From the IMG/VR virus record IMGVR_UViG_3300042894_007411: 64,000 nt of DNA, one strand, 5' to 3'. Shown here one piece after another: positions 1 to 64,000 of this stretch; position 1 is the stretch's first letter; every line of letters begins with the position of its first letter. The notes beneath the pieces were generated by a model. The model worked only from the letters and a program-made list of their open reading frames with translations, had not been told where the DNA came from and made no database searches. The DNA is from a virus. Lineage: Duplodnaviria > Heunggongvirae > Uroviricota > Caudoviricetes. A program made the translations under genes and the position numbers.

Positions 1-73
1 TCGACCTTCTTGGCAAAATTTTGCAGGTTGGCTTCCAGAGTCACCACAGGCCGCTTTAGAATTTTATAATCCG

Positions 74-1414
74 ATGATGTTTGCCAAAATGTTCATGGTT
101 AACGACTCTGCTATTTTAAATCCATTTAACACAGATTATTTCTTTTGGGTAGATGGGGGTTTAACCAACACGGTTCCTAAAGGATATTTTACAAAAGATG
201 ATGTTTTAAAAAATCTACCTAGATTTGTGATAAAACACAACGATAAATTTATTCAAATTTCTTATCCTTATACAGCAAACGAAGAAATACATGGATTTGA
301 AAGGAAAGCCATGGCATCTTATTGTGGGGTTGACTATGTGAATTATGTTTGTCGTGGTGGGTTTTTTGGAGGTTCTAAGGAAAGAATACACGAGATCAAT
401 TCTCTGTATTATTCGATCATGTCTAAAACTTTACACGCCGGTTACATGGGAGCTGATGAGTGTTTGTTTACCATCCTATCACACCAATATCCAGAGTTGA
501 CCCATCGTTTTGAGATAGAGGGAAACGGATTGGTGTGGCCTTTTTTTGAAGAACTTAAACATTACTCAGAGGAAAAGATAAAACTTGATTCGTCTTTTTT
601 GAATCCTGAAAACTGTGGCTTATATGTAATTGGATTCAATAGTCCAAGTCAGTTTCAAACCTTAATTCAATCAATGATGGATTATGATCCAGATTTCATC
701 CGAAAGCCCATCAAAATTCTTTTGAATAATTCCACTGATTCCAGCACTACTCCAGAGTATGAAAAATTGTGTTTAGATTATGGATTCTCCCACGTGAAGA
801 TGGATAATCTAGGAATTTGTGGGGGTAGACAGTGGATAGCAGAAGATGCGGCAGAAAGAGAATTTGATTTTTATTTTTTCTTTGAGGATGACATGTTTTT
901 CTATCCAAAAGAGGGGGAAAGGTGTAGAAATGGGTTTAACCGTTTTGTGTCTGGATTGTATCAAAAATCTTTAGAAATTATCAAAGAAAACAATTTTGAT
1001 TTTCTGAAGTTGAATTATTCCGAATTCTTTGGCGATAACGGTACCCAGTGGTCGTGGTATAATGTACCCCAGAACATCAGAGAGAAATTTTTCCCAGAAA
1101 AACCTAATTTACCTAAAATAGGACAAGATCCCAATGCTCCTAAGACCGAATACAAAAATATTAGATCTCATAAAGGAATTCCTTATGTAAACGGTGATAT
1201 CTATTATTGCAATTGGCCTCAAATTGTAAGTAAGACAGGAAACCAAAAGATGTTTTTAAACACAAAGTGGGCGAGGCCATACGAGCAAACTTGGATGTCC
1301 TATATGTTCCAAGAAATGAAAGATGGAAATCTGTACGCCGGTCTTTTACTTCTAACCCCCACTGAACACAACAGGTTCGAACACTACGACGGCAAGTTAA
1401 GGAAAGAAAGTTAG
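74..1414 (+). CDS. hypothetical protein (reading frame is open back to window start; may be 5'-partial)
   Basis: 446-aa ORF; no recognisable motif; frame has no stop between nt 2 and 74. Confidence 0.45.
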   Translation: MMFAKMFMVNDSAILNPFNTDYFFWVDGGLTNTVPKGYFTKDDVLKNLPRFVIKHNDKFIQISYPYTANEEIHGFERKAMASYCGVDYVNYVCRGGFFGGSKERIHEINSLYYSIMSKTLHAGYMGADECLFTILSHQYPELTHRFEIEGNGLVWPFFEELKHYSEEKIKLDSSFLNPENCGLYVIGFNSPSQFQTLIQSMMDYDPDFIRKPIKILLNNSTDSSTTPEYEKLCLDYGFSHVKMDNLGICGGRQWIAEDAAEREFDFYFFFEDDMFFYPKEGERCRNGFNRFVSGLYQKSLEIIKENNFDFLKLNYSEFFGDNGTQWSWYNVPQNIREKFFPEKPNLPKIGQDPNAPKTEYKNIRSHKGIPYVNGDIYYCNWPQIVSKTGNQKMFLNTKWARPYEQTWMSYMFQEMKDGNLYAGLLLLTPTEHNRFEHYDGKLRKES

Positions 1415-1476
1415 ATTTTCATAATTCTTAATTTTAATTTAACATAATTTAACAATTCCGAAAATACATACACGGA

Positions 1477-2190
1477 ATGAAAACTCTTGTTATTTCCGAC
1501 GTCCATATTGGATCCAAAGGTTGCTCCTCTGAGGAACTTCTTTATTTGTTGAAAGATCAGTCATTCCACCGTTATATTTTGGTTGGTGATATTATCGATG
1601 GTTGGCTCTTCAAAAAATACAAAAGATTTACCTACGATCACGCTCGTTTAATTCGAAGATTTTTAAAACTCTCAAAAACAAAAGAAATCATTTGGATCGC
1701 CGGAAATCACGATGAATTTCTCAGAAAATATTTGCCTATGGAGTTGGGGAATATTAGAATTGTAGACGAATGGATTGAATCTGGAATTTGGTTCTGTCAC
1801 GGAGACAAATATGATGGAGTGGTTAAAATGAGGTGGCTTGCCCAATTGGGGGGATTGGGATATGATTTGGCAATTGTCATTGATAGAACATTGAAAAAAA
1901 TGGGATTCAAAAGATCTCTGTCTAAGTATTTAAAGGATAATGTCAAGGCGGCAGTTAAATTTATGACAGACTTTGAGAAAGAGATGGCGAGACAGGCCGA
2001 AAAAAGAGGTTGTCACACCGTGGTGTGTGGACACATACATAATCCAGAATTGAAGGAAATTGGCAAAATCAGATATATTAACACAGGGGATTGGATCGAA
2101 AACAACTCCTATCTGATTTTGAATAAAAATTATTGTTCCCTTTACTCCCATGGAAGAGAAATTGACAATTGTTATTCCCTGCAAAAATGA
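1477..2190 (+). CDS. calcineurin-like metallophosphoesterase
   Basis: Motifs DVHIG, GDIIDGW, GNHDEF, GHIHNP (MPP signature blocks). Confidence 0.7.
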   Translation: MKTLVISDVHIGSKGCSSEELLYLLKDQSFHRYILVGDIIDGWLFKKYKRFTYDHARLIRRFLKLSKTKEIIWIAGNHDEFLRKYLPMELGNIRIVDEWIESGIWFCHGDKYDGVVKMRWLAQLGGLGYDLAIVIDRTLKKMGFKRSLSKYLKDNVKAAVKFMTDFEKEMARQAEKRGCHTVVCGHIHNPELKEIGKIRYINTGDWIENNSYLILNKNYCSLYSHGREIDNCYSLQK

Positions 2191-2857
2191 GGAAAAGTAC
2201 ATTTTTGCCACCCTGGAAAGTTTGGCCAGACAAAATATAGGATCCACCCAAATTTATCTGGCGGATGCTAATTCTACAGATTTAACTGTTTCTCGGGCCA
2301 AGATGGCTTCATTTCTTTTCAATTTGAATTTGAAAATCATTCCTGGTGGTAAGGTTGCAGAGGGTAGAAACACCGGAGCTTCAATGGCAAAAACCCCGTA
2401 CGTTTTATTCCTTGATGCCGACGTTACTTTCACTCCACAAATGAATTTGAATTCTTGTGTTCAAAAAATGGACGGAAAAATCAAATTGATGTCTACAACT
2501 CCAGTTTCAAGAACAGAGGGAGATTGGAAGGCTGAAATTTTGTTTTGTCTCAACCGGTGGTGTACGATCTTGATAAGTCAAAAAGAACCGTTCTCTGTGG
2601 GTTCTTTTACCCTAGTAGAATTAGAATCTTTTTGGTCAAAGGGTGGTTTTGATATAGAGGTAAAACACACAGAAGATTGGCTTTTTTCCCGTCAATTCGA
2701 ACCCGGAGAGTTTTGCCTTATTCCAAATTTAATTACCCAGGATTCAAGACGTTTTAAAAGATTTGGTTACCTTAGAATGGCCAATCTCGTGATTCGAAAT
2801 TGGAAGAATCGAAAGAACAGAGAACATTTTTTAAAGGAAGCAGGGTACTGGATTTGA
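2150..2857 (+). CDS. GT2-like glycosyltransferase
   Basis: N-terminal 'LTIVIPCKNEEKYI...' and 'YVLFLDADVTF' resemble GT-A/GT2 signature; 41-nt overlap with upstream gene. Confidence 0.5.
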   Translation: MEEKLTIVIPCKNEEKYIFATLESLARQNIGSTQIYLADANSTDLTVSRAKMASFLFNLNLKIIPGGKVAEGRNTGASMAKTPYVLFLDADVTFTPQMNLNSCVQKMDGKIKLMSTTPVSRTEGDWKAEILFCLNRWCTILISQKEPFSVGSFTLVELESFWSKGGFDIEVKHTEDWLFSRQFEPGEFCLIPNLITQDSRRFKRFGYLRMANLVIRNWKNRKNREHFLKEAGYWI

Positions 2858-2869
2858 GATATATAAAAA
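2858..2869 (+). promoter_or_regulatory. GATATATAAAAA box abutting start codon
   Basis: Identical motif -12..-1 of ATG at 2870; same motif precedes 3511, 4278, 5021. Confidence 0.4.
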
Positions 2870-3496
2870 ATGAAACATCTGATTCCATTTAGGATCTACG
2901 AATCCCAGAAGGCTTCAGGACTTACTCGAAGTCAAGAGGAATTCTTGAACAAATACACCGAAGAAACATGGTCTGTTAATCCATCGACCGGTCTGGTGGA
3001 TGTTCAAGGGGATTTTTTTTGTTACGATCGAGGCCTGAAATCCCTGTCAGGCATATCGTTCGGACATGTGAGTGGGGATTTCTACTGTGGTAAAAACAAA
3101 TTGGCCTCCCTAGAAGGATCACCCCAGACGGTGGGTGGGGGTTTCTATTGTCAGGGAAACGACCTGACCTCCCTGGAAGGAGCACCACAAGAAATAAATG
3201 GTCGATTTCTTTGTGATGAATTTGAATTAATCAAGGGTAAATGGAACATGCGAGGATGGCTGGAGGTTCTGAACACAGGAACTCCAGAAGACAAAAAATT
3301 GATTTCCACCCTTCCGTGGCTCCAACTGGACTGGTGGAACTTGGAACTCCAACGGGATCCAGGGAAAACAGTTCATCTGTTGTCCACCATGTGGAATGAC
3401 ATGCCAAAGGACATGCAATCTGCAATCAAGATTCCTAAAGGATATGAAGGTGATTTTGAATTGTTTTCTGGATTTGACGAGCTGGGGTTGTTTTAA
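2870..3496 (+). CDS. LRR-like repeat protein, 'MKHLIPFRIYE' family member 1
   Basis: ~22-aa repeats 'NxLxSLEGAPQxVGGxFxC'; conserved N- and C-termini shared with 3511 and 4278 genes. Confidence 0.6.
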   Translation: MKHLIPFRIYESQKASGLTRSQEEFLNKYTEETWSVNPSTGLVDVQGDFFCYDRGLKSLSGISFGHVSGDFYCGKNKLASLEGSPQTVGGGFYCQGNDLTSLEGAPQEINGRFLCDEFELIKGKWNMRGWLEVLNTGTPEDKKLISTLPWLQLDWWNLELQRDPGKTVHLLSTMWNDMPKDMQSAIKIPKGYEGDFELFSGFDELGLF

Positions 3497-3498
3497 AG

Positions 3499-3510
3499 GA
3501 TATATAAAAA
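3499..3510 (+). promoter_or_regulatory. GATATATAAAAA box abutting start codon
   Basis: Motif immediately upstream of ATG 3511. Confidence 0.4.
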
Positions 3511-4263
3511 ATGAAACATCTGATTCCATTTAGGATCTACGAAGCACAGACTACTTCAGGTCTTACGAAGAGACAGGTTAAATTCTTAAACAAATACACA
3601 ACTGGAGCCTGGTCTGTTAATCCAACGACAGGTTTGGTGGATGTTCAAGGGAATTTTTTTTGTTATTATCAATATCTGAAATCCCTGTCAGGCATATCTT
3701 TCGGTCATGTAAATGGGAATTTCAACTGTAACACCAACCAACTGACTTCTCTGGAAGGAGCACCAAATACGGTGAGTGAAAATTTCGTTTGTTTCAACAA
3801 CCGGCTGACCTCCCTGGAAGGAGCACCTCAGACGGTGGGTAATTATTTCGATTGTTCCCTCAACCAACTCCAGACCCTGGAAGGAGCACCTCAAAGAGTG
3901 GGTGATAGTTTCGATTGTTCCAGAAACGAACTCCGATCCCTGGTAGGAGCACCTCATACGATAAACGGGGATTTTCTTTGTGACGAATTCAAATTAGATC
4001 CAGGCAAATGGAACATGGAAGGATGGCTGGAGGTTCTGAACACAGGAACTCCACAAGCCAAAAAATTGATTCTCACCCTCCCATGGCTCCAACCGGACTG
4101 GTGGAACTTGGAACTCCAAAGGGATCCAGGTAAAACAGTTCATCTTTTGGGGTCTGCATGGAACCATATGCCAAAGGAAATGCAATCTGCAATCAAGATT
4201 CCTAAAGGATATGAAGGTGATTTCGAATTGTTTTCTGGATTCGATGAGTTGGGCTTGTTTTAG
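3511..4263 (+). CDS. LRR-like repeat protein, family member 2 (more repeats)
   Basis: Same termini as member 1; five 'SLEGAPxTV' repeats. Confidence 0.6.
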   Translation: MKHLIPFRIYEAQTTSGLTKRQVKFLNKYTTGAWSVNPTTGLVDVQGNFFCYYQYLKSLSGISFGHVNGNFNCNTNQLTSLEGAPNTVSENFVCFNNRLTSLEGAPQTVGNYFDCSLNQLQTLEGAPQRVGDSFDCSRNELRSLVGAPHTINGDFLCDEFKLDPGKWNMEGWLEVLNTGTPQAKKLILTLPWLQPDWWNLELQRDPGKTVHLLGSAWNHMPKEMQSAIKIPKGYEGDFELFSGFDELGLF

Positions 4264-4265
4264 AG

Positions 4266-4277
4266 GATATATAAACC
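4266..4277 (+). promoter_or_regulatory. GATATATAAACC box abutting start codon
   Basis: Motif immediately upstream of ATG 4278. Confidence 0.4.
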
Positions 4278-5009
4278 ATGAAACACATACTACCCTTTAA
4301 GATCTACGAATCACAATCAATGTCTTCTAGTTTAACACCACAGCAGGAAACTCTCTTGAATTTTTGTACAAAAAAAGGAAAATGGAGCGTGAATCCAACA
4401 ACAGGTTTGGTGGACATTAATGGTGATTTCAAGTTGGCCTCAGATATGTTTATCCAAAATGATCAACTTCACATTAAACCAACAAAAAGTTTTTTAGGAA
4501 TCAGATTTGGAAATGTCGATGGGAAATTTGATTGTGTCGGCAATGAACTCCGATCCTTGGAAGGATCACCGCAGAAGGTTGGTGGAGAATTTTGGTGTTA
4601 CAGAAACAATCTACAATCCTTGAAAGGAGGACCACGAACGGTTGGTGGAGGTTATGCATGTCAATTCAACGAACTCCAATCCTTGGAAGGAGCACCACTG
4701 GAGGTTGGTGGTTTGGGATTTCAGTGTGATGAATTCAAATTAGATAAGGACAGTTGGAACTTACGGGGTTGGATAGAGGTTTTAGAAACAGGAACCAAAA
4801 AGGCAAAGGATCTGATCAAGACCCTGCCCTATCTCCAACCGGACTGGTGGAACTTGGAACTCCAACGGGAACCTGGAAAGATCGTTCACCTGCTGGCACA
4901 GGCGTGGAAACACATGTCTGAGGACTTCAAATCTAAAATTGAGATTCCCGAGGGATATGAGAATGACTTTGGTTTCTTTTCTGAATTTGATGAGCTGGGG
5001 TTGTTTTGA
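4278..5009 (+). CDS. LRR-like repeat protein, family member 3 (divergent)
   Basis: Shares 'SLEGxPxxVGG' repeats and C-terminal 'LPYLQPDWWNLELQRxPGK...FDELGLF'. Confidence 0.55.
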   Translation: MKHILPFKIYESQSMSSSLTPQQETLLNFCTKKGKWSVNPTTGLVDINGDFKLASDMFIQNDQLHIKPTKSFLGIRFGNVDGKFDCVGNELRSLEGSPQKVGGEFWCYRNNLQSLKGGPRTVGGGYACQFNELQSLEGAPLEVGGLGFQCDEFKLDKDSWNLRGWIEVLETGTKKAKDLIKTLPYLQPDWWNLELQREPGKIVHLLAQAWKHMSEDFKSKIEIPEGYENDFGFFSEFDELGLF

Positions 5010-5020
5010 GATATATATAA
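5010..5020 (+). promoter_or_regulatory. GATATATATAA box abutting start codon
   Basis: Motif immediately upstream of ATG 5021. Confidence 0.35.
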
Positions 5021-5419
5021 ATGTTAAAATATAATTTAATATTCATGAAATCTTCCAACCTTTATACAGCTTACTTGGATTTTATCAACGAAGCTGCCAA
5101 ACCAGAAGAAAGTTTTGAGCAATTTTGCAAAAATAGACTGGCAGGAGCCACTAAAATTACAGAAATGGCAAAGAAAAAAGGAGGTGATGCTCTATTGACT
5201 TTCCATCATTTCGAAGTTAAACTTCCAATTTATTCTAAAGCTTCAACAGGTAAATTTAAATTGAGCGAGGCCACCACCAAATTAGATTCATTAGTTTCCA
5301 AACTAAATCAATCTCTCTCCACCACTGGCGAAATTAAAATGACTCAGGTCCAGTTTCAAAAATTGGTGGGTTTGATTGAGGTTTGGGGAGAATTGATAAT
5401 CAGATTCAAACAAAAATAA
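5021..5419 (+). CDS. hypothetical protein
   Basis: 132-aa ORF following TATA-like box; no motif. Confidence 0.4.
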   Translation: MLKYNLIFMKSSNLYTAYLDFINEAAKPEESFEQFCKNRLAGATKITEMAKKKGGDALLTFHHFEVKLPIYSKASTGKFKLSEATTKLDSLVSKLNQSLSTTGEIKMTQVQFQKLVGLIEVWGELIIRFKQK

Positions 5420-5423
5420 AATC

Positions 5424-5924
5424 ATGGGAAAACACATTCGAGGATTAAATGAATTCGATGATTTTTCGGATCTAGATTCACTTATAGGGGGATTCGAGGA
5501 GCTAGGAATTACCAGCGTTTATGGGTGGGCTTTTCAGTGGGACAGCACGACCGAAGTTCCATTGGTTGAAATTGTAATTTCTTCTACTGCTAAGGAAGCT
5601 CTAGATATTTACTCCAAATATGGTTGGTTTTCGGAAGATGTTAGTTATATGATGGAATCCAGCAAACAAATAAAAACCATCTCGGACGTTTTCGACAATT
5701 TGGTTAAACAAAAAGTTATTTTTAACTCCAAAATCATATATGATCTTCGTCCTAAACAGGATTTGCAAATTAAAACTGCTTATATAAAAACTCAAAGGAA
5801 TAATCCATTTGAAATCACGGAAGTATTAAACACATATTTTACCAACGCGGAGGAAGTTTACAGAAAAACTTTCATGCACCGAGGTTCTGCAGGTTTTGCA
5901 GGTGGACCTTTGATTAATATTTAA
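5424..5924 (+). CDS. hypothetical protein
   Basis: 166-aa ORF, 4 nt after previous stop. Confidence 0.4.
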   Translation: MGKHIRGLNEFDDFSDLDSLIGGFEELGITSVYGWAFQWDSTTEVPLVEIVISSTAKEALDIYSKYGWFSEDVSYMMESSKQIKTISDVFDNLVKQKVIFNSKIIYDLRPKQDLQIKTAYIKTQRNNPFEITEVLNTYFTNAEEVYRKTFMHRGSAGFAGGPLINI

Positions 5925-5929
5925 AAGAT

Positions 5930-6535
5930 TTAGTTCTTTTTTGCTTTTGCCTTCTTTGCCTGCTGATAAAGACTCTTATCGTGCATTTTTGTTGTTTTTC
6001 CACCGGTGATAAAAGAATTCACTCTTGCGTGTGCCCACTGGTCAGGTGTTGTTCCTGGACGATGTCCAACTTTCCAGGCCGCCTTTCCGCGTTTAAAAAC
6101 TTGCTTCAAGATTCCAAGAGGAAATCCACTTTTTTCTGCTTTCTTTTTTAAAGCTTTATGAGCGGGGGAACCAGGAGAGCTAACTGAACCGGCTGCAGAT
6201 CCCTCGTCCAGCGAATCCCAATCTTCACCAGATTCTTCTAGTTCAAGAAAAACTTCATATGCAGCTTCTTCAATTTCTGATCCGAATTCTTCATATACAA
6301 TTAAATTAGATTCGTATGAAACCTCTTCGCTTTCACCAAACATTTCCTTGTATTTTTTCGTGTATTTGCTTTTCTTAGTCTCAACTTTTTTACCTTTACC
6401 TGCCTTCCTACTTTTATAATCGGCATCCCAAGGACCATATGCGGAGGAATCTGAGTCCGGCTTGTCCTTATGTTTTTGGATTTCTCTCTTCATCACTTTT
6501 GGATTTTTACTCAGATACTGTTTCGGAATTTTCAT
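5930..6535 (-). CDS. conserved phage-type protein, Lys-rich N-terminus, acidic middle, basic 'AAWKVGHRPGTTPDQWAHARVNSF' C-terminus
   Basis: 201-aa ORF; biased composition; no assignable domain. Confidence 0.45.
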   Translation of the reverse strand: MKIPKQYLSKNPKVMKREIQKHKDKPDSDSSAYGPWDADYKSRKAGKGKKVETKKSKYTKKYKEMFGESEEVSYESNLIVYEEFGSEIEEAAYEVFLELEESGEDWDSLDEGSAAGSVSSPGSPAHKALKKKAEKSGFPLGILKQVFKRGKAAWKVGHRPGTTPDQWAHARVNSFITGGKTTKMHDKSLYQQAKKAKAKKN

Positions 6536-6977
6536 GAATATTATTATTTTGATTTAATTCTTCAACACAAAAAATCTCTTCTGTGTTAAAATTTTGGGGA
6601 ATACTGGGTTCTTTTTCTTTCATCTTTCTGGCCACAGTTAATTTCTCATAGATTGTTTGAATTTCTTCGTAGGTAAGGTTGCTTTTCTTCGAGTTGATAT
6701 CAACTGTACAGGATACGACGTTTCCTTCTATATATCCTTGGTCAGAATCAATCCGATCAAAAGATCTTGAAAATTGTCCTTCCTCTTCGAATCTACGCCC
6801 TGTGTAATAGCAGGTTGGATGGGAAAGTAATTCTTTAACTGTTTGAAAGCTGAGATCGAAATGCAGACCTCGGTCCTGTGCGCTCTGAAAGATTTTTAAC
6901 ATCTTTCGGGCAACTTCTAAATCGGTAATGTGGGAGGATCTGTGATGTTTGTGGGTTGGTTTTCTTTTTCCTTTCAT
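6507..6977 (-). CDS. HNH endonuclease-like protein
   Basis: 'CYYTGRRF...SFDRIDSDQGYIEGNVVSC...N..K' resembles HNH_3-type motif. Confidence 0.5.
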   Translation of the reverse strand: MKGKRKPTHKHHRSSHITDLEVARKMLKIFQSAQDRGLHFDLSFQTVKELLSHPTCYYTGRRFEEEGQFSRSFDRIDSDQGYIEGNVVSCTVDINSKKSNLTYEEIQTIYEKLTVARKMKEKEPSIPQNFNTEEIFCVEELNQNNNIHENSETVSE

Positions 6978-6994
6978 GGTTGAAGTTTGTTCTC

Positions 6995-8212
6995 CTATAT
7001 ATCAGGAAAGAGAACACTTCTGATTCGCGGGATTGATCCCCAGCAAGTTGTATAGGGCGGGGTTAGAAAATCACGTCTCATCTGCCAATCTTGGGATGTC
7101 GGTTCATTAACCTTCCTAGACTGGATGGTATCACGCCACATTTCGATTTGCTCCTGCCCAGATGTTGTCAAATCGCCCAAATAAACTCCTCCCTTTCGGT
7201 ATTTAATTTTGGAATCAAACCCACCAATAAGCAACTGCTGAACAGAAGCCCAAATTTGATCATCATTGTTGGTTCTGGATAGAAATTTGTGGGAAAAACT
7301 TTTGGAATAGTAAAAATTATCTTTGTGTGGGTCGTTTGCAAGAAAAAGAACAACATATCCGGCGGACAAACCTTCAGATTTCAATTTTGTCACCACACTT
7401 TTCGTGTACAGTTCAATGGCCTTTTGCACCTCGTCAAAATTGCGGGTTCCTCTTCCAAATGTACGTGAAGTGGAAATATTTTTTCTTCGTTTGAATTTTG
7501 TCTCTACATCGTGGCATCTCATCCCAAGAAGTTCCTTGTGAGTTCGAAGTCCCACCACGGTCATATTTTTTTTCACCCACTCCGGTGACAAAGACATAAA
7601 ATCATGAACACTAGAGCATCCAACCTGATTCAATTTGATTTCGCTTTGCCTACCTATTCCCCATATATCAGAGAGAGCAATTTGGCGACCCTGTTTTTGA
7701 AAAAATTCACCGGAATCTTTCATGAAATAAATTCCGGAGGAGTCTTTGGCCATTTTGTTGGCCACCTTGGCCAAAGTCTTGGTGGAAGCTACACCAATAG
7801 AAATGGGAATTCCCGTCCAACGTAAAACCTGGGATCTGACGTGGGTTAAAAAATTTTCCATCTCAGAAGGATCCACGTGATCTAAATTCATGAATACCTC
7901 ATCGATAGAATAAATCTCAATGTGTGGTATAAAAGTTCGGATTGCTTCAACCACTCTCTCTGACATGTCTGCATACAAAGTGTAGTTGGAGGACAGAAGA
8001 ACAACTCCTTCTTTTTGAATAAGATCTCTAATTTTAAAAACCTTCTGTCCCATCTTGATGCCTAATTTTTTGGCCTCCGGTGATCTAGCAATAGCGCTTC
8101 CATCATTGTTGCTGAGAACCAATACAGGTTTTCCTCTCAAAGAAGGATTAAAGACTCTTTCACAGGAAACGTAAAAGTTATTACAGTCCGCAAGTCCAAT
8201 CCAACGGGTCAT
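6995..8212 (-). CDS. umuC: Y-family (translesion) DNA polymerase UmuC
   Basis: N-terminus 'ADCNNFYVSCERVFNPSLRGKPVLVLSNNDG' is the canonical UmuC/DinB signature; ATGA overlap with umuD-like gene. Confidence 0.85.
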   Translation of the reverse strand: MTRWIGLADCNNFYVSCERVFNPSLRGKPVLVLSNNDGSAIARSPEAKKLGIKMGQKVFKIRDLIQKEGVVLLSSNYTLYADMSERVVEAIRTFIPHIEIYSIDEVFMNLDHVDPSEMENFLTHVRSQVLRWTGIPISIGVASTKTLAKVANKMAKDSSGIYFMKDSGEFFQKQGRQIALSDIWGIGRQSEIKLNQVGCSSVHDFMSLSPEWVKKNMTVVGLRTHKELLGMRCHDVETKFKRRKNISTSRTFGRGTRNFDEVQKAIELYTKSVVTKLKSEGLSAGYVVLFLANDPHKDNFYYSKSFSHKFLSRTNNDDQIWASVQQLLIGGFDSKIKYRKGGVYLGDLTTSGQEQIEMWRDTIQSRKVNEPTSQDWQMRRDFLTPPYTTCWGSIPRIRSVLFPDI

Positions 8213-8523
8213 GTTCTTTTAGTTCTTGTGATTACACCCCAATGTTCTTCTGGATTTCCCTCTCCAAATCGGTATAAAACAAAGTGTCCCAATTCTGTTA
8301 CCCCCACGCACATCTGACCTTCTTTTGGTTCTACCTTTCTATTCACCTCTATAATGTCTCCAGTTGTGAACTGGCCATAGCTAATTCCTCCGCCAACCCT
8401 AAAGAAGAAGGTGAAGTAAGGGTCTGGACCTAGAGGATAGAAATAGAGCCTATCTTGAACGTAATCTGTTGCGGGAGAAGAAAATCCAGTAGTTTTGGTT
8501 TTAACTTGGGCGAAAGATTCCAT
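8209..8523 (-). CDS. umuD: UmuD'-like S24 peptidase-fold protein (short N-arm, degenerate Ser-Lys dyad)
   Basis: 'GFSSPATDYVQDRL...' aligns to UmuD 'GFPSPAADYVEQRI'; starts near UmuD Gly25; GDSM position reads GGIS by eye. Confidence 0.6.
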   Translation of the reverse strand: MESFAQVKTKTTGFSSPATDYVQDRLYFYPLGPDPYFTFFFRVGGGISYGQFTTGDIIEVNRKVEPKEGQMCVGVTELGHFVLYRFGEGNPEEHWGVITRTKRT

Positions 8524-8646
8524 CTGGTACAGAACAGCCTCAAATATAATATATACTCCTTGTTATCCATAATATTTTTCACTTTTAGCTTTGATATATA
8601 AAAAAATAACTCAAAACCTCCTATTGACTTCCAAAAAATTAAATCT
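8524..8646. promoter_or_regulatory. divergent AT-rich promoter region with TATATA boxes
   Basis: 'aatataatatatact' and 'gatatataaaaaaa' between divergent umuD and LysM genes. Confidence 0.4.
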
Positions 8647-9873
8647 ATGCAGAATTTAATCTCCTATTCTTCTTTTGTTACTCAAAATGGATTGCTAGAA
8701 TCTGAACAAATCAACGAGGAAATTATCGACCCAAATAAAATTCTGGCCGGACAAATTATAAAATTACCAAACGGAGAAACACACACGGTTCAGAAGGGAG
8801 AAACTCTTTCATCAATAGCTAAAAAATATGGAACTTCAGTTTCAGAGTTAGTGAAATCCAATTCACAATCTAAATCAAATAAGCCAGAAAAATCCGATTC
8901 TAAAAGTGGTTCGAAGGGTAATTTAGATCCAGATAAAATCTTGGTTGGACAAATTATAAAATTACCGAATGGAAAAACACACACGGTTCAGAAGGGAGAG
9001 ACTCTTTCGGGCATAGCTAAAAAATATGGAACCACCGTCCAGGAATTAATGGGCTCAGAATCAAATAAAAAAAGCGGTGAAAAAATTTCACCCAAATCTT
9101 CACCAGGTAATACCTCGTCAATCAAGACTTTTATAAGTTCAAAAGTTGCTCCTGAATTTAAATCTAAAATTGATTCTGGAAAAATAGATTCTTCTGCTTC
9201 TAAAAAACTTATGCAAGTTAAAACCACAAAATGTGCCGATTTTGTTAACAAATTCACAGACACGGTAAGTTATGTAGGAGATGCCTGGATGGCTAAGGCT
9301 AATGAAGATATTGGTCCGTTTGTTTATAATGTTTTTGACAAATTGACCAAGACAGAACAAGATGATGCCATTAAAATGTGGCAAGAAATTCACGATCGCT
9401 CTCCTCGCTATTCTATAACTGATATTTTTAAAAAAGAAAAAATAAAATGGGAAGATTCTGGACCTCTTGCTGATGAAATAAAATCATTTATTCAAAAATT
9501 AATTGCCAAAGATCCTTTGAACTCTGGAACTTTGAAATTAGATGATATTGTTGGAATTTATTTTCCTCCTTCCAGTCATCATGAAGAGGCTTTTTATGAA
9601 GGAGGGAAAAATTGGTTTACTGATAAGAATGGAAAGAAAGGGGAAGGAAATATTCCAGGTAAAACAATTAGGACTGGTGAAGGATGGGGTATGAACACAC
9701 ACCTTGGCATAGTTGGAGCTATCAAAAACGGTAAACCGATTATTTTCCACAATATTCCTGCAAGCAAAACAGAAGGGCAAGTTTGGGCAGATCCAGTCGA
9801 TAAAATTCAGGGTGGAGGCAAGATAGTGTGGGCTAGGAGACCTAAAACAGCAGGCAATCCTTTAGAAATTTAA
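8647..9873 (+). CDS. tandem LysM-domain protein with C-terminal uncharacterised (possibly peptidase) domain
   Basis: Two copies of 'ILxGQIIKLPNGxTHTVQKGETLSxIAKKYGT' (LysM consensus). Confidence 0.7.
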   Translation: MQNLISYSSFVTQNGLLESEQINEEIIDPNKILAGQIIKLPNGETHTVQKGETLSSIAKKYGTSVSELVKSNSQSKSNKPEKSDSKSGSKGNLDPDKILVGQIIKLPNGKTHTVQKGETLSGIAKKYGTTVQELMGSESNKKSGEKISPKSSPGNTSSIKTFISSKVAPEFKSKIDSGKIDSSASKKLMQVKTTKCADFVNKFTDTVSYVGDAWMAKANEDIGPFVYNVFDKLTKTEQDDAIKMWQEIHDRSPRYSITDIFKKEKIKWEDSGPLADEIKSFIQKLIAKDPLNSGTLKLDDIVGIYFPPSSHHEEAFYEGGKNWFTDKNGKKGEGNIPGKTIRTGEGWGMNTHLGIVGAIKNGKPIIFHNIPASKTEGQVWADPVDKIQGGGKIVWARRPKTAGNPLEI

Positions 9874-9881
9874 AAATATTT

Positions 9882-10829
9882 ATGCAACACTTGACAAATT
9901 TTTCCAGGTTTACTTTTTTACTGGAAAATTCATCTGGAAAAGAAAAAGAAAATTCAGTAAACTCCTCTTACGAGAAAAGATTCTCTTGTATTCCAAAAAA
10001 AGTTTTACCTTTTGTGGTAAGTGTGGCAAAAGATGTGGAAGGTTTCAAACAAAAATTGGGCGTAGATCTTCCAAACTTAATTTTATTAACTAAAGCCACG
10101 GTTGGAATTATGGGAAGAGAAACACAATTTGGGAATTATTCAGAGATTACTGATATAGCTTCAGAATTTGCCCGTGAGGAGTTGGATTTAGGGCCTGTTA
10201 TGGATTGGGGATTAAAAACTTTCTCTACAAAAACAGGTAAAAAAGTAACTCAAAGTTTGGGGATGGGACAAATAACTCCAGAATTTTGGTCACGGTACAA
10301 TTTAGAAAAAAAAATCGGTTTGTATGACGAATCTTTCGATGCTGAAAGTCAAGGACTAGCTGTTTTATATGGTTTAGCAGACAGATATAAATTGGGTTTA
10401 CAAAAAGGTCTTAAGAAACAACCTTCCGTTAATCCTGTGTTACAAAAATATGGTTTAATTACTGGAATTAAAGGCACCGGAAATAATGCTTTAGACTTAG
10501 CCATCCTCGGACACAACATGGGAGAAAAAATTATGACTTTGTGGTGCAAAACCGATCATCCTTTGTATGCAGCACCCAAAGAAGCAGGCCCAAAGTATAG
10601 TCCATTCCAAAACAAGGAAAGTTTTAATCCGAAAGGTAAATTACTTGCTAAGATTCAGGACCCTAGCCTGAAAAAATTTCCAGGAGAATTAACAGTCAAA
10701 TTGAATGAGGTTATCCCGAATTTTTTCCCTAATTTGAAGGGCCCAGGTCATACCGCAATAGGTTACGTGGAGAAAGTTGCCAAGTATATGAAAAAGTTTT
10801 CTTGTTTAGACAGTTTAGGCACTAAATAA
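9882..10829 (+). CDS. lysozyme-like / lytic transglycosylase-like protein (weak)
   Basis: 'GRETQFGN...SLGMGQITPEF' loosely resembles the SLT E...GLMQ motif; spacing atypical. Confidence 0.35.
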   Translation: MQHLTNFSRFTFLLENSSGKEKENSVNSSYEKRFSCIPKKVLPFVVSVAKDVEGFKQKLGVDLPNLILLTKATVGIMGRETQFGNYSEITDIASEFAREELDLGPVMDWGLKTFSTKTGKKVTQSLGMGQITPEFWSRYNLEKKIGLYDESFDAESQGLAVLYGLADRYKLGLQKGLKKQPSVNPVLQKYGLITGIKGTGNNALDLAILGHNMGEKIMTLWCKTDHPLYAAPKEAGPKYSPFQNKESFNPKGKLLAKIQDPSLKKFPGELTVKLNEVIPNFFPNLKGPGHTAIGYVEKVAKYMKKFSCLDSLGTK

Positions 10830-11667
10830 AATCTCCAACAATAAAAACTGTAGGAGTAGGAACATTGCCAATTTTCCTTTGTATATCTCCGATAATTTGA
10901 TATTCGTAAGTATTTAATCCATCCCTAACTCCAACTTCGATAGAAGCACCGCCGTCAAACATCATAGCGTTAACAAGACCTAAATCACGGGCTACATGAT
11001 AAAATTCTTTTACTGTGCAAGCCGTGAGTCCGATGGTGTGAACCACACAAAAATTACCTTTGGAATCTTTACCCACAATTAATCGTGGAAGTTTTTTTCT
11101 GGCCCATCTCTGATTGAAAATTCTAGAACAAGGGTTTCCATTAACAATAATCGGAGTATGTGTCTGGGCGGAGTATAAAACTTTGTTTGGTCTTCTGCCA
11201 AAGTAAAGCCTTGGGTTCTTTCCGTTAGAAGTAAAATAAGCACCACCAGGTCTTTTTTTGGTGTAATTTTTGCCGTCTATTTTGACCTCCCCGATTGGAG
11301 TTCCATTTTTGGTAAAATAGTTTGCATTGATCCAGATATCGTGAGATTCGTGGTTTTTATTGACAACCCCAAATTTGGCCGAGTTTTTATTGATCCGGAT
11401 AAAATTAACATGGCTTCGGGTCAAACCATGATTTCCAATTTTGATTTTTTTAATTTCAACTTTTTGGGTTGTGAAATCTCGCCCCCAGATGTATTGATAA
11501 CAGGAAAAAAAAGCTATCAATATCAGAACAAGAAAAAATATTCTGCGTTTCATAAATTTAATTTTAACAAATATACGACAGAAACTCCACAAAAAACCCT
11601 CCGAAAAATTGGAGGGTTTTAAAATTAACCAAAAAGTAATTTGTGAAATTTGTTGAACTCTGACCAT
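10822..11667 (-). CDS. secreted/lipoprotein-like protein with phosphodiester-glycosidase-like C-terminus
   Basis: N-terminal hydrophobic 'IFFLVLILIAFFSC'; 'NAMMFDGGASIEVGV' resembles DGGGS motif of the NAGPA-type family. Confidence 0.4.
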   Translation of the reverse strand: MVRVQQISQITFWLILKPSNFSEGFLWSFCRIFVKIKFMKRRIFFLVLILIAFFSCYQYIWGRDFTTQKVEIKKIKIGNHGLTRSHVNFIRINKNSAKFGVVNKNHESHDIWINANYFTKNGTPIGEVKIDGKNYTKKRPGGAYFTSNGKNPRLYFGRRPNKVLYSAQTHTPIIVNGNPCSRIFNQRWARKKLPRLIVGKDSKGNFCVVHTIGLTACTVKEFYHVARDLGLVNAMMFDGGASIEVGVRDGLNTYEYQIIGDIQRKIGNVPTPTVFIVGDFI

Positions 11668-12509
11668 CTATGGTCAAGCCCGATCCTACCTCCATTGATC
11701 TTCTCAGTAACCACAGTTAAGACCTCTTTTGTGGCACCTTTGTCGCAGAATCCCCAAATTTTATTTTTGTGAAAGAAAAAAGCGGCAGAGGTCAGTGGAT
11801 ATTTGGTGGCGACCAACTCTGGATTGGCCAAAATATCATCTTCAACCATTTTGTCGAACTCCGAATAGTTTGATTTTCCAGTAAGCTGGATATAACCACG
11901 ACCAGCATATTTCCATCCATCTCCAGATGCTTCATCGCCATTTCCCATTCTGGAAGAATAAACTTTATTAGCAATTTTCTGTGGATTTTTGGCGTAAGAT
12001 TCGTTCAAATTACCAGGAAAATATTTTGGAAAAATTTGTTTTAATCTTTCGGCAGAATAATTTAAATTTTCTTTGACCGATTTGAACCCTCCGGATTCAT
12101 GAGAAGTTTGAGAAAGAAAGTGTGCCAATCTCAAATTGGATGTAATTCCGAATTTAGCTCCAAATTCCGATATTTCGGACAAAATTTTATCCGGAACATG
12201 CCCTTTGAGTTTTTCTAAAGATAGATCCAGTGTTTCCGCGGGCTTTGAGACAGGTTCGGATGTTTTTTCTGAGGCTGAACTAACTGGGGTTGGTGAGGGT
12301 CCAAACAATTTTGACCAGGTTCCATTACCAACTATTCCATCAGCAGTCAAACCGTTGGCTGCTTGCCACGCTTTTACTTTTGCTTCAGTACCTGGGCCGA
12401 AGTGACCATCTGCTGCCAGGCCTAATTTTGTTTGGAGTTTTTTTACATCTTCTCCTTTAGATCCGACTTTAAGTAACATAAGATAAATTTTTTTCTGTAT
12501 ATATTCCAA
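11625..12509 (-). CDS. endolysin: PG_binding_1 domain + GH19/lysozyme-like catalytic domain
   Basis: 'LKVGSKGEDVKKLQTKLGLAADGHFGPGTEAKVKAWQAANGLTADGIVG' (PG-binding); 'GDGWKYAGRGYIQLTGKSNY' (GH19/COG3179 signature). Confidence 0.75.
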   Translation of the reverse strand: MEYIQKKIYLMLLKVGSKGEDVKKLQTKLGLAADGHFGPGTEAKVKAWQAANGLTADGIVGNGTWSKLFGPSPTPVSSASEKTSEPVSKPAETLDLSLEKLKGHVPDKILSEISEFGAKFGITSNLRLAHFLSQTSHESGGFKSVKENLNYSAERLKQIFPKYFPGNLNESYAKNPQKIANKVYSSRMGNGDEASGDGWKYAGRGYIQLTGKSNYSEFDKMVEDDILANPELVATKYPLTSAAFFFHKNKIWGFCDKGATKEVLTVVTEKINGGRIGLDHRWSEFNKFHKLLFG

Positions 12510-12548
12510 GTCACTTCTTAAGATATATACTTAAAAGCAACACACGGT
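12510..12548. promoter_or_regulatory. divergent promoter region with two ATATATAC boxes
   Basis: 'tgtatatattcc' and 'agatatatactt' about 22-25 nt from the two divergent starts. Confidence 0.4.
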
Positions 12549-13058
12549 ATGGCCTACAGAATCGTTCTTAGACAAGACACTGCCTCTAATTGGCAACAAA
12601 ACAATCCAACCCTCCTGAGCGGAGAATTGGGTTTCGAAACAAACACCAATCAGCTCAAGATTGGTAATGGAACTTCTTCCTGGAACGATCTAGGTTATTT
12701 TCCCTATTCTGGCTTAGATGGAAATTTCAATCTCACTTCAGGCCAGTTTTGGACATCGACTTTTGGTGGAGCAACTGCGGGAATAGATTGGAACAATTCC
12801 AACGTTCAAAAATTAACTTTAACTTCTAATACCACCTTTTCCTTTTCAAATGGAGAAGATGGGGGCCAGTACGTGCTGATGTTAAAACAGGGAGCGAGTG
12901 GAGGATATGAAGTGACTTGGCCAGGATCGGTCAGCTGGCCGGGTGGATCTGGCCCGACTGGTCCGGTAATGACCTCTATTGCAGATCGATATGACGTATA
13001 CAGATTTATTCACACCGACGGAAAATATTTCGGTACCGCCGATCAGAATTATTTGTAA
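12549..13058 (+). CDS. tail-fibre N-terminal-domain protein
   Basis: 'RIVLRQDTASNWQQNNPTLLSGELGFETNTNQLKIGNGTSSWNDL' matches the conserved N-terminal module of many phage tail fibres/HylP. Confidence 0.45.
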   Translation: MAYRIVLRQDTASNWQQNNPTLLSGELGFETNTNQLKIGNGTSSWNDLGYFPYSGLDGNFNLTSGQFWTSTFGGATAGIDWNNSNVQKLTLTSNTTFSFSNGEDGGQYVLMLKQGASGGYEVTWPGSVSWPGGSGPTGPVMTSIADRYDVYRFIHTDGKYFGTADQNYL

Positions 13059-13068
13059 AAAGAAAGGT

Positions 13069-13254
13069 TTACTTTTTTGCCTTTTCCGGGGAAACTCTCT
13101 TTGAGAAGAACGCAATCTGAGAACATGATGTCATTTGTAAAATCCCAAGAAAAAGGGTAATCCCTGCCCATAGACGAGGAAAAAATACGAGACAAAAGAT
13201 CCAAATTACTAAACCAAAAATAAAGAGATGTAAATTTTCCTTAAAATTTTTCAT
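13069..13254 (-). CDS. small membrane protein (2 predicted TM)
   Basis: 61-aa ORF, hydrophobic 'LHLFIFGLVIWIFCLVFF' and 'AGITLFLGIL'. Confidence 0.3.
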   Translation of the reverse strand: MKNFKENLHLFIFGLVIWIFCLVFFPRLWAGITLFLGILQMTSCSQIAFFSKRVSPEKAKK

Positions 13255-13438
13255 GTTTGCTTTCCATATATTTTTGGGCTGCTCTACCCATCCATTGGAG
13301 GGGATCCTCTAATTTAGGTTCATACATGGAATAGCCGGAGTTTCTTGGAGTTCTAGGATCTTTGCTGCCCGTCTCGGCCAAATTCAGTCTCTCCAATTTG
13401 GAGGCAATCTGTTTTAAATATTCTGGATTTGAATACAT
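13241..13438 (-). CDS. hypothetical small protein
   Basis: 65-aa ORF preceded by GATATATAAG box. Confidence 0.4.
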   Translation of the reverse strand: MYSNPEYLKQIASKLERLNLAETGSKDPRTPRNSGYSMYEPKLEDPLQWMGRAAQKYMESKHEKF

Positions 13439-13482
13439 AGGCCTTGAGTTGGCTTATATATCTTTTCCGAAATTTATTTTTT

Positions 13483-13788
13483 CTACCCCAGACCTTGGGT
13501 TTTGACCAACGAGATCATCTGATCCAGGGTTCTGAAGACCATCATCTCCGGATCCTCTTCGTCTCGAATTCCAAAAAGCATATCTCCTGATTCTGATTTT
13601 CCAACTCCCAAAGTTCCGAGACCTTCGCAGATCAAAGGATAAAATTCATTCGGCTGAAGTTTTGACCAAATTTCTTCGTAGTCAAAATCATGCCATCCAA
13701 AATCGAAAGCTTCCTGGTACTGTTTGCTAAATTCTGCCATTTGGTTAATTTTGTGTTTGTGATATGGATTGACTGGAAATTTGGTCAA
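13483..13788 (-). CDS. hypothetical protein
   Basis: 101-aa ORF in minus-strand block. Confidence 0.4.
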   Translation of the reverse strand: MTKFPVNPYHKHKINQMAEFSKQYQEAFDFGWHDFDYEEIWSKLQPNEFYPLICEGLGTLGVGKSESGDMLFGIRDEEDPEMMVFRTLDQMISLVKTQGLG

Positions 13789-13799
13789 TCCCCTGAATG

Positions 13800-14084
13800 T
13801 TAATTAAATTTCTGTCGTTTTTCACGATTGGAATCAATCAAGAATTTGATTATTGTTGCTAAATCTGTGGCAGACTCAGTTCTTTTTACCCATTCTGTAT
13901 AACTCCAGGAATTGTCTTGTGAATCTAAAATAGTGCCCTTCCCTTGAAGCCACTGAACGAATTCTCCTAAAGTGGGTCTCCATACTATCAATCCCCATTG
14001 GTCAAAAATCTCAAGTTCATTGTTTTTGTTTCTTTGAATCCCCAGATTGCAGCCCTCATTATTAATAAGACATTCTTTTTTCAT
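13800..14084 (-). CDS. hypothetical protein
   Basis: 94-aa ORF. Confidence 0.4.
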   Translation of the reverse strand: MKKECLINNEGCNLGIQRNKNNELEIFDQWGLIVWRPTLGEFVQWLQGKGTILDSQDNSWSYTEWVKRTESATDLATIIKFLIDSNREKRQKFN

Positions 14085-14172
14085 ATGAAATAAATTTTCT
14101 TCAAATATACGGGAAAAAATTCATTTGTTTCCCATGTTTTTGAAATTTCATGAAATGAGATTGGGAAAAAAT

Positions 14173-14409
14173 TTAGGATATAATTTTTATCTCATGGTCT
14201 GTCTCAATTACAACTCTTGCACCACAAGAAATCAAGGGTTTGATTTCAGTTCCAGAACCGCAATAGGTAATCTTACTCGGTCCTAAAATCTCAACCTCAT
14301 TACAGTAGGTATTTTTTCTACCTTGTTTAACTGTAATGACTGGTAAATCCGTTCCTTTTGTTTTGTTGGAACGAATGTGATGTTGGTTGACGTGGATTTT
14401 AGTTTTCAA
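14173..14409 (-). CDS. hypothetical protein
   Basis: 78-aa ORF. Confidence 0.35.
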   Translation of the reverse strand: MKTKIHVNQHHIRSNKTKGTDLPVITVKQGRKNTYCNEVEILGPSKITYCGSGTEIKPLISCGARVVIETDHEIKIIS

Positions 14410-14421
14410 AATTCAAGAGAT

Positions 14422-14655
14422 TTAATTGTTGGTTGTTATTGATAGTTTATATTTTAGTGTTCTGTCAGTCATATTCATAATACCGAATACCACTGATTCA
14501 CCCTCAGGATTAACCATGGCAGGTGTTATCATATAACCTTCTATATTATTTAATGTTTGTTTAATTTCTCTAACTAAACCATCAGGAATTGTCGTTTCAA
14601 TTTCTGATTTTTCAAATGTTTCTGGGTTGTGGTATTCTGATTTGTAATTTTCCAT
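14422..14655 (-). CDS. hypothetical protein
   Basis: 77-aa ORF. Confidence 0.35.
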   Translation of the reverse strand: MENYKSEYHNPETFEKSEIETTIPDGLVREIKQTLNNIEGYMITPAMVNPEGESVVFGIMNMTDRTLKYKLSITTNN

Positions 14656-14669
14656 AATTTTATATTTTC

Positions 14670-15800
14670 TTAATTAGATAACGGCATTTTTATGCTTGGG
14701 TGGGATTGATAATTCTCCAATTTCCAGAAATCTGGTTTAAATTGTTCGATCTTTTGAGAAAATGGTATATCCAGATCCATCAAATAATGGTACTCGTCTT
14801 TCCCTAACATTTGTGGTAAAGAATAAGGCTTTCTTGTTAGCTGATCTTTAACCCCATCTATTTGATTCAAGTAAATGTGACAGTCTCCCATATTTGAAAT
14901 GAGTTCATATGGTACCATACCAACCTCTTTAGCTATAATTGTTAATAATAGCCCATAAGATGCCAAATTAAAAGGGGTCCCTAGTGGAACATCTTGACTT
15001 CTGGCATTGCACATTAAAGAGATTGCTCTGGTTGGGATATTAGATTTAGAAAGTTCAATGTGTATTTCATGCTCGTTCATGTTTTCTGAATTTGAAGTGC
15101 AGTCAAAAAACTCTTCAAAGTAACTTAATCGTTCTTTAACGCTCAACTCTCTTGTATAAACTTGAAATCCATAATGACAAGGTGGAAGAGTCATCGAATC
15201 CAATTCACCTACATTCCAAGCTGAAACCATCAATCGTCTTGAGTCTGGGTTTGTTTTGAGTTCGTTGATTAGGTTTTGGATTTGGTCTATTTTATTGTTT
15301 GGCCAAAATAAAGGTAGTTTATTTGGTCCAAAGTCATCTTGCCAACTTCTCCACTGCTTACCATAGATTGGACCTAAATCACCCCACTTCTTAGCAAACT
15401 CATCATCTGTTTTAATTTTGTTGATAAATTCTTCTTTTGGATAAATTAGTTGTTTTTCTAATATCTGTATTGATATCTCACTTCTGTCACCCTCAGTCCT
15501 GATAGCATGTTTATGTTTCTTTACATATGCTTTGTAACAATCACCATCCCAAATATGACAATCATTATCAACAAGGTATTTAATATTTGTTTCTCCTCTT
15601 AAAAACCAAAGTAACTCAGTTACAATTGACTTCCAATGCATTTTTTTGGTTGTGAGTAATGGAAACCCCTCACTCATTTTATGACGGATTTGTCTACCAA
15701 ATACTGAAATAGTACCAGTACCCGTTCTATCTTTCTTTTCCACTCCATTATCTAATATATCTTGGAGTAGTGATTGATATTGTTTGTCTAAATTATTCAT
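14670..15800 (-). CDS. thyA: thymidylate synthase (ThyA) with two insertions
   Basis: 'DRTGTGT', 'FPLLTTKK', 'DSRRLMVSAWN', 'LPPCH', 'PFNLASYGLL', 'GDCHIY' all present; 376 aa vs ~265-290 typical. Confidence 0.85.
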   Translation of the reverse strand: MNNLDKQYQSLLQDILDNGVEKKDRTGTGTISVFGRQIRHKMSEGFPLLTTKKMHWKSIVTELLWFLRGETNIKYLVDNDCHIWDGDCYKAYVKKHKHAIRTEGDRSEISIQILEKQLIYPKEEFINKIKTDDEFAKKWGDLGPIYGKQWRSWQDDFGPNKLPLFWPNNKIDQIQNLINELKTNPDSRRLMVSAWNVGELDSMTLPPCHYGFQVYTRELSVKERLSYFEEFFDCTSNSENMNEHEIHIELSKSNIPTRAISLMCNARSQDVPLGTPFNLASYGLLLTIIAKEVGMVPYELISNMGDCHIYLNQIDGVKDQLTRKPYSLPQMLGKDEYHYLMDLDIPFSQKIEQFKPDFWKLENYQSHPSIKMPLSN

Positions 15801-16092
15801 CTGTCAATTCTTTAACGTATTCTTTTACAATGTAATCAGGTGCTGGTAAAATATCAAGTCGGTGTGCTATTTCTGTCAAACCAAATTCTTCATCTACCAT
15901 CAATTCTTCTCTTAATGAATCTGCATCTTTCTTTGTTGGTTTATCCCAATACCCAACAAAGTGAAGTATGTTTATCATATCACCTTCTTGGGTTGGATCA
16001 ATAACTATCAATCCGTATTTAATGTCTTTTAGGTCTGGATCTTTATTCATAATCTTTGTTAAAGGAGGTATTGGTTTATCTAAATTATTCAT
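15793..16092 (-). CDS. hypothetical protein (shares 'MNNLDK' N-terminus with thyA)
   Basis: 99-aa ORF; ATGA-type overlap. Confidence 0.4.
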   Translation of the reverse strand: MNNLDKPIPPLTKIMNKDPDLKDIKYGLIVIDPTQEGDMINILHFVGYWDKPTKKDADSLREELMVDEEFGLTEIAHRLDILPAPDYIVKEYVKELTDE

Positions 16093-16094
16093 CT

Positions 16095-16313
16095 TTACCT
16101 AAATTTTTTTAATCTCTCTACAATATTATTATTGATCCCAGTACAAAAATCACGTTCAAATATATTCATTAGTGCTTGTTCAGCATCAACACCGCATTCA
16201 TTTGTTGCCAATGCTATACATTCATCATCTGTCTTATTGTGCCAGAATGATAAATGTTTCAAAAACCAAGCACCGTCTTCTATTATTATTTTTCTTGGTC
16301 CTTCGTTATTCAT
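16095..16313 (-). CDS. hypothetical protein
   Basis: 72-aa ORF starting MNNE. Confidence 0.4.
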   Translation of the reverse strand: MNNEGPRKIIIEDGAWFLKHLSFWHNKTDDECIALATNECGVDAEQALMNIFERDFCTGINNNIVERLKKFR

Positions 16314-16491
16314 AATGTTCTAATTGTTGTTCGTTAAAAATGTGTAATAATCCATATTCATCCATTTCGGCTACTAATCTAATTTCACCTTTTATTGTTG
16401 TGAATACGGATACAATTGTGCAAGGAAATTTATATCCTTTCGGTTTCCACGCTTTGTCTCCTACTTTAAATTTTGTGTTATTCATTTTCAT
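16306..16491 (-). CDS. DUF1653-like small protein
   Basis: 'KFKVGDKAWKPKGYKF...IRLVAEMDEYGLL...F' resembles the DUF1653 pattern. Confidence 0.4.
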   Translation of the reverse strand: MKMNNTKFKVGDKAWKPKGYKFPCTIVSVFTTIKGEIRLVAEMDEYGLLHIFNEQQLEHYE

Positions 16492-16765
16492 ATTTGTTAA
16501 TTGTATCTTCCATCTGGTGGAACATTTGTTTAATTCTCATCCCAAGTTCATATGGGTCGGCGTACTTAACCCCTTCTAGTGTTATTGTTTGGTTGGCTTT
16601 GAACCATTGTGGTATTTTAGACCATTTCTCTTGACCCCAAAGTCCTTTATATTTTTTATACCCCACATCATGCATTGTAACCAAACAATCAAATTTGATT
16701 TCACATACTCGTTGTGTATTTGCAACAACTTCGGGTACAGGTGTTATTTCAATTTCTTTATTCAT
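16478..16765 (-). CDS. hypothetical protein
   Basis: 95-aa ORF. Confidence 0.4.
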   Translation of the reverse strand: MNKEIEITPVPEVVANTQRVCEIKFDCLVTMHDVGYKKYKGLWGQEKWSKIPQWFKANQTITLEGVKYADPYELGMRIKQMFHQMEDTINKYENE

Positions 16766-16883
16766 AAACTTCTATGTTCTAAATGTTTTTTCCAAATGGT
16801 TACTACCGCTTCTGTTATTGGGCCTTTTAGTTTTGACCAACGATTAATCCAGTGTTGAATTTCTTCTTTGTCAATAAGTTTGT

Positions 16884-17117
16884 TCATCTTGGTAATTTGT
16901 TGTATTTATTTACGAACCAATCAATTCGAGTTATTCGCCACAAATAATAAAGAATAATCTTTTTCTTATTATTTGTCCATATTTTACTAGTCCCATTTTT
17001 ATCCGAGAGGATTATATAAGGTGTCTCCACAACAATCCAAGGAGTATGAATAACTTTTCCTTTTACCTCTATGGTTTCTAACTTTAAGTCTATTGTTGGT
17101 ATTTCTTCTTTACTCAT
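16884..17117 (-). CDS. hypothetical protein
   Basis: 77-aa ORF. Confidence 0.35.
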   Translation of the reverse strand: MSKEEIPTIDLKLETIEVKGKVIHTPWIVVETPYIILSDKNGTSKIWTNNKKKIILYYLWRITRIDWFVNKYNKLPR

Positions 17118-17123
17118 AACTTT

Positions 17124-17441
17124 CTATTGTTTAGTTGGTAATATCGTTATTCTACATTCTATAAAATCTACCGATTTATTTAGTCGATGATAAATGTTAA
17201 TCTCTTTTATTGGAGTCCCATCATCCAAACTCAACTCTCTTTCCTCAATCCGTAATCCCCATGTTTCGGGGAACTCAGAATCGGTTTTACATTTGTTGAT
17301 AAACTCTTGTTTTTTTAATTGTCTGTAATTTTTTTTGCCATCTCCATCATCTAACCAATTTTCTTCGGGATGATATACCATTTTTTCTAAATAATTTTCA
17401 TACGCCTCATCAATCATCTGATTCATTTTTTCGTTATTCAT
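17124..17441 (-). CDS. 'MNNE...FINKCKTDSEF' family protein, member 1
   Basis: Conserved 'MNNEKMNQMIDEAYENYL' and 'FINKCKTDSEFPETWGLRIEERELS'. Confidence 0.5.
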   Translation of the reverse strand: MNNEKMNQMIDEAYENYLEKMVYHPEENWLDDGDGKKNYRQLKKQEFINKCKTDSEFPETWGLRIEERELSLDDGTPIKEINIYHRLNKSVDFIECRITILPTKQ

Positions 17442-17525
17442 AACTTTCTAATTGTTGTTCGTTAAAAATGTGTAACAATCCATATTCATCCATTTCGGCT
17501 ACTAATCTAATTTCACCTTTTTTTC
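17441..17525. repeat. ~85-bp near-identical duplicate of 16306-16400
   Basis: Direct comparison: both contain 'ttctaattgttgttcgttaaaaatgtgtaa(t/c)aatccatattcatccatttcggctactaatctaatttcacc'. Confidence 0.8.
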
Positions 17526-17749
17526 TTTTGAACGATATCAATATATTCTTTTAATATATTCGCAGCCCTCTGACTCGGTTTTCCATTCTCAACCGTGAAC
17601 AAATACTTCTCAAAGAAATACCTCAGCGCTTCCACGTCCGATAGTTTTGCACCTGGCAATGTTTCCTTGTTCGATTCCATACATTCTCCTGTGCAAGATT
17701 CTCCACAACTGTAAAGACATCCTTGCGTTCCTGAATAACCTATTCCCAT
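17513..17749 (-). CDS. hypothetical Cys-rich small protein; 3' end abuts a duplicated gene fragment in another frame
   Basis: 78-aa ORF ending in an A7 run, 'AAAAAAAGGTGA'. Confidence 0.35.
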   Translation of the reverse strand: MGIGYSGTQGCLYSCGESCTGECMESNKETLPGAKLSDVEALRYFFEKYLFTVENGKPSQRAANILKEYIDIVQKKKR

Positions 17750-17787
17750 ACTTTATCCTTTATGTGTTTTTTGTTATACATAATCTT

Positions 17788-18030
17788 CTATTGTTTCGTT
17801 GTATTTCCAAAGTGTGATATGTCATAGGACATTTTCTCTGTTTCTTCAACAGTATTATCATCTTTTATTTTACCAATACTTCTAGATGACACCCAAACAG
17901 TTTGATTTTGAGTAAGTAGTTTATTCACTTTTTTTGATGACTCACCATCATTAAATTGAATGGTCTTTCCTTCGTCTGTCGTGTATCCGACAATTTCACC
18001 ATTATATTTTACAGGGATTTCTTTACTCAT
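17788..18030 (-). CDS. hypothetical protein
   Basis: 80-aa ORF. Confidence 0.35.
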   Translation of the reverse strand: MSKEIPVKYNGEIVGYTTDEGKTIQFNDGESSKKVNKLLTQNQTVWVSSRSIGKIKDDNTVEETEKMSYDISHFGNTTKQ

Positions 18031-18385
18031 AACTTTCTATTTTAGTTCCGTTGTATGTTATTGTGATTAGTTTGGTTGGGATGTTATCATTATTTAATTC
18101 TTCTTCAAGTTGTTTTCGTTTTATGTTTAAATAATATAAACCTCTAACATTGTGAGAATACTCAAATCGTTCTTCAAAACTCAACTCTCTTTCCTCAATC
18201 TTCAATCCCCATTTTTTTGAGAACTCAGAATCGGTTTTACATTTGTTTATGAACTCTTCTTTTGTTAATCTAAATCCCAACTCTAACATTTTTTCTTTTG
18301 ACATATTAGGTAAGATTCTGGCATCTTCAATTAAGTAATTCTCATACACCTCATCAATAATCTGATTGTATTTTTCGTTATTCAT
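18023..18385 (-). CDS. 'MNNE...FINKCKTDSEF' family protein, member 2
   Basis: Conserved N-terminus and 'FINKCKTDSEFSKKWGLKIEERELS'; C-terminus 'NIPTKLITITYNGTKIESYE'. Confidence 0.5.
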   Translation of the reverse strand: MNNEKYNQIIDEVYENYLIEDARILPNMSKEKMLELGFRLTKEEFINKCKTDSEFSKKWGLKIEERELSFEERFEYSHNVRGLYYLNIKRKQLEEELNNDNIPTKLITITYNGTKIESYE

Positions 18386-18830
18386 ACCTTTCTATTTTAG
18401 TTCCGTTGTATGTTATTGTGATTAGTTTGGTTGGGATATTATGTTCATCACATAATTTGTTACAATAATCAAACTCGGTCATATTAGGAGTTAAACCCGC
18501 CATCAACCATCTTTCCATCATGTCCAATTCTCTTTCCTCAATCTTTAATCCACCACCCACTTTAAAAAATGAACGATTTGTAAGTTGAGTAAATCTTTGT
18601 TTACCATCTTTATCTGAAAATTTCACCATATACACTTTGTTTTCATCACGTTCATTTTCAGTTGATGGTACAACATATCTTATTTCACCAATTTCACCTT
18701 TGTCAATAGAATATCCATATTCACCATCATCTTCATTCTTTTCAATATCATATTTTAGTTCTACCAAATCACCTTTTAAGTAGTTCTCATACGCCTCATC
18801 AATAATTTGATTCATTTTTTCGTTATTCAT
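18378..18830 (-). CDS. 'MNNE...' family protein, member 3 (divergent middle)
   Basis: Conserved N-terminus and C-terminus 'NIPTKLITITYNGTKIERYE'. Confidence 0.5.
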   Translation of the reverse strand: MNNEKMNQIIDEAYENYLKGDLVELKYDIEKNEDDGEYGYSIDKGEIGEIRYVVPSTENERDENKVYMVKFSDKDGKQRFTQLTNRSFFKVGGGLKIEERELDMMERWLMAGLTPNMTEFDYCNKLCDEHNIPTKLITITYNGTKIERYE

Positions 18831-19158
18831 GTATCCTTTTTAGTTTTTCATATTCAGGTCGAATACATTCAAAAATTATTTCATCTGCCACCATCTGTGC
18901 TAACTGAGGAGAGCCTCCCATAGCATTCCAACCCATATCTTCGGCTATGGAATTTCTGAGAAAAAGTTTGACTGGCTTCATGTCTACACTAGGTATTTTA
19001 ATTTCAACATCACATCCCAATGCACCTGCTGGTGCATCCTCGGAAGGAGCTAATCGATAGGCTTCACTGACAATTTGAACATCGGTTCCTCCAAATGATC
19101 TTTTCATAAATTCAACTGCTATTGGAATTGCAGGAGGAACTTCTTTAATGTTTTCCAT
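18823..19158 (-). CDS. hypothetical protein
   Basis: 111-aa ORF, somewhat higher GC. Confidence 0.4.
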   Translation of the reverse strand: MENIKEVPPAIPIAVEFMKRSFGGTDVQIVSEAYRLAPSEDAPAGALGCDVEIKIPSVDMKPVKLFLRNSIAEDMGWNAMGGSPQLAQMVADEIIFECIRPEYEKLKRIHE

Positions 19159-19399
19159 TTTCTTTTATTAGTTTGTATAGAATAGATCTATCAATATGTT
19201 TAGATAGACAAGCTGCATTTATGTCTGGGTATTTTTCCTGAACGCCTTCATTTAGACAAAATTGGTAGCTCTCTTTATCGAATTGCGCCAATTCTTCATC
19301 TGTCATTTTATTCATCCATTCTTCATTGAATTCGTTTCTGATGATTGGTCTTTGCAGCAATTCTTGTATTGTTATTGAATAATTGTTATTCTGTTCCAT
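19145..19399 (-). CDS. hypothetical protein
   Basis: 84-aa ORF. Confidence 0.4.
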   Translation of the reverse strand: MEQNNNYSITIQELLQRPIIRNEFNEEWMNKMTDEELAQFDKESYQFCLNEGVQEKYPDINAACLSKHIDRSILYKLIKENGKH

Positions 19400-19949
19400 A
19401 TTCTCCTTTTACGATTCTACCTCGATCGATGTCGAGTTGAATCTCATTAGTGATAAAGTCGATCTCTTTTTGGATCTCAGCTTCAACGTCCATTCCTTCT
19501 CGAAGTCGAAGCATTCCCGGATAGAAGAGAAATCCCTTCATAATCTTGTCGTTGACTGCTAGACGTTCTCCTCGGCTCATTTCCACTCGGTAACCAGGAA
19601 ATCTTTCCTGTAGGCCTTTGAGGATCCGCCAGAAAGGACGACATTTCTCACCCAGTGCATTGTACTGTTCGGGGTCTTGAGAGGCAAACACCATTCCGCC
19701 GGATTCGTTGACGATGAAGTAACCTTGTCCGAATGAGTGTCCGTAAGATCCGTAGAGGTGAACTGATTCGTAAGAATGCACACTAATTCTTCCGCTTTCG
19801 TACTCGGTAACATGGTCTCCCATGTGGTTTCGATATTTACGTTTGATGGGTTGAGGTTCCATCGAAGGCTGAAAGCCTCGAATTTGATCTGCGATGGTGG
19901 TAGCCGCTACTTGTTTGACTATCGGGAATTTCAAGTTTTCGAATGACAT
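19386..19949 (-). CDS. hypothetical protein in conspicuously higher-GC ORF
   Basis: 187-aa ORF; codon composition visibly GC-richer than flanks. Confidence 0.5.
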   Translation of the reverse strand: MSFENLKFPIVKQVAATTIADQIRGFQPSMEPQPIKRKYRNHMGDHVTEYESGRISVHSYESVHLYGSYGHSFGQGYFIVNESGGMVFASQDPEQYNALGEKCRPFWRILKGLQERFPGYRVEMSRGERLAVNDKIMKGFLFYPGMLRLREGMDVEAEIQKEIDFITNEIQLDIDRGRIVKGEYGTE

Positions 19950-20006
19950 TTTTAGTATGTTTTGAAAGGAGGTTTTGGCATGTTTTTCATTCTAATTAAA
20001 TGGTGC

Positions 20007-20150
20007 TTATAGTTTCAGTTTTTTGATAAATTCTTCGCCAATTTCGGGGTTAAACAAAAGAGAAACCAAAATCACCCCCGTGAAGATTATAAAAAACAGT
20101 GCAAACAAGGACGAGAGGAAGATGAAAATAAAATTAAGCAGGCTACTCAT
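20007..20150 (-). CDS. small hydrophobic protein (47 aa), not in ORF track
   Basis: Translation 'MSSLLNFIFIFLSSLFALFFIIFTGVILVSLLFNPEIGEEFIKKLKL'. Confidence 0.3.
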   Translation of the reverse strand: MSSLLNFIFIFLSSLFALFFIIFTGVILVSLLFNPEIGEEFIKKLKL

Positions 20151-20186
20151 AGATTTCTATTGTTCCGTTTTTATATGTTATTGTGA

Positions 20187-20528
20187 TTAGTTTGGTATTA
20201 ATCCAAATCTAAAATAAGGTTTACCATAAGTTGCATTTGTAACTATAATCCCTTCAGATTCATTTATTTCTCTCACATCAGATTCAGTTAATTCACTTCT
20301 GCATCGTAAGGGGATGAAGATATTGTTATCAACAGTTAATTCTAGATTCCCATTACCATCATCAACTAATTCAAGTGCATCTGGTTGGTATTTGCCACCA
20401 ACAAGACATTTTCGTGTTTTTGACCAAATAACAAGAGATGGTGATTCTGTTGCTATTATTTTGGTTTGGTAAACACCTTTATTGATAAACCTAGTTACCG
20501 TTTCTTGTATTGTTTCTTCTTTATTCAT
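20187..20528 (-). CDS. hypothetical protein
   Basis: 113-aa ORF. Confidence 0.4.
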   Translation of the reverse strand: MNKEETIQETVTRFINKGVYQTKIIATESPSLVIWSKTRKCLVGGKYQPDALELVDDGNGNLELTVDNNIFIPLRCRSELTESDVREINESEGIIVTNATYGKPYFRFGLIPN

Positions 20529-20829
20529 AAACTTCTATTATTTCGTTTTTATAAACAACAATCAATTTATTTTTTCTTTTTGATGTTGTAATTATAACAT
20601 CACCAAAATCTTCTGTATGTGGAATCAAGTCGTAAGTTTCTTTTATTAACAATCCCCACCTTTCAGAGAACTCTGAATCGGTTTTACATTTGTTTATGAA
20701 ATCTTGTTTTGTTAGCGTGGGTAATTTAATTGAAGTTGGGCCAAATCCATCATATTGAGAGGTTTTAATACTATCCCAATATCTCTCATACACCTCATCA
20801 ATCATCTGATTGATTTTTTCGTTATTCAT
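20521..20829 (-). CDS. 'MNNE...FINKCKTDSEF' family protein, member 4
   Basis: 'MNNEKINQMIDEVYERY' and 'FINKCKTDSEFSERWGLLIKE'. Confidence 0.5.
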   Translation of the reverse strand: MNNEKINQMIDEVYERYWDSIKTSQYDGFGPTSIKLPTLTKQDFINKCKTDSEFSERWGLLIKETYDLIPHTEDFGDVIITTSKRKNKLIVVYKNEIIEVYE

Positions 20830-20832
20830 GTC

Positions 20833-21234
20833 TTAATATTTGTAATAATTACCATCGTTCTCCTTATCAGTTAAAAAATAAACTTTAAATCCTTTCAGTA
20901 CTGACATTGCTCTGTTCATACAGGTTTCAATAGAATCAAATTCACCCCAATTTTCAACTCTTAAAGAAAGTTCTTCATACGTCCTTAAAGATATGGGAGA
21001 TGTGGTAGTTAATTTATATTTTTTATTGATAGGTGTAATAGTAAAACTTAATGGAAATTTGGAGTTATTAATCTTTCCAATAATGTATTCCTTATTTTCC
21101 ATATTTAAGTGGGTTAAATCTTGACTTTCAGATTCAAAAGATATTAGACCTACTGTCGAATACCCGTTTGATGTAAATGGATTTGATAAACCTCTACTTT
21201 CAATATAATGTTTTTTCCAATTAATTATCAACAT
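20833..21234 (-). CDS. hypothetical protein
   Basis: 133-aa ORF. Confidence 0.4.
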   Translation of the reverse strand: MLIINWKKHYIESRGLSNPFTSNGYSTVGLISFESESQDLTHLNMENKEYIIGKINNSKFPLSFTITPINKKYKLTTTSPISLRTYEELSLRVENWGEFDSIETCMNRAMSVLKGFKVYFLTDKENDGNYYKY

Positions 21235-21622
21235 AACTTTCTACTATTTCGTTGTTATATGTTATTGTGATTAGTTTGGTTGGTACATTATGTTCATCAC
21301 ATAATTTGTTGCAATAATCAAACTCGGTCATATTAGGAGTTAAATCAGCCATTTTCCATCTTTCTTCCATAAATAACTCTCTTTCTTCAATCTTTAGTCC
21401 CCACATTTCAGAGAACTCTGAATCGGTTTTACATTTGTTGATAAACTCTTCTTTTGTTAAGAGATTTATAAGAGCAACTCTAACTTTTTTTCCTTGTGAA
21501 CGAAGTCTTTCGACTTCTTTCTTTTGAATGTCTCGTTGCGTCTCAATGTGCTTTTTATATTTCTCATACGCCTCATCAATCATCTGATTCATTTTTTCGT
21601 TATTCATTATCTTTTTTTTCAC
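21221..21622 (-). CDS. 'MNNE...FINKCKTDSEF' family protein, member 5
   Basis: 'MNNEKMNQMIDEAYEKY', 'FINKCKTDSEFSEMWGLKIEERELF', 'NVPTKLITITYNN'. Confidence 0.5.
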   Translation of the reverse strand: MKKKIMNNEKMNQMIDEAYEKYKKHIETQRDIQKKEVERLRSQGKKVRVALINLLTKEEFINKCKTDSEFSEMWGLKIEERELFMEERWKMADLTPNMTEFDYCNKLCDEHNVPTKLITITYNNEIVESYVDN

Positions 21623-22361
21623 GTCTAAACCAATTAATCATTCCATCATAAAAAACACTACCATGATTTATTGAACCATAATCTTTGTGTTCTGCAAAAT
21701 GTTCAGCATCCAACAAATCATCTTCGTTTTGTGTTGAGTTTGGTGGTTCTATATTTGATTTTCTTTTTTCTAACTCATCCCACCATTCATCCGATGTCAT
21801 ATAACTCAAATCGGGATTAATCCTAATTTCTCCGGGTTCATACCCTAGTAAGATTGTTGCGGGTAATCCATAATACCATATTTTTCGCCCAATCTCTTCT
21901 TTCGGATTTAGAAAATTAAAAGGATGTTCTGATATTTTGCTTATCACATGCTGTGCTTCTGCTAATGACCCACCTAAATCTCCCCAATGAAATTTATAAA
22001 CTTCCTTACCATTTGCTTTAATGGTGCATATCCCACCATTTCTAATGCTCCATTCATCCCACTTATATTTGGTTGAATTAAATTGTGCATAATTTACTTC
22101 CCAACAAACTCTATGAACCCCTTTATCAATGTATGGGATAAGCTCTCTTATAGTTGGTACTTCATCATCATTATCCGAATGATAAACTGAATAGTCCAAC
22201 CACCAAGTATCAGGACACCCATTCCATTTACCTAAATTGTGTTCATATCCTTCAATTGAATAAACTGGATAAAGTTTTTCTCTTATTAGAATATCAAATA
22301 TTTTACGAGGTTTTCCAAATTTTTCGGTGGCCTGTTGTAATGTGTAATTTTGTTGTTCCAT
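21600..22361 (-). CDS. hypothetical protein
   Basis: 253-aa ORF. Confidence 0.45.
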   Translation of the reverse strand: MEQQNYTLQQATEKFGKPRKIFDILIREKLYPVYSIEGYEHNLGKWNGCPDTWWLDYSVYHSDNDDEVPTIRELIPYIDKGVHRVCWEVNYAQFNSTKYKWDEWSIRNGGICTIKANGKEVYKFHWGDLGGSLAEAQHVISKISEHPFNFLNPKEEIGRKIWYYGLPATILLGYEPGEIRINPDLSYMTSDEWWDELEKRKSNIEPPNSTQNEDDLLDAEHFAEHKDYGSINHGSVFYDGMINWFRREKKDNE

Positions 22362-22364
22362 AAC

Positions 22365-22667
22365 TTATTTTTCAAATTTTTTTAATTCATCGTATAAATC
22401 TTGATTTAACTCTTTGAGTTTATTTCCCAGTTCTAAAAGAGTGTGTTCGCTCCAATATCCTTTTCCATCTTCGGGTTCAAAATAGTAAAATCCATCAACG
22501 TCAGGAACAAAATAACCTATCAATTTTCCACCATGTTTCTTGGTGGTGATTTTAAAACTATTGTTTGATAGTTCGTAGTTTAACATTGAGTTTGTAGCTT
22601 TGTAAAGTACATGTCCATTAGGATAACTGGAGTAAAATTCTATCTTCTTTTTTAAAACATTCCCCAT
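22365..22667 (-). CDS. hypothetical protein (true start may be the internal Met)
   Basis: 100-aa ORF overlapping upstream gene by 50 nt. Confidence 0.35.
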   Translation of the reverse strand: MGNVLKKKIEFYSSYPNGHVLYKATNSMLNYELSNNSFKITTKKHGGKLIGYFVPDVDGFYYFEPEDGKGYWSEHTLLELGNKLKELNQDLYDELKKFEK

Positions 22668-23073
22668 TTATTATCATATCCCCACTTTCATTTCTTTCAG
22701 TTTCAACGGTACAATAAATCCATCTGAGTTGTTGAAGGTGAGATACAACGCTAGATATTTTACACCATTTAGGTTTAAACATATCACTTGCCGTGTCTAT
22801 ATCATCTAACAACTTAAACATAAATTCAAGTTTATGTGTTAATGTTGCAATATTAATACCTCTACGTTGTGATAAATCAATAGCATAAGTATCTTCAATC
22901 ATTTTAACTAATTCATCATCAACAGAGTGAGCCTCTTTTGCTTTGTTATAGCAATACTTCACATAATTTTTATTACCTTCTATCCCTTCATACCCTTCGA
23001 GAATATCTTCAATTGATGATAACACATCTCTTAATTTGTTTGCTGAATATAGCATTTTGTCTTTGTCATTCAT
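22618..23073 (-). CDS. hypothetical protein
   Basis: 151-aa ORF. Confidence 0.4.
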   Translation of the reverse strand: MNDKDKMLYSANKLRDVLSSIEDILEGYEGIEGNKNYVKYCYNKAKEAHSVDDELVKMIEDTYAIDLSQRRGINIATLTHKLEFMFKLLDDIDTASDMFKPKWCKISSVVSHLQQLRWIYCTVETERNESGDMIINGECFKKEDRILLQLS

Positions 23074-23093
23074 AACTTTCTATTGTTTACAGT

Positions 23094-23675
23094 TCAATTA
23101 GGATTAACAAGAAAATCAGGTTTTTTGTAATACTCCCATACTTCATCTAATTGTTTTGGGTCTTTCACCCACATAATCCAATCATCTTTTTTAATTTCTT
23201 CCTCCAACACATCAATGTAAAATGTTTTCGGTGTAAATGGAAATCCTTTAATTTCCAAAATACTGCGAAATGGGTTTGTATTGTTGATAGCATCTTCTCG
23301 GGTCATATAAATAGTTCCCGACCAAGTTGTTCCATTAGGACATCTTTTGATAATAGCGTCATTATATGTAACCTTACCATCGTTATCCTTAAACAATCCA
23401 CTTTCTCTTTTATTTTGATACCAGGGTTCACCTGCTATATCACTAATATCTCCCCACTCTTCATCTTTACCTGTAATAGGCCCCAGTGGTTTGTAGTTAG
23501 CTAATTTGTGAAATAACGATGCTACAATCGGGGCTGAACCACCTGAGTGTCCTTGCTTTGCGAAGACTTCCATTAGTTCCATAACCGCCTCTCCGATTGC
23601 TCCTCCATAGTCAGAATCTTCATCAAAGAAGCCTGCTAATTCTAATTCAAATTTTGCGTGTGATGTTGTGCTCAT
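23094..23675 (-). CDS. hypothetical protein
   Basis: 193-aa ORF. Confidence 0.45.
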   Translation of the reverse strand: MSTTSHAKFELELAGFFDEDSDYGGAIGEAVMELMEVFAKQGHSGGSAPIVASLFHKLANYKPLGPITGKDEEWGDISDIAGEPWYQNKRESGLFKDNDGKVTYNDAIIKRCPNGTTWSGTIYMTREDAINNTNPFRSILEIKGFPFTPKTFYIDVLEEEIKKDDWIMWVKDPKQLDEVWEYYKKPDFLVNPN

Positions 23676-23679
23676 AGTT

Positions 23680-24300
23680 TTATTTTAAATTTGTAAAGTT
23701 TACTTCTCCGTTGGGCATACCAATGTTGATGTCAGTAGTAGTATTAGTCCACCTTATTCCAGTTCCATATTTTTTTGGATTAGGGACCATCTTATTACCC
23801 ATAATACAACCACATATACCACTTCCACCATTTGTTGGATTACAAGAGCAAATACTTCCATAAGGGACTTCATCGGGTTCTGAACTTAGACTGAATCCAC
23901 CTGGATGACTTTTGTCCCAAGTTGGAATATTTGGGATAGTTTCATCGTGTGGAATAGATCTATCATCTTGAATTTTTTCAAGAGTATCCAATTGTTTTTT
24001 GAATGCCTCTCTTTCAGTTTCTAAAACTAAAATATCCCTATCAAGTGATTTTCTTTCAGTTTCTAAAACTAAAATATCCATATCAAGTGATTTGATATGT
24101 GATTTGATATCACTAATTGCTCTTTCAATTTTGTTCATAGTATTTGTTTTTTCAGTTTTGTAAAAACCAAGACCTACAACTTCTTCCCAAAGTTGCTTCA
24201 TAGTTGTTCTAATGGAGTCTTTTTGATTTTGGTCTAATAAACCAAAATCGTGCCTATATCTCATCGCCATAGAGTCAATCAGTTTTGGGTCTGGTTTCAT
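23680..24300 (-). CDS. hypothetical coiled-coil-type protein with internal 14-aa tandem duplication
   Basis: 'DILVLETERKSLDR/DILVLETEREAFKK'. Confidence 0.45.
   Translation of the reverse strand: MKPDPKLIDSMAMRYRHDFGLLDQNQKDSIRTTMKQLWEEVVGLGFYKTEKTNTMNKIERAISDIKSHIKSLDMDILVLETERKSLDRDILVLETEREAFKKQLDTLEKIQDDRSIPHDETIPNIPTWDKSHPGGFSLSSEPDEVPYGSICSCNPTNGGSGICGCIMGNKMVPNPKKYGTGIRWTNTTTDINIGMPNGEVNFTNLK
24011..24094. repeat. 2 x 42-bp in-frame tandem repeat inside CDS 23680-24300
   Basis: 'ctttcagtttctaaaactaaaatatcc(c/a)tatcaagtgatt' twice, period 42. Confidence 0.8.
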
Positions 24301-24302
24301 AA

Positions 24303-24590
24303 TTAATATAGTTGGGAAATTTTTATTTCTCTTTCTACTTCTATCAAAAAATTACTTTTCGGATGATTAGCCCAATAAGCAGTTTGGGATTCATCATCAT
24401 CTTCCCTCATAAACTGAAATATTTCTTTCACAACAGTCAATGCACATTCTTTGTAGTAAATGTTCGTTGGGATAGGTTTCATTGTGCCATCAGAAAAATC
24501 ATTTGATTGATTTTTACTGAACATAACTGAATCTATCAGTTGTTCGGCTTTTTCTCTTGGTGTAATCGTGATTGGTTTGTATTTAGGCAT
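24303..24590 (-). CDS. small conserved protein, paralogue of 28267-28551
   Basis: ~70% aa identity by eye to the other copy; shared 'AYWANHPKSNF'. Confidence 0.5.
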   Translation of the reverse strand: MPKYKPITITPREKAEQLIDSVMFSKNQSNDFSDGTMKPIPTNIYYKECALTVVKEIFQFMREDDDESQTAYWANHPKSNFLIEVEREIKISQLY

Positions 24591-24601
24591 ACATTTGTTT
24601 T

Positions 24602-24967
24602 TTATCGGTCGAAGGTTTGTATTTTTGCATCAACCTCTCTTAATTCAGACCAGGTTCCCAGATAAGTTACCGCTCTGACTTTTCTATTATCAATCCAAAC
24701 GTACTCTTGGCCATCCTTAATTGTTGGTTTGTCCATAATTAATCCGTGATATTTGAATCCATTTAAACTCAACCATTCTTCTGTGACCATTCTGTCTTTT
24801 GATTCTCGAGCAGTGAAAAAGGTTATTATGTTTCCTTCATCAAACCACTTGTTGATGATCTTTTGTGCATCCATAAAAGGTTTGGCACTCGAATACAAAT
24901 GTGAATCTTCATTCGAAATATCATCACAGATAGTTCCATCAATGTCAATCAAAAAAATTCTGTTCAT
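24602..24967 (-). CDS. small HAD-superfamily phosphatase
   Basis: Motif I 'IDIDGTICDD'. Confidence 0.5.
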   Translation of the reverse strand: MNRIFLIDIDGTICDDISNEDSHLYSSAKPFMDAQKIINKWFDEGNIITFFTARESKDRMVTEEWLSLNGFKYHGLIMDKPTIKDGQEYVWIDNRKVRAVTYLGTWSELREVDAKIQTFDR

Positions 24968-24985
24968 TTTTAATCCATTTAAAGT

Positions 24986-25309
24986 TTAAACCTCCAACCA
25001 ATTGAATATTTGGGCAAAGTCTGAATCTGATTTTACCCTTTCCCAAAATTCATCTTCTGTCATTATCCTGGTACAATTTTGATTTGGATCATCAATTAGG
25101 TACCTGTAATTAACTTCCTCTAATGAAGAAGCAAAATCAAGATATCTGTTGTACATTATCGAAATACCATTGGGATCTATATAGGATTCTTCCATCGAAG
25201 AAAGATCATCCCCTGTGTCTAATGGATGTTCCGATTTCATTCGTTCTTTTCCCCTTACCCATAGGAAGGCTAACACTAAAGAAACAATAAAAATTACAGT
25301 TAGAATCAT
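24986..25309 (-). CDS. membrane-anchored hypothetical protein
   Basis: N-terminal TM 'ILTVIFIVSLVLAFLWV'. Confidence 0.4.
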   Translation of the reverse strand: MILTVIFIVSLVLAFLWVRGKERMKSEHPLDTGDDLSSMEESYIDPNGISIMYNRYLDFASSLEEVNYRYLIDDPNQNCTRIMTEDEFWERVKSDSDFAQIFNWLEV

Positions 25310-25341
25310 AATTTAATTTTGAATAAAAGTAATTGAAAAAA

Positions 25342-25563
25342 TCAATCATCCTCAAGACCGTCTAACAAAGTTACATCCCAATCGGAAAATTCCGTGCCCA
25401 ACCCCGAAAGGTCGGGAGACTCCTTCAAAATTTTGTCTTTAATCCAAGACTCATAACTTGGAATTTCATCTTCACTTTTGAAGCTACCACTATCTTTCGA
25501 CTGCTGGATAAAGTTATGATATTGTGTTTTTAAATTTATCATGTTCTTTAATTTAAACCTCAT
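25342..25563 (-). CDS. hypothetical acidic protein
   Basis: 73-aa ORF. Confidence 0.35.
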   Translation of the reverse strand: MRFKLKNMINLKTQYHNFIQQSKDSGSFKSEDEIPSYESWIKDKILKESPDLSGLGTEFSDWDVTLLDGLEDD

Positions 25564-25792
25564 CTGGATCGTCGTTTTCCCAAGAATCTCTAAATTTAGG
25601 TTTCGGCTTCAAGTCAACCTCATCCTCTGAATAAAATTCTCCAAAATAGAAAGATCCATCTGGACCAATTTGAAAATCATCATTCATTTGGTTGGGAGAA
25701 AATGAAACCTTCTTTTTCCATTCCTCAAAGTTCAAATTAGATCCTGGATTTTTATCCAAAAATTCCTGATATGAATTTTGGGAAAATTTCAT
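25553..25792 (-). CDS. hypothetical acidic protein
   Basis: 79-aa ORF. Confidence 0.35.
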   Translation of the reverse strand: MKFSQNSYQEFLDKNPGSNLNFEEWKKKVSFSPNQMNDDFQIGPDGSFYFGEFYSEDEVDLKPKPKFRDSWENDDPDEV

Positions 25793-26079
25793 TGTTTACT
25801 TGGCAAAAAAGAAAAAGTAAGTAAGAAAAGTAAACATCCCAAATAAATCAAAAGTTCTGCTTTCCAAAAAGACAAATCCCCAGCTCTTCGATTTCTAAAA
25901 TTTAAAAGATTAAAAGATTTTATGTAATTACCTTCTATCCAAAGCTCTTCGGATTTAGAGAAATCTATTGTTACCGAAGATCCCATAGCTCTAAAATAGA
26001 AAAAAAATCCCAATAACCATCCTTCAGCTTGTACGTGAAAGATTCCACAGGGTTTATATTTCCATTTGAACATAATCAA
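25789..26079 (-). CDS. small membrane protein
   Basis: Hydrophobic segments 'GWLLGFFFYF' and 'LLIYLGCLLFLLTFSFL'. Confidence 0.35.
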   Translation of the reverse strand: MIMFKWKYKPCGIFHVQAEGWLLGFFFYFRAMGSSVTIDFSKSEELWIEGNYIKSFNLLNFRNRRAGDLSFWKAELLIYLGCLLFLLTFSFLPSKQ

Positions 26080-26151
26080 TTGATTTTGAATATAAAACCA
26101 ATTTTATACGAATAAAAAATAAAATAATTTCGATTTTTTTGGGTAAAAATC

Positions 26152-26385
26152 TTAAAGATCGGATGAAATCTTTTTCAAGATTCTCCAATCCTGAACGAAA
26201 GAATCTTTCGAATATCTATTGGAGGTTCCTAAATTAGAAGAATCTAATTCCTCCACCAGAATGGTTGTGGGTGTTTTCTCTATAACCTTGATTTTCATGT
26301 AGCTAGAAAAAAATTGAATCTCCTCGTTGGTTTCGGAATTCGGACCCAACAAATAAATTTCTCCCGGGATTAAATCAAACCACAT
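26152..26385 (-). CDS. hypothetical protein
   Basis: 77-aa ORF abutting rpiB. Confidence 0.35.
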   Translation of the reverse strand: MWFDLIPGEIYLLGPNSETNEEIQFFSSYMKIKVIEKTPTTILVEELDSSNLGTSNRYSKDSFVQDWRILKKISSDL

Positions 26386-26874
26386 TTAGCAGTGAATTTT
26401 TTGAATCCTTTTAAGATGTCTACCCCCTTCAAAATCAGTTTTTAAAAAAATTTCTATTGATTTTATTGCCTCGAACGTAGAAATAAATCTGGCAGGCAAA
26501 CAAAGTAGATTTGCGTCGTTGTGTTTTCTTGAAAGAGCAGTAATATCAGAGTTCCAGCACAATGCTGCTCTAACATTTGGCCATTTGTTTGCAGTTATTG
26601 CAACCCCATTACCAGATCCGCAAATTAAAATTCCAATTCTGTCCGTGTCAATCAATCCTGCAACCCGGTGTGCATAGTCTGGATAGTCTGTTGATTCTTG
26701 GTGGTAGGTACCTACGTCAATTACCTCATAATCATTTTCGCAAAACCAATCCAAGATTTTTGTTTTCAATTCAAATCCTGCATGGTCTGAGCCTATTATG
26801 ATGGTTTGGATATGATTTGACATGGAAGAAGAATAGATTTTTTTTCTTAATTTTCCATTCTTATATTTAAACAA
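26386..26874 (-). CDS. rpiB: ribose-5-phosphate isomerase B / LacAB-family sugar-phosphate isomerase
   Basis: 'IIIGSDHAGFELK...', 'GILICGSGNGVAITANK' are RpiB/LacAB signatures. Confidence 0.75.
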   Translation of the reverse strand: MFKYKNGKLRKKIYSSSMSNHIQTIIIGSDHAGFELKTKILDWFCENDYEVIDVGTYHQESTDYPDYAHRVAGLIDTDRIGILICGSGNGVAITANKWPNVRAALCWNSDITALSRKHNDANLLCLPARFISTFEAIKSIEIFLKTDFEGGRHLKRIQKIHC

Positions 26875-26917
26875 TTACGAAATTGTTCCAGAAAAACCAA
26901 TTTTTTTGAAAATAATT

Positions 26918-27685
26918 TTATCCAATATTAGAAAAAAAATTCGTCAGTAAATTTTTTCTTTCCTCTTCTGTCATTTTTCGGGGAAGATCATAGTCTGATT
27001 TAGAATTTTCCTCAAGCCATTCATGTAAATCTTCGATAGTTTCACACAGTACATTTCCAGAAGAATCTGTCATACGCAAATCTTTTCTCGTTCCCCATCC
27101 TTTTTCGTAACACCACCAATTGAAAGTTTCTAAACCTTCTTTTCCGTAGATGCTTCCGATTAACATGGAAACAACACTTTGGAGTTCATCCTCAAAATTT
27201 CCCAAATCAATCCCATAATAACAAACTGCCCGGAATCTTTCTTGAGAGGATTTAAGTTTAAAAATAATTTCTTTAAAAACTTCGAAATTAATTTTATGTG
27301 AAAACATACTTTTTTTCATCTTTTGAATTAAAGGATGAAGATCCAAATGAGAAAATTCCTTATAAGGCAAGAAAATTTTTTCCTTGTACTTCAAACCATG
27401 TTTCACAGCATTAACACCGTGAATAACAGTTGAATGATCCCTTCCAATTAAAGTTCCAATTTTACCGAAAGAAAATATGTGACCAAATTTTTCTCTCAAA
27501 ACGAACATGAGAAGGTGACGTGCTGCAACCAGGTGTTGGGTCTTTTTTTTGTTTTTAAGTTCGTCCAGACTGAATCCAAAAACCCTATTTACCTCATTAA
27601 CGTAGTGGTCAAAAATTAAAAGCTCTAACGTTGAATGGTACATTTTAAAAAAGATATGGATTACTATGGACGAATGGCTAAACAA
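26918..27685 (-). CDS. DnaA domain-IV-like HTH DNA-binding protein
   Basis: 'VFGFSLDELKNKKKTQHLVAARHLLMFVLRE...GRDHSTVIHG' resembles DnaA C-terminal DNA-binding domain. Confidence 0.5.
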   Translation of the reverse strand: MFSHSSIVIHIFFKMYHSTLELLIFDHYVNEVNRVFGFSLDELKNKKKTQHLVAARHLLMFVLREKFGHIFSFGKIGTLIGRDHSTVIHGVNAVKHGLKYKEKIFLPYKEFSHLDLHPLIQKMKKSMFSHKINFEVFKEIIFKLKSSQERFRAVCYYGIDLGNFEDELQSVVSMLIGSIYGKEGLETFNWWCYEKGWGTRKDLRMTDSSGNVLCETIEDLHEWLEENSKSDYDLPRKMTEEERKNLLTNFFSNIG

Positions 27686-28236
27686 TCAAAACCCCAGGGT
27701 CCCAGGCCGTAAGTAACTGAGAAACCTAGGGGTTCAAGAAATGAAATTAATTTTAGATTGTTAATGTGAACTGACTCGTAATAAATTTGTTTGATGTCAA
27801 ATTTTCTCCAGTCCAAACTGTAAAGAATTTGATCGTCGATTCCTTCGGCATCTAACATTAAATAATCTAAATGATACAAATCAAATTCTTCTAAAATAGA
27901 AGAAAGAGTTCTTGCTGGAACGGAGATCTGAACCACTCTTTCTTTTTGGAGTAATCCGTGTCTTGGCTGGAAAAAATGATCTTGTGAAATAGATGATAAA
28001 GGATAATGTGGTCCATCATCCATGTGAAAAAAGAAAGAAGTTTTTCCCGTTGGTGTTGGATCTGGGACCACTGCACAGTCCAAAATAACATGAGGAATTC
28101 CAAAATAAGCCTGTGAAATAATCCCGTGGTGAATTTTCAAAGGCTCTGCTAAAACAACTAATTCGGCATTATTTTCTTTAGCCAATTTAGGTAAATGGTC
28201 TTCAGCAGTAGAAGTTCCAACTTGTAAAATTTTCAT
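27664..28236 (-). CDS. FkbM-like methyltransferase (weak)
   Basis: C-terminal 'LDYLMLDAEGIDDQIL' resembles FkbM 'LKIDVEGAE' block. Confidence 0.35.
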   Translation of the reverse strand: MKILQVGTSTAEDHLPKLAKENNAELVVLAEPLKIHHGIISQAYFGIPHVILDCAVVPDPTPTGKTSFFFHMDDGPHYPLSSISQDHFFQPRHGLLQKERVVQISVPARTLSSILEEFDLYHLDYLMLDAEGIDDQILYSLDWRKFDIKQIYYESVHINNLKLISFLEPLGFSVTYGLGPWGFDCLAIRP

Positions 28237-28266
28237 TTTGTGAAAAGGGTTATTAAATTTGGGATT

Positions 28267-28551
28267 TTATGGATTATAATCTTTAATTTCTCTTTCAACT
28301 TCCACCCAAAAATTACTTTTAGGATGGTTAGCCCAATAAGCAGTTTCGGATTCATCGTCATCTTCTCTCATGAATTGAAGTATTTCTTTCACGATTGCCA
28401 AGGCACATTCTTTGTGGTAAATGTTTGTTGGGAGAGGTTTCATTATACCATCATAGTAATCTATCGATTGGTTTGTGCTAAAAGCCACCGATTCTATCAG
28501 TTGTTTTGCTTTTTCTTTAGGAGTTATTTCAATGGGTTTGTACTTAGACAT
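28267..28551 (-). CDS. small conserved protein, paralogue of 24303-24590
   Basis: Protein and flanking nucleotide similarity to 24303-24590. Confidence 0.5.
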   Translation of the reverse strand: MSKYKPIEITPKEKAKQLIESVAFSTNQSIDYYDGIMKPLPTNIYHKECALAIVKEILQFMREDDDESETAYWANHPKSNFWVEVEREIKDYNP

Positions 28552-29064
28552 TTATTTCCAGTCAATTTTAGGACAATACTTGTAATAGGTTGCTTTAACC
28601 ATTTCAACAGTAATATTAGAACTTTTTTCTTCTTTCGGTAGATTTTTCCTCCCCCATTTTCTTTCTTTTCTTTCTTTTATTTTATCTTGGATGTATTCAA
28701 TAAACCAAGCACAACCCCAAGTCAAACCTACCGCCCATACAAAAAAACCGTAAATAATTAAATTTTCTAAAATAGATCCTTTATGTGGTGTGTGCCAAAA
28801 TAACATAATGGGACTGAGAGCTGCAATTAAAAGCAAAAGTATAAACCAAGAAATGAAACTTATCCAAATTCTATTACCAAGTGATTCGTTATACGTATCT
28901 TTATCTATAATAACATAAGGAAGGGAAAAAATAAATAGTGGGATTGCGAATACATAAGCTATTACCAATTTCCAAAAGTATGGACATAAGTTGGTTGGAA
29001 GTTCACTTGTTCTGTAAAACCAACGGAAGAGTTTTGCTGAGATTGAGTTTTTGTTGAGTTTCAT
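28552..29064 (-). CDS. polytopic membrane protein
   Basis: Four hydrophobic segments. Confidence 0.45.
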   Translation of the reverse strand: MKLNKNSISAKLFRWFYRTSELPTNLCPYFWKLVIAYVFAIPLFIFSLPYVIIDKDTYNESLGNRIWISFISWFILLLLIAALSPIMLFWHTPHKGSILENLIIYGFFVWAVGLTWGCAWFIEYIQDKIKERKERKWGRKNLPKEEKSSNITVEMVKATYYKYCPKIDWK

Positions 29065-29435
29065 ACTTTTACAAGTTTAAATTTTTCACCACCAATTACA
29101 ATTTCTTTACCTTCGCAAGATTTGGGTCGGTTGTCTTTGATTATACCTTTTGAATTCTCAAAGTAGATTAGATTACCTTGAGAATCCCATTCCTGCTTTA
29201 ACCAATACCCAGTTGAATCCTCAAAGTAGATTCTATTACCTTGAGAATCCCATTCCTTCTTTGCCCAATATTTCTTTGAATTCTCATAGTAGATTTCATT
29301 ACCTTGAGAATCGTATTCACTCTTTACCCAACGTTTATTTGAATTCTCAAAGTAGATTTTTTTGCCATTCGTGTCTAGGATTACCAATGTACCATTGGTC
29401 TTGAAATCCCATTTAATTTGTTGTGCGATTGTCAT
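29061..29435 (-). CDS. MORN-variant-like repeat protein, array A member
   Basis: 'MTIAQQIKWDFKTNG' start; repeats 'EYDSQGNxIYYENSxGYWxK'; end 'KFKLVKV'; ATGA overlap. Confidence 0.6.
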   Translation of the reverse strand: MTIAQQIKWDFKTNGTLVILDTNGKKIYFENSNKRWVKSEYDSQGNEIYYENSKKYWAKKEWDSQGNRIYFEDSTGYWLKQEWDSQGNLIYFENSKGIIKDNRPKSCEGKEIVIGGEKFKLVKV

Positions 29436-29743
29436 ACTTTTACAAGTTTAAATTTTTCACCATCGATTTCTACTACTTTATTTTCGCAAGATTTAGGTCG
29501 GTTGTCTATGATTTTACCATTTGAATTCTCATAGTAGATTCTATTACCTTGAGAATCCCATTCTCGTTTTGACCAATATCCATCTGAATCATGATAGTAG
29601 GTTTGGTTACCTTGAGAATCGTATTCACACTTTCCCCAATATCCATCTGAATTCTCATAGTAGATTCTATTACCATTCTTGTCTTTAATTTCCAAGTAAC
29701 CGTTGGTCTCAAAGTCCCAGTTGATTTGTTGTCCTATTGTCAT
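29432..29743 (-). CDS. MORN-variant-like repeat protein, array A member
   Basis: Same family. Confidence 0.6.
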   Translation of the reverse strand: MTIGQQINWDFETNGYLEIKDKNGNRIYYENSDGYWGKCEYDSQGNQTYYHDSDGYWSKREWDSQGNRIYYENSNGKIIDNRPKSCENKVVEIDGEKFKLVKV

Positions 29744-29988
29744 ACTTTTACAAGTTTAAATTTTTCACCATCGATTTCTACTACTTTGTTTTCACAAGAC
29801 TTGGGTCGGTTGTCTCTGATTACGCCATATGAATTCTCATAGTAGATTTCTTTTCCTTGGGAATCCCACTCCTTCTTTGACCAATGTCCATTTGAATTCT
29901 CCCAGTAGATTTCTTTACCATTCTTGTCTTTAATTTCCAAGTTACCGTTGGCCTTGAAATCCCATTTGATTTGTTGTGCGATTGTCAT
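29740..29988 (-). CDS. MORN-variant-like repeat protein, array A member (short)
   Basis: Same family. Confidence 0.6.
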   Translation of the reverse strand: MTIAQQIKWDFKANGNLEIKDKNGKEIYWENSNGHWSKKEWDSQGKEIYYENSYGVIRDNRPKSCENKVVEIDGEKFKLVKV

Positions 29989-30296
29989 ACTTTTACAAGT
30001 TTAAATTTTTCACCATCAATTACGATTTCTTTATTTTCACAAGGCTTGGGTCGGTTGTCTTTGATTACACCACGTGAATTCTCAAGGTAGATTTCATTCC
30101 CTTCAGAATCCCATTCCTCCTTTACCCAATCTCCCTTTGAATCCCCAGAGTAGATACAATAGCCATTAGAATCGTATTCTTGTTTTGTCCAATACCCATA
30201 TGAAGCCTCTCGGTAGATTTCTTTACCATTCTTGTCTTTGATTACCAAGGAACCATTGGTTTCAAAGTCCCATTTGATTTGTTGTGCTATTGTCAT
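29985..30296 (-). CDS. MORN-variant-like repeat protein, array A member
   Basis: Same family. Confidence 0.6.
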   Translation of the reverse strand: MTIAQQIKWDFETNGSLVIKDKNGKEIYREASYGYWTKQEYDSNGYCIYSGDSKGDWVKEEWDSEGNEIYLENSRGVIKDNRPKPCENKEIVIDGEKFKLVKV

Positions 30297-30688
30297 ACTT
30301 TTACAAGTTTAAATTTTTCACCACCAATTACAATTTCTTTGTTTTCACAGGATTTGGGTCGGTAGTCTACGATTGCACCATCTGAATCCTCGTGGTAGAT
30401 TATATTACCTTTAGAATCGTATTCCCACTTTCTCCAATCTCCCTTTGAATTCTCCCAGTAGATTAATTTACCTTGAGAATCGTATTCACACTTTACCCAA
30501 AATCCATCTGAATTCTCATAGTAGATTAGATTGCCTTGAGAATCCATTTCATACTTTCTCCAAGTCCCATGTGAATCCTCAAAGTAGATTAGGTTGTCAT
30601 TCTTGTCTCGGATTATCAAGTCACCATTGGTCTTGAAATCCCATTTGATTTGTCGTGCTATTGTTTCCATAATTTTTTTAATCTTCAA
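30293..30688 (-). CDS. MORN-variant-like repeat protein, array A member (long)
   Basis: Same family; N-terminal 8-aa extension. Confidence 0.6.
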   Translation of the reverse strand: MKIKKIMETIARQIKWDFKTNGDLIIRDKNDNLIYFEDSHGTWRKYEMDSQGNLIYYENSDGFWVKCEYDSQGKLIYWENSKGDWRKWEYDSKGNIIYHEDSDGAIVDYRPKSCENKEIVIGGEKFKLVKV

Positions 30689-31214
30689 ACAGATTTTCTA
30701 AATATCGACACATTTCCCCGAGTTGATGAGCTTGTCCTTCAACAAATCCAAGACTAGTTAAGAAATGGTCATTTTCTTTTTTATACATGTCAAACATACG
30801 GCTACCAGTCATTTTAGAGTATTGAACATTAGCTATTCTATCACAAAGTTTAACAAACACAGCTTCTTTGAAGTTACGAATTCCCTCGTAGTATTTGTCA
30901 TTTGCACGTTCCTTACGGTTCTTACCCTTTTCATTGGTACATGCATATATGATATCCGCTGTAAATAGTCCAAGATTTTCCTTTACATCATTATAAGAAA
31001 CTCTTGTGTCTTCGATTAAATCGTGACCGTATGCGGCTAGTAGAACCATATCTCTCCATGCTGTTTCTCCATCATTTAAATTGGGGATTAATTCTATGAA
31101 CTTCTCTGCCACCTTAGCAACCATTCGCAGATGGAACTCATAAGGCAAATATGCGTCGTACATATGGTTTGTAGATTCGTGTTGCTTAAGAATCCATTTG
31201 ATTTTTTCATTCAT
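30678..31214 (-). CDS. HD-domain phosphohydrolase
   Basis: H...'AAYGHDLIEDT'...'CDRIAN' = H/HD/D metal-binding pattern. Confidence 0.6.
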   Translation of the reverse strand: MNEKIKWILKQHESTNHMYDAYLPYEFHLRMVAKVAEKFIELIPNLNDGETAWRDMVLLAAYGHDLIEDTRVSYNDVKENLGLFTADIIYACTNEKGKNRKERANDKYYEGIRNFKEAVFVKLCDRIANVQYSKMTGSRMFDMYKKENDHFLTSLGFVEGQAHQLGEMCRYLENLFED

Positions 31215-31267
31215 ATATTCGATTTCTTTTGTGAAATTAAAATTAAGGTAGGACGTTATTATTATTG

Positions 31268-32710
31268 TTAACCCTCTGATTTTTTGCTACTAGCCAAACC
31301 GTTCAACATTGATAAAATGTTTTTACCCTCCTCAGTTTGTTTTAGTCCTTCGAGTAAACCGTTAATTTGTGAAGCTCCTTTGGACGTGAAAAGGTCTGAA
31401 AGCTTTCCAATGCCGGATTGTACGTCTCCACTGTTAATGAGAAGCTTGAGATCAGCTGCGGATAAGGCTTTTGCCATAGATTCGTACTGTGCAACCCCGA
31501 CCACTTGGCTCACCTCCACCTCTTTTACCCGAATCAAGTACTCTTGATAAGGTTTGTTTTCCCCGATCTCTTTGGCCAAAGTGGTCTGTGCAGAAACGCT
31601 GGCCAATTCCATCGCCTTTCTTGATTCAGCCTCTGATATACCTTTGGCCTTAATAACATCTGCCTCTGCAGAACCAACAGTTTTGGTAGCCTCTGCCTCT
31701 TTACGTTTTGCTTCCAGTGCAGCTGATGCTTCTGTTTCAATACGGTATTTTTCGGCCATAGCACGAATTTCTGTCTTCTGTTTTTCTTGTTCTGCAGTGA
31801 TGATCTCACGTTCTCTGTCGATCTCGGCTTGCTTGACTTGATTTACCTTTATAACTTCCATCTCTTGCTCGGCAGTCATTCTTTGTGATTTTGCGATCTC
31901 CGAGATAGATTCTTGTTCTGCAATTCCTGTGCGTTTCTTTGACTCTGCTTTGGCTATTCCGATGGCCTGTTGAGATTGAGCCTGTGCCTCCCCTGCGATC
32001 TTTTCTGTTTCTGCAGTGGTGACGTCAATTTCTTTTCTGGCCTCTAGCTCTGCTTGTTTTGCCATCTTGTTGTTTTTCGCAACTTCAGTTCTTGATTCCA
32101 TGTCTATGGCTGACATTCTTTTTGCCATGATTTGGTGGATGACCTGGGATCCGTCTGCGTCTCTTACGTCCATCAATTCAATGCTTTTGATAGCTTCTAC
32201 CCCCCAGTTTTGCAAATCATTGTTGACCGCCTCTGTGAACTGCTTACCGAAAATGGATCTTTCCTCCATGATTTCTTCCAATTTTGATTTGGCCAAAATC
32301 GAACGGACTGCTCCTTGAACTACATTTTCTAACTGTCCTTTAAGTTCTTCAAATGATTCAACCTTTTGTGCTGCAACGTTTGTGTCAGATATATGAAAGA
32401 AAGCCTTTACGTCAACCACGAAAGGAACACGATCTTTATCATAGGCCTCATATCGTTTTAAATCGATGTCGAAGTTGCTAACTGGCAAAACACGTTTTGA
32501 TACACCGAAGAAAGGAAGCCAACTTGGCCATTCATAGTATACGTTGGATTGTTTATTGGTTCCATATGAGACCGTCTGTTTTCCACGTTGAACAATGTGT
32601 ACCACGTTGGTCGGCACGATTCGGCGAAGTGAAACAACGTAAATCAGAATGGAAATCCCGATGATGGTTGGTAACGATAGAGCTACCATGGAGAGAATTG
32701 ATAGAAACAT
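31268..32710 (-). CDS. flotillin-like SPFH/band-7 protein
   Basis: N-terminal TM, SPFH core, long Glu/Ala-rich heptad region typical of flotillin. Confidence 0.75.
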   Translation of the reverse strand: MFLSILSMVALSLPTIIGISILIYVVSLRRIVPTNVVHIVQRGKQTVSYGTNKQSNVYYEWPSWLPFFGVSKRVLPVSNFDIDLKRYEAYDKDRVPFVVDVKAFFHISDTNVAAQKVESFEELKGQLENVVQGAVRSILAKSKLEEIMEERSIFGKQFTEAVNNDLQNWGVEAIKSIELMDVRDADGSQVIHQIMAKRMSAIDMESRTEVAKNNKMAKQAELEARKEIDVTTAETEKIAGEAQAQSQQAIGIAKAESKKRTGIAEQESISEIAKSQRMTAEQEMEVIKVNQVKQAEIDREREIITAEQEKQKTEIRAMAEKYRIETEASAALEAKRKEAEATKTVGSAEADVIKAKGISEAESRKAMELASVSAQTTLAKEIGENKPYQEYLIRVKEVEVSQVVGVAQYESMAKALSAADLKLLINSGDVQSGIGKLSDLFTSKGASQINGLLEGLKQTEEGKNILSMLNGLASSKKSEG

Positions 32711-32765
32711 TTTTTTTGGGTTTAAATTGGTTTATGAAATTGGTTTTTGGATTTTAAAATTTAAA

Positions 32766-33413
32766 TTAAGAAAGAGAATTTGGAAGGTATAACAGAGTTG
32801 GATTCTTCTTTTGAATGTCGATATCTGGATACTTTTTTTTAAATTCCATCACATCAAACTTTTTTGTTATTAAATGATGGCCGTTTTTCGTTGGAATAAT
32901 TGCTTCTATCTTCGGACCCACTTTATGACCGATAGGAAATCCAGCTTCATCAAAGTCAACTTTGGTAATGGGTTGACAGGAATACTCCAGATGTGCCATC
33001 ATAAGGGGGGATGGTGTTTGTGATCCATCTACATCCACAATCCATCTTTTCTCATGAGTTTGCATTTGACCAACAACAGAATCAAAAAGATTTTTTTGGT
33101 TTGGTTGACCATTTCGAATTCTTTCAGCCAAGGAAACCATCATGTTTAAAGAAACATCTTTGTGATTTTGTTTCTGAACATGAATATAAGCTCTTGCTTT
33201 GAACATCTCGCACAATTGTTTTATCTCTTCATATCTTTGGTCGAGATGGTCAACACTTTCTATACAGTAGGTCTTGATTGTTCTGACCGACTGGTGGTTG
33301 TCTTTTTCACCCTCTGGTTGGTCTTTCTTCCTTTTGAAAACATACAACATGTAGAAATCTCCAGATTTCTCAAAATTAAGAAGAGGTTTGATTAGAGGAA
33401 GATTGTCTATCAT
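32766..33413 (-). CDS. hypothetical protein (start revised to 'MIDNLPL'; track ORF start at 33554 rejected)
   Basis: Track ORF N-terminal 47 aa overlie a terminator hairpin and a tRNA-like fragment. Confidence 0.45.
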   Translation of the reverse strand: MIDNLPLIKPLLNFEKSGDFYMLYVFKRKKDQPEGEKDNHQSVRTIKTYCIESVDHLDQRYEEIKQLCEMFKARAYIHVQKQNHKDVSLNMMVSLAERIRNGQPNQKNLFDSVVGQMQTHEKRWIVDVDGSQTPSPLMMAHLEYSCQPITKVDFDEAGFPIGHKVGPKIEAIIPTKNGHHLITKKFDVMEFKKKYPDIDIQKKNPTLLYLPNSLS

Positions 33414-33450
33414 TTGCTGTAAGTTGTAGCAAATATACGAAAAAGGATTC

Positions 33451-33490
33451 GATAAAAAACAAAAACCCAAATTTTTTTTGGGTTTTTTGT
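33451..33490 (-). terminator. rho-independent terminator (minus strand)
   Basis: Perfect stem 'aaaaacccaaa/tttgggttttt' followed by T-run on minus strand. Confidence 0.6.
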
Positions 33491-33498
33491 TATCTTTG

Positions 33499-33531
33499 CC
33501 AGAAGGGCGGGGTTCGAACCCGCGGCTCGCC
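33499..33531. other. tRNA-like 3' fragment (T-arm + acceptor 3' strand); not a complete tRNA
   Basis: 'gcggg-ttcgaac-cccgc' T stem-loop (minus-strand reading) followed by 7 nt + discriminator; no matching 5' acceptor strand, D-arm or anticodon arm. Confidence 0.5.
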
Positions 33532-33624
33532 ATTACCTCGACCTTAGCGTGCATTCGATCTCGACTTTGCTTGCGCTTTCAGTGGGTTTCCTTGTAGCAC
33601 GTTGTTACCCACACCTCCTGTTTT

Positions 33625-33852
33625 TTAGTCGTCGTTTCTTTCTCTGATTGAACCTGATGTTGAATCCGGAGGGATTGCACCCCAAATTTTTGCAAAATTT
33701 TTGTCTTCTATTACACGGGCAATGAAGTCAGATTTTGAAAGCGGATCATTGGTTGTCATCATCCAGGCGTTGTAATATTTCTGGTAAACAAGATCAATGT
33801 TAGATTTTTCTTCTCCGAAAGAAATTTGTTGTTTTTGTGAATTTGAAATCAT
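33625..33852 (-). CDS. hypothetical protein
   Basis: 75-aa ORF immediately upstream of terminator. Confidence 0.4.
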   Translation of the reverse strand: MISNSQKQQISFGEEKSNIDLVYQKYYNAWMMTTNDPLSKSDFIARVIEDKNFAKIWGAIPPDSTSGSIRERNDD

Positions 33853-33865
33853 AAGAATTTTTTAT

Positions 33866-34603
33866 TTAAGAAATTTCTCCTACAGATAGTTTTCCTTTAA
33901 CATCAATAAGAAATTTACCAATTTCTAAAGCATCTGCCAAATAATATTTTCCACCCATATACTTTCTCATGTGACCAAGATTTAAATCCTTAACTTGGGT
34001 GTGACCCACAATTTGAATAAAATTCTTTTTGATCCAATAATTTGAATCTGACCTCCTCTTTTTATTCGAAGCTAGTAGAGCGGGTATACGAATCCAAACA
34101 GGAGATTGTGTTACATCATTACCGTAAGAATTCCAACCAGAGAAACAAAAAGCTTTAGGTCGGAATACGAACATTTCGTTTATCTTTTCAACCAGATTCC
34201 AACAATCCCAGCCATTTATTCCAAATGTATTTTCCATCCAAATGTGGCTGACCCCTGCGTGTGTACAAAGATATCTATCGAAAGAGAATGACATTTGGAA
34301 TTGAGGTAAGTTTTCGGACAGAACTGTGGAAATATCGAATTGTAAACCCGGTTGAAACCCTGAGTATGTTTCACCAACGTGCATATAGTGAAGGTCGTGA
34401 TTACCTACGAGTAAAACTACTTCCTTGTCACTTGACTTTTTAAATTCAACTATTTCCTTGAAGTTGTGTAATTGGTCTATGCCAGGAATATCAAAAGAAT
34501 CAAAGTAATCCCCTAAGAATACAATTCTATCTGGATCCTCCTGCTGAATAATTTTTTTCCAGATGGATCTTCCGTGAATATCACCTATAAAAACTGTTTT
34601 CAT
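33866..34603 (-). CDS. calcineurin-like metallophosphoesterase (lambda-phosphatase/ApaH-like)
   Basis: 'GDIHG', 'GDYFD', 'GNHD', 'GHT' blocks. Confidence 0.7.
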   Translation of the reverse strand: MKTVFIGDIHGRSIWKKIIQQEDPDRIVFLGDYFDSFDIPGIDQLHNFKEIVEFKKSSDKEVVLLVGNHDLHYMHVGETYSGFQPGLQFDISTVLSENLPQFQMSFSFDRYLCTHAGVSHIWMENTFGINGWDCWNLVEKINEMFVFRPKAFCFSGWNSYGNDVTQSPVWIRIPALLASNKKRRSDSNYWIKKNFIQIVGHTQVKDLNLGHMRKYMGGKYYLADALEIGKFLIDVKGKLSVGEIS

Positions 34604-34644
34604 TTAATTGTAAATGTGAATAATTATGGTTCTGTTATTTCTCA

Positions 34645-35103
34645 TTATGATTCTATTAGTTGTGCAACGATGTTCTTAACAGTTCCAATATCTGCTCTTC
34701 CTTGGAATCTTTTATTGAACTCACCGATAGTTTTTCCTTGAAGAGCTTGCGGATTTTTGATTGTATCGCTGAATCCTTTCATGATCTCGATAAGAGAATC
34801 TGCGATTTCTTGGTCTGACATTTGAGCAGGCATGTACCTTCTTAAGACACACGCTTCATCACATTCTTTGCGGGCAAGTTCATCTCGTCCAGCATCCTCA
34901 AAGATCTTTTGAGATTCTTCTCTCTGCTTGATGGCTTTCACCAAAACTTTAACGACTTCTTCATCTTTTAAGTTTTGCGAAAACCCCGCTTTCTCGGCCT
35001 CGGTGATTTTTGCTTTTAAGCTGCTTAAAGCAGACTTCGCATTTTCATCTTTGGCTTTCATAGCCACCACGAAATCTTTTTGAATTTGTTCTTTGAGTGT
35101 CAT
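34645..35103 (-). CDS. GatB/YqeY-domain protein
   Basis: Full-length similarity to the YqeY pattern ('LKEQIQKDFVVAMKAKDE...'). Confidence 0.7.
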   Translation of the reverse strand: MTLKEQIQKDFVVAMKAKDENAKSALSSLKAKITEAEKAGFSQNLKDEEVVKVLVKAIKQREESQKIFEDAGRDELARKECDEACVLRRYMPAQMSDQEIADSLIEIMKGFSDTIKNPQALQGKTIGEFNKRFQGRADIGTVKNIVAQLIES

Positions 35104-35104
35104 A

Positions 35105-36205
35105 CTATTTTTCGTTTTTAAGAAGGAACTTGTTGCTAATTGCCTTGAAAGAAATGGTAGTGTCCATACTACGAATGACCACTCCTTCCCGTTCAGTATT
35201 GGGATTTAGAACTGATTTTCCTTCTGCTTGTTGTAGAAGTTCTTCGATGGTGTCTGGTAGAAGAAACTCAATCCCGAGAATTGGCACGGTTTCGAATCCC
35301 AATAACTTCATTATGTTGATAAAATCTCGAAGGTTTAGTCTTTCCTGCTTATCAATGTCAAAAGCATTGTAGAAACGAACGGTATGACCTTTGAGCTTGT
35401 AAGGATTCTTTTGAATTCCTTCTCCGATCAATTCTCCTTGGATGCAAATGTTAAGACCGGTTGCTAGTAACTTTTTCTTAATGTCCATTTCACGAGCTAC
35501 TTTCCAGAAAGTGTTTTCCTGCTTCGGTCTTTCCAAGCCATCTTCACACATTACAGTGCCAGGTACAAAATCTCCGGGGTCAGCAAGTTCCAGGTTGCGA
35601 GAGCAGACCCCAAATTCACCGTCCTTGATGTAGAATGTAGCAGAACTCCCATCCAACTTTTCAGTTGCATAGAACTGGTGTTTGCTGGAGAACTTCCATT
35701 CCTCGTATTCCTTGGTTAGATTCTGCACCCTCTCTTCATCGGTCTTACGGATAAAAGATGGGAAGTAGCCTTTGACCTTGCCGGCCAGCTCGGCAGGAAC
35801 TGGCGGCTCGTACTTGACAATGTTCAACATTTCTGTAACATCTAGTCCTTCGAACCAGCCCATATCCAGGTTAGGAGTGCTACGTTTGTAGATCGCATAG
35901 GAATCTGCCAATGGTAGGATGAGACCTTGTGATACTTGCCCGCGAAGTTTGATCGTCTTCAATCGAAATCCTTCAGATCCGTCAGACATTTTTTTATACG
36001 AGCTCTTCCGAAGAAACTCAAACTCTGGCTCAATTGGCAAGTAAGAGTCGATCTCGCAATAGACTACAAGATCTCCCTCTTTGTGGCCTACGTTTTTGCC
36101 AACCACCACTTGCCAGGAATTGATGATTGCCAGTTCAATGGAGTCTGCTCCTTCGATTGGTCGAATCTCACGGATTCTTTGTATGCTTGCTAATTTTCTT
36201 TCCAT
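35105..36205 (-). CDS. ATP-dependent RNA ligase, Rnl5 (DraRnl/NgrRnl)-like: N-terminal OB-like domain + C-terminal nucleotidyltransferase
   Basis: Motif I 'EKLDGSS' (no Arg after DG), motif IV 'EGVVIR', motif V 'KAISNKFLLK'. Confidence 0.6.
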   Translation of the reverse strand: MERKLASIQRIREIRPIEGADSIELAIINSWQVVVGKNVGHKEGDLVVYCEIDSYLPIEPEFEFLRKSSYKKMSDGSEGFRLKTIKLRGQVSQGLILPLADSYAIYKRSTPNLDMGWFEGLDVTEMLNIVKYEPPVPAELAGKVKGYFPSFIRKTDEERVQNLTKEYEEWKFSSKHQFYATEKLDGSSATFYIKDGEFGVCSRNLELADPGDFVPGTVMCEDGLERPKQENTFWKVAREMDIKKKLLATGLNICIQGELIGEGIQKNPYKLKGHTVRFYNAFDIDKQERLNLRDFINIMKLLGFETVPILGIEFLLPDTIEELLQQAEGKSVLNPNTEREGVVIRSMDTTISFKAISNKFLLKNEK

Positions 36206-36207
36206 GG

Positions 36208-36465
36208 TTAAATTGGATTTGTTAGTTGTCTTGTTACAATTCGGCTATCTTCATCAGGACGGGACTCGATTCCCAAAGAAACGGACTTCCCGTAACATTT
36301 GGCAACAACAATTGGGTCTCCGTATATGGGGTCAAAATCTGATCTAAAGGAGACGAACCCGGCACCATCACATTTTCGATTATATCCTACCATATCCTTG
36401 TGTTGAATTGCCGCAGAAAAAACTATTGCGCTTCCGTCCACAATTACGTATTTTGCTTCGTACAT
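36208..36465 (-). CDS. hypothetical protein
   Basis: 85-aa ORF. Confidence 0.4.
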   Translation of the reverse strand: MYEAKYVIVDGSAIVFSAAIQHKDMVGYNRKCDGAGFVSFRSDFDPIYGDPIVVAKCYGKSVSLGIESRPDEDSRIVTRQLTNPI

Positions 36466-36541
36466 AAATATTTAAATTTTATTAGAACAACAATAATTTC
36501 ATATTCTTATTGAACGCTAAATTAATAATTTATTTCCAATT

Positions 36542-36955
36542 TCATTCGAATTTTTCCCGAAAATTGTGAATTTTTTCAAAGTAAAATTGTACAGGTGTAC
36601 CAGTTTCAATAACCAATCCATAACGTTTGGCAAACTTGTATTGGGTGCTATATTCATTGAGAGAATTCACGAATTGCTTGATATTTGACCTGAACTCTTC
36701 CACAGTAAATGAGTTCTTTTGGATATTACAACTGGGGCAGGCTGGATTAAAATTTTCTAAAATTTCATTTTCTGGATTCCTACATGTTCCCTTGTTTACA
36801 AACTTACCTTTTTTTCTGTCCCATTTACTATCTCTGACAATTGGTTGAACATGGTCTGCATGCCAACTTTTTGTTAAATTACATCCACAATATGCACATT
36901 TCCCGCCATACTTCTCAAAAATTTTGATCCTATCAGATTTTTTCATCCATTTCAA
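36542..36955 (-). CDS. HNH endonuclease
   Basis: 'CAYCGC...HADHVQP...CPSCNIQKN'. Confidence 0.65.
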   Translation of the reverse strand: MKWMKKSDRIKIFEKYGGKCAYCGCNLTKSWHADHVQPIVRDSKWDRKKGKFVNKGTCRNPENEILENFNPACPSCNIQKNSFTVEEFRSNIKQFVNSLNEYSTQYKFAKRYGLVIETGTPVQFYFEKIHNFREKFE

Positions 36956-37307
36956 TCTGTCTGATTTTGTGAATGGCCTCCATAGGCATTGTCTTCACAC
37001 AATATTCAACGATATGTTTGAATTCTTCCATAGGAAAAACTAGAAGTTCTAAGGAGAAGACTTTTGAATCTCGATGTTCTTCTACCTGTAGGTGTTTACT
37101 AACCTTACCTACGATCTGTTCGGACAATCGTTGGGTTATTTCTTTGTATACAATTTTCTCAAAATCCACAGACGAATGTTCCAAGATATCTTTGGACAAA
37201 GTATGTTGACATTTGTGATGTGCATTTTCTAACATTAACGCTTGTTTGGCGGTTTGTAGAGATCTGACGAGTTCTCTAGAAACATGATCGAAATCTTGTG
37301 TGTTCAT
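36933..37307 (-). CDS. hypothetical protein
   Basis: 124-aa ORF. Confidence 0.4.
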   Translation of the reverse strand: MNTQDFDHVSRELVRSLQTAKQALMLENAHHKCQHTLSKDILEHSSVDFEKIVYKEITQRLSEQIVGKVSKHLQVEEHRDSKVFSLELLVFPMEEFKHIVEYCVKTMPMEAIHKIRQIEMDEKI

Positions 37308-37311
37308 TTTT

Positions 37312-38013
37312 TTAGGAATTTATTTGAACGTCAAATATGGTATTTTTGTGGTAATCTGATACATAACAACCCATAACGAGCAAAAATGTTTTTTCTCCGG
37401 GTATTCCAAAAAAACACCTCGAATCATTGGCGGAAAAGATTTCCAATTCAGATATTCCAACGAACAAAAGATTATCAATCAATTCCCTTGTAGTCTTCAT
37501 AGATAAGTAAACTCCATCCACATTAAAGTAATGATTTTCTGGTAAGTGGTAATGTCCAGTTTCCTCCGTGCCTGAGGGTATTTCACCTTCACCATCACAT
37601 TTTTCACAATCAGATTCCGAACCACAACAGTCACACTCAATAGTTCCAAATCCATCACACTCAGAGCATTCTATGTATTTTTCCGAAAATTCTGGAATTA
37701 ATTTGATTTTTTCAAAAACTTCTTCAAAATCCTTGATTTTAATTCTACCGATAGGTCGGGGAACACCCTCGTAAAATTCGGAGAATTTCTCAACAACTGG
37801 AAGTGCCTTGATCCCTTCTGTATCCGAATAAATGTATCTGTTTTCAAAATTTTTATAATCAGGATCGTAGGTCCAAATTAATTTGTAAGAATCCGTAGCA
37901 CAGACCCATCCATCGTCAAAACAGGTTGGTTTCAACATTTGTGTTCTAAGGATGCTATCCTTAGAACACCAGGATTCAATGAACGTTTGATATTTTGGAT
38001 GTTCTCTAAGCAT
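37312..38013 (-). CDS. protein with DnaJ-type CxxCxGxG zinc-finger cluster
   Basis: 'CSECDGFGTIECDCCGSESDCEKCDGEGE'. Confidence 0.5.
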   Translation of the reverse strand: MLREHPKYQTFIESWCSKDSILRTQMLKPTCFDDGWVCATDSYKLIWTYDPDYKNFENRYIYSDTEGIKALPVVEKFSEFYEGVPRPIGRIKIKDFEEVFEKIKLIPEFSEKYIECSECDGFGTIECDCCGSESDCEKCDGEGEIPSGTEETGHYHLPENHYFNVDGVYLSMKTTRELIDNLLFVGISELEIFSANDSRCFFGIPGEKTFLLVMGCYVSDYHKNTIFDVQINS

Positions 38014-38179
38014 TATTTTTTTTATTTAGAAAAGAAACTAAGAAAAAAATACCGAAGAAAATGGTAAAACCCCATCGGTGAGGTTCAATAGGACTATTGA
38101 ACTTAAACTGACTAGTTGCGTAGGCGCCTAGCATTAAACTACAAATAAAGAATAGGAACAAGAAGAAGTATTTTTTCAT
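38006..38179 (-). CDS. small signal-peptide/membrane protein (57 aa), not in ORF track
   Basis: Translation 'MKKYFFLFLFFICSLMLGAYATSQFKFNSPIEPHRWGFTIFFGIFFLVSFLNKKNNA'. Confidence 0.3.
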   Translation of the reverse strand: MKKYFFLFLFFICSLMLGAYATSQFKFNSPIEPHRWGFTIFFGIFFLVSFLNKKNNA

Positions 38180-38209
38180 TGGTTTTTTTTACAAATATAC
38201 AGATAAATC

Positions 38210-38665
38210 TCAAACAAAGTGTGGAATATTCACTCGAACACAAGATTGTGGTTGACCCTCGTTCATCCAAAAATTGTTAATGTAGCCCATAATGTTGGCG
38301 GATCCAATTGGGTTGGCCGAATGGGTGTAAACTAAGGGAAAAACGATACCAGATGATTTTTTTTCTGACCTACTTTCTTGAGTAATGTAATTGTCAAGAT
38401 AGTGATTGACCAACCACTTAGCACAATCCATTCCCGTCTTTTCAAGGATGTTATTGTAATCCAATTTGTAGTTTGGACTCACGTTATTGAAATATTCATT
38501 CATCGCTGTATCATCCAAATCGTGATCCAAAGAAATAAGTTCAATATTTTCCAAACCCGTATTCGTGACAGTTTCCACGAATTGTTCGTAGTTCCTAACA
38601 ACCACCCAATTTTCATCTTTGGGTGTCCTAACGTCATCTAAGTAAATTTGTTTTTTCATTTTCAA
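38210..38665 (-). CDS. hypothetical protein
   Basis: 151-aa ORF. Confidence 0.4.
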   Translation of the reverse strand: MKMKKQIYLDDVRTPKDENWVVVRNYEQFVETVTNTGLENIELISLDHDLDDTAMNEYFNNVSPNYKLDYNNILEKTGMDCAKWLVNHYLDNYITQESRSEKKSSGIVFPLVYTHSANPIGSANIMGYINNFWMNEGQPQSCVRVNIPHFV

Positions 38666-38671
38666 TTTTTT

Positions 38672-38914
38672 TTAAAGCCACTTCACGACGGATCCCCAAA
38701 CGGAATCTATAGAGTTAAAGAAAACTCGGTGATTTCCATTTCCTAGGGTTTGGGGTATGAACTCGAATTTAAAAAACCCCCTTATATAGAGGAATCCGAT
38801 TTGTTTGTGCATATAGAAACCTCCCTGAGTGAATTGTGGGGTTTCAATTTCAACATATGATCGACCTAGGATAAAATCGTACAATTTAGAAAAAAACAGC
38901 AAGAATAATTTCAT
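38672..38914 (-). CDS. hypothetical protein
   Basis: 80-aa ORF. Confidence 0.35.
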   Translation of the reverse strand: MKLFLLFFSKLYDFILGRSYVEIETPQFTQGGFYMHKQIGFLYIRGFFKFEFIPQTLGNGNHRVFFNSIDSVWGSVVKWL

Positions 38915-39159
38915 AGATTGATGTAAGTTGTTTTTTTGATGCTCTCTCCTATTTTTTCTTTTTGATTTTCTTTAAAAAGTTCAATTACATCTTCGGCTTG
39001 TTTTTGGGTGGGGTATATGTGTCTAGACTTATCACTTGTTGATGTTGTGTGAGAATCCGAAATTATATTTTCCCATGATTCCCATTCCCAAAATTTAACT
39101 TGTGGAGTATATCCCATCTCGCCAGAGTTTTTTTCCTCTACCATAATTCTGTATTTCAT
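38911..39159 (-). CDS. hypothetical protein
   Basis: 82-aa ORF. Confidence 0.35.
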   Translation of the reverse strand: MKYRIMVEEKNSGEMGYTPQVKFWEWESWENIISDSHTTSTSDKSRHIYPTQKQAEDVIELFKENQKEKIGESIKKTTYINL

Positions 39160-39791
39160 TGTTTAGTTTGTTTGATTAAAGTTCTATTCAATTTTCCATA
39201 GTTTGATTCACCGTCAAAAGCTCTACCAATACGGTACAAATGTTTAGGTGATAATCCAAAGTAACCATCACAATGATAAAATTTATCCATTTGTTCTGGA
39301 AGCATATCAGAGTCATCATCTAAAATTGCATAATCCTCAACTTCAGGATTTTTATCTAACCATTGCTGTATTTCTTCTCCCCTCATACCAAACCCCCTTC
39401 CAGTAATCCCAACAAAAGTTCCCTCATTAAATCCAAAATGTACCAAAGCATCTTCCCACCACTCTGGAATTAATTCTTTTTTCTTACCAAAATGATGTCT
39501 CCAAACAGATGAAACACAAATTTTAGTTCCAGTTTCATTACAAAAATTAGAAAGCCATTTCCATTTTTGTGGACAAGTTTCTCCAATCAACCTTTTAAGC
39601 TGAAATTCGTAGGTGTAGTAAATATCGGGTGTTTTGTGATTTGCATAACTCACAGGTTTTGATTTGATACCTAAAAACTTTCTGATTAAGTAGTAGTAAG
39701 TCCTGGGTTTCAACCACCTTTTTTTGTGTCGGTTCTCGTAAAAAACTTCAGAGTTCATAACCCCATCAATATCTAAAAATATAACTTTCAT
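39156..39791 (-). CDS. HAD-superfamily phosphatase
   Basis: Motif I 'FLDIDGVMN'. Confidence 0.55.
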   Translation of the reverse strand: MKVIFLDIDGVMNSEVFYENRHKKRWLKPRTYYYLIRKFLGIKSKPVSYANHKTPDIYYTYEFQLKRLIGETCPQKWKWLSNFCNETGTKICVSSVWRHHFGKKKELIPEWWEDALVHFGFNEGTFVGITGRGFGMRGEEIQQWLDKNPEVEDYAILDDDSDMLPEQMDKFYHCDGYFGLSPKHLYRIGRAFDGESNYGKLNRTLIKQTKQ

Positions 39792-40099
39792 ACTTTTACA
39801 AGTTTAAAATTTTCGCCATCGATTAGGATTTCTTTGTTTTCGCAAGACTTAGGTCGGTTGTCTATGATTAGACCACCTGAATCCTCAAAGTAGATTTTAT
39901 TACCTTGAGAATCGTATTCTCGTTTAGCCCAAACTCCATCTGAATCCTCAACGTAGATTAGATTGCCTTGAGAATCATATTCACACTTTTCCCAATATCC
40001 ATTTAAATGCTCATAATAGATTTCATTACCATTCTTGTCTCGGATTACCAAGAGACCATTGGTCTTGAAGTTCCATTTAATTTTTTGTGCGATTGTCAT
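39788..40099 (-). CDS. MORN-variant-like repeat protein, array B member
   Basis: Same family as array A. Confidence 0.6.
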   Translation of the reverse strand: MTIAQKIKWNFKTNGLLVIRDKNGNEIYYEHLNGYWEKCEYDSQGNLIYVEDSDGVWAKREYDSQGNKIYFEDSGGLIIDNRPKSCENKEILIDGENFKLVKV

Positions 40100-40548
40100 A
40101 CTTTCACGAGTTTAAATTTTTCACCACCAATTAGGATTTCTTTGTTTTCACAAGGCTTGGGTCGGTAGTCTATGATTTCACCATATGAATTCTCATAGTA
40201 GATTACATTACCATTCTTGTCTTTGATTTCCTTTAAGTTACCGTTGGCCTTGAAGTTCCATTTGACACTGGCCTTGAAGTTCCATTTGGCACAGGGTTTA
40301 GGTCGATCGTCTCTGATTTGGCCAACTGAATTTTCAAAGTAGATTACATTGCCTTGAGAATCCCATTCTCGTTTTGACCAATACCCATTTGAATCCTCCA
40401 AGTAGATTTGATTACCTTGAGAATCCCGTTCATACTTTTCCCAAAACCTATTTGAATCCTCAAAGTAGATTAGATTATCATTCTTGTCTTGGATGTTCAA
40501 GCATCCATTGGTCTCAAAATCCCATTTGATTTGTTGTGCTATTGTCAT
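40096..40548 (-). CDS. MORN-variant-like repeat protein, array B member (150 aa, internal KWNFKA duplication)
   Basis: Same family; 'AKWNFKASVKWNFKANG'. Confidence 0.6.
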   Translation of the reverse strand: MTIAQQIKWDFETNGCLNIQDKNDNLIYFEDSNRFWEKYERDSQGNQIYLEDSNGYWSKREWDSQGNVIYFENSVGQIRDDRPKPCAKWNFKASVKWNFKANGNLKEIKDKNGNVIYYENSYGEIIDYRPKPCENKEILIGGEKFKLVKV

Positions 40549-40859
40549 ACTTTCACGAGTTTAAATTTTTCACCATCGATTTCTACTACTTTGTTTTCAC
40601 AGGGTTTGGGTCGTTTGTCTTTGATTACACCTTTTGAATTCTCATAGTAGATTTCTTTACCTTGAGAATCCCATTCTTGTTTTTCCCAATATCCATCTGA
40701 ATTCTCATAGTAGATTAATTTTTCTTCAGAATTGTATTCATGCCTGTCCCAACCTCCCGTATTTTCAAAGTAGATTAGATTACCATTCTTGTCTCGGATT
40801 TCCAAGACACCGTTGGTCTTGAAATCCCATTTGATTTGTTGTGCTATTGTCTGTATCAT
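40545..40859 (-). CDS. MORN-variant-like repeat protein, array B member
   Basis: Same family. Confidence 0.6.
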   Translation of the reverse strand: MIQTIAQQIKWDFKTNGVLEIRDKNGNLIYFENTGGWDRHEYNSEEKLIYYENSDGYWEKQEWDSQGKEIYYENSKGVIKDKRPKPCENKVVEIDGEKFKLVKV

Positions 40860-41197
40860 ACTTTTACAAGTTTATATTTTCCACCAGGTGCAAACATAGA
40901 AAAAAGACCTAAGCCTTTAAATTCTACTACTTTACCTTCACAGGGCTTGGGTCGGCTGTCTATGATTTCACCATATGAATTCTCATAGTAGATTACTTTT
41001 CCTTCAGAATCCAGTTCCCACTTTCTCCAAGTCCCATGTGAATACTCCAAGTAGATCAATTTACCTTGAGAATCCCATTCATACTTTTCCCAAACTCCAT
41101 CTGAATTCTCCAGGTAGATTGGTTTACCATTCTTGTCTCGGATTACCAAGAGACCATTGGTCTTGAAATCCCATTTGATTTGCTGTGCTATCGTCAT
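40856..41197 (-). CDS. MORN-variant-like repeat protein, array B member (altered C-terminus)
   Basis: Same family; 'FKGLGLFSMFAPGGKYKLVKV' replaces the usual end. Confidence 0.55.
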   Translation of the reverse strand: MTIAQQIKWDFKTNGLLVIRDKNGKPIYLENSDGVWEKYEWDSQGKLIYLEYSHGTWRKWELDSEGKVIYYENSYGEIIDSRPKPCEGKVVEFKGLGLFSMFAPGGKYKLVKV

Positions 41198-41502
41198 ACT
41201 TTCACGAGTTTAAATTTTTCACCACCAAATTCTACTATCTTACCTTCACAAGACTTAGGTCGTTTGTCTTTAATTAGACCATCTGAATTCTCATAATAGA
41301 TTTCATTGCCTTCAGAATCGTATTCATGCTTTCTCCAATATCCCATTGAATTCTCACAGTAGATTTCTTTGCCTTTAGAATTCCGTTCCCACTTTGCCCA
41401 ATATCCATCTAAATCCTCAAAGTAGATTATTTTACCATTCTTGTCTAGGATATCCAAGTCACCATTAGTGAAGTCCCATTTGATTTGTTGTGCTATTGTC
41501 AT
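41194..41502 (-). CDS. MORN-variant-like repeat protein, array B member
   Basis: Same family. Confidence 0.6.
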   Translation of the reverse strand: MTIAQQIKWDFTNGDLDILDKNGKIIYFEDLDGYWAKWERNSKGKEIYCENSMGYWRKHEYDSEGNEIYYENSDGLIKDKRPKSCEGKIVEFGGEKFKLVKV

Positions 41503-41750
41503 ACTTTCACTAGTTTATATTTTTCACCTTCAAATTCTACTATCTTACCTTCACAGGGCTTGGGTCGTTTGTCTATGATTCTACCAAATGAATTCTCCCT
41601 GTAGATTAGATTGCCTTGAGAATCGTATTCGCTCTTTTCCCAAACCCTATTTGAATCCTCCCAGTAGATTAGTTTACCATTATTGTCTTTGATTCTCAAT
41701 TCATCATTGGTCCTGAAATCCCATTTGATTTGTTGTGCTACTGTTTTCAT
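41499..41750 (-). CDS. MORN-variant-like repeat protein, array B member (short)
   Basis: Same family. Confidence 0.6.
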   Translation of the reverse strand: MKTVAQQIKWDFRTNDELRIKDNNGKLIYWEDSNRVWEKSEYDSQGNLIYRENSFGRIIDKRPKPCEGKIVEFEGEKYKLVKV

Positions 41751-42058
41751 ACTTTTACAAGTTTAAATTTTTCACCACCGATTAGGATTTCTTTGTTTTC
41801 ACAAGATTTGGGTCGTTTGTCTGCGATTACACCATTTGAATCCTCACAGTAGATTACATTACCTTGAGAATCGAATTCATACTTTGCCCAAAGTCCTTTT
41901 GAATCCTCCATGTAGATTAGATTGTCTTGAGAATCGTATTCACGCTTTGCCCAAAATCCACTTGAAGTCTCAAAGTAGATTAGGGAATCATTCTTGTCTC
42001 GGATTTGCAAGACGCCATTGGTCTTGAAATCCCACTTGATTTGTTGTGCTATTGTCAT
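41747..42058 (-). CDS. MORN-variant-like repeat protein, array B member
   Basis: Same family. Confidence 0.6.
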   Translation of the reverse strand: MTIAQQIKWDFKTNGVLQIRDKNDSLIYFETSSGFWAKREYDSQDNLIYMEDSKGLWAKYEFDSQGNVIYCEDSNGVIADKRPKSCENKEILIGGEKFKLVKV

Positions 42059-42062
42059 ACTT

Positions 42063-42674
42063 TCATTTTTTATTTTGTAATTCTTCTAAATAATCCTGAA
42101 GATCTGATGAGGTCATATATGTTTTACTAAAATCAGGTTCAATTTTCTTAATTTGTTTAATTGTGTCTTCTTTTTTACCAAGTCTGTAATAATGAGCCTC
42201 AATAGCATCTGCTAAGTCTTGAATATATTTTGGTGCAGCAACCGAGATTCTTAAATCATACCAAGACCATTTTGTTTTATAGTCTGTGAATGTTATTCCT
42301 TTGGTTAGTTTTCTATGCAAATTATGTAGTGTTCTATTACGAACTCTTACAATTGATTTATCATTACCAAATACCTGAAGAAATCTAAGAAACCAACGAG
42401 GACACCACCAAGGTTTTGCTTCATAATCCATGGCCAAAACTAATGGGACCATAGCTTTATTATAGTATTTGTCATCAGGTACAGAACCTAAATAACCATA
42501 CTTTTGGGAAAAGTTTTTGGGAAAGAATATGAAACAAATATCACTCCACTTTAAATCACGAGTATAAATTATTCCTTTCTTTCTTCCTTTCCAAAATAGT
42601 AGAGATTGTCCAAAGTCTTTGACTTTATCAATAAGCGGACGATTGTCCTTAATGTAAAATTTACTTTTTTTCAT
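42063..42674 (-). CDS. hypothetical protein
   Basis: 203-aa ORF downstream of array B. Confidence 0.45.
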   Translation of the reverse strand: MKKSKFYIKDNRPLIDKVKDFGQSLLFWKGRKKGIIYTRDLKWSDICFIFFPKNFSQKYGYLGSVPDDKYYNKAMVPLVLAMDYEAKPWWCPRWFLRFLQVFGNDKSIVRVRNRTLHNLHRKLTKGITFTDYKTKWSWYDLRISVAAPKYIQDLADAIEAHYYRLGKKEDTIKQIKKIEPDFSKTYMTSSDLQDYLEELQNKK

Positions 42675-42685
42675 TTTTTGTAATT

Positions 42686-42802
42686 TTATGAAAGCATATC
42701 TTCAATTAACATGTACATTCCATAAAGGAAAAAAACCAAGATGGCAAATAAAATTAAATTAGAGATGAATGAGAAAATTGGGTTTATTTTTTGGGTTGAC
42801 AT
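42686..42802 (-). CDS. small single-TM protein (38 aa), not in ORF track; holin/antiholin/spanin candidate
   Basis: Translation 'MSTQKINPIFSFISNLILFAILVFFLYGMYMLIEDMLS'. Confidence 0.3.
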   Translation of the reverse strand: MSTQKINPIFSFISNLILFAILVFFLYGMYMLIEDMLS

Positions 42803-42808
42803 ATAAAA

Positions 42809-43135
42809 TTAATTTGAATCCGGGGAAGAATTAGAAATGGGTAAAGAATCAGGTTCACAGTGATTTCTGGTACAAATCTGTTGAATTTTTTCTATTACAA
42901 TAATTGTGTCTTTTGTAGGAAGTTCTTCTACAATTTCCACTGGGGAATCCATAACTTTTGGTGAGGAAATCTCCGTTTTCACTGATTTAATTTGTAAGTG
43001 GATTAACCTTTGAAGCGGTTCTAAAATTTGAAAAACCAATCCTAGAATTAAAACACAAGTGACTAAAGTCATAAGCAACCCGGCCCAAAAGGCAATTTGG
43101 AATCCATAATTTCTAGGCTTTTTGTTCGAGCTCAT
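42809..43135 (-). CDS. N-in single-TM membrane protein (lysis-cassette candidate)
   Basis: 'FQIAFWAGLLMTLVTCVLILGLVFQIL'. Confidence 0.45.
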   Translation of the reverse strand: MSSNKKPRNYGFQIAFWAGLLMTLVTCVLILGLVFQILEPLQRLIHLQIKSVKTEISSPKVMDSPVEIVEELPTKDTIIVIEKIQQICTRNHCEPDSLPISNSSPDSN

Positions 43136-43571
43136 CTAAAATTGTTTTGAGTGAGTGTTTTATGTTAGAGGTTATTTCCATTTCAAATCCAAGTCTCCGT
43201 TCTTCCATTTCAACATTGTAAAAGTCAATGAGTCTTTTCCAACTTCGATGACTGAGAGAAACTGAGTAAGAATGGACGTTGTTGATAATTTGAACGTGTT
43301 GGTTCTGCATGATGACATAGATCTCAAGTCTTTGATTTTTAATGTACCTCTTGTCTGTTAGAGGGGTCATTAAAATGACAGAGTCTTTCATTTTGACTAG
43401 TTTTTTGCACAAAACTACACAGTCTCCCTCATGGGGAAGAAGCTCTGACCTATTGGAATAATCTATGTCGAATTTTCGTACAATCCAAATGTAAATTTTT
43501 TGGATCTTTCTTCGCAAGGAGTGTGAATTGAAGGGTTTATTAGTTATCATTTGAATTGATTTACTACCCAA
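43113..43571 (-). CDS. hypothetical protein
   Basis: 152-aa ORF. Confidence 0.4.
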   Translation of the reverse strand: MGSKSIQMITNKPFNSHSLRRKIQKIYIWIVRKFDIDYSNRSELLPHEGDCVVLCKKLVKMKDSVILMTPLTDKRYIKNQRLEIYVIMQNQHVQIINNVHSYSVSLSHRSWKRLIDFYNVEMEERRLGFEMEITSNIKHSLKTILDELEQKA

Positions 43572-43626
43572 AATTACAAAAAGATTTCCACAAATAAAAA
43601 TAAAAAGGGTAAAATATTTTGTGCTT

Positions 43627-44511
43627 TTATGCCTTTTTTAAATTGTCCAGGTCAAGGTTTCGGGCAAAAGCAAGTGCTTTTTGTGTTCCCTCCCTGGGAA
43701 TACCCTTGTCAATATTTGTAGCTGGTCCAGCATTGGCATTAGATACCGCCTTTGTTGCATTTTCTAGGTTGCTAAAATCGTTGTGGTCTTTATTGCCGTA
43801 TTTGCGTTTAATTGTGGGATTATTGAGCATATCTCTAAAATAAAGGGCAACCACATCTGCTGCAACCTTAGAATCACGATCTAATATTTCTGGATCAGAA
43901 ACCAAATTTACATTAGATCCAATTGACTTTAAAAGGTCCGTATATCTTTGATAGTTGGATTTGAATGTTAGCCCATTGTATCCCCTACCTCTATACTTCC
44001 ATCCATCTCCTGGTGAAGTGTTCCCGTACCCTTGTGATGTACCACTTGGATCATCTTTTCCATAAACACGATCCCAAAATTTAGAATCATCTTTTTTTAG
44101 AGCATCTAATTCCGAATCTGAAAGTTCTTTGACCCTGGATCCAAAGATTTCTCTAATTCTAGAATTCGGAGTGGTTTTATAGGACATCTCCGCTCTCTTG
44201 TGATTGAAAGAGCTTTCTTTTGAAATTACACCAAGAACTCCCGCTTGAACATATGGATTTGTAATGCCTGCCTTTTTCAGAGAATCGATAATTTCCCCCA
44301 TCGCCTCCTTAACATTGACCGGGGAAGAATCCAATTTTATTTCTCCTGAAACGGGTGAAGTTGAATTTTTTCCATCCAAACCTTTTTCTATTTCTGATGC
44401 TAAACTGCTTACACTTTGTGTAGAATACACCCCCATCGCTTCTTTTCTTTGATTAACAAGCCATTTTTTGAAATCATCTACACCAGATGAATTTTCTTTA
44501 TCTTCGTTCAT
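43627..44511 (-). CDS. GH19/lysozyme-like peptidoglycan hydrolase (second lysin)
   Basis: 'GDGWKYRGRGYNGLTFKSNY' shared with endolysin 11625-12509. Confidence 0.65.
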   Translation of the reverse strand: MNEDKENSSGVDDFKKWLVNQRKEAMGVYSTQSVSSLASEIEKGLDGKNSTSPVSGEIKLDSSPVNVKEAMGEIIDSLKKAGITNPYVQAGVLGVISKESSFNHKRAEMSYKTTPNSRIREIFGSRVKELSDSELDALKKDDSKFWDRVYGKDDPSGTSQGYGNTSPGDGWKYRGRGYNGLTFKSNYQRYTDLLKSIGSNVNLVSDPEILDRDSKVAADVVALYFRDMLNNPTIKRKYGNKDHNDFSNLENATKAVSNANAGPATNIDKGIPREGTQKALAFARNLDLDNLKKA

Positions 44512-44535
44512 AATTTGGTTTTATTTATATATCCC

Positions 44536-45363
44536 TCACCAATTTGGAATAGATTGGTAATAAGAATCTGAATCTATAAATTGAAAGAGGTTTGAATTTT
44601 CGGCAACTCTAATTTCCATGTTTCTTACTTTTTGTTTGTGGTCAGAGAAAGACAAAAATTCTCGAGAAATCATGGGCCAAATGGTGTAATTCTGGATAGG
44701 AACTTTTTCTGACGTTATGAAGTGGTCAAAGTCTGGGAATTCTTTAGATTTTTGAATATTTTGTTCCACTTTTGAAATGATCGTGTTTCTATAAACCACA
44801 AAGTTAATTGTTGAGGCGTACCCTATCGGTTTGGAAAGATTCTCTGTTAGAATTTGCATTTCTCCAAAAAAATAATGGTTTCCAATTAGACAATCCCAAT
44901 CATAAGGCAAATCGTTGAATGCCAATTTCAACTTAGATAAGGCACCAGGTACCAAATAAGCGTCGTCCTCCATAACAACTATACATTCTTCTTCTGATAG
45001 TCCTTGTTTGAGACAAGAAAAATGTGATTCAAAAATTGCAGACTGTCTGTCTTCTTTCTCAATTGCAGAAAATCTTGAAACTTCAAAGTTATCGAATAAA
45101 TCGAAATTTCTGGATTTAAATTCATCCCATCGATCTGATCTTCTATCTAAATTTATAACATAAGCTTTGGAAGGGAATTTACATGGATTCAATTTCCGTA
45201 ATTCACCAGAATCTATGGATTTCTTAATTCTTGATAAATTTTCTTCCTTGTTACTTTTGGAGACAGCTCTAAAATAACCATGGCCCCCAGATGAACGTAA
45301 AGGATCATTCATCGTCCCAAAGATCAAAGTCTTCTTGTTCTTCGTAGGGATTTGTTTCTTCAA
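44536..45363 (-). CDS. GT25-family glycosyltransferase-like protein
   Basis: 'KAYVINLDRRSDRWDEF', 'IVVMEDDAYL', 'LPYDWDCLIGNHYF'. Confidence 0.6.
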   Translation of the reverse strand: MKKQIPTKNKKTLIFGTMNDPLRSSGGHGYFRAVSKSNKEENLSRIKKSIDSGELRKLNPCKFPSKAYVINLDRRSDRWDEFKSRNFDLFDNFEVSRFSAIEKEDRQSAIFESHFSCLKQGLSEEECIVVMEDDAYLVPGALSKLKLAFNDLPYDWDCLIGNHYFFGEMQILTENLSKPIGYASTINFVVYRNTIISKVEQNIQKSKEFPDFDHFITSEKVPIQNYTIWPMISREFLSFSDHKQKVRNMEIRVAENSNLFQFIDSDSYYQSIPNW

Positions 45364-45706
45364 AAATCAACTCCCATCCATCAGATTCTTTCTTCCAAAC
45401 TTTTGAAGAATAGGGGAGATCTACAGTCCAGGAATAATTTGATCCTTGATCAAATTCAACAAAGATTGATTCTAGAGATGCAATTAAATTCGAGAATTCT
45501 TCGTCCCCTAAAATTTCAACTCCATCCTCCTCCAAGAAAATCTCCCAAACCCCAATTTTTCCCACCTCGACACTTGATGAGATTTTTTCCAAAAGAACTT
45601 TATTGTAATTTAATTTTAGAATTTCGGATTGAATGAATTCTAATTTAGTTTTGTCTGCTTTTTCAGATGAGATCAAGTCGATCTGAAAAGATCCATAGTC
45701 GGACAT
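45305..45706 (-). CDS. hypothetical acidic protein
   Basis: 133-aa ORF. Confidence 0.4.
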   Translation of the reverse strand: MSDYGSFQIDLISSEKADKTKLEFIQSEILKLNYNKVLLEKISSSVEVGKIGVWEIFLEEDGVEILGDEEFSNLIASLESIFVEFDQGSNYSWTVDLPYSSKVWKKESDGWELIFEETNPYEEQEDFDLWDDE

Positions 45707-45725
45707 GTTTTTTATTTTTTTTATA

Positions 45726-46322
45726 TTATTTTCTCAGACACCAAACAAATTGGTTTTCATATAAGTTTACCTGGTTTGGTGTAAAAATGGGTAAACTCAG
45801 AAATTCATCTACAGCTTGAACAACGCTAGGCCATTTAGGATTATAGTCATGACCTGCTATAAATCCTCCAATTTTGATTTTTGGGAACCAAGAAGTTATG
45901 TCTTCTTTAACATTTTCATATGAATGTCCGGCATCTATGAACACAAAATCTAAAGATCGATCATCATAATCAAAAGAGGCCAGATTGGATTTTTTGCGGA
46001 CCGGATTGATAATTTCTTGAACAGGACTTACGTTTTTTAAAAACTCTTCATAAAGCCAATTTGGATCTTCAAGAATTTTAGGGTTGAACGCGTATGAATT
46101 TGGATCGATGTGTTCATCAGATCCATCCCATGTATCAACACAATCAAATCTTATTTTTTTCTTTGAATTTATAATTTCAACTGCCATATAGGATGAACTT
46201 CTTCCCTTCCATGACCCAACTTCGACAAAATGAGATCCATCTACAAAATGTGAAACCATTTGAGAATAAAAATCCGGATATGTAAACCAGTTTTCTCCTA
46301 GATTTTGATAAAAATGATCCAT
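45726..46322 (-). CDS. class I SAM-dependent methyltransferase (Methyltransf_24-like)
   Basis: 'VEVGSWKGRSS', 'DFVFIDAGHSYENVKEDI', 'GGFIAGHDY'. Confidence 0.6.
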   Translation of the reverse strand: MDHFYQNLGENWFTYPDFYSQMVSHFVDGSHFVEVGSWKGRSSSYMAVEIINSKKKIRFDCVDTWDGSDEHIDPNSYAFNPKILEDPNWLYEEFLKNVSPVQEIINPVRKKSNLASFDYDDRSLDFVFIDAGHSYENVKEDITSWFPKIKIGGFIAGHDYNPKWPSVVQAVDEFLSLPIFTPNQVNLYENQFVWCLRK

Positions 46323-46324
46323 TG

Positions 46325-47860
46325 TTATACGTTGGCCATTAAGGTGACTTTCAAACCTTTTGAAGGATGAATAAGATAACCGTGTAATGCCCGTGTAGAT
46401 CCTTCATATCCATGGTTGTGGTGCCATCGATCTGATCCAGAAAGACTAGGCATTTGAAATACCTTTACTCCCTTATAATCTTTTACCATTTCGTGGTGGA
46501 GGTGTCCAGTAAAAAAGCTTCTGTGTTTAGTTCTGGCCCAAGCTTCTTGCGCTTCGTTGGCCATAAGATAAGGAAGTTCTTGGAGTTTGGTTCCGTCTCC
46601 GTGTGTGAAGCCCAGCAGATTCTCCCCGTACTCAAAATACTGTCTGAATTTGTGGCACCGAATAACATTCACGTCCGAGCAGTTCCGATAATATGCACCC
46701 AGATATTGTAAGAGCACGTGTGAAAGTTTGAAATCGTGATTACCTGCGGTCAGAAGAATTTCAACAGGAGCTATCTGTCTTAGTGTGTCAATAAATTCAA
46801 CCATGAGCTGCTGACCTTCCACCATAATTTGGATGAATGTTCCGTCACAATCTTGAGGAGTACCTTTGGTGGTAGTACCACCTAAAGTATCAACATGGAA
46901 AAAATCAGATCCTACTGGAACTACAATTTTTTCCACATTGTAATGAACCACATCAGCTAAAATTTCTGCAGTCTTTGTCATTAACAGATCTTTCGCCATT
47001 TGCCTGCTATATGCTTCTCTGACTTCCCCAGACCAAGAATATTTTCCGTAGTGAAGATCGAAGGGAGAAATTACCAAAGAATGAGGATCTCCATCGGGCA
47101 ATTTCAATTTGGGTACCTCATACTGGGCAAAAACCTGGGAAAGTTTTTCAACTAAAGGGTTAATGATCAGTCCTCTAAATGCCCACCAATTGCTGGCCGC
47201 TTCTTTAATCATTTTTTCCTCTTCCCTAGTATATTTTTGAAAGAAAGAAAATTTTCTTTTTTGTAAAGCATCCGCCACCATTTCCTCCTCTTCTCTCATG
47301 AACATTTCCTCGTCGGTGAAAGGCTCAGAATCGTGGGTCCATCCCAGAATTGTCTTCAAAGCGACAAAGATGTTTCGAGGGATTTCAAAATTGCGGCAAA
47401 TTTCGTTGATTGTCTCGGGTGATCCTGTTAAAGCAGAATATCTGCTTTTCATATCACGGATGATTGTACCTGTAAATTTGTAAGCTTTATTTTTGATGTA
47501 GACTATGTATAGATCTTTGGTCTCGTCATAGTAATAATCCGTGCTGTGTTTGTACTTTTTAAAAGCAGATCTAGCAGCAGATTCTTCCTCCTGGATCATT
47601 TGGTCCAAATCTTCATCGGTCACCTCCTCAGTTTTAAATTTTTCCTGGATGTGTTCCGTCACTTCCGATTCAGAATCAGGTTCGGCCAAACGGGAAGAAA
47701 TTGCTCGACGAAACGAATCCAATTGGGAAGAGCCTAAAGTTATGTTCTTGTCCTCGACAATTTTTTTTGCAATCTCCGTTTTGCTGAGACCAGATTGGTG
47801 CAACTGTCTAATTTCTTCTTCATACTTTAAAACTAAATCTCTAAGGGAAAATGAACTCAT
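46325..47860 (-). CDS. HTH + metallophosphoesterase-domain protein
   Basis: N-terminal 'SGLSKTEIAKKI'; C-terminal 'GSDFFHVD', 'GNHDF', 'GHLHHE'. Confidence 0.55.
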   Translation of the reverse strand: MSSFSLRDLVLKYEEEIRQLHQSGLSKTEIAKKIVEDKNITLGSSQLDSFRRAISSRLAEPDSESEVTEHIQEKFKTEEVTDEDLDQMIQEEESAARSAFKKYKHSTDYYYDETKDLYIVYIKNKAYKFTGTIIRDMKSRYSALTGSPETINEICRNFEIPRNIFVALKTILGWTHDSEPFTDEEMFMREEEEMVADALQKRKFSFFQKYTREEEKMIKEAASNWWAFRGLIINPLVEKLSQVFAQYEVPKLKLPDGDPHSLVISPFDLHYGKYSWSGEVREAYSRQMAKDLLMTKTAEILADVVHYNVEKIVVPVGSDFFHVDTLGGTTTKGTPQDCDGTFIQIMVEGQQLMVEFIDTLRQIAPVEILLTAGNHDFKLSHVLLQYLGAYYRNCSDVNVIRCHKFRQYFEYGENLLGFTHGDGTKLQELPYLMANEAQEAWARTKHRSFFTGHLHHEMVKDYKGVKVFQMPSLSGSDRWHHNHGYEGSTRALHGYLIHPSKGLKVTLMANV

Positions 47861-47943
47861 ATTGGGTTTGAATTTTATACCGAAACGGATTTTGCTATAT
47901 ACTTTAGAAGTGTTGAAAAATTTCGAATTCTAAAAAATTAATT

Positions 47944-48204
47944 TTAAGATTCTAAATTTTTTTGTTCTACGGATTTTACAATCGATTCGATAAGGAGGTC
48001 TTTTTCTAATTTCGAAAAGAAATCAGTTACGTATTTACATTTCTCATATTCTTCCGTCGATTCGTAATAAATCAACAAGGAAGTTTTAATGACATCTCTT
48101 CTTTGTATAAGATGAGGATGCATTAATGCACGAGATCCCATTTTCTCCATTCTTTGGAGAGCGCTCTCATAAATATTCCGATCCAGTTTTGGTTCGTTTT
48201 GCAA
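47944..48204 (-). CDS. hypothetical protein
   Basis: 86-aa ORF. Confidence 0.35.
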   Translation of the reverse strand: MQNEPKLDRNIYESALQRMEKMGSRALMHPHLIQRRDVIKTSLLIYYESTEEYEKCKYVTDFFSKLEKDLLIESIVKSVEQKNLES

Positions 48205-48213
48205 TTTATTTTT

Positions 48214-48417
48214 TTATTTTGAGTTGTTTCTCGGATCTTTTTTTTTGGTTAAAATCCTGTATAATTCTTCACACTTTTCATATTCTTCAAAAGATTCCAA
48301 AATTTTTAAACAAGATTCACTTTGTGTCCAAAGAGAACTTCTTTCTCCATATTTTACCAGCTCCGAGTAAATTTGAAGTGCCCAATTAAGATCTTCGATT
48401 GATTTGGGGTTAGACAT
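48214..48417 (-). CDS. hypothetical protein
   Basis: 67-aa ORF. Confidence 0.35.
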   Translation of the reverse strand: MSNPKSIEDLNWALQIYSELVKYGERSSLWTQSESCLKILESFEEYEKCEELYRILTKKKDPRNNSK

Positions 48418-48462
48418 AAGTGAATCTGTAAATTCACTTATATATTCATAACAACAGATAAA

Positions 48463-48726
48463 TCAGTTTAAAAATTGAAAAGAATCAGCAGGTTTTTGGA
48501 ATGGTAAACCAAATTCCCCAGGTGCGTTATATTCAACCTGTAGAAGAGATTCATTTTGTTTGTTTTTATATACGTTCAAAACCTTGACAGTTTTTTTTGT
48601 AGAAGATTCTCTCAGTATATCTCCTTTTTCTACTCTCATTCCATGTACGTATGTAGAGCTGGCTAATTTGTAGTCTTTAAGTTCCATTTTTTTAATTTTT
48701 GTATTTGTTTTTTTACTTCTGCACAA
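48463..48726 (-). CDS. hypothetical protein
   Basis: 87-aa ORF; overlaps next by 64 nt. Confidence 0.3.
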   Translation of the reverse strand: MCRSKKTNTKIKKMELKDYKLASSTYVHGMRVEKGDILRESSTKKTVKVLNVYKNKQNESLLQVEYNAPGEFGLPFQKPADSFQFLN

Positions 48727-48971
48727 ATTTCATACCGTTCCAATTCTTCACACCAAAGAAGAAAATTTTTGAGAAAAAGATCAAAATTTTGTCTTTCGAT
48801 GATAATGGAATACCCTTCTCCACCGACCTCTTGATCGTCTATTTGAAAAATGATTGTGTAATCCTGTTTTTTTGTGATGGCTTTTGAAACCTGTGCATAG
48901 ATGATGGACCAGAATTTATCCTTCTCCTCGAAAGAAAGATCGTCACTGAACGAAAAATTTGAGTTTTTCAC
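48663..48971 (-). CDS. hypothetical protein
   Basis: 102-aa ORF. Confidence 0.35.
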   Translation of the reverse strand: MKNSNFSFSDDLSFEEKDKFWSIIYAQVSKAITKKQDYTIIFQIDDQEVGGEGYSIIIERQNFDLFLKNFLLWCEELERYEICAEVKKQIQKLKKWNLKTTN

Positions 48972-48981
48972 TATTCAAATT

Positions 48982-50043
48982 TTATTTCGGGAGAATTGAA
49001 TTTATAACACCAGAAAGATAATTGGTGATTTTATAAGGATCTGCATTTGAACCTGGCCTCCTGTCTTCTAGATATCCTTTCCATGTTTGAGAGGTAGACA
49101 ATGGAATTCTAATAGAAGCACCTCTGTCGCTAACTCCCCAGCTGAATTTATCAATGCTTTGGGTCTCATGCTTGCCTGTCAATCTCATTCGATTGTCAGA
49201 GCCGTAAAGAGAAATGGCGGTTTCGTGAGTTTTACCCAATTCCTCACAAATTTGTTCGAAGTATTCTTTGCCTCCAGATTCTCTCATTTCGAAGGTTGAG
49301 AAATTGGTGTGCATGCCAGAGCCATTCCAGTCCTCATGCTCGCCCATGGGCTTTGGATGAAAATCAACTTTTATTTTATATGACTCTGCAATTCGAACCA
49401 GAAGAAATCTTGAAATCCATAGGTCGTCTGCCGCTGCCTTTTCTCCTTGACCAAAAATTTGGTATTCCCATTGGCCTAACATTACTTCTGCATTAGTTCC
49501 AGTGATGTTGATTCCACAAGACAAACAAGCTTCTAGATGTTGTTCCGAAATTTCTCTTCCTGCAGAATATGGGTGTCCAATTGAACAATAATATTTACCT
49601 TGTTCTTCCGGTACACGGAAATTTTCGAATCCTACAGGAAGAGTTTTGTCTTTATTAAACCATCGAAGAACATATTCTTGTTCGAAGCCGAACCAAGTGT
49701 TGAAATCCTCATCGTTTATTTTAGCTCTAAAATTCGAGGTGTGTGGGGAATAATCTGAATTTAAAACTTCACATAACACAATGAATGAAAATCCACCTTT
49801 GAGAGGGTCCGCATACATTTTCACGGGTTTTAAAATACAATCTGAAAGTTTTCCATCCGCTTGTCTAGTAGAACTACCGTCAAAATTCCATTCTGGTATT
49901 TTCGAAAAGTGATTTCTTGCCCAGTGCATCGGAGAAAATGAACTTTCCCCTTCAAAGGGAACATCCAACACTTTAATTTTCGATCTTAGATTCGGCTCTG
50001 GTTCATATCCATCCAACCAGACATATTCCAATTTTATTTTCAT
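48982..50043 (-). CDS. glutamine synthetase, type II (eukaryote-like GSII)
   Basis: 'EYVWLDG...NLRSK' N-terminus and ~350-aa length match GSII. Confidence 0.7.
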   Translation of the reverse strand: MKIKLEYVWLDGYEPEPNLRSKIKVLDVPFEGESSFSPMHWARNHFSKIPEWNFDGSSTRQADGKLSDCILKPVKMYADPLKGGFSFIVLCEVLNSDYSPHTSNFRAKINDEDFNTWFGFEQEYVLRWFNKDKTLPVGFENFRVPEEQGKYYCSIGHPYSAGREISEQHLEACLSCGINITGTNAEVMLGQWEYQIFGQGEKAAADDLWISRFLLVRIAESYKIKVDFHPKPMGEHEDWNGSGMHTNFSTFEMRESGGKEYFEQICEELGKTHETAISLYGSDNRMRLTGKHETQSIDKFSWGVSDRGASIRIPLSTSQTWKGYLEDRRPGSNADPYKITNYLSGVINSILPK

Positions 50044-50111
50044 ATGGGAATTTTAATTTTGATGTTGTTTATACATCAAATTTTAAAAAAATTTCCAATA
50101 CAGAAATGAAA

Positions 50112-50288
50112 TTATTTAGATTGAAATCCAGTAAATGTTTTCTTGAAATCTTCGAATCCCATCAACTTTCCTACAGTTGAATGTTTCAAACCTAAGGAAC
50201 CTTGCTTTGTTCCAAAAATCTTTTGGTCGTACCACTTAATGAAATTATCTGGCGTGGTGTATTTTGCTTGTGGGGTAACTGTTTTCAT
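50112..50288 (-). CDS. small hypothetical protein (58 aa), not in ORF track
   Basis: Translation 'MKTVTPQAKYTTPDNFIKWYDQKIFGTKQGSLGLKHSTVGKLMGFEDFKKTFTGFQSK'. Confidence 0.25.
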   Translation of the reverse strand: MKTVTPQAKYTTPDNFIKWYDQKIFGTKQGSLGLKHSTVGKLMGFEDFKKTFTGFQSK

Positions 50289-50291
50289 AAT

Positions 50292-50687
50292 TTAGGGGGT
50301 TTCCGATAGGAAAAATATTTTTGCCAGAATTCCAACCAGGGATGTAAAGAAAATCCAAAGAGCCTTGTTGACTCCAGATTTCCACTTTACTAAATCAGAG
50401 TGTTCTAAAACCATCTTTTGGTAGGCAGCATCCTCTCTTTCTTGCTTTCTTTCGAATTCTGCACGAAATCTGGTATTTTCGTTTACTTTTACGATAACAC
50501 CATCGTCTGGATCTAACAATTTGCGTTTAATGTCTGATAACTCTCTTTTCATTTCGGCTTGAGAGTTTTTAAGATCCTCCATAGCCATCTGAATAATTCT
50601 AAGATCGCTAGAAGGAATTCCTCTCATGTTAGAAAGTTCTTCGTGAAGAATTGCACGGATAGTTTCGGCGAGTGGGGTAGGTTCCAT
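50292..50687 (-). CDS. coiled-coil protein with C-terminal TM
   Basis: 'ALWIFFTSLVGILAKIFFL' C-terminal. Confidence 0.4.
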   Translation of the reverse strand: MEPTPLAETIRAILHEELSNMRGIPSSDLRIIQMAMEDLKNSQAEMKRELSDIKRKLLDPDDGVIVKVNENTRFRAEFERKQEREDAAYQKMVLEHSDLVKWKSGVNKALWIFFTSLVGILAKIFFLSETP

Positions 50688-50722
50688 GGTTGGATTATAT
50701 ATCCAACATAAACCTGAAATTT

Positions 50723-50926
50723 TTAGGAATTAGATTCCCAGCATACACTTGTTTCGGAGGCAATAATGAAAGAATCCACAGTTTCTGGATCGGTATCTAT
50801 CACGAACATCCCATAATATTCACCGTTTAAAATTTTCGATTCAATTATAAGAGATTCGTGCATATTAATTAGGGTGCAAACTTCCAAATGTGATTTTGCA
50901 CTTTTTGTTTTAATTGTTGTTATCAT
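50723..50926 (-). CDS. hypothetical protein
   Basis: 67-aa ORF. Confidence 0.3.
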   Translation of the reverse strand: MITTIKTKSAKSHLEVCTLINMHESLIIESKILNGEYYGMFVIDTDPETVDSFIIASETSVCWESNS

Positions 50927-51393
50927 GATTCATCAATCTTTAAAATTATATTGTTGACTCTTGGAGAATCTACTATGAAAAATTTGCTTTTATCAACTTC
51001 TTCAATTATAAATTCTGTGGGATTTATACTTCCTCTCAACCAATATTTGGTTTTTCCAATTTTGAATTCGGTATCCAAATGATCTGGGGTTAACTTTGAA
51101 AGTCTTATCCATTTGCTTTGATTTCTGATAAACTGGGTTCGATAGTATTCCAACAAAGAATCCGTTGGTTTTTTTATTTCTCTAAAAATTTGGGCCATTA
51201 ATTTGTTTTTTCCTTGAGTTATACAACCAATTGGAAAAATAATTTCCCCGGTTGAATTTGAATTTTTACTTACGATTGTTGTGGTGTTTGCATTTGTAAT
51301 CTCAAACTTGTTAGATCGTCCATAATAGGACCAAGAATGAAAAATTCCTTTGACTCTTTTCCCATCTCGCAAACTCCAGGTTGGCAGTACCAA
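50923..51393 (-). CDS. hypothetical protein (overlaps upstream ORF by 124 nt; possible frameshifted single gene)
   Basis: Both frames open 51270-51393. Confidence 0.35.
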   Translation of the reverse strand: MVLPTWSLRDGKRVKGIFHSWSYYGRSNKFEITNANTTTIVSKNSNSTGEIIFPIGCITQGKNKLMAQIFREIKKPTDSLLEYYRTQFIRNQSKWIRLSKLTPDHLDTEFKIGKTKYWLRGSINPTEFIIEEVDKSKFFIVDSPRVNNIILKIDES

Positions 51394-52013
51394 TAAATGT
51401 TATAGTGAAAATGATTGTGATCCCCCGAAGACATTCTCTTCGATCCATTGACCTCGTTGGTCCAAGGATCCTCTCCATCGACCAGATGTTTTAAAAGATA
51501 ATTTCTATCCCAAATGGTGGCATTGTGGGAGTGTAAATAATTTTCTCCATCCGAGTACTTTAGAATTTGTTTTTTGTTTATTTCAAATGGGGTTGGCTCC
51601 AATTTATAGGATTCATAGTAGTGCAATTTGGTGTGGATTTTGATTGAGTTTGCATTGTGTAACTCAACAAAAGAAACCAATTCTTCTAAAACTTCATCCC
51701 CGGGATATGAAAAAGGCCACATATCTTCTTGGATGTAAATTACCCACTTAGAAGGAATACGTTCTAATGCCAATCTCATCCTGGTAGAAAAACCATTTTT
51801 GTCTGTCAACCCTGTTAAAATTGGTGTAATACCGGGATTCACGGTATATGGAAGATTACGACAAGACAAATTGATGTCATGTACATTTTTTTCCTCTGAA
51901 GCCCAATAGACCGGTACCTTTTCAAAATTCCAATTGAAGTCAAGACCATAAAGCATACCAAACCAATATTGTTGGTATGAATCACAGGTGTGAACGAGCA
52001 AAGAAAGATCCAT
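51270..52013 (-). CDS. hypothetical protein, cluster member
   Basis: 247-aa ORF. Confidence 0.4.
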   Translation of the reverse strand: MDLSLLVHTCDSYQQYWFGMLYGLDFNWNFEKVPVYWASEEKNVHDINLSCRNLPYTVNPGITPILTGLTDKNGFSTRMRLALERIPSKWVIYIQEDMWPFSYPGDEVLEELVSFVELHNANSIKIHTKLHYYESYKLEPTPFEINKKQILKYSDGENYLHSHNATIWDRNYLLKHLVDGEDPWTNEVNGSKRMSSGDHNHFHYNIYWYCQPGVCEMGKESKEFFILGPIMDDLTSLRLQMQTPQQS

Positions 52014-52014
52014 T

Positions 52015-53010
52015 TTAAAAATTTTGGAAATAATTCGATTTTTGAAGCTTTTCTAGATAATCTGTAATTTTAGAACACTCTGATTCTCTCTTTTCCCCGT
52101 GTAAAACTTTGATCGATCTTTTTTCTTCCGGAATTTTATAAAAGCATAAAGAAGGATCTGGATTTTCCTCGGTCATCCACGATGAAAATCCAGGTTGACC
52201 CTGTTCATAAAAATGTACGGTTGTCTCTAAACCATCTCTTAAATTAATGTAACACAAAGGCAAACCCTCGTTCGTTTTTTTCCAGGACAAAACATTGTAA
52301 ATGGTTTCCTCGTGATAGGCAGCATAATAATTCAAATCTAAATTGAGTTTTGGTAACATAAAACAAAGCTCACGCCACATTTTCACAAAAGATAAACAAT
52401 CTGGTGTGGCTAATATCACGTTAGTTGTTCTGTAGGTACCCCTCGAATCTGGAAACATCTGTAGAAATTGCATTAAAGGCCATTCTAAAGTTTTTGTGTG
52501 ATCTGCCATGGGCCAACATCCTTCAAATGGATTACCTCTTTCTTTTCCAGATTCAATCATAATCATGTACTGATGTATGCCTTCTGAACAGAGAGGATAG
52601 TTCTTAACAAGCGGAATCCAATCGAACAACTCGTCAACAATAGGAGTTCCTAAACAATCTGAATCTAGATAGCAAACCTCTTCGACACCAGACTCCAAAG
52701 CTTTTTCGATGGCAACAGTTTTGGCACAAAGGATTTGATAAATTCTTGGGCTTTTTCTTTCGATATAAAAATTTCCATCTGATTGTGTTCCAAAATCTTC
52801 AGGTCTCAAAGAATCGATAGGTAAATCAATATGAATTAGATGAACTTCCGTAATATCTTCGAAAGGATTGACGTTTTCCCGACAATTTATTCCATAAATT
52901 AGAATAGGAATGTCGGAAAATTTACGAATAGATAAAGCCAGATTTCTAGCGACCTGAAAATAATTTTCAGTCACATGGGTAATGTATGCTCTTTTCATAA
53001 GAACTCCCAT
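52015..53010 (-). CDS. nucleotide-diphospho-sugar (GT-A-like) transferase
   Basis: 'CYLDSDC' DxD-like motif in GT-A-like context. Confidence 0.4.
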   Translation of the reverse strand: MGVLMKRAYITHVTENYFQVARNLALSIRKFSDIPILIYGINCRENVNPFEDITEVHLIHIDLPIDSLRPEDFGTQSDGNFYIERKSPRIYQILCAKTVAIEKALESGVEEVCYLDSDCLGTPIVDELFDWIPLVKNYPLCSEGIHQYMIMIESGKERGNPFEGCWPMADHTKTLEWPLMQFLQMFPDSRGTYRTTNVILATPDCLSFVKMWRELCFMLPKLNLDLNYYAAYHEETIYNVLSWKKTNEGLPLCYINLRDGLETTVHFYEQGQPGFSSWMTEENPDPSLCFYKIPEEKRSIKVLHGEKRESECSKITDYLEKLQKSNYFQNF

Positions 53011-53117
53011 CCTCCACCTGGAAATTTTTCTTCTTGGACTAAAACATTAAAATTTTTTAGTTGTTCATTAAAATAACAAATGTAATTAATGTACAGGTCT
53101 TGTAGTTTCATGGGTTA

Positions 53118-53945
53118 TTAATTAATTGATTTTATTTGATCAATGTTTCTTTTAGTATATCCTTCTTCTGGGACATTTACCAAAATCTTATTGATAAAAA
53201 CCGACCTAAGGCTATTGCTTACCATATACTCACGAACACGCTCCCATAAATCACAATCACTTGGTGATACATTTCCAGTTTCCTCGTAAACATCCCGAAA
53301 TAAAAGGGGTATTTTCACAAAATTCATGCAAACTGTTTGTGTTAATAAACGTGTGCAATGAGGGTAAATTTCGTGATAATCCTTGTCGCTCGGCAAACTA
53401 TATAAAGGAAATTCCTGTCCATTTGTGAAATATCCTTTGGCAAAAACAAAGTCAGCCCCCGTTATCTTGATGCACCGATTAACTTCCTCTAAATAAGTTG
53501 GATAGTAAAAATCATCATGGTTCTGCAAACATATAAAACTATGACCATCTCTCTTTGCCAACTCAATACCAGTATTTATTGCATTTGCTCCGCCCGAACT
53601 CCAAAGCTTATCTCCATCTTCATATTTATCCCTCTCCTTGGCGTGAGGTAAATTTACAGCTTTGATTCTATGGTCGTAACTCTTGGCGATCTGGCCGAAT
53701 TGTTCTTGGTCTGAGTATTTGTCACCAATCATGTAAACTTCAAAATCTTGGTGAGATTGAGCATAAATACTATCCAAAAGCCTGCGAATGTAAAATTCGC
53801 TTAGGCCATCGGGGCGTTGGTAAGTCGGAAATACTATTGGGAATGTCATATCTTTATTTTTTAATAATCCGGAATCTAATGTTTGTTTCACATTAATCTT
53901 GATTTTTTTTATAAAAACGTTTATTTTCTGGTTGATACCATTCAT
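53118..53945 (-). CDS. GT2 glycosyltransferase (likely true start at 'MTFPIVFPTYQRP', ~53849)
   Basis: 'FPTYQRPDGL...SIYAQSHQDFEVYMIGD', 'DDFY'. Confidence 0.6.
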   Translation of the reverse strand: MNGINQKINVFIKKIKINVKQTLDSGLLKNKDMTFPIVFPTYQRPDGLSEFYIRRLLDSIYAQSHQDFEVYMIGDKYSDQEQFGQIAKSYDHRIKAVNLPHAKERDKYEDGDKLWSSGGANAINTGIELAKRDGHSFICLQNHDDFYYPTYLEEVNRCIKITGADFVFAKGYFTNGQEFPLYSLPSDKDYHEIYPHCTRLLTQTVCMNFVKIPLLFRDVYEETGNVSPSDCDLWERVREYMVSNSLRSVFINKILVNVPEEGYTKRNIDQIKSIN

Positions 53946-54678
53946 CTAATGAAGCTGGGACTCTTGAATGGTAACCTAAAAATTGTTGCATTTCATAAGT
54001 AAACGAATTCATTCTTTCATATCCTAAAGCTCTAGGATAATCTAATAATTGTTTCATAAATGATTTACTTATAGTAAAAGGAATAGCTCTTCTATTATTC
54101 TGGGTTTTATTAGGAGCTGAAGAATGCCACACATTAGAATTGAATATTAATATATCTCCTCTTTTTCCTGTTGCTTGGTGGGCATTGTTAAAAAACTCTT
54201 CATCGGTTGGTTTTCTTTCTTCTAAATGGGAACCGGTAAGAAGATAAGTCCCGCCATTCTCAATAGTAAAATCATCTATCATAATTAAACAATTAAGCAT
54301 TATAGGAAATTCTCCAGAATAAAATCTTAGATCACGATGTACTATGGATGAAAAATTAGGTTGGTTAGGTAAATTATTTAAAGCACTAAATGAATTTAAA
54401 ATACATTTACTATGGAAAAAATTATCTTGTAATGATTGAATAAACCCATTTTTAAGTAAAGTTTGTAAAAATTCTATAAATACCGGACTACTTAATAAAA
54501 CATGAAGGGCAACCCCCATTGAATTAATATCATTATTATTATATAATTGAATATTTCTATGTTCTAAAAATGCTTTATCTATTTCACTAGATAGTATATC
54601 TAACCATTTTTTAGTTATTTGATTACGAACAATTACATAACCTTTTTCTTTTAATTCTTGGGATTGCTGTATTATCAT
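53893..54678 (-). CDS. PhyH-like Fe(II)/2-oxoglutarate dioxygenase
   Basis: 'VHRDLRF' (HxD), 'NVWHSS' distal His, 'NNRRAIP'. Confidence 0.5.
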   Translation of the reverse strand: MIIQQSQELKEKGYVIVRNQITKKWLDILSSEIDKAFLEHRNIQLYNNNDINSMGVALHVLLSSPVFIEFLQTLLKNGFIQSLQDNFFHSKCILNSFSALNNLPNQPNFSSIVHRDLRFYSGEFPIMLNCLIMIDDFTIENGGTYLLTGSHLEERKPTDEEFFNNAHQATGKRGDILIFNSNVWHSSAPNKTQNNRRAIPFTISKSFMKQLLDYPRALGYERMNSFTYEMQQFLGYHSRVPASLDEWYQPENKRFYKKNQD

Positions 54679-55340
54679 TTTAAAAATTTTTCTCCTTCAA
54701 CTCTATTTTTAATTATTTTAGCAGGGTTGCCGTATGCTAGTACATTTGATGGGATAGATTTAGTAACTAAACTACCTGAGCCTATTACTGTGTTTTCTCC
54801 TATTTCTAATCTATCCATTATAGTTACCCCTAATGTAATAGCCGAAAATTTTCCAATTTTAACATATCCCCCTGTTAAGGATCCCGCAGATATACTAGCA
54901 AAATCTTCTATTTCATTATCATGTTCTACTTGTGCCCCTGTAGCAAAAAAAGTAAAATTACCTATTTTAGCTTTAGGATTAAAAATACATCCAGCCATTG
55001 CTACAATCCCTATTCCTAATTCAGTAGTATTTCCTATAATAACTGAGGGGTGAATAGCATTCACAAATTTAAAATTAGGTATTAATTCATGTATTTGATT
55101 ATAAACATAATACCTACTCCAATTATCTCCTATAGAAATTACTCCCCCATATATGTCATTTTGATTAATAATTTCTTTCAAATTTTCTTGACGACCTAAA
55201 ATAGAATAACCAAATCTTTTACTTCCTATCTCATGGATTGAGTCAACAATACCAATAATATTATATTTTTTTTCTTTTTCAATAATATCTATAGTATAAT
55301 GAGCTTGGTTACCTCCTCCTATTAAAATTATATTTTTCAC
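54675..55340 (-). CDS. NeuD/PglD-family sugar N-acyltransferase (hexapeptide)
   Basis: 'NIILIGGGNQAHYTIDII' N-domain + left-handed beta-helix repeats. Confidence 0.7.
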   Translation of the reverse strand: MKNIILIGGGNQAHYTIDIIEKEKKYNIIGIVDSIHEIGSKRFGYSILGRQENLKEIINQNDIYGGVISIGDNWSRYYVYNQIHELIPNFKFVNAIHPSVIIGNTTELGIGIVAMAGCIFNPKAKIGNFTFFATGAQVEHDNEIEDFASISAGSLTGGYVKIGKFSAITLGVTIMDRLEIGENTVIGSGSLVTKSIPSNVLAYGNPAKIIKNRVEGEKFLK

Positions 55341-55963
55341 TTTGTATAAATTTTAAATTTAGATAAGTTGGGGTATGGAAGCTCCAAATCAGCGTTATGC
55401 TTTTTGCTACCATCGGTGTTGTAAAATTGATTCATTAACAACAAGCCCCTCGTTGCAAGTTCGGGCATCATATAGAAATTCCATCCGAGCATATCAAAAT
55501 GATCATCGTGATAACTGCACTCTCTCCTACCGCTATACCTTGCTCTTTTAAACCACAAATAAGCCTGATGATCATCGGTAAGTATTGCTCCTCCCTTGGA
55601 TAACTTAAAATGCTTGTACGGACCTGTAAACGATATGCACATATGGGTATTGGGAAGATACATATCAGCCGTAAACCTTAAAGCACTATCCCAAACCCGG
55701 CTCGGTTTGAGTTGGTATGCGCCCTTCAATGTCGTTCCTTCAACTTCTTCAAAATCCACCCTTGCCCCTGCGTGGATGATTTCGCAAGGCACGGATGGGT
55801 ATGTTCGTTCCGGGATAGTAATTGTTGTGCCTCCAACTTTCTCGTACATCAATGCTAAAAACAGTCCATTGGATTGGTTGTCTAAGCACACTGCATAAGG
55901 AGCGCCGGTGTAGTCCGCAAGGCGTTTTTCAAATTCGTTGGTAATGTCATAAACAGTTTTCAT
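55337..55963 (-). CDS. short DegT-like PLP-fold protein (truncated paralogue)
   Basis: 'CISFTGPYKHFKLSKGGAILTDD' aligns to DegT 'SFHxTKNxxxGEGGxVVTND' PLP-Lys block; only 208 aa. Confidence 0.45.
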   Translation of the reverse strand: MKTVYDITNEFEKRLADYTGAPYAVCLDNQSNGLFLALMYEKVGGTTITIPERTYPSVPCEIIHAGARVDFEEVEGTTLKGAYQLKPSRVWDSALRFTADMYLPNTHMCISFTGPYKHFKLSKGGAILTDDHQAYLWFKRARYSGRRECSYHDDHFDMLGWNFYMMPELATRGLLLMNQFYNTDGSKKHNADLELPYPNLSKFKIYTK

Positions 55964-55998
55964 CCAGATAATTTTTTTTCTTCTTGGTGAATAAAATT

Positions 55999-56640
55999 TT
56001 AAATTTTGATTTTTTTTAAATAACCATTAGGGTTGAAAGTAACATTGTAACCATAAAAATCACACCATTTTCTATCTATTTCGAATTGTGGATTTTGGGG
56101 CAAAAATTCTCCTATTGCTCTAAGAGGACCTCCGTCATAGTTTTTTTCGATGCCCATCCAATTCACAGTTCCATCTTCAACGATCATATAGGAATCTTCG
56201 CTGATTAAATCTTTGAATTTATTCATCACAGACAAAACATCGTTATATTTGTGTGACCCGTCTTCAATCAACATAATTTTTTCAAATGAGGATGCATAAT
56301 CCAAGTTGTATTCTTGATAACCTCCCAAGAATCTCTGAATTCTTGGATGTCGATTAATCAAACCCCTCTTTTCTTCGGAATTTGATAAAAAAGTTTCATC
56401 CTGAATATCCACAGTATGAACCATACCTTTACCTATATTATTTAAAATATCACCCAAATACAGGCAGGATCCTCCATAATTAGTCCCTATCTCTATTATC
56501 AAATCGGGTTTTATTTCATTAATTATCATTTGATACATTACGTAATCAAATGGGGATTTTTCAGTTATGATTCCTCTATATAAAGTTTTTAGATGTCCAT
56601 CCATGATACCATCTAAATTTAAGTTGTATGAATTGTTCAT
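55999..56640 (-). CDS. CmcI-family (cephalosporin hydroxylase-like) O-methyltransferase
   Basis: 'PDLIIEIGTNYGGSCLYLGD', 'MLIEDGSH', 'MIVEDG'. Confidence 0.65.
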   Translation of the reverse strand: MNNSYNLNLDGIMDGHLKTLYRGIITEKSPFDYVMYQMIINEIKPDLIIEIGTNYGGSCLYLGDILNNIGKGMVHTVDIQDETFLSNSEEKRGLINRHPRIQRFLGGYQEYNLDYASSFEKIMLIEDGSHKYNDVLSVMNKFKDLISEDSYMIVEDGTVNWMGIEKNYDGGPLRAIGEFLPQNPQFEIDRKWCDFYGYNVTFNPNGYLKKIKI

Positions 56641-56649
56641 TTTTTTATT

Positions 56650-57054
56650 TTAAAGATCCACTCTCATAGTATTGCACTCCCTGAAAAATCCACATCTTTC
56701 ATAGAAATTTATTCTCTCATCAAAACAGGATAGAATAACCTTATAACATCCAAGATATCTTGCTTTTTCCAATGCTTTTTGAACTAATAAATAACCAATT
56801 TTATTACCTCTAAATTTTTCTTTTACTGCTACATCCTCAATATACCCAGCTATTCCCCCGTTCCTTATTAATTTTTTTTGAATATGAAGGGTAATTGTTC
56901 CTATAATTTCTTCCCCTTCAACCGCTACAAAGTTATGATTGTTAAGCATCCACTGGTCTAAATTGTGAATTTCAATTTCTGTAATCCACCATGTTTCACT
57001 AAGGACTTTCAATAAACCTAGTTCATCTCCTTTTTGAAATTCTCGAATAATCAT
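56650..57054 (-). CDS. GNAT N-acetyltransferase
   Basis: 'IEDVAVKEKFRGNKIGYLLV' CoA-binding block. Confidence 0.65.
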   Translation of the reverse strand: MIIREFQKGDELGLLKVLSETWWITEIEIHNLDQWMLNNHNFVAVEGEEIIGTITLHIQKKLIRNGGIAGYIEDVAVKEKFRGNKIGYLLVQKALEKARYLGCYKVILSCFDERINFYERCGFFRECNTMRVDL

Positions 57055-57059
57055 GATAT

Positions 57060-58220
57060 TTATTTTTGAGATTCTAAAACTCGATCAATTACAAATTCAA
57101 TTTCTTCGTCTCTTAAATAAAGATGCAAAGGAAGACTGATGATTTTTTCGCTTGAAATTAAAGAATTGGGGTTTAGCCCAAATTGAGATTTATACATCTC
57201 ATAATTAGTATTGTCTCTATAATGAACCCCGGGATAGATTCCGTTCATATTCAAGTATTCCATAGTTTTATTTCTTTCCTCTACAATTATTTGGTACAAA
57301 TGTCTGGAAGAGATTTCCGTATAAGGAGAAACTTTAACTGATTTAATGCCAGATGATTCAAAAGCAGTTTCATAAATTTTGCAGATCTCCCTCCTTCTTT
57401 CATTATCTTCTTCCAAATATTTGAGACCTACCAAAGCCATAGAAGCCATCATAGAATTTCCATGGTATTTAAATCCGACATCTACCAGATCATATTCCCA
57501 TTTATAACTCCCTTTATCATGGGATCTCTGGTAAGTGTCTTTTGAAATTCCAAGCCAAGATAATTTTCTAGCTAAAGCGTCGTAATCCTCGTTTTTAAAA
57601 CAGATCATTCCTGAATCAGCGGTAGGGAGGTTTTTAACAGCCTGAAAACTAAAAATGGAAACATCAGCATCTAAACCAACATGGTCTTTCGAGTATCCAA
57701 CCCCAATCTCTGTTTTGTTTTTGACCCAGGTTCCGGCCATATGTGCGGCGTCTAAAATAATTTTTAGGCCTTTTTTTTTGCAAAGTTTTACTATTTCATC
57801 AAACCTACCGGCATTACCACCAATACCAACAAATAAAACAGCTTTGGTTTTTTTAGTAATTTTTGATTCAACTGACTTAGGATCTAAGCAAAGAAATTCA
57901 TCCACGTCCGCAAAAATTGGTTTCAACCTTTCGTACAAAATCGCATGATTCGAAGAAACGAAAGTTAGAGGAGACGTGATAACCTCATCTCCATCTTTCC
58001 ATTTATTTGCATCTTTCAAAATTTTCAAGGCAAGATGTAAACCTGATGTGTTAGAATTTATAAAATGCGAATGGTTGAATCCAGTGTACTTTTTCCATTC
58101 TTCTTCAATCTGCTGAGTTTTAAAACCTAAACCAGTCCAGCCCATTTCCATACATTCCTCCATTATTTCGAAAATTTCGGAAGTTCTAAATTTAGGTTTA
58201 AATAATTGAATATTTTTCAC
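57060..58220 (-). CDS. DegT/DnrJ/EryC1/StrS sugar aminotransferase
   Basis: 'FKPKF...EEEWKKYTGFNHSHFINSNTSGLHLAL', 'SFQAVKNL' PLP lysine. Confidence 0.8.
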   Translation of the reverse strand: MKNIQLFKPKFRTSEIFEIMEECMEMGWTGLGFKTQQIEEEWKKYTGFNHSHFINSNTSGLHLALKILKDANKWKDGDEVITSPLTFVSSNHAILYERLKPIFADVDEFLCLDPKSVESKITKKTKAVLFVGIGGNAGRFDEIVKLCKKKGLKIILDAAHMAGTWVKNKTEIGVGYSKDHVGLDADVSIFSFQAVKNLPTADSGMICFKNEDYDALARKLSWLGISKDTYQRSHDKGSYKWEYDLVDVGFKYHGNSMMASMALVGLKYLEEDNERRREICKIYETAFESSGIKSVKVSPYTEISSRHLYQIIVEERNKTMEYLNMNGIYPGVHYRDNTNYEMYKSQFGLNPNSLISSEKIISLPLHLYLRDEEIEFVIDRVLESQK

Positions 58221-59323
58221 AACAAATAATAATTTTTTACTAGAGCATACTTAGACAAGTTTTCTCTTTTAATTTTTATAGAATCTGTGAATTGACATGT
58301 TTCATCTCCTATATTCTGTAATTTTTTTGTAAAAACTACAGAATCCCCATCTACAAACAAATCATTCAATTTTTCTTTGTACCAAGTTCCTTTTCTCAAA
58401 ATAATTTCTCGTTTATAAAATAATTCGCCATTTTCATTTTCAATCTGAATTTCGAATTTTATTTCTTCCCCGAAAAAACCGTAGTCTACTTCCAAAAGCA
58501 ATGAACATTCACTAAGATCTTCTTTCCAAAATATCGAAGAAGTTGTTTGGGAATGTAAAGAACTAGGTCCTGGTTGTATAACTGAACTTTTTAAGTTCCA
58601 ATTCCCAATTCCAAAAAAATTATCTAATTCTTCATAATTGCAAATTAAATTGTCGTCTTGAACAAAAAGTTGTAAAATTACATCTTCACCAGAGCAATTA
58701 GGAAAATGTTTTTGATAAACTGAATTATCAGAAAAATCTATATTTGGAATTCTGTTTATTAAAATTTCATCAACGCTGAATCCGAAAAAGAATCCAGAAA
58801 ACCAACTGCTAAAATTTGGGCTATTTCTAATAAAGAAATTCCTTTTTTTTCCTAGGTCATTAAAAACCTGATTAAATTTTTCTAGGATATTATCTGGGCA
58901 TTTAAAATCACCTACAAAATAAAAAGAAAAATCATAACCTTTAGAATGAACAAATTTTATAGAGTTAAAAAATTGGGACATAATAGCAACAGACCAACCA
59001 GTGATTACTACATAATCTCTAAACATCTCGTTTCCAATAGTCATAAATTTCATATAAATTGGATTCGATATACCTTGTAAATTGTAATTTAAAATGTCGG
59101 AATCAAGGAAATGGTAATTGTTTTTCTTTTCAAAAATAAAATAAGTCGAGTTTTCAATTATTTCTGGAGTACACGGGTGATGGCTGGTAAGTAAAACATC
59201 TATGTTATTTAATTTGAATTTTTTTAAGTTCTCTAATAGAATTTTCTGTTCATCTTCTGTTTGAGGATAAGCATCAATAATAACACAAAATTTTTTTTCT
59301 GTGTAATTTTTTTTGGAGTCCAT
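58217..59323 (-). CDS. hypothetical protein, cluster member (possible glycosyltransferase)
   Basis: 368-aa ORF, ATGA overlap. Confidence 0.4.
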   Translation of the reverse strand: MDSKKNYTEKKFCVIIDAYPQTEDEQKILLENLKKFKLNNIDVLLTSHHPCTPEIIENSTYFIFEKKNNYHFLDSDILNYNLQGISNPIYMKFMTIGNEMFRDYVVITGWSVAIMSQFFNSIKFVHSKGYDFSFYFVGDFKCPDNILEKFNQVFNDLGKKRNFFIRNSPNFSSWFSGFFFGFSVDEILINRIPNIDFSDNSVYQKHFPNCSGEDVILQLFVQDDNLICNYEELDNFFGIGNWNLKSSVIQPGPSSLHSQTTSSIFWKEDLSECSLLLEVDYGFFGEEIKFEIQIENENGELFYKREIILRKGTWYKEKLNDLFVDGDSVVFTKKLQNIGDETCQFTDSIKIKRENLSKYALVKNYYLL

Positions 59324-59357
59324 TCTTTAAAAAATATTTAATTTTTCTTCCAAATTA

Positions 59358-60272
59358 TCAATTTTTCCAAGCCCATATCATGTTTCCAGTGTGGTGTGTT
59401 TGGAATCCATTTTCTGAAAAGATAAGCAACAATTGATCCGGAGGATGAATATGATATTCTAAAACTATCTTTGGTATAGACTTTAAAAATTCAGAGCTTA
59501 AGTAAGGCAAAATTTCCCATTCACATCCTTCACAGTCGATTTTCAAAAAATCTATTTTTACTCCAGATTCTCTAGCCCATTCTTCCAGAACAACTCCTTG
59601 GCAAGAAACACTTTCATCAGTATGATCAAACGAAAAAGAAACTGAATTCAAAACACTAAAGTCATGTATGTTTAATCTTAAATCTTTTTTTTCAGACCAC
59701 ACGGCTGAATTGTTAACATGAATTGGTAAATCCCCAAAATTTGTTTGTATAAAGTTTGATAATTTGGGATCTGGTTCAAAAGAGTGAACTTTAGAAGCAC
59801 CTTGTGTAATTGAAAAATAAGTGAATAAACCAATATTAGCCCCAATATCAACAACAACATCTCCAGGTTCTACTTTACAACGATCGTGGTTATATTCACC
59901 GTTAAGAAAAATCTCCCAAAGTACCAATCCGGTTGATAAGTCTTTTTTTGAAAGATTACTCCCTATATTTTTCAACTTGTTTTTTTGGTCTAAATTTCTT
60001 ACATCATGTTGAAAAACATCCGAGTAATCACAAACTTGAAGTAGGATTTCTTCAGTTTTAGAATCTTCCACTACAAAAGTCATTAATTTTGTAATTCTAC
60101 CGTCATAAGATGCCCAGTAGGAACATTTTGGAAGGACTTTCATTGTTTCCCCCCTGAAAATTAAACTAGTATATGAATCAATGAACTTAATTACAATTTC
60201 TTTTTCTTCATCAAAATGACTTGTAAAATCTATTCCGTTTCTATCTGGTAAAATGTGATTCAATGAGATCAT
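59358..60272 (-). CDS. FkbM-family methyltransferase
   Basis: 'VVDIGANIGLFT', 'FLKIDCEGCEWEIL'. Confidence 0.65.
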   Translation of the reverse strand: MISLNHILPDRNGIDFTSHFDEEKEIVIKFIDSYTSLIFRGETMKVLPKCSYWASYDGRITKLMTFVVEDSKTEEILLQVCDYSDVFQHDVRNLDQKNKLKNIGSNLSKKDLSTGLVLWEIFLNGEYNHDRCKVEPGDVVVDIGANIGLFTYFSITQGASKVHSFEPDPKLSNFIQTNFGDLPIHVNNSAVWSEKKDLRLNIHDFSVLNSVSFSFDHTDESVSCQGVVLEEWARESGVKIDFLKIDCEGCEWEILPYLSSEFLKSIPKIVLEYHIHPPDQLLLIFSENGFQTHHTGNMIWAWKN

Positions 60273-60278
60273 AATTTA

Positions 60279-61055
60279 TTATTTGTTGTTTTGTTTAAGA
60301 ACTTCTTTTTCTTTATTGAAGCAATGTAAAGAAGTGATGTGCATGGTAAAAAGTCCAGGTTTTACATTTTCCCAAGATTCGGGACTTCTCTCTTTCAATT
60401 TTTCTAGAACCCAAAAAACTTTGCGGCAAGCCATGTAAATATCGTCCCTGAAATGGCGGAGGTAGTCGCAAGACCTTATGTAATACACGATGTGTAAATA
60501 ATCTGCTCTTCTCATAAAATGATAACCGATTGTACAAGGAACTCGTTCACCGTGAACAGAACCAGTGTCTTCAGGGAACCACAAAGGAAGAAATGCCTGC
60601 CTTGTAAAAGGTTCTCTTTGTAGCAAATCGATCACATCCCCAAAGTCACCATAATGGTACCTGATACCAAACATGGTAGATTTGGGTTCTTCCGATGCAA
60701 ATTTAGGCCAGAGCCTTTCGGGATAAGTGTGAGAAAATTTCTCCTCGATTTTAAACTGGGCGTTCTTCTTTTGGTTGAAAGGCCACCATTCGTTCGAAGG
60801 TGGTGGATTTAAAGGTTGGCCCCCTATTCTTTCTTCAAAATGATCGTCCGCCCAGGGAAGATTAGGTCTGACCTCCTCGCGTAGCTCCTGAAGTGTACCT
60901 GGCACAAACATAGAGAAAGATGTATTTAAAGTTTCCCACATGTCGTCGGGAGAAGTTATACCCTGCCATCTCTCGGTCTGTACAACATATCCATAGTCGA
61001 TCAATTTTTCCTTAGCCCACTTGATGGCTTGTGAGGGCTTTTGAAATGTTTTCAA
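60279..61055 (-). CDS. divergent thymidylate-synthase-fold enzyme (pyrimidine-nucleotide C5 hydroxymethylase/methylase-like)
   Basis: 'VPCTIGYHFM' (catalytic Cys), 'YYIRSCDYLRHFRDDIY' aligns to TS 'LYQRSCDVFLGLPFNIASY'. Confidence 0.55.
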   Translation of the reverse strand: MKTFQKPSQAIKWAKEKLIDYGYVVQTERWQGITSPDDMWETLNTSFSMFVPGTLQELREEVRPNLPWADDHFEERIGGQPLNPPPSNEWWPFNQKKNAQFKIEEKFSHTYPERLWPKFASEEPKSTMFGIRYHYGDFGDVIDLLQREPFTRQAFLPLWFPEDTGSVHGERVPCTIGYHFMRRADYLHIVYYIRSCDYLRHFRDDIYMACRKVFWVLEKLKERSPESWENVKPGLFTMHITSLHCFNKEKEVLKQNNK

Positions 61056-61129
61056 TTGAAATAAATTTTGAAAATTATACAGATCAGAAACTATAAGTTT
61101 CTGTTTGATTTTATTTTATCTCAAAAATT

Positions 61130-61783
61130 TTATTGGTTCAACCAAAAAAATAATTCTTCATTACCAATCAAATTTAAATCCCTAACTCTATTTTTTTGAA
61201 AAACTTTATATTCGAAATATGGGTTGTCAAAGGGAACGAGCTCTTGTCTTCCTCTTTTAATAAGACCAACTCCCTCATCGATATTAAGAGTACAAATATT
61301 TAAGTCAGATCTAGTTGCCTTTAATTTATAAATCGTTTTCCAAACCGTTCCGTTCCATGGCTGTCCCCAATTATCCTCAACTAATCTGGTATAATTTTCT
61401 TCATACATAAATGGGTCACAATCATGCAAAACAATAACACCATTTTCTGATAAGTGATTCAAAGAATTCAATATGTCTTTTTCCACCTGATAAGAAAGAT
61501 GTAATCCATCAATAAAAATTAGGTCCCACTTATAATCAGGAGGTAAATCCAACAAATTATTTTCTAGCCTAATAAAGAATTCATCCGATGTGTATTGGTA
61601 TTTAACTGGATTTTCCTGGTACTCTAAACCTGGATCTACCCCGGATTTTTCTGGACATTGAATTAAATCGAAACAATCCCACGGGAATCTAACTCCTATT
61701 TCTAAATAGGTATTAAAATTTTTTGTTTGAATGATTTGGTTGATTACTTCAGATCTGTGCATGAATATAAACTTGTTTACCAA
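61130..61783 (-). CDS. class I SAM-dependent methyltransferase (Methyltransf_24-like)
   Basis: 'YLEIGVR', 'DLIFIDGLHLSYQVEKDI', 'GVIVLHDC'. Confidence 0.5.
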   Translation of the reverse strand: MVNKFIFMHRSEVINQIIQTKNFNTYLEIGVRFPWDCFDLIQCPEKSGVDPGLEYQENPVKYQYTSDEFFIRLENNLLDLPPDYKWDLIFIDGLHLSYQVEKDILNSLNHLSENGVIVLHDCDPFMYEENYTRLVEDNWGQPWNGTVWKTIYKLKATRSDLNICTLNIDEGVGLIKRGRQELVPFDNPYFEYKVFQKNRVRDLNLIGNEELFFWLNQ

Positions 61784-61846
61784 TTGTACTGAATTGATAA
61801 TTAAAGTTTCTTGGATACAAAAAATAGCAGGATTTAATCCTATAAA

Positions 61847-62257
61847 TTATCTATTCTTACTGCTCATTTTCCGGTACAACTTGTATTCTGGTGTTTCCTC
61901 AATGGAATCTAATTCGAATCTCTGGAAATTTCCGAACCTCATAGGTCCATTTAAATTAAACCTTTTGTGTGGTTCGACTGAATCCTCGTAAAATTGACAA
62001 ATTTGCTCGTGATATTCGGAATCTTTTTCAATAAAATATTCTTCTGGGTTGTGATAGTAGTCAAAAAGATACTCTGCCCATTCGGAGGGATTCTTTCCTC
62101 CTCCAAATTGTTCGACAAATTTTTCCATTTGGATTTCTTCATCCGTCATGCTTATACCCAAATTTTGGAAACCTGAAATCAAATCATCTAGATCTGACCC
62201 AATATCATTATTTTCATTCAAAATTGAGAACACCCAAAAGGATTTTAAATTATTCAT
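61847..62257 (-). CDS. hypothetical acidic protein
   Basis: 136-aa ORF. Confidence 0.4.
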   Translation of the reverse strand: MNNLKSFWVFSILNENNDIGSDLDDLISGFQNLGISMTDEEIQMEKFVEQFGGGKNPSEWAEYLFDYYHNPEEYFIEKDSEYHEQICQFYEDSVEPHKRFNLNGPMRFGNFQRFELDSIEETPEYKLYRKMSSKNR

Positions 62258-62282
62258 GATAAATTATATATCCATTTTTTTG

Positions 62283-62317
62283 CCCACAAAAAACCCGACC
62301 TGAATTGGGTCGGGTTT
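62283..62317 (-). terminator. rho-independent terminator (minus strand)
   Basis: Stem 'aaacccgacc/ggtcgggttt', 7-nt loop, T-run on minus strand. Confidence 0.6.
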
Positions 62318-62332
62318 TAAGCTTGTCCGGAA

Positions 62333-62491
62333 TTACTGAACTGCCGTGGTTGAATCTACAGAGGTAGTGTCCGCAGATTCAACTACTGTAGAATCCACTG
62401 TTGTCTCCTCGGAAGGAGCAGTTTCTTCTGTTGGTGTAGCACATGAGCTCAGAATCAAAGCTGAGACAAGCAAGAAAAACAAATTTTTCAT
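62333..62491 (-). CDS. small lipoprotein (52 aa) with Ser/Thr/Glu-rich tail; not in ORF track
   Basis: Translation 'MKNLFFLLVSALILSSCATPTEETAPSEETTVDSTVVESADTTSVDSTTAVQ'; lipobox 'LSSC'; terminator follows. Confidence 0.5.
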   Translation of the reverse strand: MKNLFFLLVSALILSSCATPTEETAPSEETTVDSTVVESADTTSVDSTTAVQ

Positions 62492-62561
62492 TTTTTTGGT
62501 TTTGAATTTTAAATTATATATTCATTTCGAAGAATGTTTCAATGAATTCAATATTTTTTAT

Positions 62562-62807
62562 TCAAATAGAAGAAGATCCATATTCCATTTCGAGGTAAGA
62601 CATCTCTATTTCTGCTTTTTTCTGGTCATATCCAAATTCATTCTGAATTAAATTTACACCATATTGTCTCCATTCCAAAAGCGTTTCCCCCTTCAAAGGA
62701 AAATTCAAATTCCAATAGGGATCTTTATTTAAAACTTCTTGTTTCAGATCAAGATAAATTCTGTGTCTCTCTTTTAGAGCGGCAAAAATTTTGTTTTTGT
62801 TTTTCAT
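62562..62807 (-). CDS. hypothetical protein
   Basis: 81-aa ORF. Confidence 0.35.
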   Translation of the reverse strand: MKNKNKIFAALKERHRIYLDLKQEVLNKDPYWNLNFPLKGETLLEWRQYGVNLIQNEFGYDQKKAEIEMSYLEMEYGSSSI

Positions 62808-62823
62808 TTAATTTTTGATTTTA

Positions 62824-63612
62824 TTAAAATTTTGAGGATTCGAGATATTGTCTTTTTCTTTCATTCAGTGTTTTTCTTCCTTCCGATAACCAATTTTCCT
62901 GTGCGTTTGAATTTTCATCTTTAGTTTCTGATGGATAAGTTAATGAATTAGGATGAACACGATAAACATAACTGGGATATTGAAGATATTCAATTTTTCC
63001 TCTTAGAGAAAGCTCAAAGTTCATCGGCCAGTCGGAATAAGGAAATTCTTCCATATATTTTTGAAATAAATCAGGATAATTCACAAAAAATCTAGAAGAT
63101 GAAGTAACACAGTTGTGTTGATTAGCAATAAAATCCGAAGAAGTATATTCCTCTTTTTGTAAGTGTTCAGGAGGCCCAAAAAAATAATTTCCTGTTCTTA
63201 GAGGTTCGAATTTTTTTTCATTCTCGTTGTATATTATGTAAGCCGTGAAACACATTGATAAATCTTTATTATTTTCCATAATTTCATACTGATTTTGGAG
63301 TTTGTTCGGATCTATCCAATAGTCATCAGCATCTAAATAAGCTATGTAATCACCGGTTGCCTGTTCAAGTAAAAATTTTGTATTTTGTATTTCTCCGGAA
63401 TTAGATCTAGAAAAATAGCGAAACGAAAATTTATGTCCTGGAAGTATATTTTTAAAGTACTCTAAAACTTCTAAACTTTGATCCGTAGATCCATCATCCG
63501 AAACCAGAATTTCTACGGGGAAAGAAGTTTGTTGACATAAAACGGAAAATAAACAGGTGTCCAAAAATCTACCATAATTATAATTAGGTATAATGACCGT
63601 TACTTTTTTCAT
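62824..63612 (-). CDS. GT2 glycosyltransferase
   Basis: 'VTVIIPNYNYGRFL...ILVSDDGSTDQS', 'YLDADDYW'. Confidence 0.7.
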   Translation of the reverse strand: MKKVTVIIPNYNYGRFLDTCLFSVLCQQTSFPVEILVSDDGSTDQSLEVLEYFKNILPGHKFSFRYFSRSNSGEIQNTKFLLEQATGDYIAYLDADDYWIDPNKLQNQYEIMENNKDLSMCFTAYIIYNENEKKFEPLRTGNYFFGPPEHLQKEEYTSSDFIANQHNCVTSSSRFFVNYPDLFQKYMEEFPYSDWPMNFELSLRGKIEYLQYPSYVYRVHPNSLTYPSETKDENSNAQENWLSEGRKTLNERKRQYLESSKF

Positions 63613-63622
63613 TTTTAAAAAA

Positions 63623-64000
63623 TTATTGATTTACAAAATAAAACATTGTTTGATGTTCCCCGTTATTATTTACATCCCAATAAAAAGAATGTCTAACTTT
63701 TCCTGGAATAAAAAAAGTTTCATTAAGAATAGGATCGTGTGTTTCTACTGCTATTTTATTTATTTTATTTAAAATTGATTCATCCAAGTTTTGGAATAAA
63801 TCATATTCTCCACCTTCAATGTCACACTTCAAAAAGTCAATTTTTTCCAAATTGAAAATTTTGAAAACATCCTCCATTTGCAAATAAAGGGGGTTGTGTT
63901 TTGGTGACCATAAGTGTGTTGGATGTAGGGATTTTCCCAAAACAGAAGCATTCAAATATTTTACATTGTTGTGTTCTTTTGTATTTTCTATAAGACAAGA
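63623..64000 (-). CDS. FkbM-family methyltransferase, 5'-partial (continues beyond window end)
   Basis: 'IDFLKCDIEGGEYDLF'; track start codon is TTG and frame stays open to nt 64000. Confidence 0.55.
   Translation of the reverse strand, partial: SCLIENTKEHNNVKYLNASVLGKSLHPTHLWSPKHNPLYLQMEDVFKIFNLEKIDFLKCDIEGGEYDLFQNLDESILNKINKIAVETHDPILNETFFIPGKVRHSFYWDVNNNGEHQTMFYFVNQ

Follow-up and report, generated by a model that had tools for sequence, protein, structure and literature searches.

Three co-directional ORFs lie on the minus strand at 8523..8209, 8212..6995, and 6977..6507 of the window (the whole 64-kb stretch of viral DNA that was analysed), as an earlier sequence-only reading had placed them. 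They correspond to a gene of 104 aa for a putative non-proteolytic accessory subunit of the S24 fold, here called mini-UmuD' (8209..8523), a UmuC-type Y-family polymerase gene of 405 aa (6995..8212) recognised by Pfam, NCBIfam, and PHROG matches, and an HNH-fold-like backbone gene of 156 aa (6507..6977). In the window the start of umuC and the stop of umuD' share 4 bp (ATGA), and the two genes likewise touch or overlap in the loci L006, L009, and L020; the coupled position directly upstream of umuC is that of a umuD' gene. The 156-aa gene begins 17 bp past the umuC stop. On the other side, umuD' and a LysM gene diverge from an intergenic region of 123 bp (8524..8646), presumed to hold the promoter. 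A sigma-70 consensus scan found no minus-strand site in this region, and no CTGT-N8-ACAG box was seen in it by eye. The source phage is a huge phage from freshwater.

The 156-aa neighbour and the extent of the cassette

The sequence-only reading took 6507-8523 for a GC-rich islet of three genes, umuD'-umuC-HNH, brought in by the adjacent HNH gene as a homing endonuclease. The stretch does have a GC content of 0.400 against 0.353 +/- 0.028 in windows of its size, but 6.7% of these reach or exceed its value. umuD' and umuC account for the mild excess (0.41-0.42; gene-wise z 1.4-1.7), while the 156-aa gene is average (0.363, z 0.27), and more than ten other genes of the window are equally GC-rich. 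Overall, GC content weakly supports an islet.

The identity of the supposed HNH gene did not survive closer comparison. The 156-aa protein matched no Pfam family at E <= 0.1. Its motif is FDRID, with D-R where D-H would be expected, so that an invariant Arg75 occupies the position of the catalytic general-base His of HNH (beta-beta-alpha-Me) nucleases, and conserved Cys provide two of the four usual ligands. A resemblance in fold is nevertheless suggested. The spacing C..G / D-x-I-D / G-Y..N / C..N..K is like that of the HNH motif, and PHROG HNH and endonuclease VII (1035) profiles match with E values of 1e-10 to 1e-25, PHROG 1400 'Srd' at 6.6e-25 and PHROG 3118 'HNH endonuclease' at 1.8e-19. 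With a model of pLDDT 72.8, Foldseek returned Gme HNH (4h9d) and PacI (3ldy) at E 0.03-0.05, probability 0.84-0.98, and TM 0.3-0.46. A genuine free-standing HNH protein (PF01844) occurs in L006 and is quite unlike the 156-aa protein.

The three genes are also adjacent in relatives at about 50% identity. However, 693 homologues of the 156-aa protein were found, 52-83% identical in a sample of 40 and almost unchanged in their core; the gene has a dN/dS of 0.10, and its copies in L014 and L016/L017 have no umuC closer than 5 kb. In L014 it adjoins, upstream of a DUF5824 gene, the homologue of the 214-aa gene that precedes umuD' in L006; thus umuD'-umuC of L006 sits between two backbone genes that form an adjacent pair, 17 bp apart, in L014. 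This synteny supports a cassette of two genes, umuD'-umuC, and not a three-gene islet. Therefore, the 156-aa gene lies outside the cassette and is implausible as its mobiliser; it is a strongly conserved, single-copy backbone gene without the sporadic, mobile distribution of a homing element. An islet mobilised by an HNH gene is contradicted by the GC content, conservation, and distribution of this gene, and we regard it as highly improbable.

The short UmuD' homologue

The 104-aa protein matches PHROG 811 'UmuD-like' (E 1.4e-7). It reaches 28.5 bits against the NCBIfam UmuD subfamily (PRK10276) and 17.9 bits against HumD (NF051876), below the respective cut-offs of 110 and 120, and Pfam PF00717 gave no match. 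A family profile of 15 members was aligned to the solved UmuD/UmuD' 8gmt, 1umu, and 1i4v with E values of 1.7e-9 to 1.4e-8 (1.7e-9 in the hmmsearch against UmuD/UmuD' of the PDB). In the AF2 model the core has a pLDDT of 73-93, and the best Foldseek matches are the lambda cI C-terminal domain, UmuD', and LexA (TM 0.5-0.58).

Both residues of the protease dyad are replaced. Residues G44-G45-G46-I47-S48 (8380..8394, minus strand) mark the lost nucleophile Ser: in the profile alignment G44-G45-G46-I47 falls on UmuD G58-D59-S60-M61, in line with the earlier placing by eye of GGIS at GDSM, and position 46 varies across the family (G/S/A/T). F81-V-L-Y84-R-F (8266..8283, minus strand) falls on UmuD F94-T-V-K97-K-L, so that the general-base Lys is changed to a Tyr that is invariant in 15/15 sequences. 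Leu or Tyr had been proposed for this position, and both MAFFT and hmmalign place Y84 on K97 (the hmmalign placement sets the window protein against the family profile and counts from UmuD T95, which is profile position 82). The profile alignment does not restore a Ser-Lys dyad. The bond corresponding to the scissile one is Thr12-Gly13 (Ser-Gly in some relatives) and not Ala/Cys-Gly; in the 150 top representatives, a T/S-Gly bond accompanies a dead dyad (40 without Ser and Lys) and an A/C-Gly bond an intact one (50). Since the Ser/Lys dyad and the Ala/Cys-Gly site are both absent, RecA-stimulated self-cleavage would not be needed, as had been suggested, nor would it be possible. A short linker, GEGNPEEH (residues 87-94; 8242..8265, minus strand), replaces most of UmuD 96-127. 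The first HMM domain ends at residue 82 of the query (UmuD 95) and the second begins at residue 95 (UmuD 128), and MAFFT agrees with the HMM on a net deletion of about 20 residues from the S24 core. [quoted passage not shown] On sequence and profile evidence, the UmuD-like protein appears to be a short, non-proteolytic UmuD' homologue.

The loss of both catalytic residues and the internal deletion could also be expected of a functionless, degenerating umuD remnant. However, dN/dS is 0.13-0.19, and conservation of the arm is strict. Among 15 mini-UmuD' sequences with identities as low as 50%, 33 positions do not vary. Linkage of the gene to umuC is constant, and the mini form persists in sublineages between which UmuC identity is only 36-50%. 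A decaying relic is contradicted by these selection data and hardly deserves consideration.

The N-terminus of the protein recurs in 14 homologue clusters. An in-frame stop lies 13 codons upstream of the called start, with no ATG, GTG, or TTG in between and no alternative start ahead of the arm; the start is not mis-called. The N-terminal arm (residues 7-21, VKTKTTGFSSPATDY; 8461..8505, minus strand) has Thr12-Gly13 in place of the Cys24-Gly25 cleavage site of UmuD, and its GFSSPATDY at residues 13-21 agrees with the UmuD' arm, GF(P)SPAxDY. The claim that the ORF starts about where UmuD' begins holds only in part: a conserved leader of 12 residues, MESFAQVKTKTT, precedes Gly13, so that the arm Gly is not a free N-terminus and no self-cleavage apparatus exists to expose it. 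The description of the protein as pre-processed is likewise apt in that self-cleavage would be unnecessary, but not in that the leader is retained. In the close family G13, F14, S15, S16, P17, A18, D20, and Y21 are invariant (8/9 arm positions; not T19), as are F4, T9, and T11 of the leader; in the diverse mini forms T11, G13, F14, P17, A18, and Y21 are. Conservation of the arm extends for 6 or more residues ahead of the Gly, and the pattern [IV]x[TSA]xT[TS]GF is found in all mini forms listed.

This leader raises the question of a brake or pro-form, i.e. a small protein that acts like a non-cleavable full-length UmuD and either holds UmuC inactive, as a UmuD2C-type checkpoint or replication brake possibly directed at host replication, or must be trimmed by another protease for the polymerase to work. 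In E. coli, uncleaved UmuD blocks translesion synthesis and single-residue changes at the UmuD' N-terminus, the exact form of which matters, alter mutagenesis (PMC11791011); uncleavable UmuD S60A suppresses mutagenesis (PMC3901139). Therefore, the 12-aa leader, with its invariant F4, T9, and T11, could by analogy be inhibitory or need removal. Several observations argue against it. The UmuD pro-peptide carries the TFPLF clamp motif, and the leader has neither this motif nor the length of the pro-peptide. Leaders in the clade are as short as 7 residues (MINTLTSGF), and full-size UmuD' forms with a dead dyad begin directly with MKTTGF or MAKTTGF. Conservation runs unbroken from -6 into the arm, which fits one functional arm better than a removable peptide, and Thr-Gly is no known S24 cleavage site. 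Furthermore, the catalytic residues of the adjacent UmuC are all kept under strong purifying selection, which would be odd for a pure brake. We consider a brake or pro-form unlikely.

UmuC, the RecA-NT motif, and co-variation with mini-UmuD'

UmuC had been called canonical. Its catalytic residues and little finger are indeed kept, but the RecA-NT motif of 22 residues is absent. D9 and D104-E105 fall on UmuC D6 and D101-E102; Pfam finds IMS (1.7e-37) and IMS_C (3.7e-15), PHROG 1268 matches at 3e-115, and dN/dS is 0.07. NCBIfam UmuC (PRK03609) is by far the best-scoring model at 291.5 bits, below its cut-off of 431. The match to DUF4113 is limited to profile positions 17-51 of 51, and in five clade members it runs from position 17-30 to 51, as compared with full matches in the Oslo (1-51) and Treponema (2-51) UmuCs. 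The RecA-NT motif lies at the N-terminal part of DUF4113, and RecA crosslinks to UmuC residues 361-376 (PMC6511836).

The alignment defines the deletion. The position of the beta-clamp-binding motif, QIEMW (7136..7150, minus strand), falls on QLNLF of E. coli-type UmuC. Clade relatives have QFLLF, QMALF, QGGLF, QPTLF, and QTSLF at this QxxLF motif, and QIEMW is a weaker motif than theirs. It is followed by a linker of 16 residues, RDTIQSRKVNEPTSQD (7088..7135, minus strand), where E. coli-type UmuC has 39. The gap of 22 residues lies exactly over the RecA-NT helix and strand, SEKLMEVLDQLNAKGGKGTLYFAG, of E. coli-type UmuC; it is a clean excision with nothing inserted. The C-terminal tail, WQMRRDFLTPPYTT... 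(6998..7087, minus strand), is kept, and its W376, R380, and T388-T389 are shared with E. coli-type UmuC and do not vary in the alignment. This tail is the UmuD'-binding region of UmuC (PMC6511836, PMC11791011).

The distribution of the two changes was followed in two samples of viral loci, one driven by UmuC (85 UmuCs) and one by the arm. In the first, all of the 11 UmuCs without RecA-NT (11/85) stand beside a mini-UmuD' (11/11), and none of the 74 that keep it does (0/74). In the second, complete UmuCs beside mini-UmuD' are 400-410 aa long (22/22), and the clamp-to-YTT spacing is 32 in 20/22, whereas the E. coli type has 54; L119 and L120, each of 402 aa, did not match the spacing pattern. 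At two loci with dead forms of full size, UmuC has 423 aa and a spacing of 63. RecA-NT loss in UmuC thus co-varies perfectly with the mini-UmuD' form. When the polymerase core is compared, the 11 UmuCs without RecA-NT from the first sample fall together in a single deep, monophyletic clade, whose members occur here only on viral and metagenome contigs. Therefore, the co-variation may represent a single evolutionary event and not repeated coupling.

It could be argued that a recombinase is still required and that only the RecA-NT docking mode was replaced, with host RecA acting through another surface of UmuC or with a phage UvsX/RecA-like protein encoded outside the window. UmuC has a second, state-dependent RecA contact, a crosslinking fragment apart from 361-376 (PMC6511836), and the 64 kb of the window are a fraction of contigs of this class, which measure 0.2-1 Mb. 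Large phages often encode their own recombinases. However, no member of the RecA/UvsX family was found among those ORFs of the window that were scanned, clade members also occur on viral contigs of 20-40 kb, the 22-aa excision is clean, without insertion, and the RecA-dependent step of mini-UmuD' went with it. A continuing requirement for a recombinase appears improbable to us.

Proposed function and relation to known polymerase V systems

The umuD'-umuC pair (8523..6995) is probably an SOS- and RecA-independent Pol V variant of a distinct, deep-branching clade, as judged from its sequence features. As a translationally coupled two-gene phage module, it would encode a Pol V-like translesion polymerase with a minimal UmuD' (an N-terminal arm and an SH3-like beta-barrel) as the small subunit and a catalytically intact UmuC, which retains the clamp-motif position and the UmuD'-binding tail and has lost the RecA-NT docking motif, as the large subunit. 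In the published Pol V model the UmuD' arm inserts beside the UmuC active site, and RecA-NT is the motif by which UmuC is proposed to bind RecA within the mutasome; the roles given here to arm, tail, and RecA-NT follow earlier work (PMC11791011, PMC6511836, PMC12926913). Since both elements tied to the RecA-dependent steps of Pol V, the UmuD cleavage apparatus and the RecA-NT motif, are gone, we infer that the complex would be made in active form and be independent of SOS. It may allow the phage to replicate past lesions, such as those left by UV in surface freshwater, with no need to await or rely on the SOS response of the host.

A further proposal is put forward more tentatively, as possible and somewhat short of probable. 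In this natural Pol V, RecA would be needed neither for UmuD' maturation nor for UmuC activation, and the mutasome would be constitutive and SOS-independent, with the extended T-x-T-T-G-F arm taking over part of the activating role that RecA-ATP has in E. coli. It should be noted that E. coli UmuD'2C has little activity without RecA-ATP; by analogy, the loss of RecA-NT could therefore mean a different activator instead of none.

Two RecA-dependent steps, UmuD cleavage and the transfer of RecA-ATP to UmuC, have long dominated studies of E. coli Pol V, and the mechanistic contribution of each step is debated; we know of no structure of the mutasome. In this natural, strongly conserved lineage the very elements tied to these two steps are deleted, while arm, barrel, tail, and clamp-motif position are kept. 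Therefore, it may offer a ready-made minimal system for finding out what suffices for Pol V activity. If the proposal is true, large environmental phages carry their own SOS-independent, potentially mutator, lesion-bypass polymerase, which would bear on phage UV survival and mutation rates. The literature searched gave no account of the two RecA handles being lost together, and the most recent survey of bacterial polymerases, which does not cover phages, has no UmuC group without RecA-NT (PMC12926913).

One close reference is E. coli Pol V, the UmuD'2C-RecA-ATP mutasome, with the same two-gene order and coupled translation. Its UmuC has in common with the window UmuC the Y-family core, the IMS_C little finger, the clamp-motif position, and the C-terminal tail, but also contains the RecA-NT motif that the latter lacks. 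Its UmuD' is homologous to the window small subunit, and the arm GF(P/S)SPAxDY is common to both. E. coli UmuD has Ser60/Lys97, a Cys-Gly bond, and a leader of 24 aa, whereas the window protein has neither residue, a Thr-Gly bond, and a leader of 12 aa, and is about 20 residues shorter (within UmuD 96-127).

The idea of a phage UmuD' that is born processed has a precedent in P1 HumD (NF051876), likewise a phage-encoded UmuD' homologue without a cleavable pro-peptide (McLenigan et al. 1999, as cited in PMC11541004), and the P1 record annotates it as complementing UmuD'. It has also lost Ser60 (AADSHHR for ASGDSM). However, HumD starts with M-GFPSPAADY, with no leader like that of the window protein, keeps Lys97 (RIKRY), and is of full size (129 aa), whereas the window protein has no Lys and is internally shortened. 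In addition, HumD is an orphan that uses the host UmuC, and the window protein is paired with its own RecA-NT-less UmuC. The lxr-humD regulatory region of P1 carries an annotated LexA site.

In Bacillus subtilis, YqjX/YolD with YqjW/UvrX, proposed as the Gram-positive analogue of Pol V (PMC6511836, PMC12926913), follow an analogous plan in which the gene of a small non-protease protein with an N-terminal arm and an SH3-like barrel precedes that of a UmuC-like polymerase. The likeness concerns architecture alone: the window protein has no PF08863 match in Pfam, and it is not homologous to YolD since it derives from S24/UmuD. Furthermore, YqjW/UvrX keep the RecA-NT motif, unlike the window UmuC.

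Full-size, born-processed UmuD' forms with a dead dyad, which to our knowledge are not described in the literature searched, occur in Treponema MAGs (L103-L109) and at two viral loci (L144/L145). Like the mini form, they have no Ser/Lys (GNDME, FLCRQ), lie directly upstream of umuC, and have the K-T-T-G-F arm start. They differ in that 113-114 residues follow the arm Gly, with the C-terminal part of the S24 core kept, as compared with 90-95 in the mini form, and in that their UmuCs keep the RecA-NT region (DUF4113 2-51; spacing 63).

The small UmuD-like protein and its lost dyad

Positions 6507-8523 are occupied by three co-directional ORFs on the minus strand: a UmuD-like protein of 104 aa (8523..8209), a UmuC of 405 aa (8212..6995) that shares 4 bp (ATGA) between its start and the stop of the preceding ORF, and a 156-aa protein (6977..6507) that starts 17 bp past the umuC stop. 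Upstream of the 104-aa ORF there is an in-frame stop at 13 codons with no start codon between, and no alternative start is available ahead of the N-terminal arm (the GFSSPATDY region); these two features rule out a mis-called start. The layout of the N-terminus is also identical across 14 homologue clusters (103-116 aa, 50-96% identical), and the start is genuine. Curated models match the protein weakly (PHROG 'UmuD-like', E 1.4e-7; NCBIfam UmuD, 28.5 bits against a cut-off of 110, and HumD, 17.9 bits against 120), and no match was found in Pfam. A family profile matches solved UmuD/UmuD' at E 1.7e-9, in an alignment that covers positions 12 to 82. Ser60 of the UmuD catalytic dyad corresponds to Gly46 in this profile-to-PDB alignment, a position held by G, S, A or T in the family, and Lys97 corresponds to Tyr84, which is invariant in the family, by MAFFT, by hmmalign, and by counting on from position 82 (UmuD T95). 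The scissile Cys24-Gly25 of UmuD is replaced by Thr12-Gly13, and the UmuD 96-127 segment comprises 12 residues instead of 32. The HMM-to-PDB, MAFFT and hmmalign results are concordant and none of them restores the dyad. The core observation of the sequence-only reading on the small protein is upheld. We refer to this short, internally deleted form without the dyad as mini-UmuD'.

In the AF2 model, residues 1-25, which include the arm, are disordered and a five-strand core is confident (pLDDT 73-93); the best structural matches are the lambda cI C-terminal domain, UmuD', and LexA. The dN/dS of mini-UmuD' is 0.13-0.19, indicating purifying selection, and a pseudogene is excluded by this ratio together with the conservation of the protein. 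The protein had also been proposed as a pre-processed mimic of UmuD'. It is cleavage-incompetent and keeps the arm, but a conserved leader of 12 residues precedes the arm Gly, and all mini forms are conserved from position -6 into the arm ([IV]-x-[TSA]-x-T-[TS]-G-F-x-S-P-A-x-x-Y). With this leader, the protein is not pre-processed in the literal sense.

Loss of RecA-NT and its coupling to mini-UmuD'

The UmuC had been considered canonical, and it does retain the catalytic Asp and Asp-Glu, the little finger, and the C-terminal tail (W..R..L.P.YTT). However, in the alignment to the E. coli-type UmuC of phage Oslo, exactly 22 residues, SEKLMEVLDQLNAKGGKGTLYFAG, are missing between the clamp motif and the tail in this UmuC and its relatives. 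The N-terminal part of DUF4113 is RecA-NT, the proposed RecA-docking element, and RecA crosslinks map to UmuC residues 361-376, most frequently to Ser370 (PMC6511836). The absent block is RecA-NT, and the polymerase is not canonical in this respect. As an independent check, the Pfam DUF4113 model is matched over 1-51 in Oslo UmuC and 2-51 in Treponema UmuC, whereas in five members of the RecA-NT-less clade the match begins at 17-30 and runs to 51.

The co-variation was observed in two samples. In the first, drawn by UmuC similarity (80 IMG/VR loci and five others, giving 85 UmuCs), RecA-NT is absent from 11 UmuCs, and each of these has a linked mini-UmuD' in which the arm reads T[TS]GF, the dyad is missing, and 90-95 residues follow the arm Gly. 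RecA-NT is kept in the other 74 of the 85, and where a UmuD was found with these it has at least 112 residues past the Gly. In the second sample, drawn by the arm peptide (35 loci), complete UmuCs adjoining mini-UmuD' are 400-410 aa long in 22 of 22 cases; the clamp-to-YTT spacing is 32 in 20 of them versus 54 in the E. coli type, and the spacing pattern could not be matched in the other two (L119 and L120, both 402 aa). The same sample holds two full-size dead forms (MAKTTGF...) with UmuCs of 423 aa and a spacing of 63. Among the best 150 representatives from a library of 1.84 billion proteins, 50 are of the canonical full-size type with A/C-Gly, Ser, and Lys; another 40 combine T/S-Gly with the absence of both Ser and Lys, and the deletion is also present in 21 of the 40. 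When the polymerase core alone is compared, the RecA-NT-less UmuCs fall into a single clade whose sublineages share 36-50% identity. Therefore, the coupling may reflect a single ancient event, and it has been upheld through deep divergence.

In one sublineage (L023-L025, from the first sample, and L112-L117; IMG/VR contigs of 109-321 kb), two genes are inserted between mini-umuD' and the RecA-NT-less umuC; by eye, they read as a flavodoxin-like ORF of 189 aa and a hotdog-fold thioesterase of 126 aa. The gap in L118 is shorter (364 bp).

Full-size UmuD' homologues without Ser60 and Lys97 were found in Treponema MAGs (L103-L109), a Bdellovibrionales MAG (L110), and two viral loci (L144-L145). 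They start with MKTTGF or MAKTTGF and are encoded upstream of UmuCs that retain RecA-NT; the dyad sites read GNDME and FLCRQ in Treponema, and L110 has a longer leader with an equally dead dyad. Thus, non-cleavable, born-processed UmuD' also occurs in cellular genomes. The arm-pattern scan of cellular genomes gave eight loci, all full-size dead forms adjoining UmuCs with RecA-NT; since the scan demands an exact peptide pattern, it does not prove that mini forms are absent from cells.

Composition and neighbourhood of the locus

The window comes from a very large phage found in freshwater metagenomes. Contigs of 0.2-1 Mb encode an identical 104-aa protein, and the genes around the locus are phage-like: thymidylate synthase, RNA ligase, an SbcD-like exonuclease, and LysM and chitinase-like lysins. 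No close relative was found among isolated phages, where the small protein has one weak tblastn match and UmuC reaches at most 36% identity. PADLOC defence models gave zero matches, and a sigma-70 promoter and terminator scan, which probably does not cover the host promoter type, found nothing delimiting the operon.

The three genes had been read as a GC-rich islet, possibly mobilised by the third, taken as an HNH gene. The GC content of 6507-8523 is indeed raised (0.400 versus 0.353 +/- 0.028 in windows of the same size, 6.7% of which are at least as high), with the excess in umuD' (0.419) and umuC (0.409); at 0.363, the 156-aa gene has an average GC. A GC as high as that of umuDC is reached by more than ten further genes of the window, and the gene-wise z-scores are mild (1.4-1.7 for GC, 0.45-1.28 for GC3). 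Therefore, composition alone is no evidence for an islet, and GC and codon usage give weak support for recent transfer.

The 156-aa protein has no Pfam family, and a PDB sequence search gave matches at chance level only. The PHROG profiles Srd, HNH endonuclease, and endonuclease VII match it at 1e-10 to 1e-25, the best label being 'Srd anti-sigma factor', and its AF2 model best matches Gme HNH nickase and PacI, both weakly. Its motif is C-Y-Y-T-G ... F-D-R-I-D ... G-Y..G-N-V-V-x-C ... N-x-K-K-x-N; Arg holds the catalytic-His site, and only two Cys are conserved. Between a basic N-terminus and an acidic low-complexity C-terminus, a core of ~95 residues is almost invariant. With 693 homologues on many large phage contigs (52-83% identical among 40 sampled) and a dN/dS of 0.10, it is conserved to an extent unusual among phage proteins. 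The gene is present with no umuC inside 5 kb in L016/L017 and in L014, where it lies 17 bp downstream of a homologue (37% identity, E 5e-53) of the gene preceding umuD' in L006, a relative with 75% identity. These features show that the gene is a phage-backbone neighbour and not a mobiliser, and the accessory unit is therefore a two-gene umuD'-umuC cassette.

Several other features of the surroundings were seen. In the 9995-11757 region of L006, a 92-aa ORF and a 122-aa DUF5824 ORF are separated by a free-standing HNH gene on the opposite strand (360 aa, weak PF01844 match), whereas at the corresponding place the window carries one DUF5824 gene of 201 aa (5930-6535); this looks like a homing-endonuclease insertion. 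A glycosyltransferase-like cluster (HtrL_YibB, Glycos_transf_2, GT25) and a metallophosphatase lie upstream of the locus (74-4263 and 44536-45363), and genes at 2870-5009 have a GC of 0.42-0.45, matching umuDC. Twelve paralogous ORFs of ~83-150 aa (41-73% identity) form two head-to-tail arrays of five and seven copies with 4-bp overlaps on the minus strand (29061-30688 and 39788-42058). The thymidylate synthase (14670-15800) has 376 aa yet covers only positions 29-307 of PHROG 160, implying ~90 extra residues, possibly an insertion. A protein with a DnaA C-terminal helix-turn-helix domain (PF08299, E 7.7e-15) and a 480-aa SPFH/Band 7 protein are encoded at 26918-27685 and 31268-32710.

Proposed activation and comparison with known systems

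In the published Pol V model, one UmuD' arm enters between palm and little finger beside the active site; UmuC contributes a C-terminal tail that pairs with the barrel of UmuD', and RecA is docked by RecA-NT (PMC11791011, PMC12926913). The window module retains the arm, barrel, tail, and clamp-motif position, and lacks precisely the two elements tied to the RecA dependence of E. coli Pol V. Beyond the anatomy, co-variation, and selection, which are directly observed, we infer that the two proteins form a complex, that it works without RecA, and what it does for the phage: the mini-UmuD'/UmuC complex would be produced already active, and the phage would gain SOS-independent lesion bypass. TLS in E. 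coli is blocked when UmuD stays uncleaved (PMC11791011), so the conserved leader could likewise hold activity back or have to be trimmed off. Another activator may act instead, or a phage recombinase encoded outside the window; no recombinase gene was matched among the ~30 of ~100 window ORFs profiled.

The sequence-only interpretation of the small protein is partly right, and a born-processed phage UmuD' has a precedent in P1 HumD, which, according to the P1 record and its sequence, begins MGFPSPAADY, has likewise lost the Ser at S60, and carries an annotation that it complements UmuD'. Unlike the window protein, HumD keeps Lys97, is full size, and has neither a leader nor its own UmuC. In a 2026 survey of bacterial polymerases (PMC12926913), the only groups named as wholly without RecA-NT are DinP, DinX, and two that are Pol IV-like, and among the matches listed in an incomplete search of literature mentioning RecA-NT, none concerns phage UmuC. 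YqjX/YolD with YqjW is an architectural analogue of the window module (arm and SH3-like barrel); however, it is not homologous and its polymerase retains RecA-NT. The most interesting feature of this module, which lay outside the sequence-only reading, is that a conserved phage clade has lost both RecA handles in concert.

What the first reader, a model, noticed from the sequence alone, without database searches (positions are those of the whole stretch)
39788..42058. Twelve ~100-aa MORN-variant-like repeat proteins in two tandem arrays (7 here, 5 at 29061-30688)
Each gene starts 'MTIAQQIKWDF(K/E)TNG' and ends '...RPK(S/P)CE(N/G)K...GEKFKLVKV'. In between lie 2-4 copies of a ~22-aa unit, roughly 'EWDSQGNxIYYENSxGYWxK'. 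Members differ mainly in unit number, from 82 to 150 aa. Junctions are ATGA overlaps with near-identical junction DNA ('catacttttacaagtttaaatttttcacca'), which indicates recent unequal-crossover expansion. Paralogue amplification this heavy in a virus suggests dosage, decoy or variability selection, for example binding a host or defence component.
Basis: seen in the sequence. Interest (0 to 1): 0.65.

Follow-up and report, generated by a model that had tools for sequence, protein, structure and literature searches.

The report
Phage arrays of mini YD-repeat proteins
A large freshwater phage carries twelve tandem genes for tiny proteins built from the same beta-hairpin "YD" repeat that bacteria use in giant Rhs toxin shells. 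Each copy has the same ends but a different variable surface, which looks like a panel of binding proteins whose target is still unknown.

Summary
Twelve intact minus-strand paralogues of 82-150 aa lie in two arrays, 39788-42058 (7 genes) and 29061-30670 (5 genes), and every gene ends in an ATGA stop/start overlap.

The family label is wrong. No MORN, MORN_2 or KWG model matches any of the 12 at E<=1. The 21-aa (63-nt) unit, [DN]SxGxWxKxE[YW]DSQG[NK]xIYxE, is a YD (Rhs-type) repeat:
- TIGR01643 is above its cut-off for 2 of 12 genes.
- A family profile finds Rhs proteins first in the PDB.
- Pfam RHS_repeat matches 11 of 68 longer relatives.

The proteins are minimal, free-standing, capped YD hairpin sheets. 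They have no closed shell, toxin domain or autoprotease motif.

Six of the 21 unit positions are hypervariable (pN/pS about 2), while the scaffold and termini are under purifying selection. The same pattern recurs in seven other phage arrays.

The family is large (4,581 representative clusters) and almost confined to phages. It is usually single-copy, with repeated independent expansions of up to 16 copies. Close relatives of this phage have 1-2 copies at the same site.

The most likely role is a diversified intracellular binder panel for host or defence targets. That role is inferred, not shown.

The parts
41747..42058 (-). B1, 103 aa, 2 full YD units. First gene of array B, 4 nt after the stop of the conserved 203-aa gene.
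   Evidence: AlphaFold model pLDDT 84
41499..41750 (-). B2, 83 aa, 1 full unit
41194..41502 (-). B3, 102 aa, 2 full units (lacks K12)
40856..41197 (-). B4, 113 aa, 2 full units, 10-aa insertion (GLGLFSMFAP) in the C-terminal cap
   Evidence: TIGR01643 13.8 bits, below cut-off
40545..40859 (-). B5, 104 aa, 2 full units (start MIQTIAQQ)
40096..40548 (-). B6, 150 aa. In-frame fusion of a 2-unit gene (cut after RPKPC) to a 0-unit gene (from KWNFKANG on). Contains a 24-nt x2 duplication at 40245-40292.
   Evidence: same protein (P0024) seen on 19 contigs
39788..40099 (-). B7, 103 aa, 2 full units. Last gene of array B. Its ATGA overlaps the start of the HAD_SAK_2 gene 39156-39791.
   Evidence: TIGR01643 16.2 bits, cut-off 15.8
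30293..30670 (-). A1, 125 aa from the ATG at 30670 (the ORF list gives a TTG at 30688), 3 full units. First gene of array A, 8 nt after the HD-phosphohydrolase gene.
   Evidence: TIGR01643 26.7 bits, E 5e-6
29985..30296 (-). A2, 103 aa, 2 full units
29740..29988 (-). A3, 82 aa, 1 full unit (shortest member)
29432..29743 (-). A4, 103 aa, 2 full units
29061..29435 (-). A5, 124 aa, 3 full units. Last gene of array A. Its ATGA overlaps the start of the membrane-protein gene 28552-29064.

Best explanation
The twelve genes encode a phage-specific family of minimal, free-standing YD (Rhs-type) beta-hairpin repeat proteins.

Architecture. Each protein has four parts:
- a conserved N-terminal cap (MTIAQQIKWDFKTNG..);
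- 1-3 full 21-aa hairpin units, [DN]SxGxWxKxE[YW]DSQG[NK]xIYxE;
- an invariant loop, I.DNRPK;
- a short C-terminal hairpin cap.
Together they form one small elongated beta-sheet. There is no signal peptide, membrane segment, toxin domain or closed shell.

Variation. Scaffold positions (W, K, E, D, S, G, I, Y, E) and both caps are under purifying selection. Positions 3, 5, 7, 9, 17 and 20 of every unit are hypervariable, and four of them (5, 7, 9, 17) fall on one face of the sheet. The two arrays therefore encode twelve co-transcribed, translationally coupled versions of one scaffold with different surfaces and lengths.

Origin. The repertoire arose by unequal recombination within and between genes, in a plastic region of the genome. 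Close relatives carry only 1-2 copies there.

Function (inferred, not shown). The proteins act inside the infected cell as a panel of binders against variable host macromolecules, most plausibly defence or takeover targets. This would be comparable in logic to poxvirus ankyrin host-range families or variable LRR arrays.
For: Shown:
- Twelve intact paralogues with ATGA overlaps.
- Period of 63 nt.
- Selection: the N-cap has dN/dS 0.14 despite dS of about 0.7, and the units have dN/dS 0.9. Variable positions have pN/pS 2.25 against 0.20 for the scaffold. Differences are equal across codon positions. The same positions are the non-consensus columns in 23 metagenomic homologues. They are again the most variable in 7 other arrays, tested with classes fixed beforehand, with ratio >1 in 6 of 7.
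- Phage-specific and accessory: 204 relatives in viral contigs, and arrays of 16, 10, 9 and 7 copies in unrelated phages. Among one genome for each of 185,579 bacterial and archaeal species, only two loci hold small members with caps: a five-copy array on a Saprospirales genome-bin contig and one P8625-like gene on an Opitutae bin contig. The rest are long YD proteins of gut bacteria.
- Copy number: the close relative L012 has 1 copy where this phage has 7. More distant relatives with the same flanking synteny have none.
- Location: the genes lie among non-structural genes, namely RNA ligase, HAD, HD and SPFH genes. In phage P8625 the homologue lies between a helicase and a primase gene.

Inferred: the face assignment (from the DSSP strand register), the cytoplasmic location (no hydrophobic run), and the binder function.
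Against: - No target, partner or phenotype is known. No characterised homologue exists in PHROGs, BFVD or the papers searched.
- pN/pS above 1 at selected positions could partly reflect relaxed constraint. The classes were first chosen after seeing the data, and per-class synonymous counts are small. One of the seven test arrays gave 0.79.
- Conserved neighbours are explained by phylogeny alone.
- Expression and translation of each copy are untested.
- The strongly conserved N-terminal 13 residues are not placed by AlphaFold (pLDDT <50). Part of the mechanism is therefore missing.
Confidence: 0.42

Rival explanations
1. MORN-variant (MORN_2 / YwqK-like) repeat proteins, for example antitoxin-like immunity proteins.
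For: Both families are roughly 21-23-aa beta-hairpin repeats rich in G, Y and W. Giant-virus MORN proteins appear far down the BFVD fold list, at E 0.14-0.28.
Confidence: 0.04
2. Virion-associated proteins. They would be either decoration or structural subunits, or packaged internal proteins injected with the DNA, as with T4 internal proteins. The conserved, apparently disordered N-terminus would serve as a capsid-targeting peptide.
For: The N-terminal 13 residues or so are invariant under strong purifying selection (dN/dS 0.14) but unplaced in the model (pLDDT <50). The proteins form a polymorphic multi-gene locus in a plastic region. From memory, not tested here: this resembles the T4 internal-protein locus and its capsid-targeting sequence MKTYQEFIAE.
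Against: No structural-family match. Neighbours are metabolic or early-type genes. In P8625 the gene lies in the replication module and has a divergent N-terminus. The N-cap pattern of alternating hydrophobic residues fits a structural strand.
Confidence: 0.13
3. Multivalent glycan- or cell-wall-binding modules, acting like choline-binding or glucan-binding hairpin repeats. They would bind a repetitive envelope polymer, for example at lysis or for superinfection exclusion.
For: The proteins contain 12-16% aromatic residues. There are weak hits to a glucan-binding repeat (TIGR04035, E 0.0015), to glucansucrases (E about 0.6) and to Choline_bind_3 (E 0.56). Natural multi-module polyproteins exist (P0125, 5 modules). 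Relatives in gut Clostridia carry the Cu_amine_oxidN1 domain, which from memory is typical of surface proteins.
Against: All of those hits are below threshold. The proteins have no signal peptide or membrane anchor, so they would reach the envelope only after lysis. Hypervariable surfaces argue against a single conserved polymer ligand.
Confidence: 0.13
4. Self-assembling subunits. Conserved N- and C-caps dock head to tail, so that the paralogues build a larger YD sheet or cage, in effect a split Rhs-like shell.
For: The caps are identical across paralogues, and translational coupling would give near-equal amounts. Gene fusions are tolerated (B6, and fused ORFs in L057). Multi-module polyproteins occur elsewhere. 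Fusion of separately encoded proteins often signals that they work together (general principle).
Against: Most phages carry a single copy. No plug, autoprotease or cargo is present. Multimer modelling could not be run, so there is no direct evidence.
Confidence: 0.07
5. Non-functional repeat DNA, with ORFs that are artefacts of a selfish or slippage-prone tandem repeat.
For: Tandem periodicity exists at two levels, 63 nt and about 250-310 nt.
Against: All 12 frames are intact. The scaffold (pN/pS 0.2) and the caps (dN/dS 0.14-0.34) are under strong purifying selection. The protein family is conserved in thousands of clusters and in many phage lineages.
Confidence: 0.02

Closest known systems
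YD / RHS repeats of bacterial Rhs and Tc (BC) toxins and of teneurins (TIGR01643, Pfam PF05593)
   Same: Same repeat: a G about 7 residues before YDxxG[NR]-L/I, a period of about 21 aa, and beta-hairpins stacked into one sheet. These are the best sequence-profile and fold matches.
   Different: Known YD proteins have dozens of repeats closing into a shell of 700 aa or more. They also carry an N-terminal plug, a DPxGL autoprotease and an encapsulated C-terminal toxin. The proteins here have 1-3 units (82-150 aa), are capped at both ends, lack a DPxGL motif (regex DP.G) and are too short to carry a toxin domain. They are encoded by phages in tandem arrays.
Tandem arrays of variable LRR proteins in Flavobacterium psychrophilum (Altae-Tran et al. 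2020, PMC10392669)
   Same: [quoted passage not shown]
   Different: A different fold (LRR solenoid). Those are bacterial, secreted, surface-anchored proteins. The ones here are YD hairpins, phage-encoded, with no secretion signal.
Poxvirus ankyrin-repeat host-range families and T4 internal-protein loci (from general knowledge, not tested here)
   Same: Viral multi-copy families that combine a conserved terminal peptide with a variable body, located in plastic genome regions and used against host defences.
   Different: Unrelated folds and hosts. No functional data exist for the present family.
MORN_2 / YwqK antitoxin repeats (Pfam PF07661)
   Same: Short beta-hairpin repeats rich in G, Y and W, found in small proteins.
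   Different: No HMM or fold match here, and a different period and motif.

Membership tests
MORN (PF02493) / MORN_2-YwqK (PF07661) / WG-KWG repeats (PF14903) | Match to the family HMM at or near the gathering score | tested here: not met
   No hit at E<=1 for any of the 12 window proteins or for 68 longer relatives at E<=1e-4.
MORN (PF02493) / MORN_2-YwqK (PF07661) | A period of about 23 aa with the YxGxWxxGKxHGxG-type motif (motif recalled from memory) | tested here: not met
   The period is 63 nt = 21 aa. The consensus is [DN]SxGxWxKxE[YW]DSQG[NK]xIYxE.
MORN (PF02493) / MORN_2-YwqK (PF07661) | Fold closest to solved or predicted MORN proteins | tested here: not met
YD / RHS repeat (TIGR01643, PF05593) | Match to the repeat HMM above the curated cut-off | tested here: inconclusive
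   TIGR01643 passes in 2 of 12 proteins (26.7 and 16.2 bits, cut-off 15.8) and scores 13.8 bits in a third. The best PF05593 score in the window is 13.5 bits, below the cut-off of 22. PF05593 matches 11 of 68 longer family relatives, best E 4e-20.
YD / RHS repeat (TIGR01643, PF05593) | Gx7YDxxG[NR][LI] motif with a period of about 21 aa | tested here: met
   Alignment of 24 units, TRF period 63, and the residue-level alignment to RhsA and Tse15 repeats.
YD / RHS repeat (TIGR01643, PF05593) | Beta-hairpin sheet superposable on YD shells | tested here: met
Rhs / Tc polymorphic toxin system | A closed shell of dozens of repeats, a DPxGL aspartyl autoprotease motif, a C-terminal toxin domain and an adjacent immunity gene | tested here: not met
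   The proteins are 82-150 aa with 1-3 units and no DP.G motif. The C-terminal tail is only 17-27 aa. No toxin or immunity family is found in the genes checked on either side.
Choline-binding / cell-wall-binding / glucan-binding repeats (PF01473, PF19127, TIGR04035) | Match to the repeat HMM above cut-off | tested here: not met
   TIGR04035 scores 18.7 bits against a cut-off of 147.7. Choline_bind_3 scores 10.6 bits against 27.
Diversity-generating retroelement target | Variable-repeat differences confined to adenines of a template repeat | tested here: not met
   On average 31% of mismatches fall at A, close to the A content of 36%. The best pair reaches 75% of 12 mismatches. Whether the window holds a reverse transcriptase was not searched exhaustively.

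The most novel reading that the evidence does not exclude
Phages have turned the YD hairpin into a compact, evolvable binder scaffold. Arrays of translationally coupled paralogues would form a combinatorial repertoire of recognition surfaces. The invariant N-terminal peptide, the I.DNRPK loop and the C-terminal hairpin would act as a shared docking or targeting signal, either to one another (head-to-tail assembly), to the capsid, or to a common host machine. This would be a previously unrecognised class of phage host-interaction or anti-defence proteins, present in thousands of aquatic phage lineages.
Probability: 0.2. Interest if true: 0.8.

Novelty: new variant of a known kind. Interest (0 to 1): 0.55.

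Why it matters
YD repeats are known almost only as the building blocks of huge toxin-encapsulating shells (Rhs, Tc, teneurins). Here the same repeat appears as a stand-alone protein of 80-150 aa, with its own caps and a hypervariable face. It is nearly confined to phages, abundant in freshwater and marine viromes (4,581 representative clusters), and repeatedly amplified into tandem arrays.

If the panel-of-binders reading is right, this is a widespread and uncharacterised phage tool for engaging variable host factors. It could also serve as a naturally evolvable mini-scaffold for protein engineering. At the least, it corrects the annotation from MORN to YD and defines the family's architecture and its variable and scaffold positions.

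Tried and rejected
- MORN / MORN_2 / KWG membership: no HMM hit.
- PHROGs: only two noise-level hits to families of unknown function.
- Megablast of the array region against 50,697 phage records: no match. tblastn found only Verrucomicrobia phage P8625 gp42/43 and one uncultured phage.
- Conserved-neighbour analysis over 77 viral loci: the neighbours shared across loci trace to two phage lineages, so they reflect relatedness, not function. The apparent link to RNA-repair genes rests on the HAD_SAK_2 gene next to array B, the RNA ligase, phosphoesterase and HD genes between the arrays, and one HAD_SAK_1 fusion (P0236). It does not hold in other loci.
- The upstream 203-aa gene (42063-42674) as a partner or orphan C-terminal module: it shares a KDNRP motif. 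However, it is a stand-alone core gene with 3,263 homologues, never fused to YD repeats, and it occurs without YD genes in more distant relatives. Its AlphaFold model failed (pLDDT 44.6), so no fold search was run. The PDB profile search found nothing.
- First scan of bacterial and archaeal genomes with the type-A caps: nothing.
- Promoter and terminator scan: no more sites than in shuffled sequence.
- DGR-type mutagenesis: no adenine bias.
- DNA-mimic idea: pI 4.9-8.8, not strongly acidic.
- Literature searches for YD-repeat proteins in phages: nothing relevant.
Full report
**1. The observation**

ORF listing shows seven head-to-tail minus-strand ORFs at 39788-42058 and five at 29061-30688. 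They are 82-150 aa long. All have the N-terminus MTIAQQIKWDF(K/E)TNG (with minor variants) and the C-terminus RPK[SP]CE[NG]K...GEKFKLVKV. A six-frame motif scan finds no other copy in the 64-kb window.

Every gene ends in ATGA overlapping the next start codon. This includes the junctions with the unrelated genes that follow each array: the HAD_SAK_2 gene 39156-39791 and the membrane-protein gene 28552-29064. It is exact in all five array-A genes and in B1.

Tandem Repeats Finder gives an intragenic period of 63 nt (21 aa) at 75-82% matches, and whole-gene periods of about 245-308 nt. Array A's first gene most likely starts at the ATG at 30670. That gives 125 aa, identical to database protein P0003.

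The 150-aa member (40096-40548) is an in-frame fusion. One gene is cut after RPKPC and joined to the KWNFKANG.. part of the next, with a 24-nt duplication at 40245-40292. The fused protein is seen on 19 contigs, so it is stable in nature.

**2. Source and setting**

The exact proteins occur on metagenomic contigs from freshwater lakes, and the longest contig is 231,759 bp. The window encodes phage-type genes:
- a DNA-polymerase piece;
- thymidylate synthase;
- RNA ligase;
- an SbcD/gp47-like exonuclease;
- endolysin-like proteins.

It has 35% G+C and no close DNA match among 50,697 deposited phage records. This is therefore an uncultured jumbo phage.

Both arrays sit in one long minus-strand gene block. 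The scan for sigma-70-type promoters and intrinsic terminators found no more sites than in shuffled sequence. The surrounding genes are non-structural: HD phosphohydrolase, SPFH/flotillin, metallophosphoesterase, RNA ligase, HAD_SAK_2 and an FkbM methyltransferase.

**3. Which repeat it is**

None of the twelve proteins matches MORN, MORN_2 (YwqK) or WG/KWG repeats in Pfam, even at E<=1. The evidence for a YD (Rhs-type) repeat is as follows:
- NCBIfam TIGR01643 (YD_repeat_2x) is above its cut-off for two proteins (26.7 and 16.2 bits, cut-off 15.8) and just below it for a third.
- A profile of 29 family members searched against all PDB sequences finds Rhs proteins first (RhsA 7q97, E 4.9e-4; Tse15, E 3.5e-3), and its repeats align in register with theirs. 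It finds no MORN protein.
- AlphaFold2 with that alignment gives a confident model (mean pLDDT 84). It is a ladder of nine beta-strands forming consecutive hairpins. Only residues 1-13 are unplaced.
- Among 68 longer relatives from an exhaustive profile search, 11 match Pfam RHS_repeat (best E 4e-20) and none matches MORN.

The MORN-variant label is therefore not supported. The unit is a YD repeat. The proteins nevertheless lack everything else that defines Rhs and Tc toxins: the closed shell, the DPxGL autoprotease motif, the toxin domain and the immunity gene.

**4. Anatomy and selection**

Twenty-four full units give the consensus [DN]-S-x-G-x-W-x-K-x-E-[YW]-D-S-Q-G-[NK]-x-I-Y-x-E. Positions 3, 5, 7, 9, 17 and 20 carry 2.6-3.1 bits of entropy. 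W6, E10, S13 and Y19 are invariant.

With the strand register from the model (strands at unit positions 6-11 and 17-22), positions 5, 7, 9, 11 and 17 lie on one face together with Y19 and E21. W6, K8, E10 and I18 lie on the other face.

Selection statistics:

| Region or class | Statistic |
|---|---|
| N-cap | dN/dS 0.14, dS about 0.7 |
| C-cap | dN/dS 0.34 |
| Unit region overall | dN/dS 0.9 |
| Six variable positions, all unit pairs | pN 0.55, pS 0.25 |
| Scaffold positions, all unit pairs | pN 0.06, pS 0.29 |
| Differences at codon positions 1 / 2 / 3 | 1568 / 1412 / 1372 |

The same positions are the non-consensus columns in an alignment made mostly of metagenomic homologues. When the classes were fixed in advance and applied to seven other arrays from unrelated phages, those positions were again the most variable. 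Their pN/pS was 0.8-3.1 (above 1 in six of seven), against 0.15-0.87 for the scaffold.

The conserved termini are therefore maintained by selection on the protein. Only the last 30 nt or so of the array-A genes look homogenised at the DNA level. Paralogues are 70-88% identical in DNA, and no two units exceed 89%. The best unit matches are often between the two arrays. This indicates old, mosaic, recombining paralogues rather than a fresh burst. There is no adenine-specific mismatch pattern, so a diversity-generating retroelement is not the source of the variation.

**5. The wider family**

One member finds 477 close relatives, all 82-167 aa, and a few of them are labelled 'YD repeat-containing protein' by JGI. 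The exhaustive profile search finds 4,581 representative clusters at E<=1e-3 and 1,349 at E<=1e-10.

In IMG/VR, 204 stretches in 77 loci encode relatives. Most loci have one copy, but arrays recur: 16 copies (L057), 10 (L070), 9 (L071), 7 (L028 and L033) and 6 (L073).

The architecture is modular: an N-cap (..TIAQQ[IL]..), n hairpins, I.DNRPK, then a lineage-specific C-terminal tail. The tail types seen are:
- type A: CENKEIVIGGEKFKLVKV, as in this window;
- type B: ELTLEEIAAKLG..LRIKD;
- type C: EYTMEELTKMLGKEFKIKK;
- type D: TEVQKAIELLTKEGLI.DGKILKN;
- occasional longer C-terminal domains.

Some organisms encode polyproteins of up to five complete modules (P0125), and single fusions to HAD_SAK_1 or SET domains exist.

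Among one genome for each of 185,579 bacterial and archaeal species, the small capped form appears in only two loci. One is a Saprospirales genome-bin contig with at least five tandem copies. The other is an Opitutae bin contig with a P8625-like gene. Both are probably phage DNA, which was not checked. The remaining hits are long YD proteins of gut Clostridia and Treponema.

In the cultured Verrucomicrobia phage P8625, the homologue (gp42) lies between helicase and primase genes. BFVD holds only uncharacterised Caudovirales relatives. No paper describing the family was found.

**6. Copy number in relatives**

The 203-aa gene upstream of array B (42063-42674) is a core gene of this phage group, with 3,263 homologues. 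The number of YD genes found in the 10 kb or so held around this gene depends on how close the relative is:

| Relative | Identity of the 203-aa gene | YD genes found |
|---|---|---|
| This window | - | 7 directly downstream (12 in the window) |
| L012 | 95% | 1 |
| L038, L064 | 77-84% | 1 |
| L023 / L024 | 82% | 2 |
| L142-L145 | 69%, same upstream synteny | 0 |

In L142-L145 the homologue of window gene 28267-28551 lies 3 kb downstream of the 203-aa gene. The 29-42-kb interval of the window is thus a plastic region bounded by core genes. The twelve-copy state is a lineage-specific expansion.

**7. Interpretation**

Shown:
- the fold class;
- the modular architecture;
- the split between scaffold and variable positions;
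- the near-restriction to phages;
- recurrent independent amplification;
- the accessory status of the genes.

Inferred: the proteins are cytoplasmic. They have no signal peptide or hydrophobic run, and they are hydrophilic (GRAVY about -1), with pI 4.9-8.8. The variable face is inferred to be a binding surface.

The pattern is one scaffold, invariant ends, a periodic hypervariable face, variable length, and co-translated arrays in a plastic region. This is the signature of a diversified binder repertoire. It has been described for tandem LRR-protein arrays in Flavobacterium (PMC10392669) and, from general knowledge, for viral host-range multigene families. I therefore favour a panel of intracellular binders aimed at variable host factors, either defence or takeover targets.

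Rival explanations that remain open:
- packaged or structural virion proteins, with the conserved N-peptide as a targeting signal;
- lectin-like binding of envelope polymers (only sub-threshold similarity to glucan- and choline-binding repeats);
- head-to-tail co-assembly into a larger YD sheet.

A non-functional repeat is excluded by the selection pattern.

**8. Verdict**

The family assignment is corrected from MORN to YD/Rhs-type. The variability-selection idea is supported by sequence statistics, but the biological target is unknown.

This is a new variant of a known kind: a minimal, capped, free-standing YD-repeat protein specific to phages and prone to array expansion. It is of moderate to fairly high interest. 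The family is large, uncharacterised and shows a clear signature of surface diversification.

Noticed in passing
window 42063-42674 (-): This 203-aa gene lies directly upstream of array B. It is a highly conserved core gene of this freshwater phage group (3,263 homologues, all about 203-235 aa). Its N-terminus, MKSKF.[IF]KDNRPF, shares the KDNRP motif with the I.DNRPK loop of the YD proteins. It has no Pfam, PHROG or PDB match, and its AlphaFold model failed (pLDDT 44.6).
   Followed up: partly
window 30678-39791 (-): The genes between and beside the arrays look like an RNA-repair or nucleotide set: HD phosphohydrolase (30678-31214), metallophosphoesterase (33866-34603), RNA ligase (35105-36205) and HAD_SAK_2 (39156-39791). 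One distant YD polyprotein (P0236) is fused to HAD_SAK_1. The association did not hold in other loci.
   Followed up: partly
window 31268-32710 (-): A 480-aa SPFH/Band-7 (flotillin-like) protein encoded by a phage (Pfam E 5e-19).
   Followed up: no
window 48982-50043 (-): A glutamine synthetase-like gene. The Gln-synt_N and Gln-synt_C domains were called on the matching metagenomic contig L002. It is a possible auxiliary metabolic gene.
   Followed up: no
window 40245-40292: A 24-nt x2 direct duplication (95% matches) encoding KWNFKA(S/N)V lies exactly at the junction of the in-frame two-gene fusion B6. It is a footprint of the recombination or slippage event that made the fusion.
   Followed up: yes
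window 29150-29404, 30445-30636, 40634-40822, 40975-41166, 41836-42027 (+): Plus-strand ORFs of 50-84 aa (MNSHSRL..-type) mirror each YD gene. They recur because the DNA is repeated and are probably not genes.
   Followed up: no
L086 1-7466 (Saprospirales MAG contig CALAZP010000052.1): At least five tandem YD-family genes combine a type-B N-cap with a type-A C-cap. The caps are therefore mix-and-match modules. The bin assignment hints at a Bacteroidota (Saprospirales) host for some of these phages.
   Followed up: partly
P0125 (757 aa), P0132, P0140, P0129: These are Asn-rich polyproteins made of up to five complete modules. Each module has a helical cap of about 50 aa, YD hairpins and I.DNR. 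Their source organisms are unknown. They show that the module also works as beads on a string.
   Followed up: partly
window 6995-8212 (-): This 405-aa ORF matches only positions 2-371 of a 425-position DNA-polymerase PHROG. It may be one piece of a split DNA polymerase.
   Followed up: no

Follow-up and report, generated by a model that had tools for sequence, protein, structure and literature searches.

A predicted dCMP C5-transferase gene between variable glycan islands in a phage genome

The window, a stretch of 64,000 nucleotides from IMG/VR virus record IMGVR_UViG_3300042894_007411, belongs to an uncultured jumbo phage whose host is probably among the Bacteroidota. Its last 13 kb are read here, with a probability of about 0.5, as a mosaic in which a predicted dCMP C5-methyl/hydroxymethyl transferase of the thymidylate synthase (TS) superfamily is flanked by variable islands of glycan genes that would act on a target other than DNA. 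In this mosaic the TS-like gene belongs to the conserved backbone, whereas the sugar genes are the inserted part. A sequence-only reading had taken the 13 kb as one module for hypermodification and glycosylation of DNA or nucleotides; the underlying observation is confirmed, its interpretation partly supported.

Gene run, backbone and islands in relatives

The minus-strand gene run was checked by ORF listing and by Pfam and NCBIfam scans and is reproduced, including the domain calls for sugar tailoring (Table 1). Overlaps of 4 bases occur at four junctions, and the remaining gaps of 1-107 bases leave the run tightly packed. No convincing terminator was found in its minus-strand intergenic regions, all minus-strand matches falling within coding sequence. 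The co-direction of the cluster is real but says little, because essentially all ORFs between about 10.8 kb and 64 kb lie on the minus strand. Contig L083, identical to the window over 9959 of 9959 bases, shows the continuation past the window end: beyond the last FkbM gene come a cupin gene and then unrelated genes. A nucleotidyltransferase or 4,6-dehydratase, reported as missing by the sequence-only reading, was found neither in the window nor in the 9.6 kb past its end. GC content is 41% in the TS-like gene, 32.7% in the left island and 31% in the right island (flanks 31-33%).

Table 1. Features of the window discussed in the text
Feature	Position	Strand	Evidence or remark
Canonical ThyA, 376 aa with insertion	14670-15800	-	PF00303, 1.8e-93
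Glutamine-synthetase-like backbone gene	48982-50043	-	Gln-synt_N/C
Backbone genes o156, o67, u131	50292-51393	-	adjoin TS-like gene in island-free relatives
u131	50292-50687	-	coiled coil and C-terminal TM
o67	50723-50926	-	backbone
o156	50923-51393	-	homologs about 91-96 aa
Left (downstream) variable glycan island, 11 genes between TS-like gene and o156	51270-60272	-	comparison with relatives
247-aa protein of unassigned family	51270-52013	-	no Pfam, PHROG or PDB match
331-aa probable glycan-assembly enzyme, DSD motif	52015-53010	-	homolog fusions
GT2 glycosyltransferase, 275 aa	53118-53945	-	PF00535, 1.6e-11
PhyH-type 2OG/Fe(II) dioxygenase	53893-54678	-	PF05721, 8.8e-21
NeuD/PglB/VioB-family sugar N-acetyltransferase (NeuD/PglD-type)	54675-55340	-	PglD_N and Hexapep
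Short DegT-like protein, 208 aa	55337-55963	-	PF01041, 1.3e-13, N-terminal part only
CmcI/rhamnosyl O-methyltransferase family	55999-56640	-	PF04989, 4.5e-32
GNAT acetyltransferase	56650-57054	-	PF00583, 8e-19
Full DegT-family NDP-sugar aminotransferase	57060-58220	-	PF01041, 1.1e-72
368-aa protein, GT-A-fold domain and C-terminal beta-sandwich	58217-59323	-	AF2, Foldseek
FkbM-family methyltransferase	59358-60272	-	PF05050
TS-like enzyme, 258 aa	60279-61055	-	Pfam, PHROG, family profile, AF2, Foldseek, hhalign
Right (upstream) variable island	61130-64000	-	Pfam; L083 continuation
Methyltransf_24 methyltransferase	61130-61783	-	Pfam
136-aa protein of unassigned family	61847-62257	-	right island
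52-aa lipoprotein	62333-62491	-	signal and lipobox MKNLFFLLVSALILSSC
81-aa protein of unassigned family	62562-62807	-	right island
GT2	62824-63612	-	Pfam
FkbM, cut by window end; full gene 221 aa	63623-64000	-	Pfam; L083

The relatives compared (L numbers) come from the viral contigs of IMG/VR and measure 100-320 kb. Where the TS-like proteins are 67-77% identical, the TS-like gene adjoins o156-o67-u131 with no sugar gene in between; in seven island-free contigs (L002, L010, L011, L015, L018, L021 and L022) o156 lies at most 200 bases past the TS-like gene. The backbone order is TS-like gene, o156, o67, u131, glutamine-synthetase-like gene, small ORFs and SbcD, with which the window is collinear except for an 8.9-kb block. 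The glutamine-synthetase-like gene is also collinear in L001, L006, L008, L012, L017 and L087. The true start of o156 is probably internal, judging from the length of its homologs. L012, L017 and L087 have a smaller left island of different content, and its cassettes in L001, L006 and L008 differ from that of the window. Sugar cassettes vary among relatives with TS-like proteins 90-94% identical; identities of neighbouring genes range from 41% to 98%, whereas that of the TS-like protein stays at 90-94%. Gene content of the right island is not the same in L001, L006, L008 and L002. Both comparisons, at 67-77% and at 90-94% identity, speak against the 13 kb as one co-inherited module, and the adjacency of TS-like and sugar genes looks like an insertion hot spot beside a conserved gene. 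A TS-fold passenger inside a glycan cluster, the second option of the sequence-only reading, comes close to this result with the roles reversed.

The TS-like enzyme and its nucleotide-metabolism context

The Pfam TS score of the TS-like protein (20.6 bits) lies below the gathering score of 24.3, so that its assignment required profile and structure evidence. The protein matches PHROG 160 at 5e-25. A profile of its family matches MilA CMP hydroxymethylase at 6e-10, followed by L. casei TS N229D mutants and T4 dCH, and in Foldseek its AF2 model (pLDDT 91.7) reaches a TM of about 0.7 to MilA, HY126 dCMP hydroxylase, TS and T4 dCH. By profile and model, the protein is shown to belong to the TS superfamily as a deeply diverged member, nearest to MilA, phage dCMP hydroxylase, ThyA and T4 dCMP hydroxymethylase, and the TS-fold call of the sequence-only reading was right. 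MilA is the top solved-structure match by both profile and fold, with an identity of about 12%.

Alignment to E. coli ThyA with hhalign pairs C174 with C146 (the catalytic Cys), R171 with L143, T175 with H147, D197 with D169 and D205 with N177. The phosphate-binding Arg/Ser are retained, and Asp occupies the N177 position, the cytosine-specificity switch. Asp at N177, Thr/Ser at H147 and Arg at L143 are invariant in the family; the signature is constant in 44 diverse members and present in 68-70 of 70 loci. Homologs number 4873, and more than 120 proteins share 66-98% identity, which implies strong purifying selection.

Positions 177 (N177D), 143 and 169 (D169N) are diagnostic in TS-fold enzymes: at 177 Asn selects uracil and Asp cytosine, N177D moving the substrate of TS from dUMP to dCMP in established mutagenesis, and at 143 Leu stands for methyl, Asp/Glu for hydroxymethyl transfer (PMC13326640, PMC8670742). 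From these residues the TS-like enzyme is predicted to be a cytosine-nucleotide (dCMP) C5 methyl/hydroxymethyl transferase. Its product would be either 5-methyl- or 5-hydroxymethyl-dCMP, because Arg at 143 fits neither the Leu nor the Asp/Glu rule. A 5-hydroxy-dCMP synthase is ruled out by the retained D169. Given the Asp-for-Asn177 signature, modified cytosine is a reasonable prediction for the DNA of the phage. The canonical ThyA, with LPPCH and RSQD...PFN (L143, H147, D169, N177), is by its motifs the dUMP-type paralogue. Signature and paralogue lend support to the modified pyrimidine of the sequence-only reading; its glycosylation by a single co-inherited module is not supported.

Neither dCTPase, dNMP kinase nor dCMP deaminase was found within the 64 kb of the window (genome roughly 230 kb), and no nucleotide kinase or dCTPase was found adjoining the TS-like gene. 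In clusters proven to glycosylate DNA, such genes occur alongside the TS homolog (PMC13326640). Neighbours at 42 distant TS-like loci include dCMP deaminase (19 ORFs), PRA-PH pyrophosphatase (15), PolA and dUTPase, and glycosyltransferases are absent from the top 25 neighbour families. In small phages the clade adjoins the genes for dCMP deaminase, PRA-PH pyrophosphatase and PolA rather than sugar genes; in GTE2 and Zuko the homolog is grouped with dCTPase/MazG, NMP kinase, deaminase and PolA, the neighbourhood reported for modified-cytosine contigs. These partners in the wider clade, and the lack of an adjacent kinase or dCTPase in the window, likewise argue against one 13-kb module.

Content of the glycan islands

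Both islands together hold GT-A-type transferases and O-methyltransferases (four or five of each), besides an NDP-sugar 4-aminotransferase, N-acetyltransferases and a dioxygenase; their sugar enzymes match the NDP-sugar enzymes ArnB, PerB and PglD. No island enzyme has a TM segment, i.e. all are soluble. Lipid-carrier, flippase and polymerase genes are absent, and no structural gene adjoins the islands. Further glycan genes are dispersed elsewhere in the window, far from the TS-like gene.

The 247-aa protein has 64-68% identity in L001, L006 and L008 and is kept with its neighbour in close relatives. That neighbour, the 331-aa protein, had been called a GT-A-like transferase; sequence searches of Pfam, PHROG and PDB gave no match, but a glycan role is suggested because some homologs in its family of only 156 proteins are fused to GT2 or Methyltransf_24 domains. 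Its gene is the most widely retained of the island, adjoining o156 in L017 and L087 and occurring in L086 with no TS-like gene nearby. The GT2 and PhyH genes of the left island are found in the window only, missing in all relatives compared. The NeuD/PglD-type acetyltransferase passes NCBIfam TIGR03570 (166 bits, cut-off 160.8), with perosamine N-acetyltransferase as top PDB match (4e-24). The short DegT-like protein has 79% identity in L008; the CmcI-type protein, 84-98% identical in L001, L006 and L008, reaches 90 bits with NF045824, under the cut-off; and the GNAT gene occurs, among the relatives compared, in L006 only. Top PDB matches of the full DegT protein are ArnB-type UDP-4-amino-sugar aminotransferases (5e-42). 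The 368-aa protein, previously left without a family, has an AF2 model (pLDDT 90.8) with Foldseek matches to xylosyltransferase 1, GfsA, glycogenin and GTA/GTB (E 1e-5 to 1e-4), and some homologs are fused to GT92 or GT17 domains. The FkbM protein of the left island scores 85.9 bits with TIGR01444, over the cut-off.

Proposed route and alternative readings

In the mosaic, Cys174 of the TS-like enzyme would attack C6 of dCMP, and a one-carbon unit from methylene-tetrahydrofolate would pass to C5; kinases would carry the resulting nucleotide on into phage DNA. The canonical ThyA would supply dTMP, a division of labour like that of T4 td and gp42. The island enzymes would turn a host NDP-keto-deoxy-sugar into N-acetylated amino-deoxy sugars and assemble a methylated oligosaccharide in the cytoplasm. 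Its likeliest acceptor would be a phage or host macromolecule, e.g. virion proteins as in chloroviruses, mimiviruses and mycobacteriophages, rather than DNA. A functional link between the TS-like gene and the adjoining genes may exist, because more than one sublineage (L017, L087, close relatives) has glycosyltransferase and methyltransferase genes beside it, L008 and L017 carry a carbamoyltransferase gene in its vicinity, and T4 likewise keeps beta-gt next to gene 42. Variable sugar cassettes would also be expected from an arms race over how DNA is decorated.

One integrated DNA hypermodification module is a possible but doubtful reading, in which the flanking GT-A transferases would glycosylate a cytosine hydroxyl. 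That hydroxyl would stem directly from 5-hydroxymethyl-dCMP, or from 5-methyl-dCMP oxidised later on DNA by the PhyH-type dioxygenase; after replication, a sugar or oligosaccharide tailored by amination, N-acetylation and O-methylation would be joined to it, and host defences selecting new decorations would drive cassette variation. The cytosine-type Asp177, the soluble island enzymes, the missing lipid-carrier, flippase and polymerase genes, the transferase genes adjoining the TS-like gene in the window, L001, L006, L008, L017 and L087, and the known repurposing of LPS-type transferases for DNA all fit this reading. RB69, DLP3 and RL38JI provide precedents, with a TS homolog amid sugar-nucleotide genes and DNA glycosyltransferases; in RB69 and DLP3 it lies within an NDP-arabinose and arabinosyltransferase cluster (PMC13326640), and the earlier statement that no TS-fold enzyme is known from sugar pathways is out of date. 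Carbamoyltransferases can carbamoylate 5hmC (PMC8670742), but those of L008 and L017 resemble Nol-like sugar carbamoyltransferases of cyanophages (about 30% identity). Against the integrated module, the sugar genes and the TS-like gene are not inherited together, as the seven island-free relatives and the small phages show, the PhyH gene is confined to the window, other glycan genes lie at a distance, and the kinase or dCTPase neighbours of RB69, DLP3 and RL38JI have no counterpart beside the TS-like gene. The DNA glycosyltransferases reported for these three phages, which match GT-B-type enzymes in published fold searches, also differ from the GT-A transferases here, and so many transferases and O-methyltransferases imply a methylated glycan larger than any known on DNA.

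A reading of the TS-like gene as an additional, divergent thymidylate synthase that turns dUMP into dTMP, or as a paralogue in decay, in a phage with unmodified DNA, is improbable. Phage isolates carry homologs with the annotation thymidylate synthase, in GTE2 the only gene so annotated in the 12.8-kb stretch examined, but the invariant residues at 177, 147 and 143, the known effect of N177D, the canonical ThyA already in the window and the purifying selection oppose it. Still less probable is a mildiomycin-like nucleoside pathway, with a MilA-like CMP hydroxymethylase and sugar tailoring leading to a small molecule: the match to MilA and the adjoining aminotransferase, acyltransferases and methyltransferases would suit it, but the identity to MilA is low, the clade is elsewhere tied to phage replication modules (dCMP deaminase, PRA-PH, PolA), the flanking genes are not co-inherited, and the genome is that of a phage. 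A bacterial chromosomal locus for O-antigen or capsule, raised in the sequence-only reading and suggested by enzyme families typical of O-antigen loci, is effectively refuted, since Wzx, Wzy and an initiating transferase are absent, none of the enzymes is a TM protein, the relatives are viral contigs, and the window is phage-like throughout, with many small co-directional ORFs, phage PHROG matches (Y-family polymerase, RNA ligase, SbcD-like nuclease, endolysin-type proteins) and a match to the anti-defence protein Tad3.

The thymidylate synthase-like clade and its predicted substrate

The most interesting element of the region is the clade of the thymidylate synthase (TS)-like protein itself, not the 13-kb hypermodification and glycosylation "module" proposed by the sequence-only reading. 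The TS-like protein scores 20.6 bits against the Pfam TS model, under the gathering threshold of 24.3, and 28 bits against the NCBIfam model thy_syn_methano, below its cut-off of 174.6; it matches PHROG 160 at 5e-25. The family comprises 4873 database proteins (E of 0.001 or better), the best 120 of which are 66-98% identical to the TS-like protein, and the clade forms ~145 clusters at 50% identity (E below 1e-30). No characterised member was found in a literature search.

A profile of 44 diverse members matches MilA CMP hydroxymethylase best (6e-10), followed by HY126 dCMP hydroxylase, L. casei TS N229D mutants and T4 dCMP hydroxymethylase. The AlphaFold (AF2) model (pLDDT 91.7, pTM 0.91) finds MilA (E 5e-14, TM 0.70) and hundreds of TS chains with Foldseek, and superposes on MilA, TS and T4 dCH with TM ~0.7 at 12-16% identity; by both methods the protein has the TS alpha/beta fold of the PF00303 superfamily. 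In the profile alignment with E. coli ThyA, whose numbering is used for residue positions 143, 147, 169 and 177, C174 corresponds to C146, T175 to H147, R171 to L143, R194/S195 to R166/S167, D197 to D169 and D205 to N177. The catalytic Cys (C174) and the phosphate-binding R194, S195 and R152 (ThyA R126) are aligned and invariant or nearly so, and ThyA R127 is replaced by Gln153. The mapped residues are invariant across the 44 aligned members. Of 70 related loci, among them those of Gordonia phage GTE2 and Streptomyces phage Zuko, 68-70 keep the signature (Arg171, position 143, in 68; Asp197, position 169, in all).

Published rules assign dCMP as substrate to enzymes with Asp at 177 and recognise 5-hydroxy-dCMP synthases by Asn at 169, while at position 143 Leu goes with a methyl and Asp/Glu with a hydroxymethyl product (PMC13326640, PMC8670742). 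In place of the canonical ThyA triad (Asn177, His147, Leu143) the TS-like protein has Asp205, Thr175 and Arg171. The invariant Asp205 is shared with the T4 gp42 type, which has an acidic residue where Arg171 stands, and Asp197 is kept where RB69 gp48-type 5-hydroxy-dCMP synthases have Asn. Because of Asp205 and the retained Asp197, the enzyme is predicted by these rules to be of cytosine type and not a hydroxylase, and its Arg at the product-determining position 143 is unprecedented. The other TS gene of the window is canonical at all four positions, including Asn177, His147 and Leu143, so that the genome appears to carry a T4-like pair of uracil-type and cytosine-type TS. This ThyA (376 aa, active site canonical) contains a ~110-aa insertion compared with typical ThyA.

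Homologs with 38-47% identity were found with tblastn in the isolates Mycobacterium Muddy/FF47, Gordonia GTE2-like, Streptomyces Zuko, Serratia Serbin and Pseudomonas PMBT14, where they are annotated "thymidylate synthase". The Arg143/Asp169/Asp177-type clade extends to GTE2-like Gordonia phages, Mycobacterium phage Muddy and many other phages, the signature itself having been read in GTE2 and Zuko. Since the translated GTE2 and Zuko sequences carry Arg143/Asp169/Asp177, their products are probably cytosine-nucleotide modifiers with a mis-annotated substrate. In both phages the homolog sits with dCTP pyrophosphatase/MazG, NMP kinase, deaminase and PolA genes. Among 150 ORFs near homologs in 42 distant loci, dCMP deaminase and MafB19-type deaminase occur 19 times each, PRA-PH 15 times, cytosine-C5 DNA methylase four times, Asn synthase, UDG and PolA three times each and dUTPase twice, with no glycosyltransferase within the top 25 neighbour families; the usual partners of the clade are therefore nucleotide-pool enzymes.

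A dCMP deaminase/PRA-PH/PolA-type neighbourhood has been reported for modified-cytosine contigs (bioRxiv 2024.12.05.627091). Small-phage clade members resemble the XP12/PaMx74 type of that study, a dCMP methyltransferase with a 5mC-selective deaminase, in combining TS(Asp177), dCMP deaminase, PRA-PH and PolA, and XP12-type neighbours (5mC/dCMP-type deaminase, PRA-PH) are also present with distant clade members. Unlike these, the window has a separate ThyA, and neither deaminase nor PRA-PH lies beside the TS-like gene in the window or its jumbo-phage relatives. A tblastn search with the TS-like protein did not pick up XP12-type enzymes, so the protein represents a separate clade. A scan of the window ORFs from 100 aa upwards found no dCTPase or dNMP kinase. 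Outside the window, ~6.4 kb past the TS-like gene, contig L083 encodes a 130-aa AAA_33 P-loop protein. It weakly resembles adenylate kinase in the P-loop region and is therefore a candidate for a small nucleotide kinase. The possibility that the backbone gene u131 encodes a small MazG-like dCTPase was ruled out: its product is a coiled coil that ends in a TM helix and matches no family.

Because the clade falls under the Pfam TS threshold, it can escape Pfam screens that look for cytosine-modifying TS homologs, and in isolated phages, the therapeutic phage Muddy included, it is annotated as plain thymidylate synthase. If the clade makes 5mC or 5hmC nucleotides, far more phages have modified DNA than now assumed, with consequences for sequencing, restriction, defence-system targeting and phage engineering. 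With its invariant Arg at 143, the clade provides a test case for the methyl-versus-hydroxymethyl rule. In one sublineage (L027, L032 and similar loci) a ~620-aa asparagine-synthase/glutamine-amidotransferase, which could be another base-tailoring enzyme, is encoded just upstream of the TS-like gene.

Coordinates of genes and features in the window and in related viral contigs (L numbers)
Feature	Sequence	Coordinates	Strand
HtrL_YibB-like protein, metallophosphatase, GT2	window	74-2857	+
UmuC-like Y-family polymerase (IMS, IMS_C, DUF4113)	window	6995-8523	-
RpiB, Tad3 anti-Thoeris homolog, Mtd_N, DnaA C-terminal HTH, NAGPA, chitinase-like lysin, FkbM methyltransferase (pooled Pfam scan)	window	8209-31214	
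Canonical ThyA	window	14670-15800	-
YqeY, HAD_SAK_2, cREC_REC, Methyltransf_24, GT25, HNH (pooled Pfam scan)	window	32766-50288	
Glutamine-synthetase-like gene (GlnS)	window	48982-50043	-
Backbone genes o156, o67, u131	window	50292-51393	-
Left island	window	51270-60272	-
331-aa protein	window	52015-53010	-
Short DegT gene	window	55337-55963	-
368-aa protein	window	58217-59323	-
TS-like gene (258 aa)	window	60279-61055	-
Right island	window	61130-64000	-
AAA_33 P-loop protein	L083	6164-6556	
TS-like homolog, GTE2	L004	5974-6840	
TS-like homolog, Zuko	L005	5944-6825	
Carbamoyltransferase (Carbam_trans_N/C)	L008	2171-3784	
Carbamoyltransferase (Carbam_trans_N/C)	L017	7054-8727	
Serratia-type endonuclease	L001	6145-6732	
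Serratia-type endonuclease	L006	8430-9017	
Serratia-type endonuclease	L012	9366-9956	
Serratia-type endonuclease	L017	8762-9346	
Serratia-type endonuclease	L087	6731-7318	
Asparagine-synthase/glutamine-amidotransferase	L027	7094-8953	
Asparagine-synthase/glutamine-amidotransferase	L032	6034-7893	

Sugar-tailoring islands around the TS-like gene

The gene run and almost all domain calls of the sequence-only reading are upheld by Pfam and NCBIfam. Spacing is tight, with four 4-base overlaps and remaining gaps of 1-107 bases, and no convincing intergenic terminator was found in the run. The genes do share one strand, but co-direction is uninformative as a sign of a cluster because the same strand continues over 50 kb: between 10.8 kb and 64 kb, hardly any ORF lies off the minus strand. 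The last FkbM gene is truncated by the window end and has a full length of 221 aa in L083 (identical over 9959 bases), where a cupin gene comes before it and, before that, unrelated genes for the AAA_33 protein, ClpP, thioredoxin, an ATP-grasp protein and a PolB fragment. The cupin was considered as an FdtA/QdtA-type sugar ketoisomerase and dropped, having no PDB support.

The DegT protein (245.6 bits) is nearest to ArnB-type NDP-4-amino-sugar aminotransferases (5e-42). The hexapeptide protein passes the NeuD/PglB/VioB model TIGR03570, its nearest match being PerB, a perosamine N-acetyltransferase (4e-24), and by family scores DegT, NeuD/PglD and GNAT constitute an NDP-amino-sugar tailoring set. 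The 368-aa protein consists of a GT-A domain and a beta-sandwich, with relatives fused to GT92 or GT17 domains. Membrane segments are present in none of the island enzymes, no flippase, polymerase or initiating transferase was found among the island genes with Pfam, and for three island proteins of no known family sequence searches of PDB, Pfam and PHROGs gave nothing useful. A nucleotidyltransferase or 4,6-dehydratase, which the sequence-only reading had not seen either, was found neither in the window nor in the L083 extension. The chemistry would be cytoplasmic: starting from a host NDP-keto-deoxy-sugar, the enzymes would produce N-acetylated amino sugars, which would then be joined by four or five GT-A enzymes and O-methylated by four or five methyltransferases.

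Comparison of relatives argues against the TS-like gene being part of the sugar cluster. Across 77 viral loci, sugar-tailoring genes lie beside the TS-like gene only in the closest relatives, with differing contents. In seven relatives (TS-like protein 67-77% identical) o156 occurs within 200 bases after the TS-like gene, followed by o67 and u131; in the window these three are placed across an 8.9-kb sugar block from it. The backbone order TS-like gene, o156, o67, u131, GlnS, four small ORFs and SbcD is collinear in L012, L017 and L022. Intermediate states are seen in L012 (a single OmpA-like gene), L017 (an FkbM-GT34 fusion and the 331-aa gene) and L087 (a 332-aa gene, Methyltransf_24 and the 331-aa gene), and swapped cassettes in L006 (DegT, GNAT and a different GT2), L001 (extra methyltransferases and a GT92 fusion) and L008 (carbamoyltransferase, HAD-nucleotidyltransferase fusion and ATP-grasp enzyme). 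Between the window and the last three, pairwise identities are a mosaic of 41%-98%, against a steady 90-94% for the TS-like protein, and the islands have 31-33% GC versus 41% in the TS-like gene. A member of the 331-aa family, as a fusion with GT2, is also encoded on a 481-kb contig that has no TS-like gene in its vicinity. Given island-free relatives and differing cassettes, the TS homolog and the glycosyltransferases are not co-inherited. The 13-kb interpretation is thus partly supported: the TS-fold enzyme, predicted to be of cytosine type, and the sugar-tailoring enzymes stand, but their union in one module is not supported. The islands clearly illustrate how a jumbo phage, probably of Bacteroidota, diversifies glycans in the manner of cassettes.

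The short DegT gene has, like the TS-like gene, 41-42% GC, with neighbours at 27-35%. Further glycan genes in the window interior are GT25, FkbM and Methyltransf_24 matches, and HtrL_YibB-like, metallophosphatase and GT2 genes lie at the opposite end on the opposite strand; L002 has a metallophosphatase directly upstream of its TS-like gene. Five related sublineages, but not the window, encode a Serratia-type non-specific DNA/RNA endonuclease immediately upstream of their TS-like gene; possibly it frees dNMPs from unmodified host DNA, phage DNA being protected.

Readings of the region and known systems

The best-supported reading, with a probability of about one half, is a conserved predicted dCMP C5-transferase between variable glycan islands whose target would not be DNA. 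Related virus-encoded glycan machineries are the A064R-type GT-methyltransferase proteins of chloroviruses, the amino-sugar clusters of mimivirus (PMC9614988, PMC10117803) and mycobacteriophage virion glycosylation (Freeman et al. 2023, cited in PMC12619734). With these the window shares soluble GT-A transferases alongside FkbM-type O-methyltransferases, two activities that are fused in relatives L017 and L002, and the coding of a DegT aminotransferase and N-acetyltransferases by a large virus, with cassettes that vary between clades. It differs from them in having no sugar-activating enzyme and no capsid or tail gene adjoining the islands. The LPS-like clusters of cyanomyoviruses and pelagiphage HTVC008M are similar as variable GT2/methyltransferase/Nol-like carbamoyltransferase islands in large aquatic phages, but belong to a different phage lineage, and we know of no TS(Asp177) paralogue in them. 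The identity of the acceptor (virion protein, host surface or DNA) would reveal the purpose of such clusters.

An integrated DNA-glycosylation module, in which the TS-like gene and the flanking sugar genes act together, is unlikely, though the best placed of the alternatives. LPS-type transferases have been recruited to DNA elsewhere, and transferase genes recur beside the TS-like gene in several sublineages, as beta-glucosyltransferase adjoins gp42 in T4. T4 also has gp42 and td, a TS-fold enzyme with catalytic Cys and Asp177 beside a canonical TS in the same genome. The TS-like protein is, however, only ~16% identical to gp42, falls below the Pfam threshold and has Arg for the acidic residue at 143; no dCTPase or dNMP kinase was found in the window's 64 kb, and its transferases are GT-A, many, accompanied by sugar-tailoring enzymes and not co-inherited with the TS-like gene. 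GT-B is the fold class of enzymes matched by the RB69, DLP3 and RL38JI transferases. The 5-hydroxycytosine glycosylation clusters of these phages do place an Asp177 TS homolog among sugar-nucleotide genes and glycosyltransferases (PMC13326640), as an integrated module would; their D169N enzymes, however, are flavin-dependent hydroxylases, where the window keeps D169, and neither their adjacent nucleotide kinase nor their GT-B-type fold-search matches are seen in the window. The size of the implied glycan also argues against such a module. Some support for it comes from relatives L008 and L017, where a carbamoyltransferase gene lies 1.3-6 kb from the TS-like gene; one enzyme of that family carbamoylates 5hmC and is linked to TS(Asp177) genes (PMC8670742). 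The nearest isolate homologs are, however, Nol-like sugar carbamoyltransferases of cyanomyoviruses (~30% identity), so that 5hmC carbamoylation is only a possible role of the gene.

Of about the same low probability is a joint version, according to which a C5-modified cytosine made by the new Arg143/Asp169/Asp177 clade replaces or supplements cytosine and is decorated by the islands with a tailored glycan. The GT-A transferases may then build an aminated, N-acetylated and O-methylated glycan on which relatives would swap carbamoyl groups or sugars. If true, this would add to DNA hypermodification a new class, unusually elaborate and diversified by exchange of cassettes. A plain second thymidylate synthase, as the annotation of the isolates has it, is improbable beside the Asp205, Thr175 and Arg171 of the TS-like protein. 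A nucleoside natural-product pathway has very little probability: MilA, the mildiomycin CMP 5-hydroxymethylase, is the best solved-structure match by profile and fold and has Asp at 177, but it is ~12% identical, has Asp at 143 and serves a Streptomyces antibiotic pathway, as opposed to a phage replication and nucleotide gene context. A cellular O-antigen or capsule locus, named in the sequence-only reading as the contrary case, is practically negligible, as neither Wzx/Wzy, ABC exporter, initiating phosphoglycosyl transferase, TM proteins nor a cellular chromosome was found and the setting is a phage.

Phage lineage and further genes of the window

The window is phage-like throughout (GC ~35%), with phage-type matches to Y-family polymerase, RNA ligase, SbcD-like nuclease and LysM/endolysin-like proteins. 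In a megablast comparison with 50,697 phage records, 34 kb of the window gave no match, so there is no close isolate at the DNA level; by the SbcD-like nuclease, the nearest isolate is Tunturiibacter phage Tunturi_5 (309 kb, 40% identity). The relatives are IMG/VR contigs of 100-320 kb, in which T9SS-type domains indicate Bacteroidota hosts. The freshwater "moraphage" lineage, which infects Bacteroidota and carries four core groups of glycosyltransferases besides glutamine-synthetase genes (PMC12619734), is a plausible home of the window. The compact glutamine-synthetase-like gene of the window is kept in the backbone; in island-free relatives, for example L012 and L017, some 2 kb separate it from the TS-like gene. 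A 104-aa ORF overlapping the start of the UmuC-like polymerase may encode a UmuD-like partner, and HAD_SAK_2 and cREC_REC represent parts of an RNA-repair "Swiss army knife".
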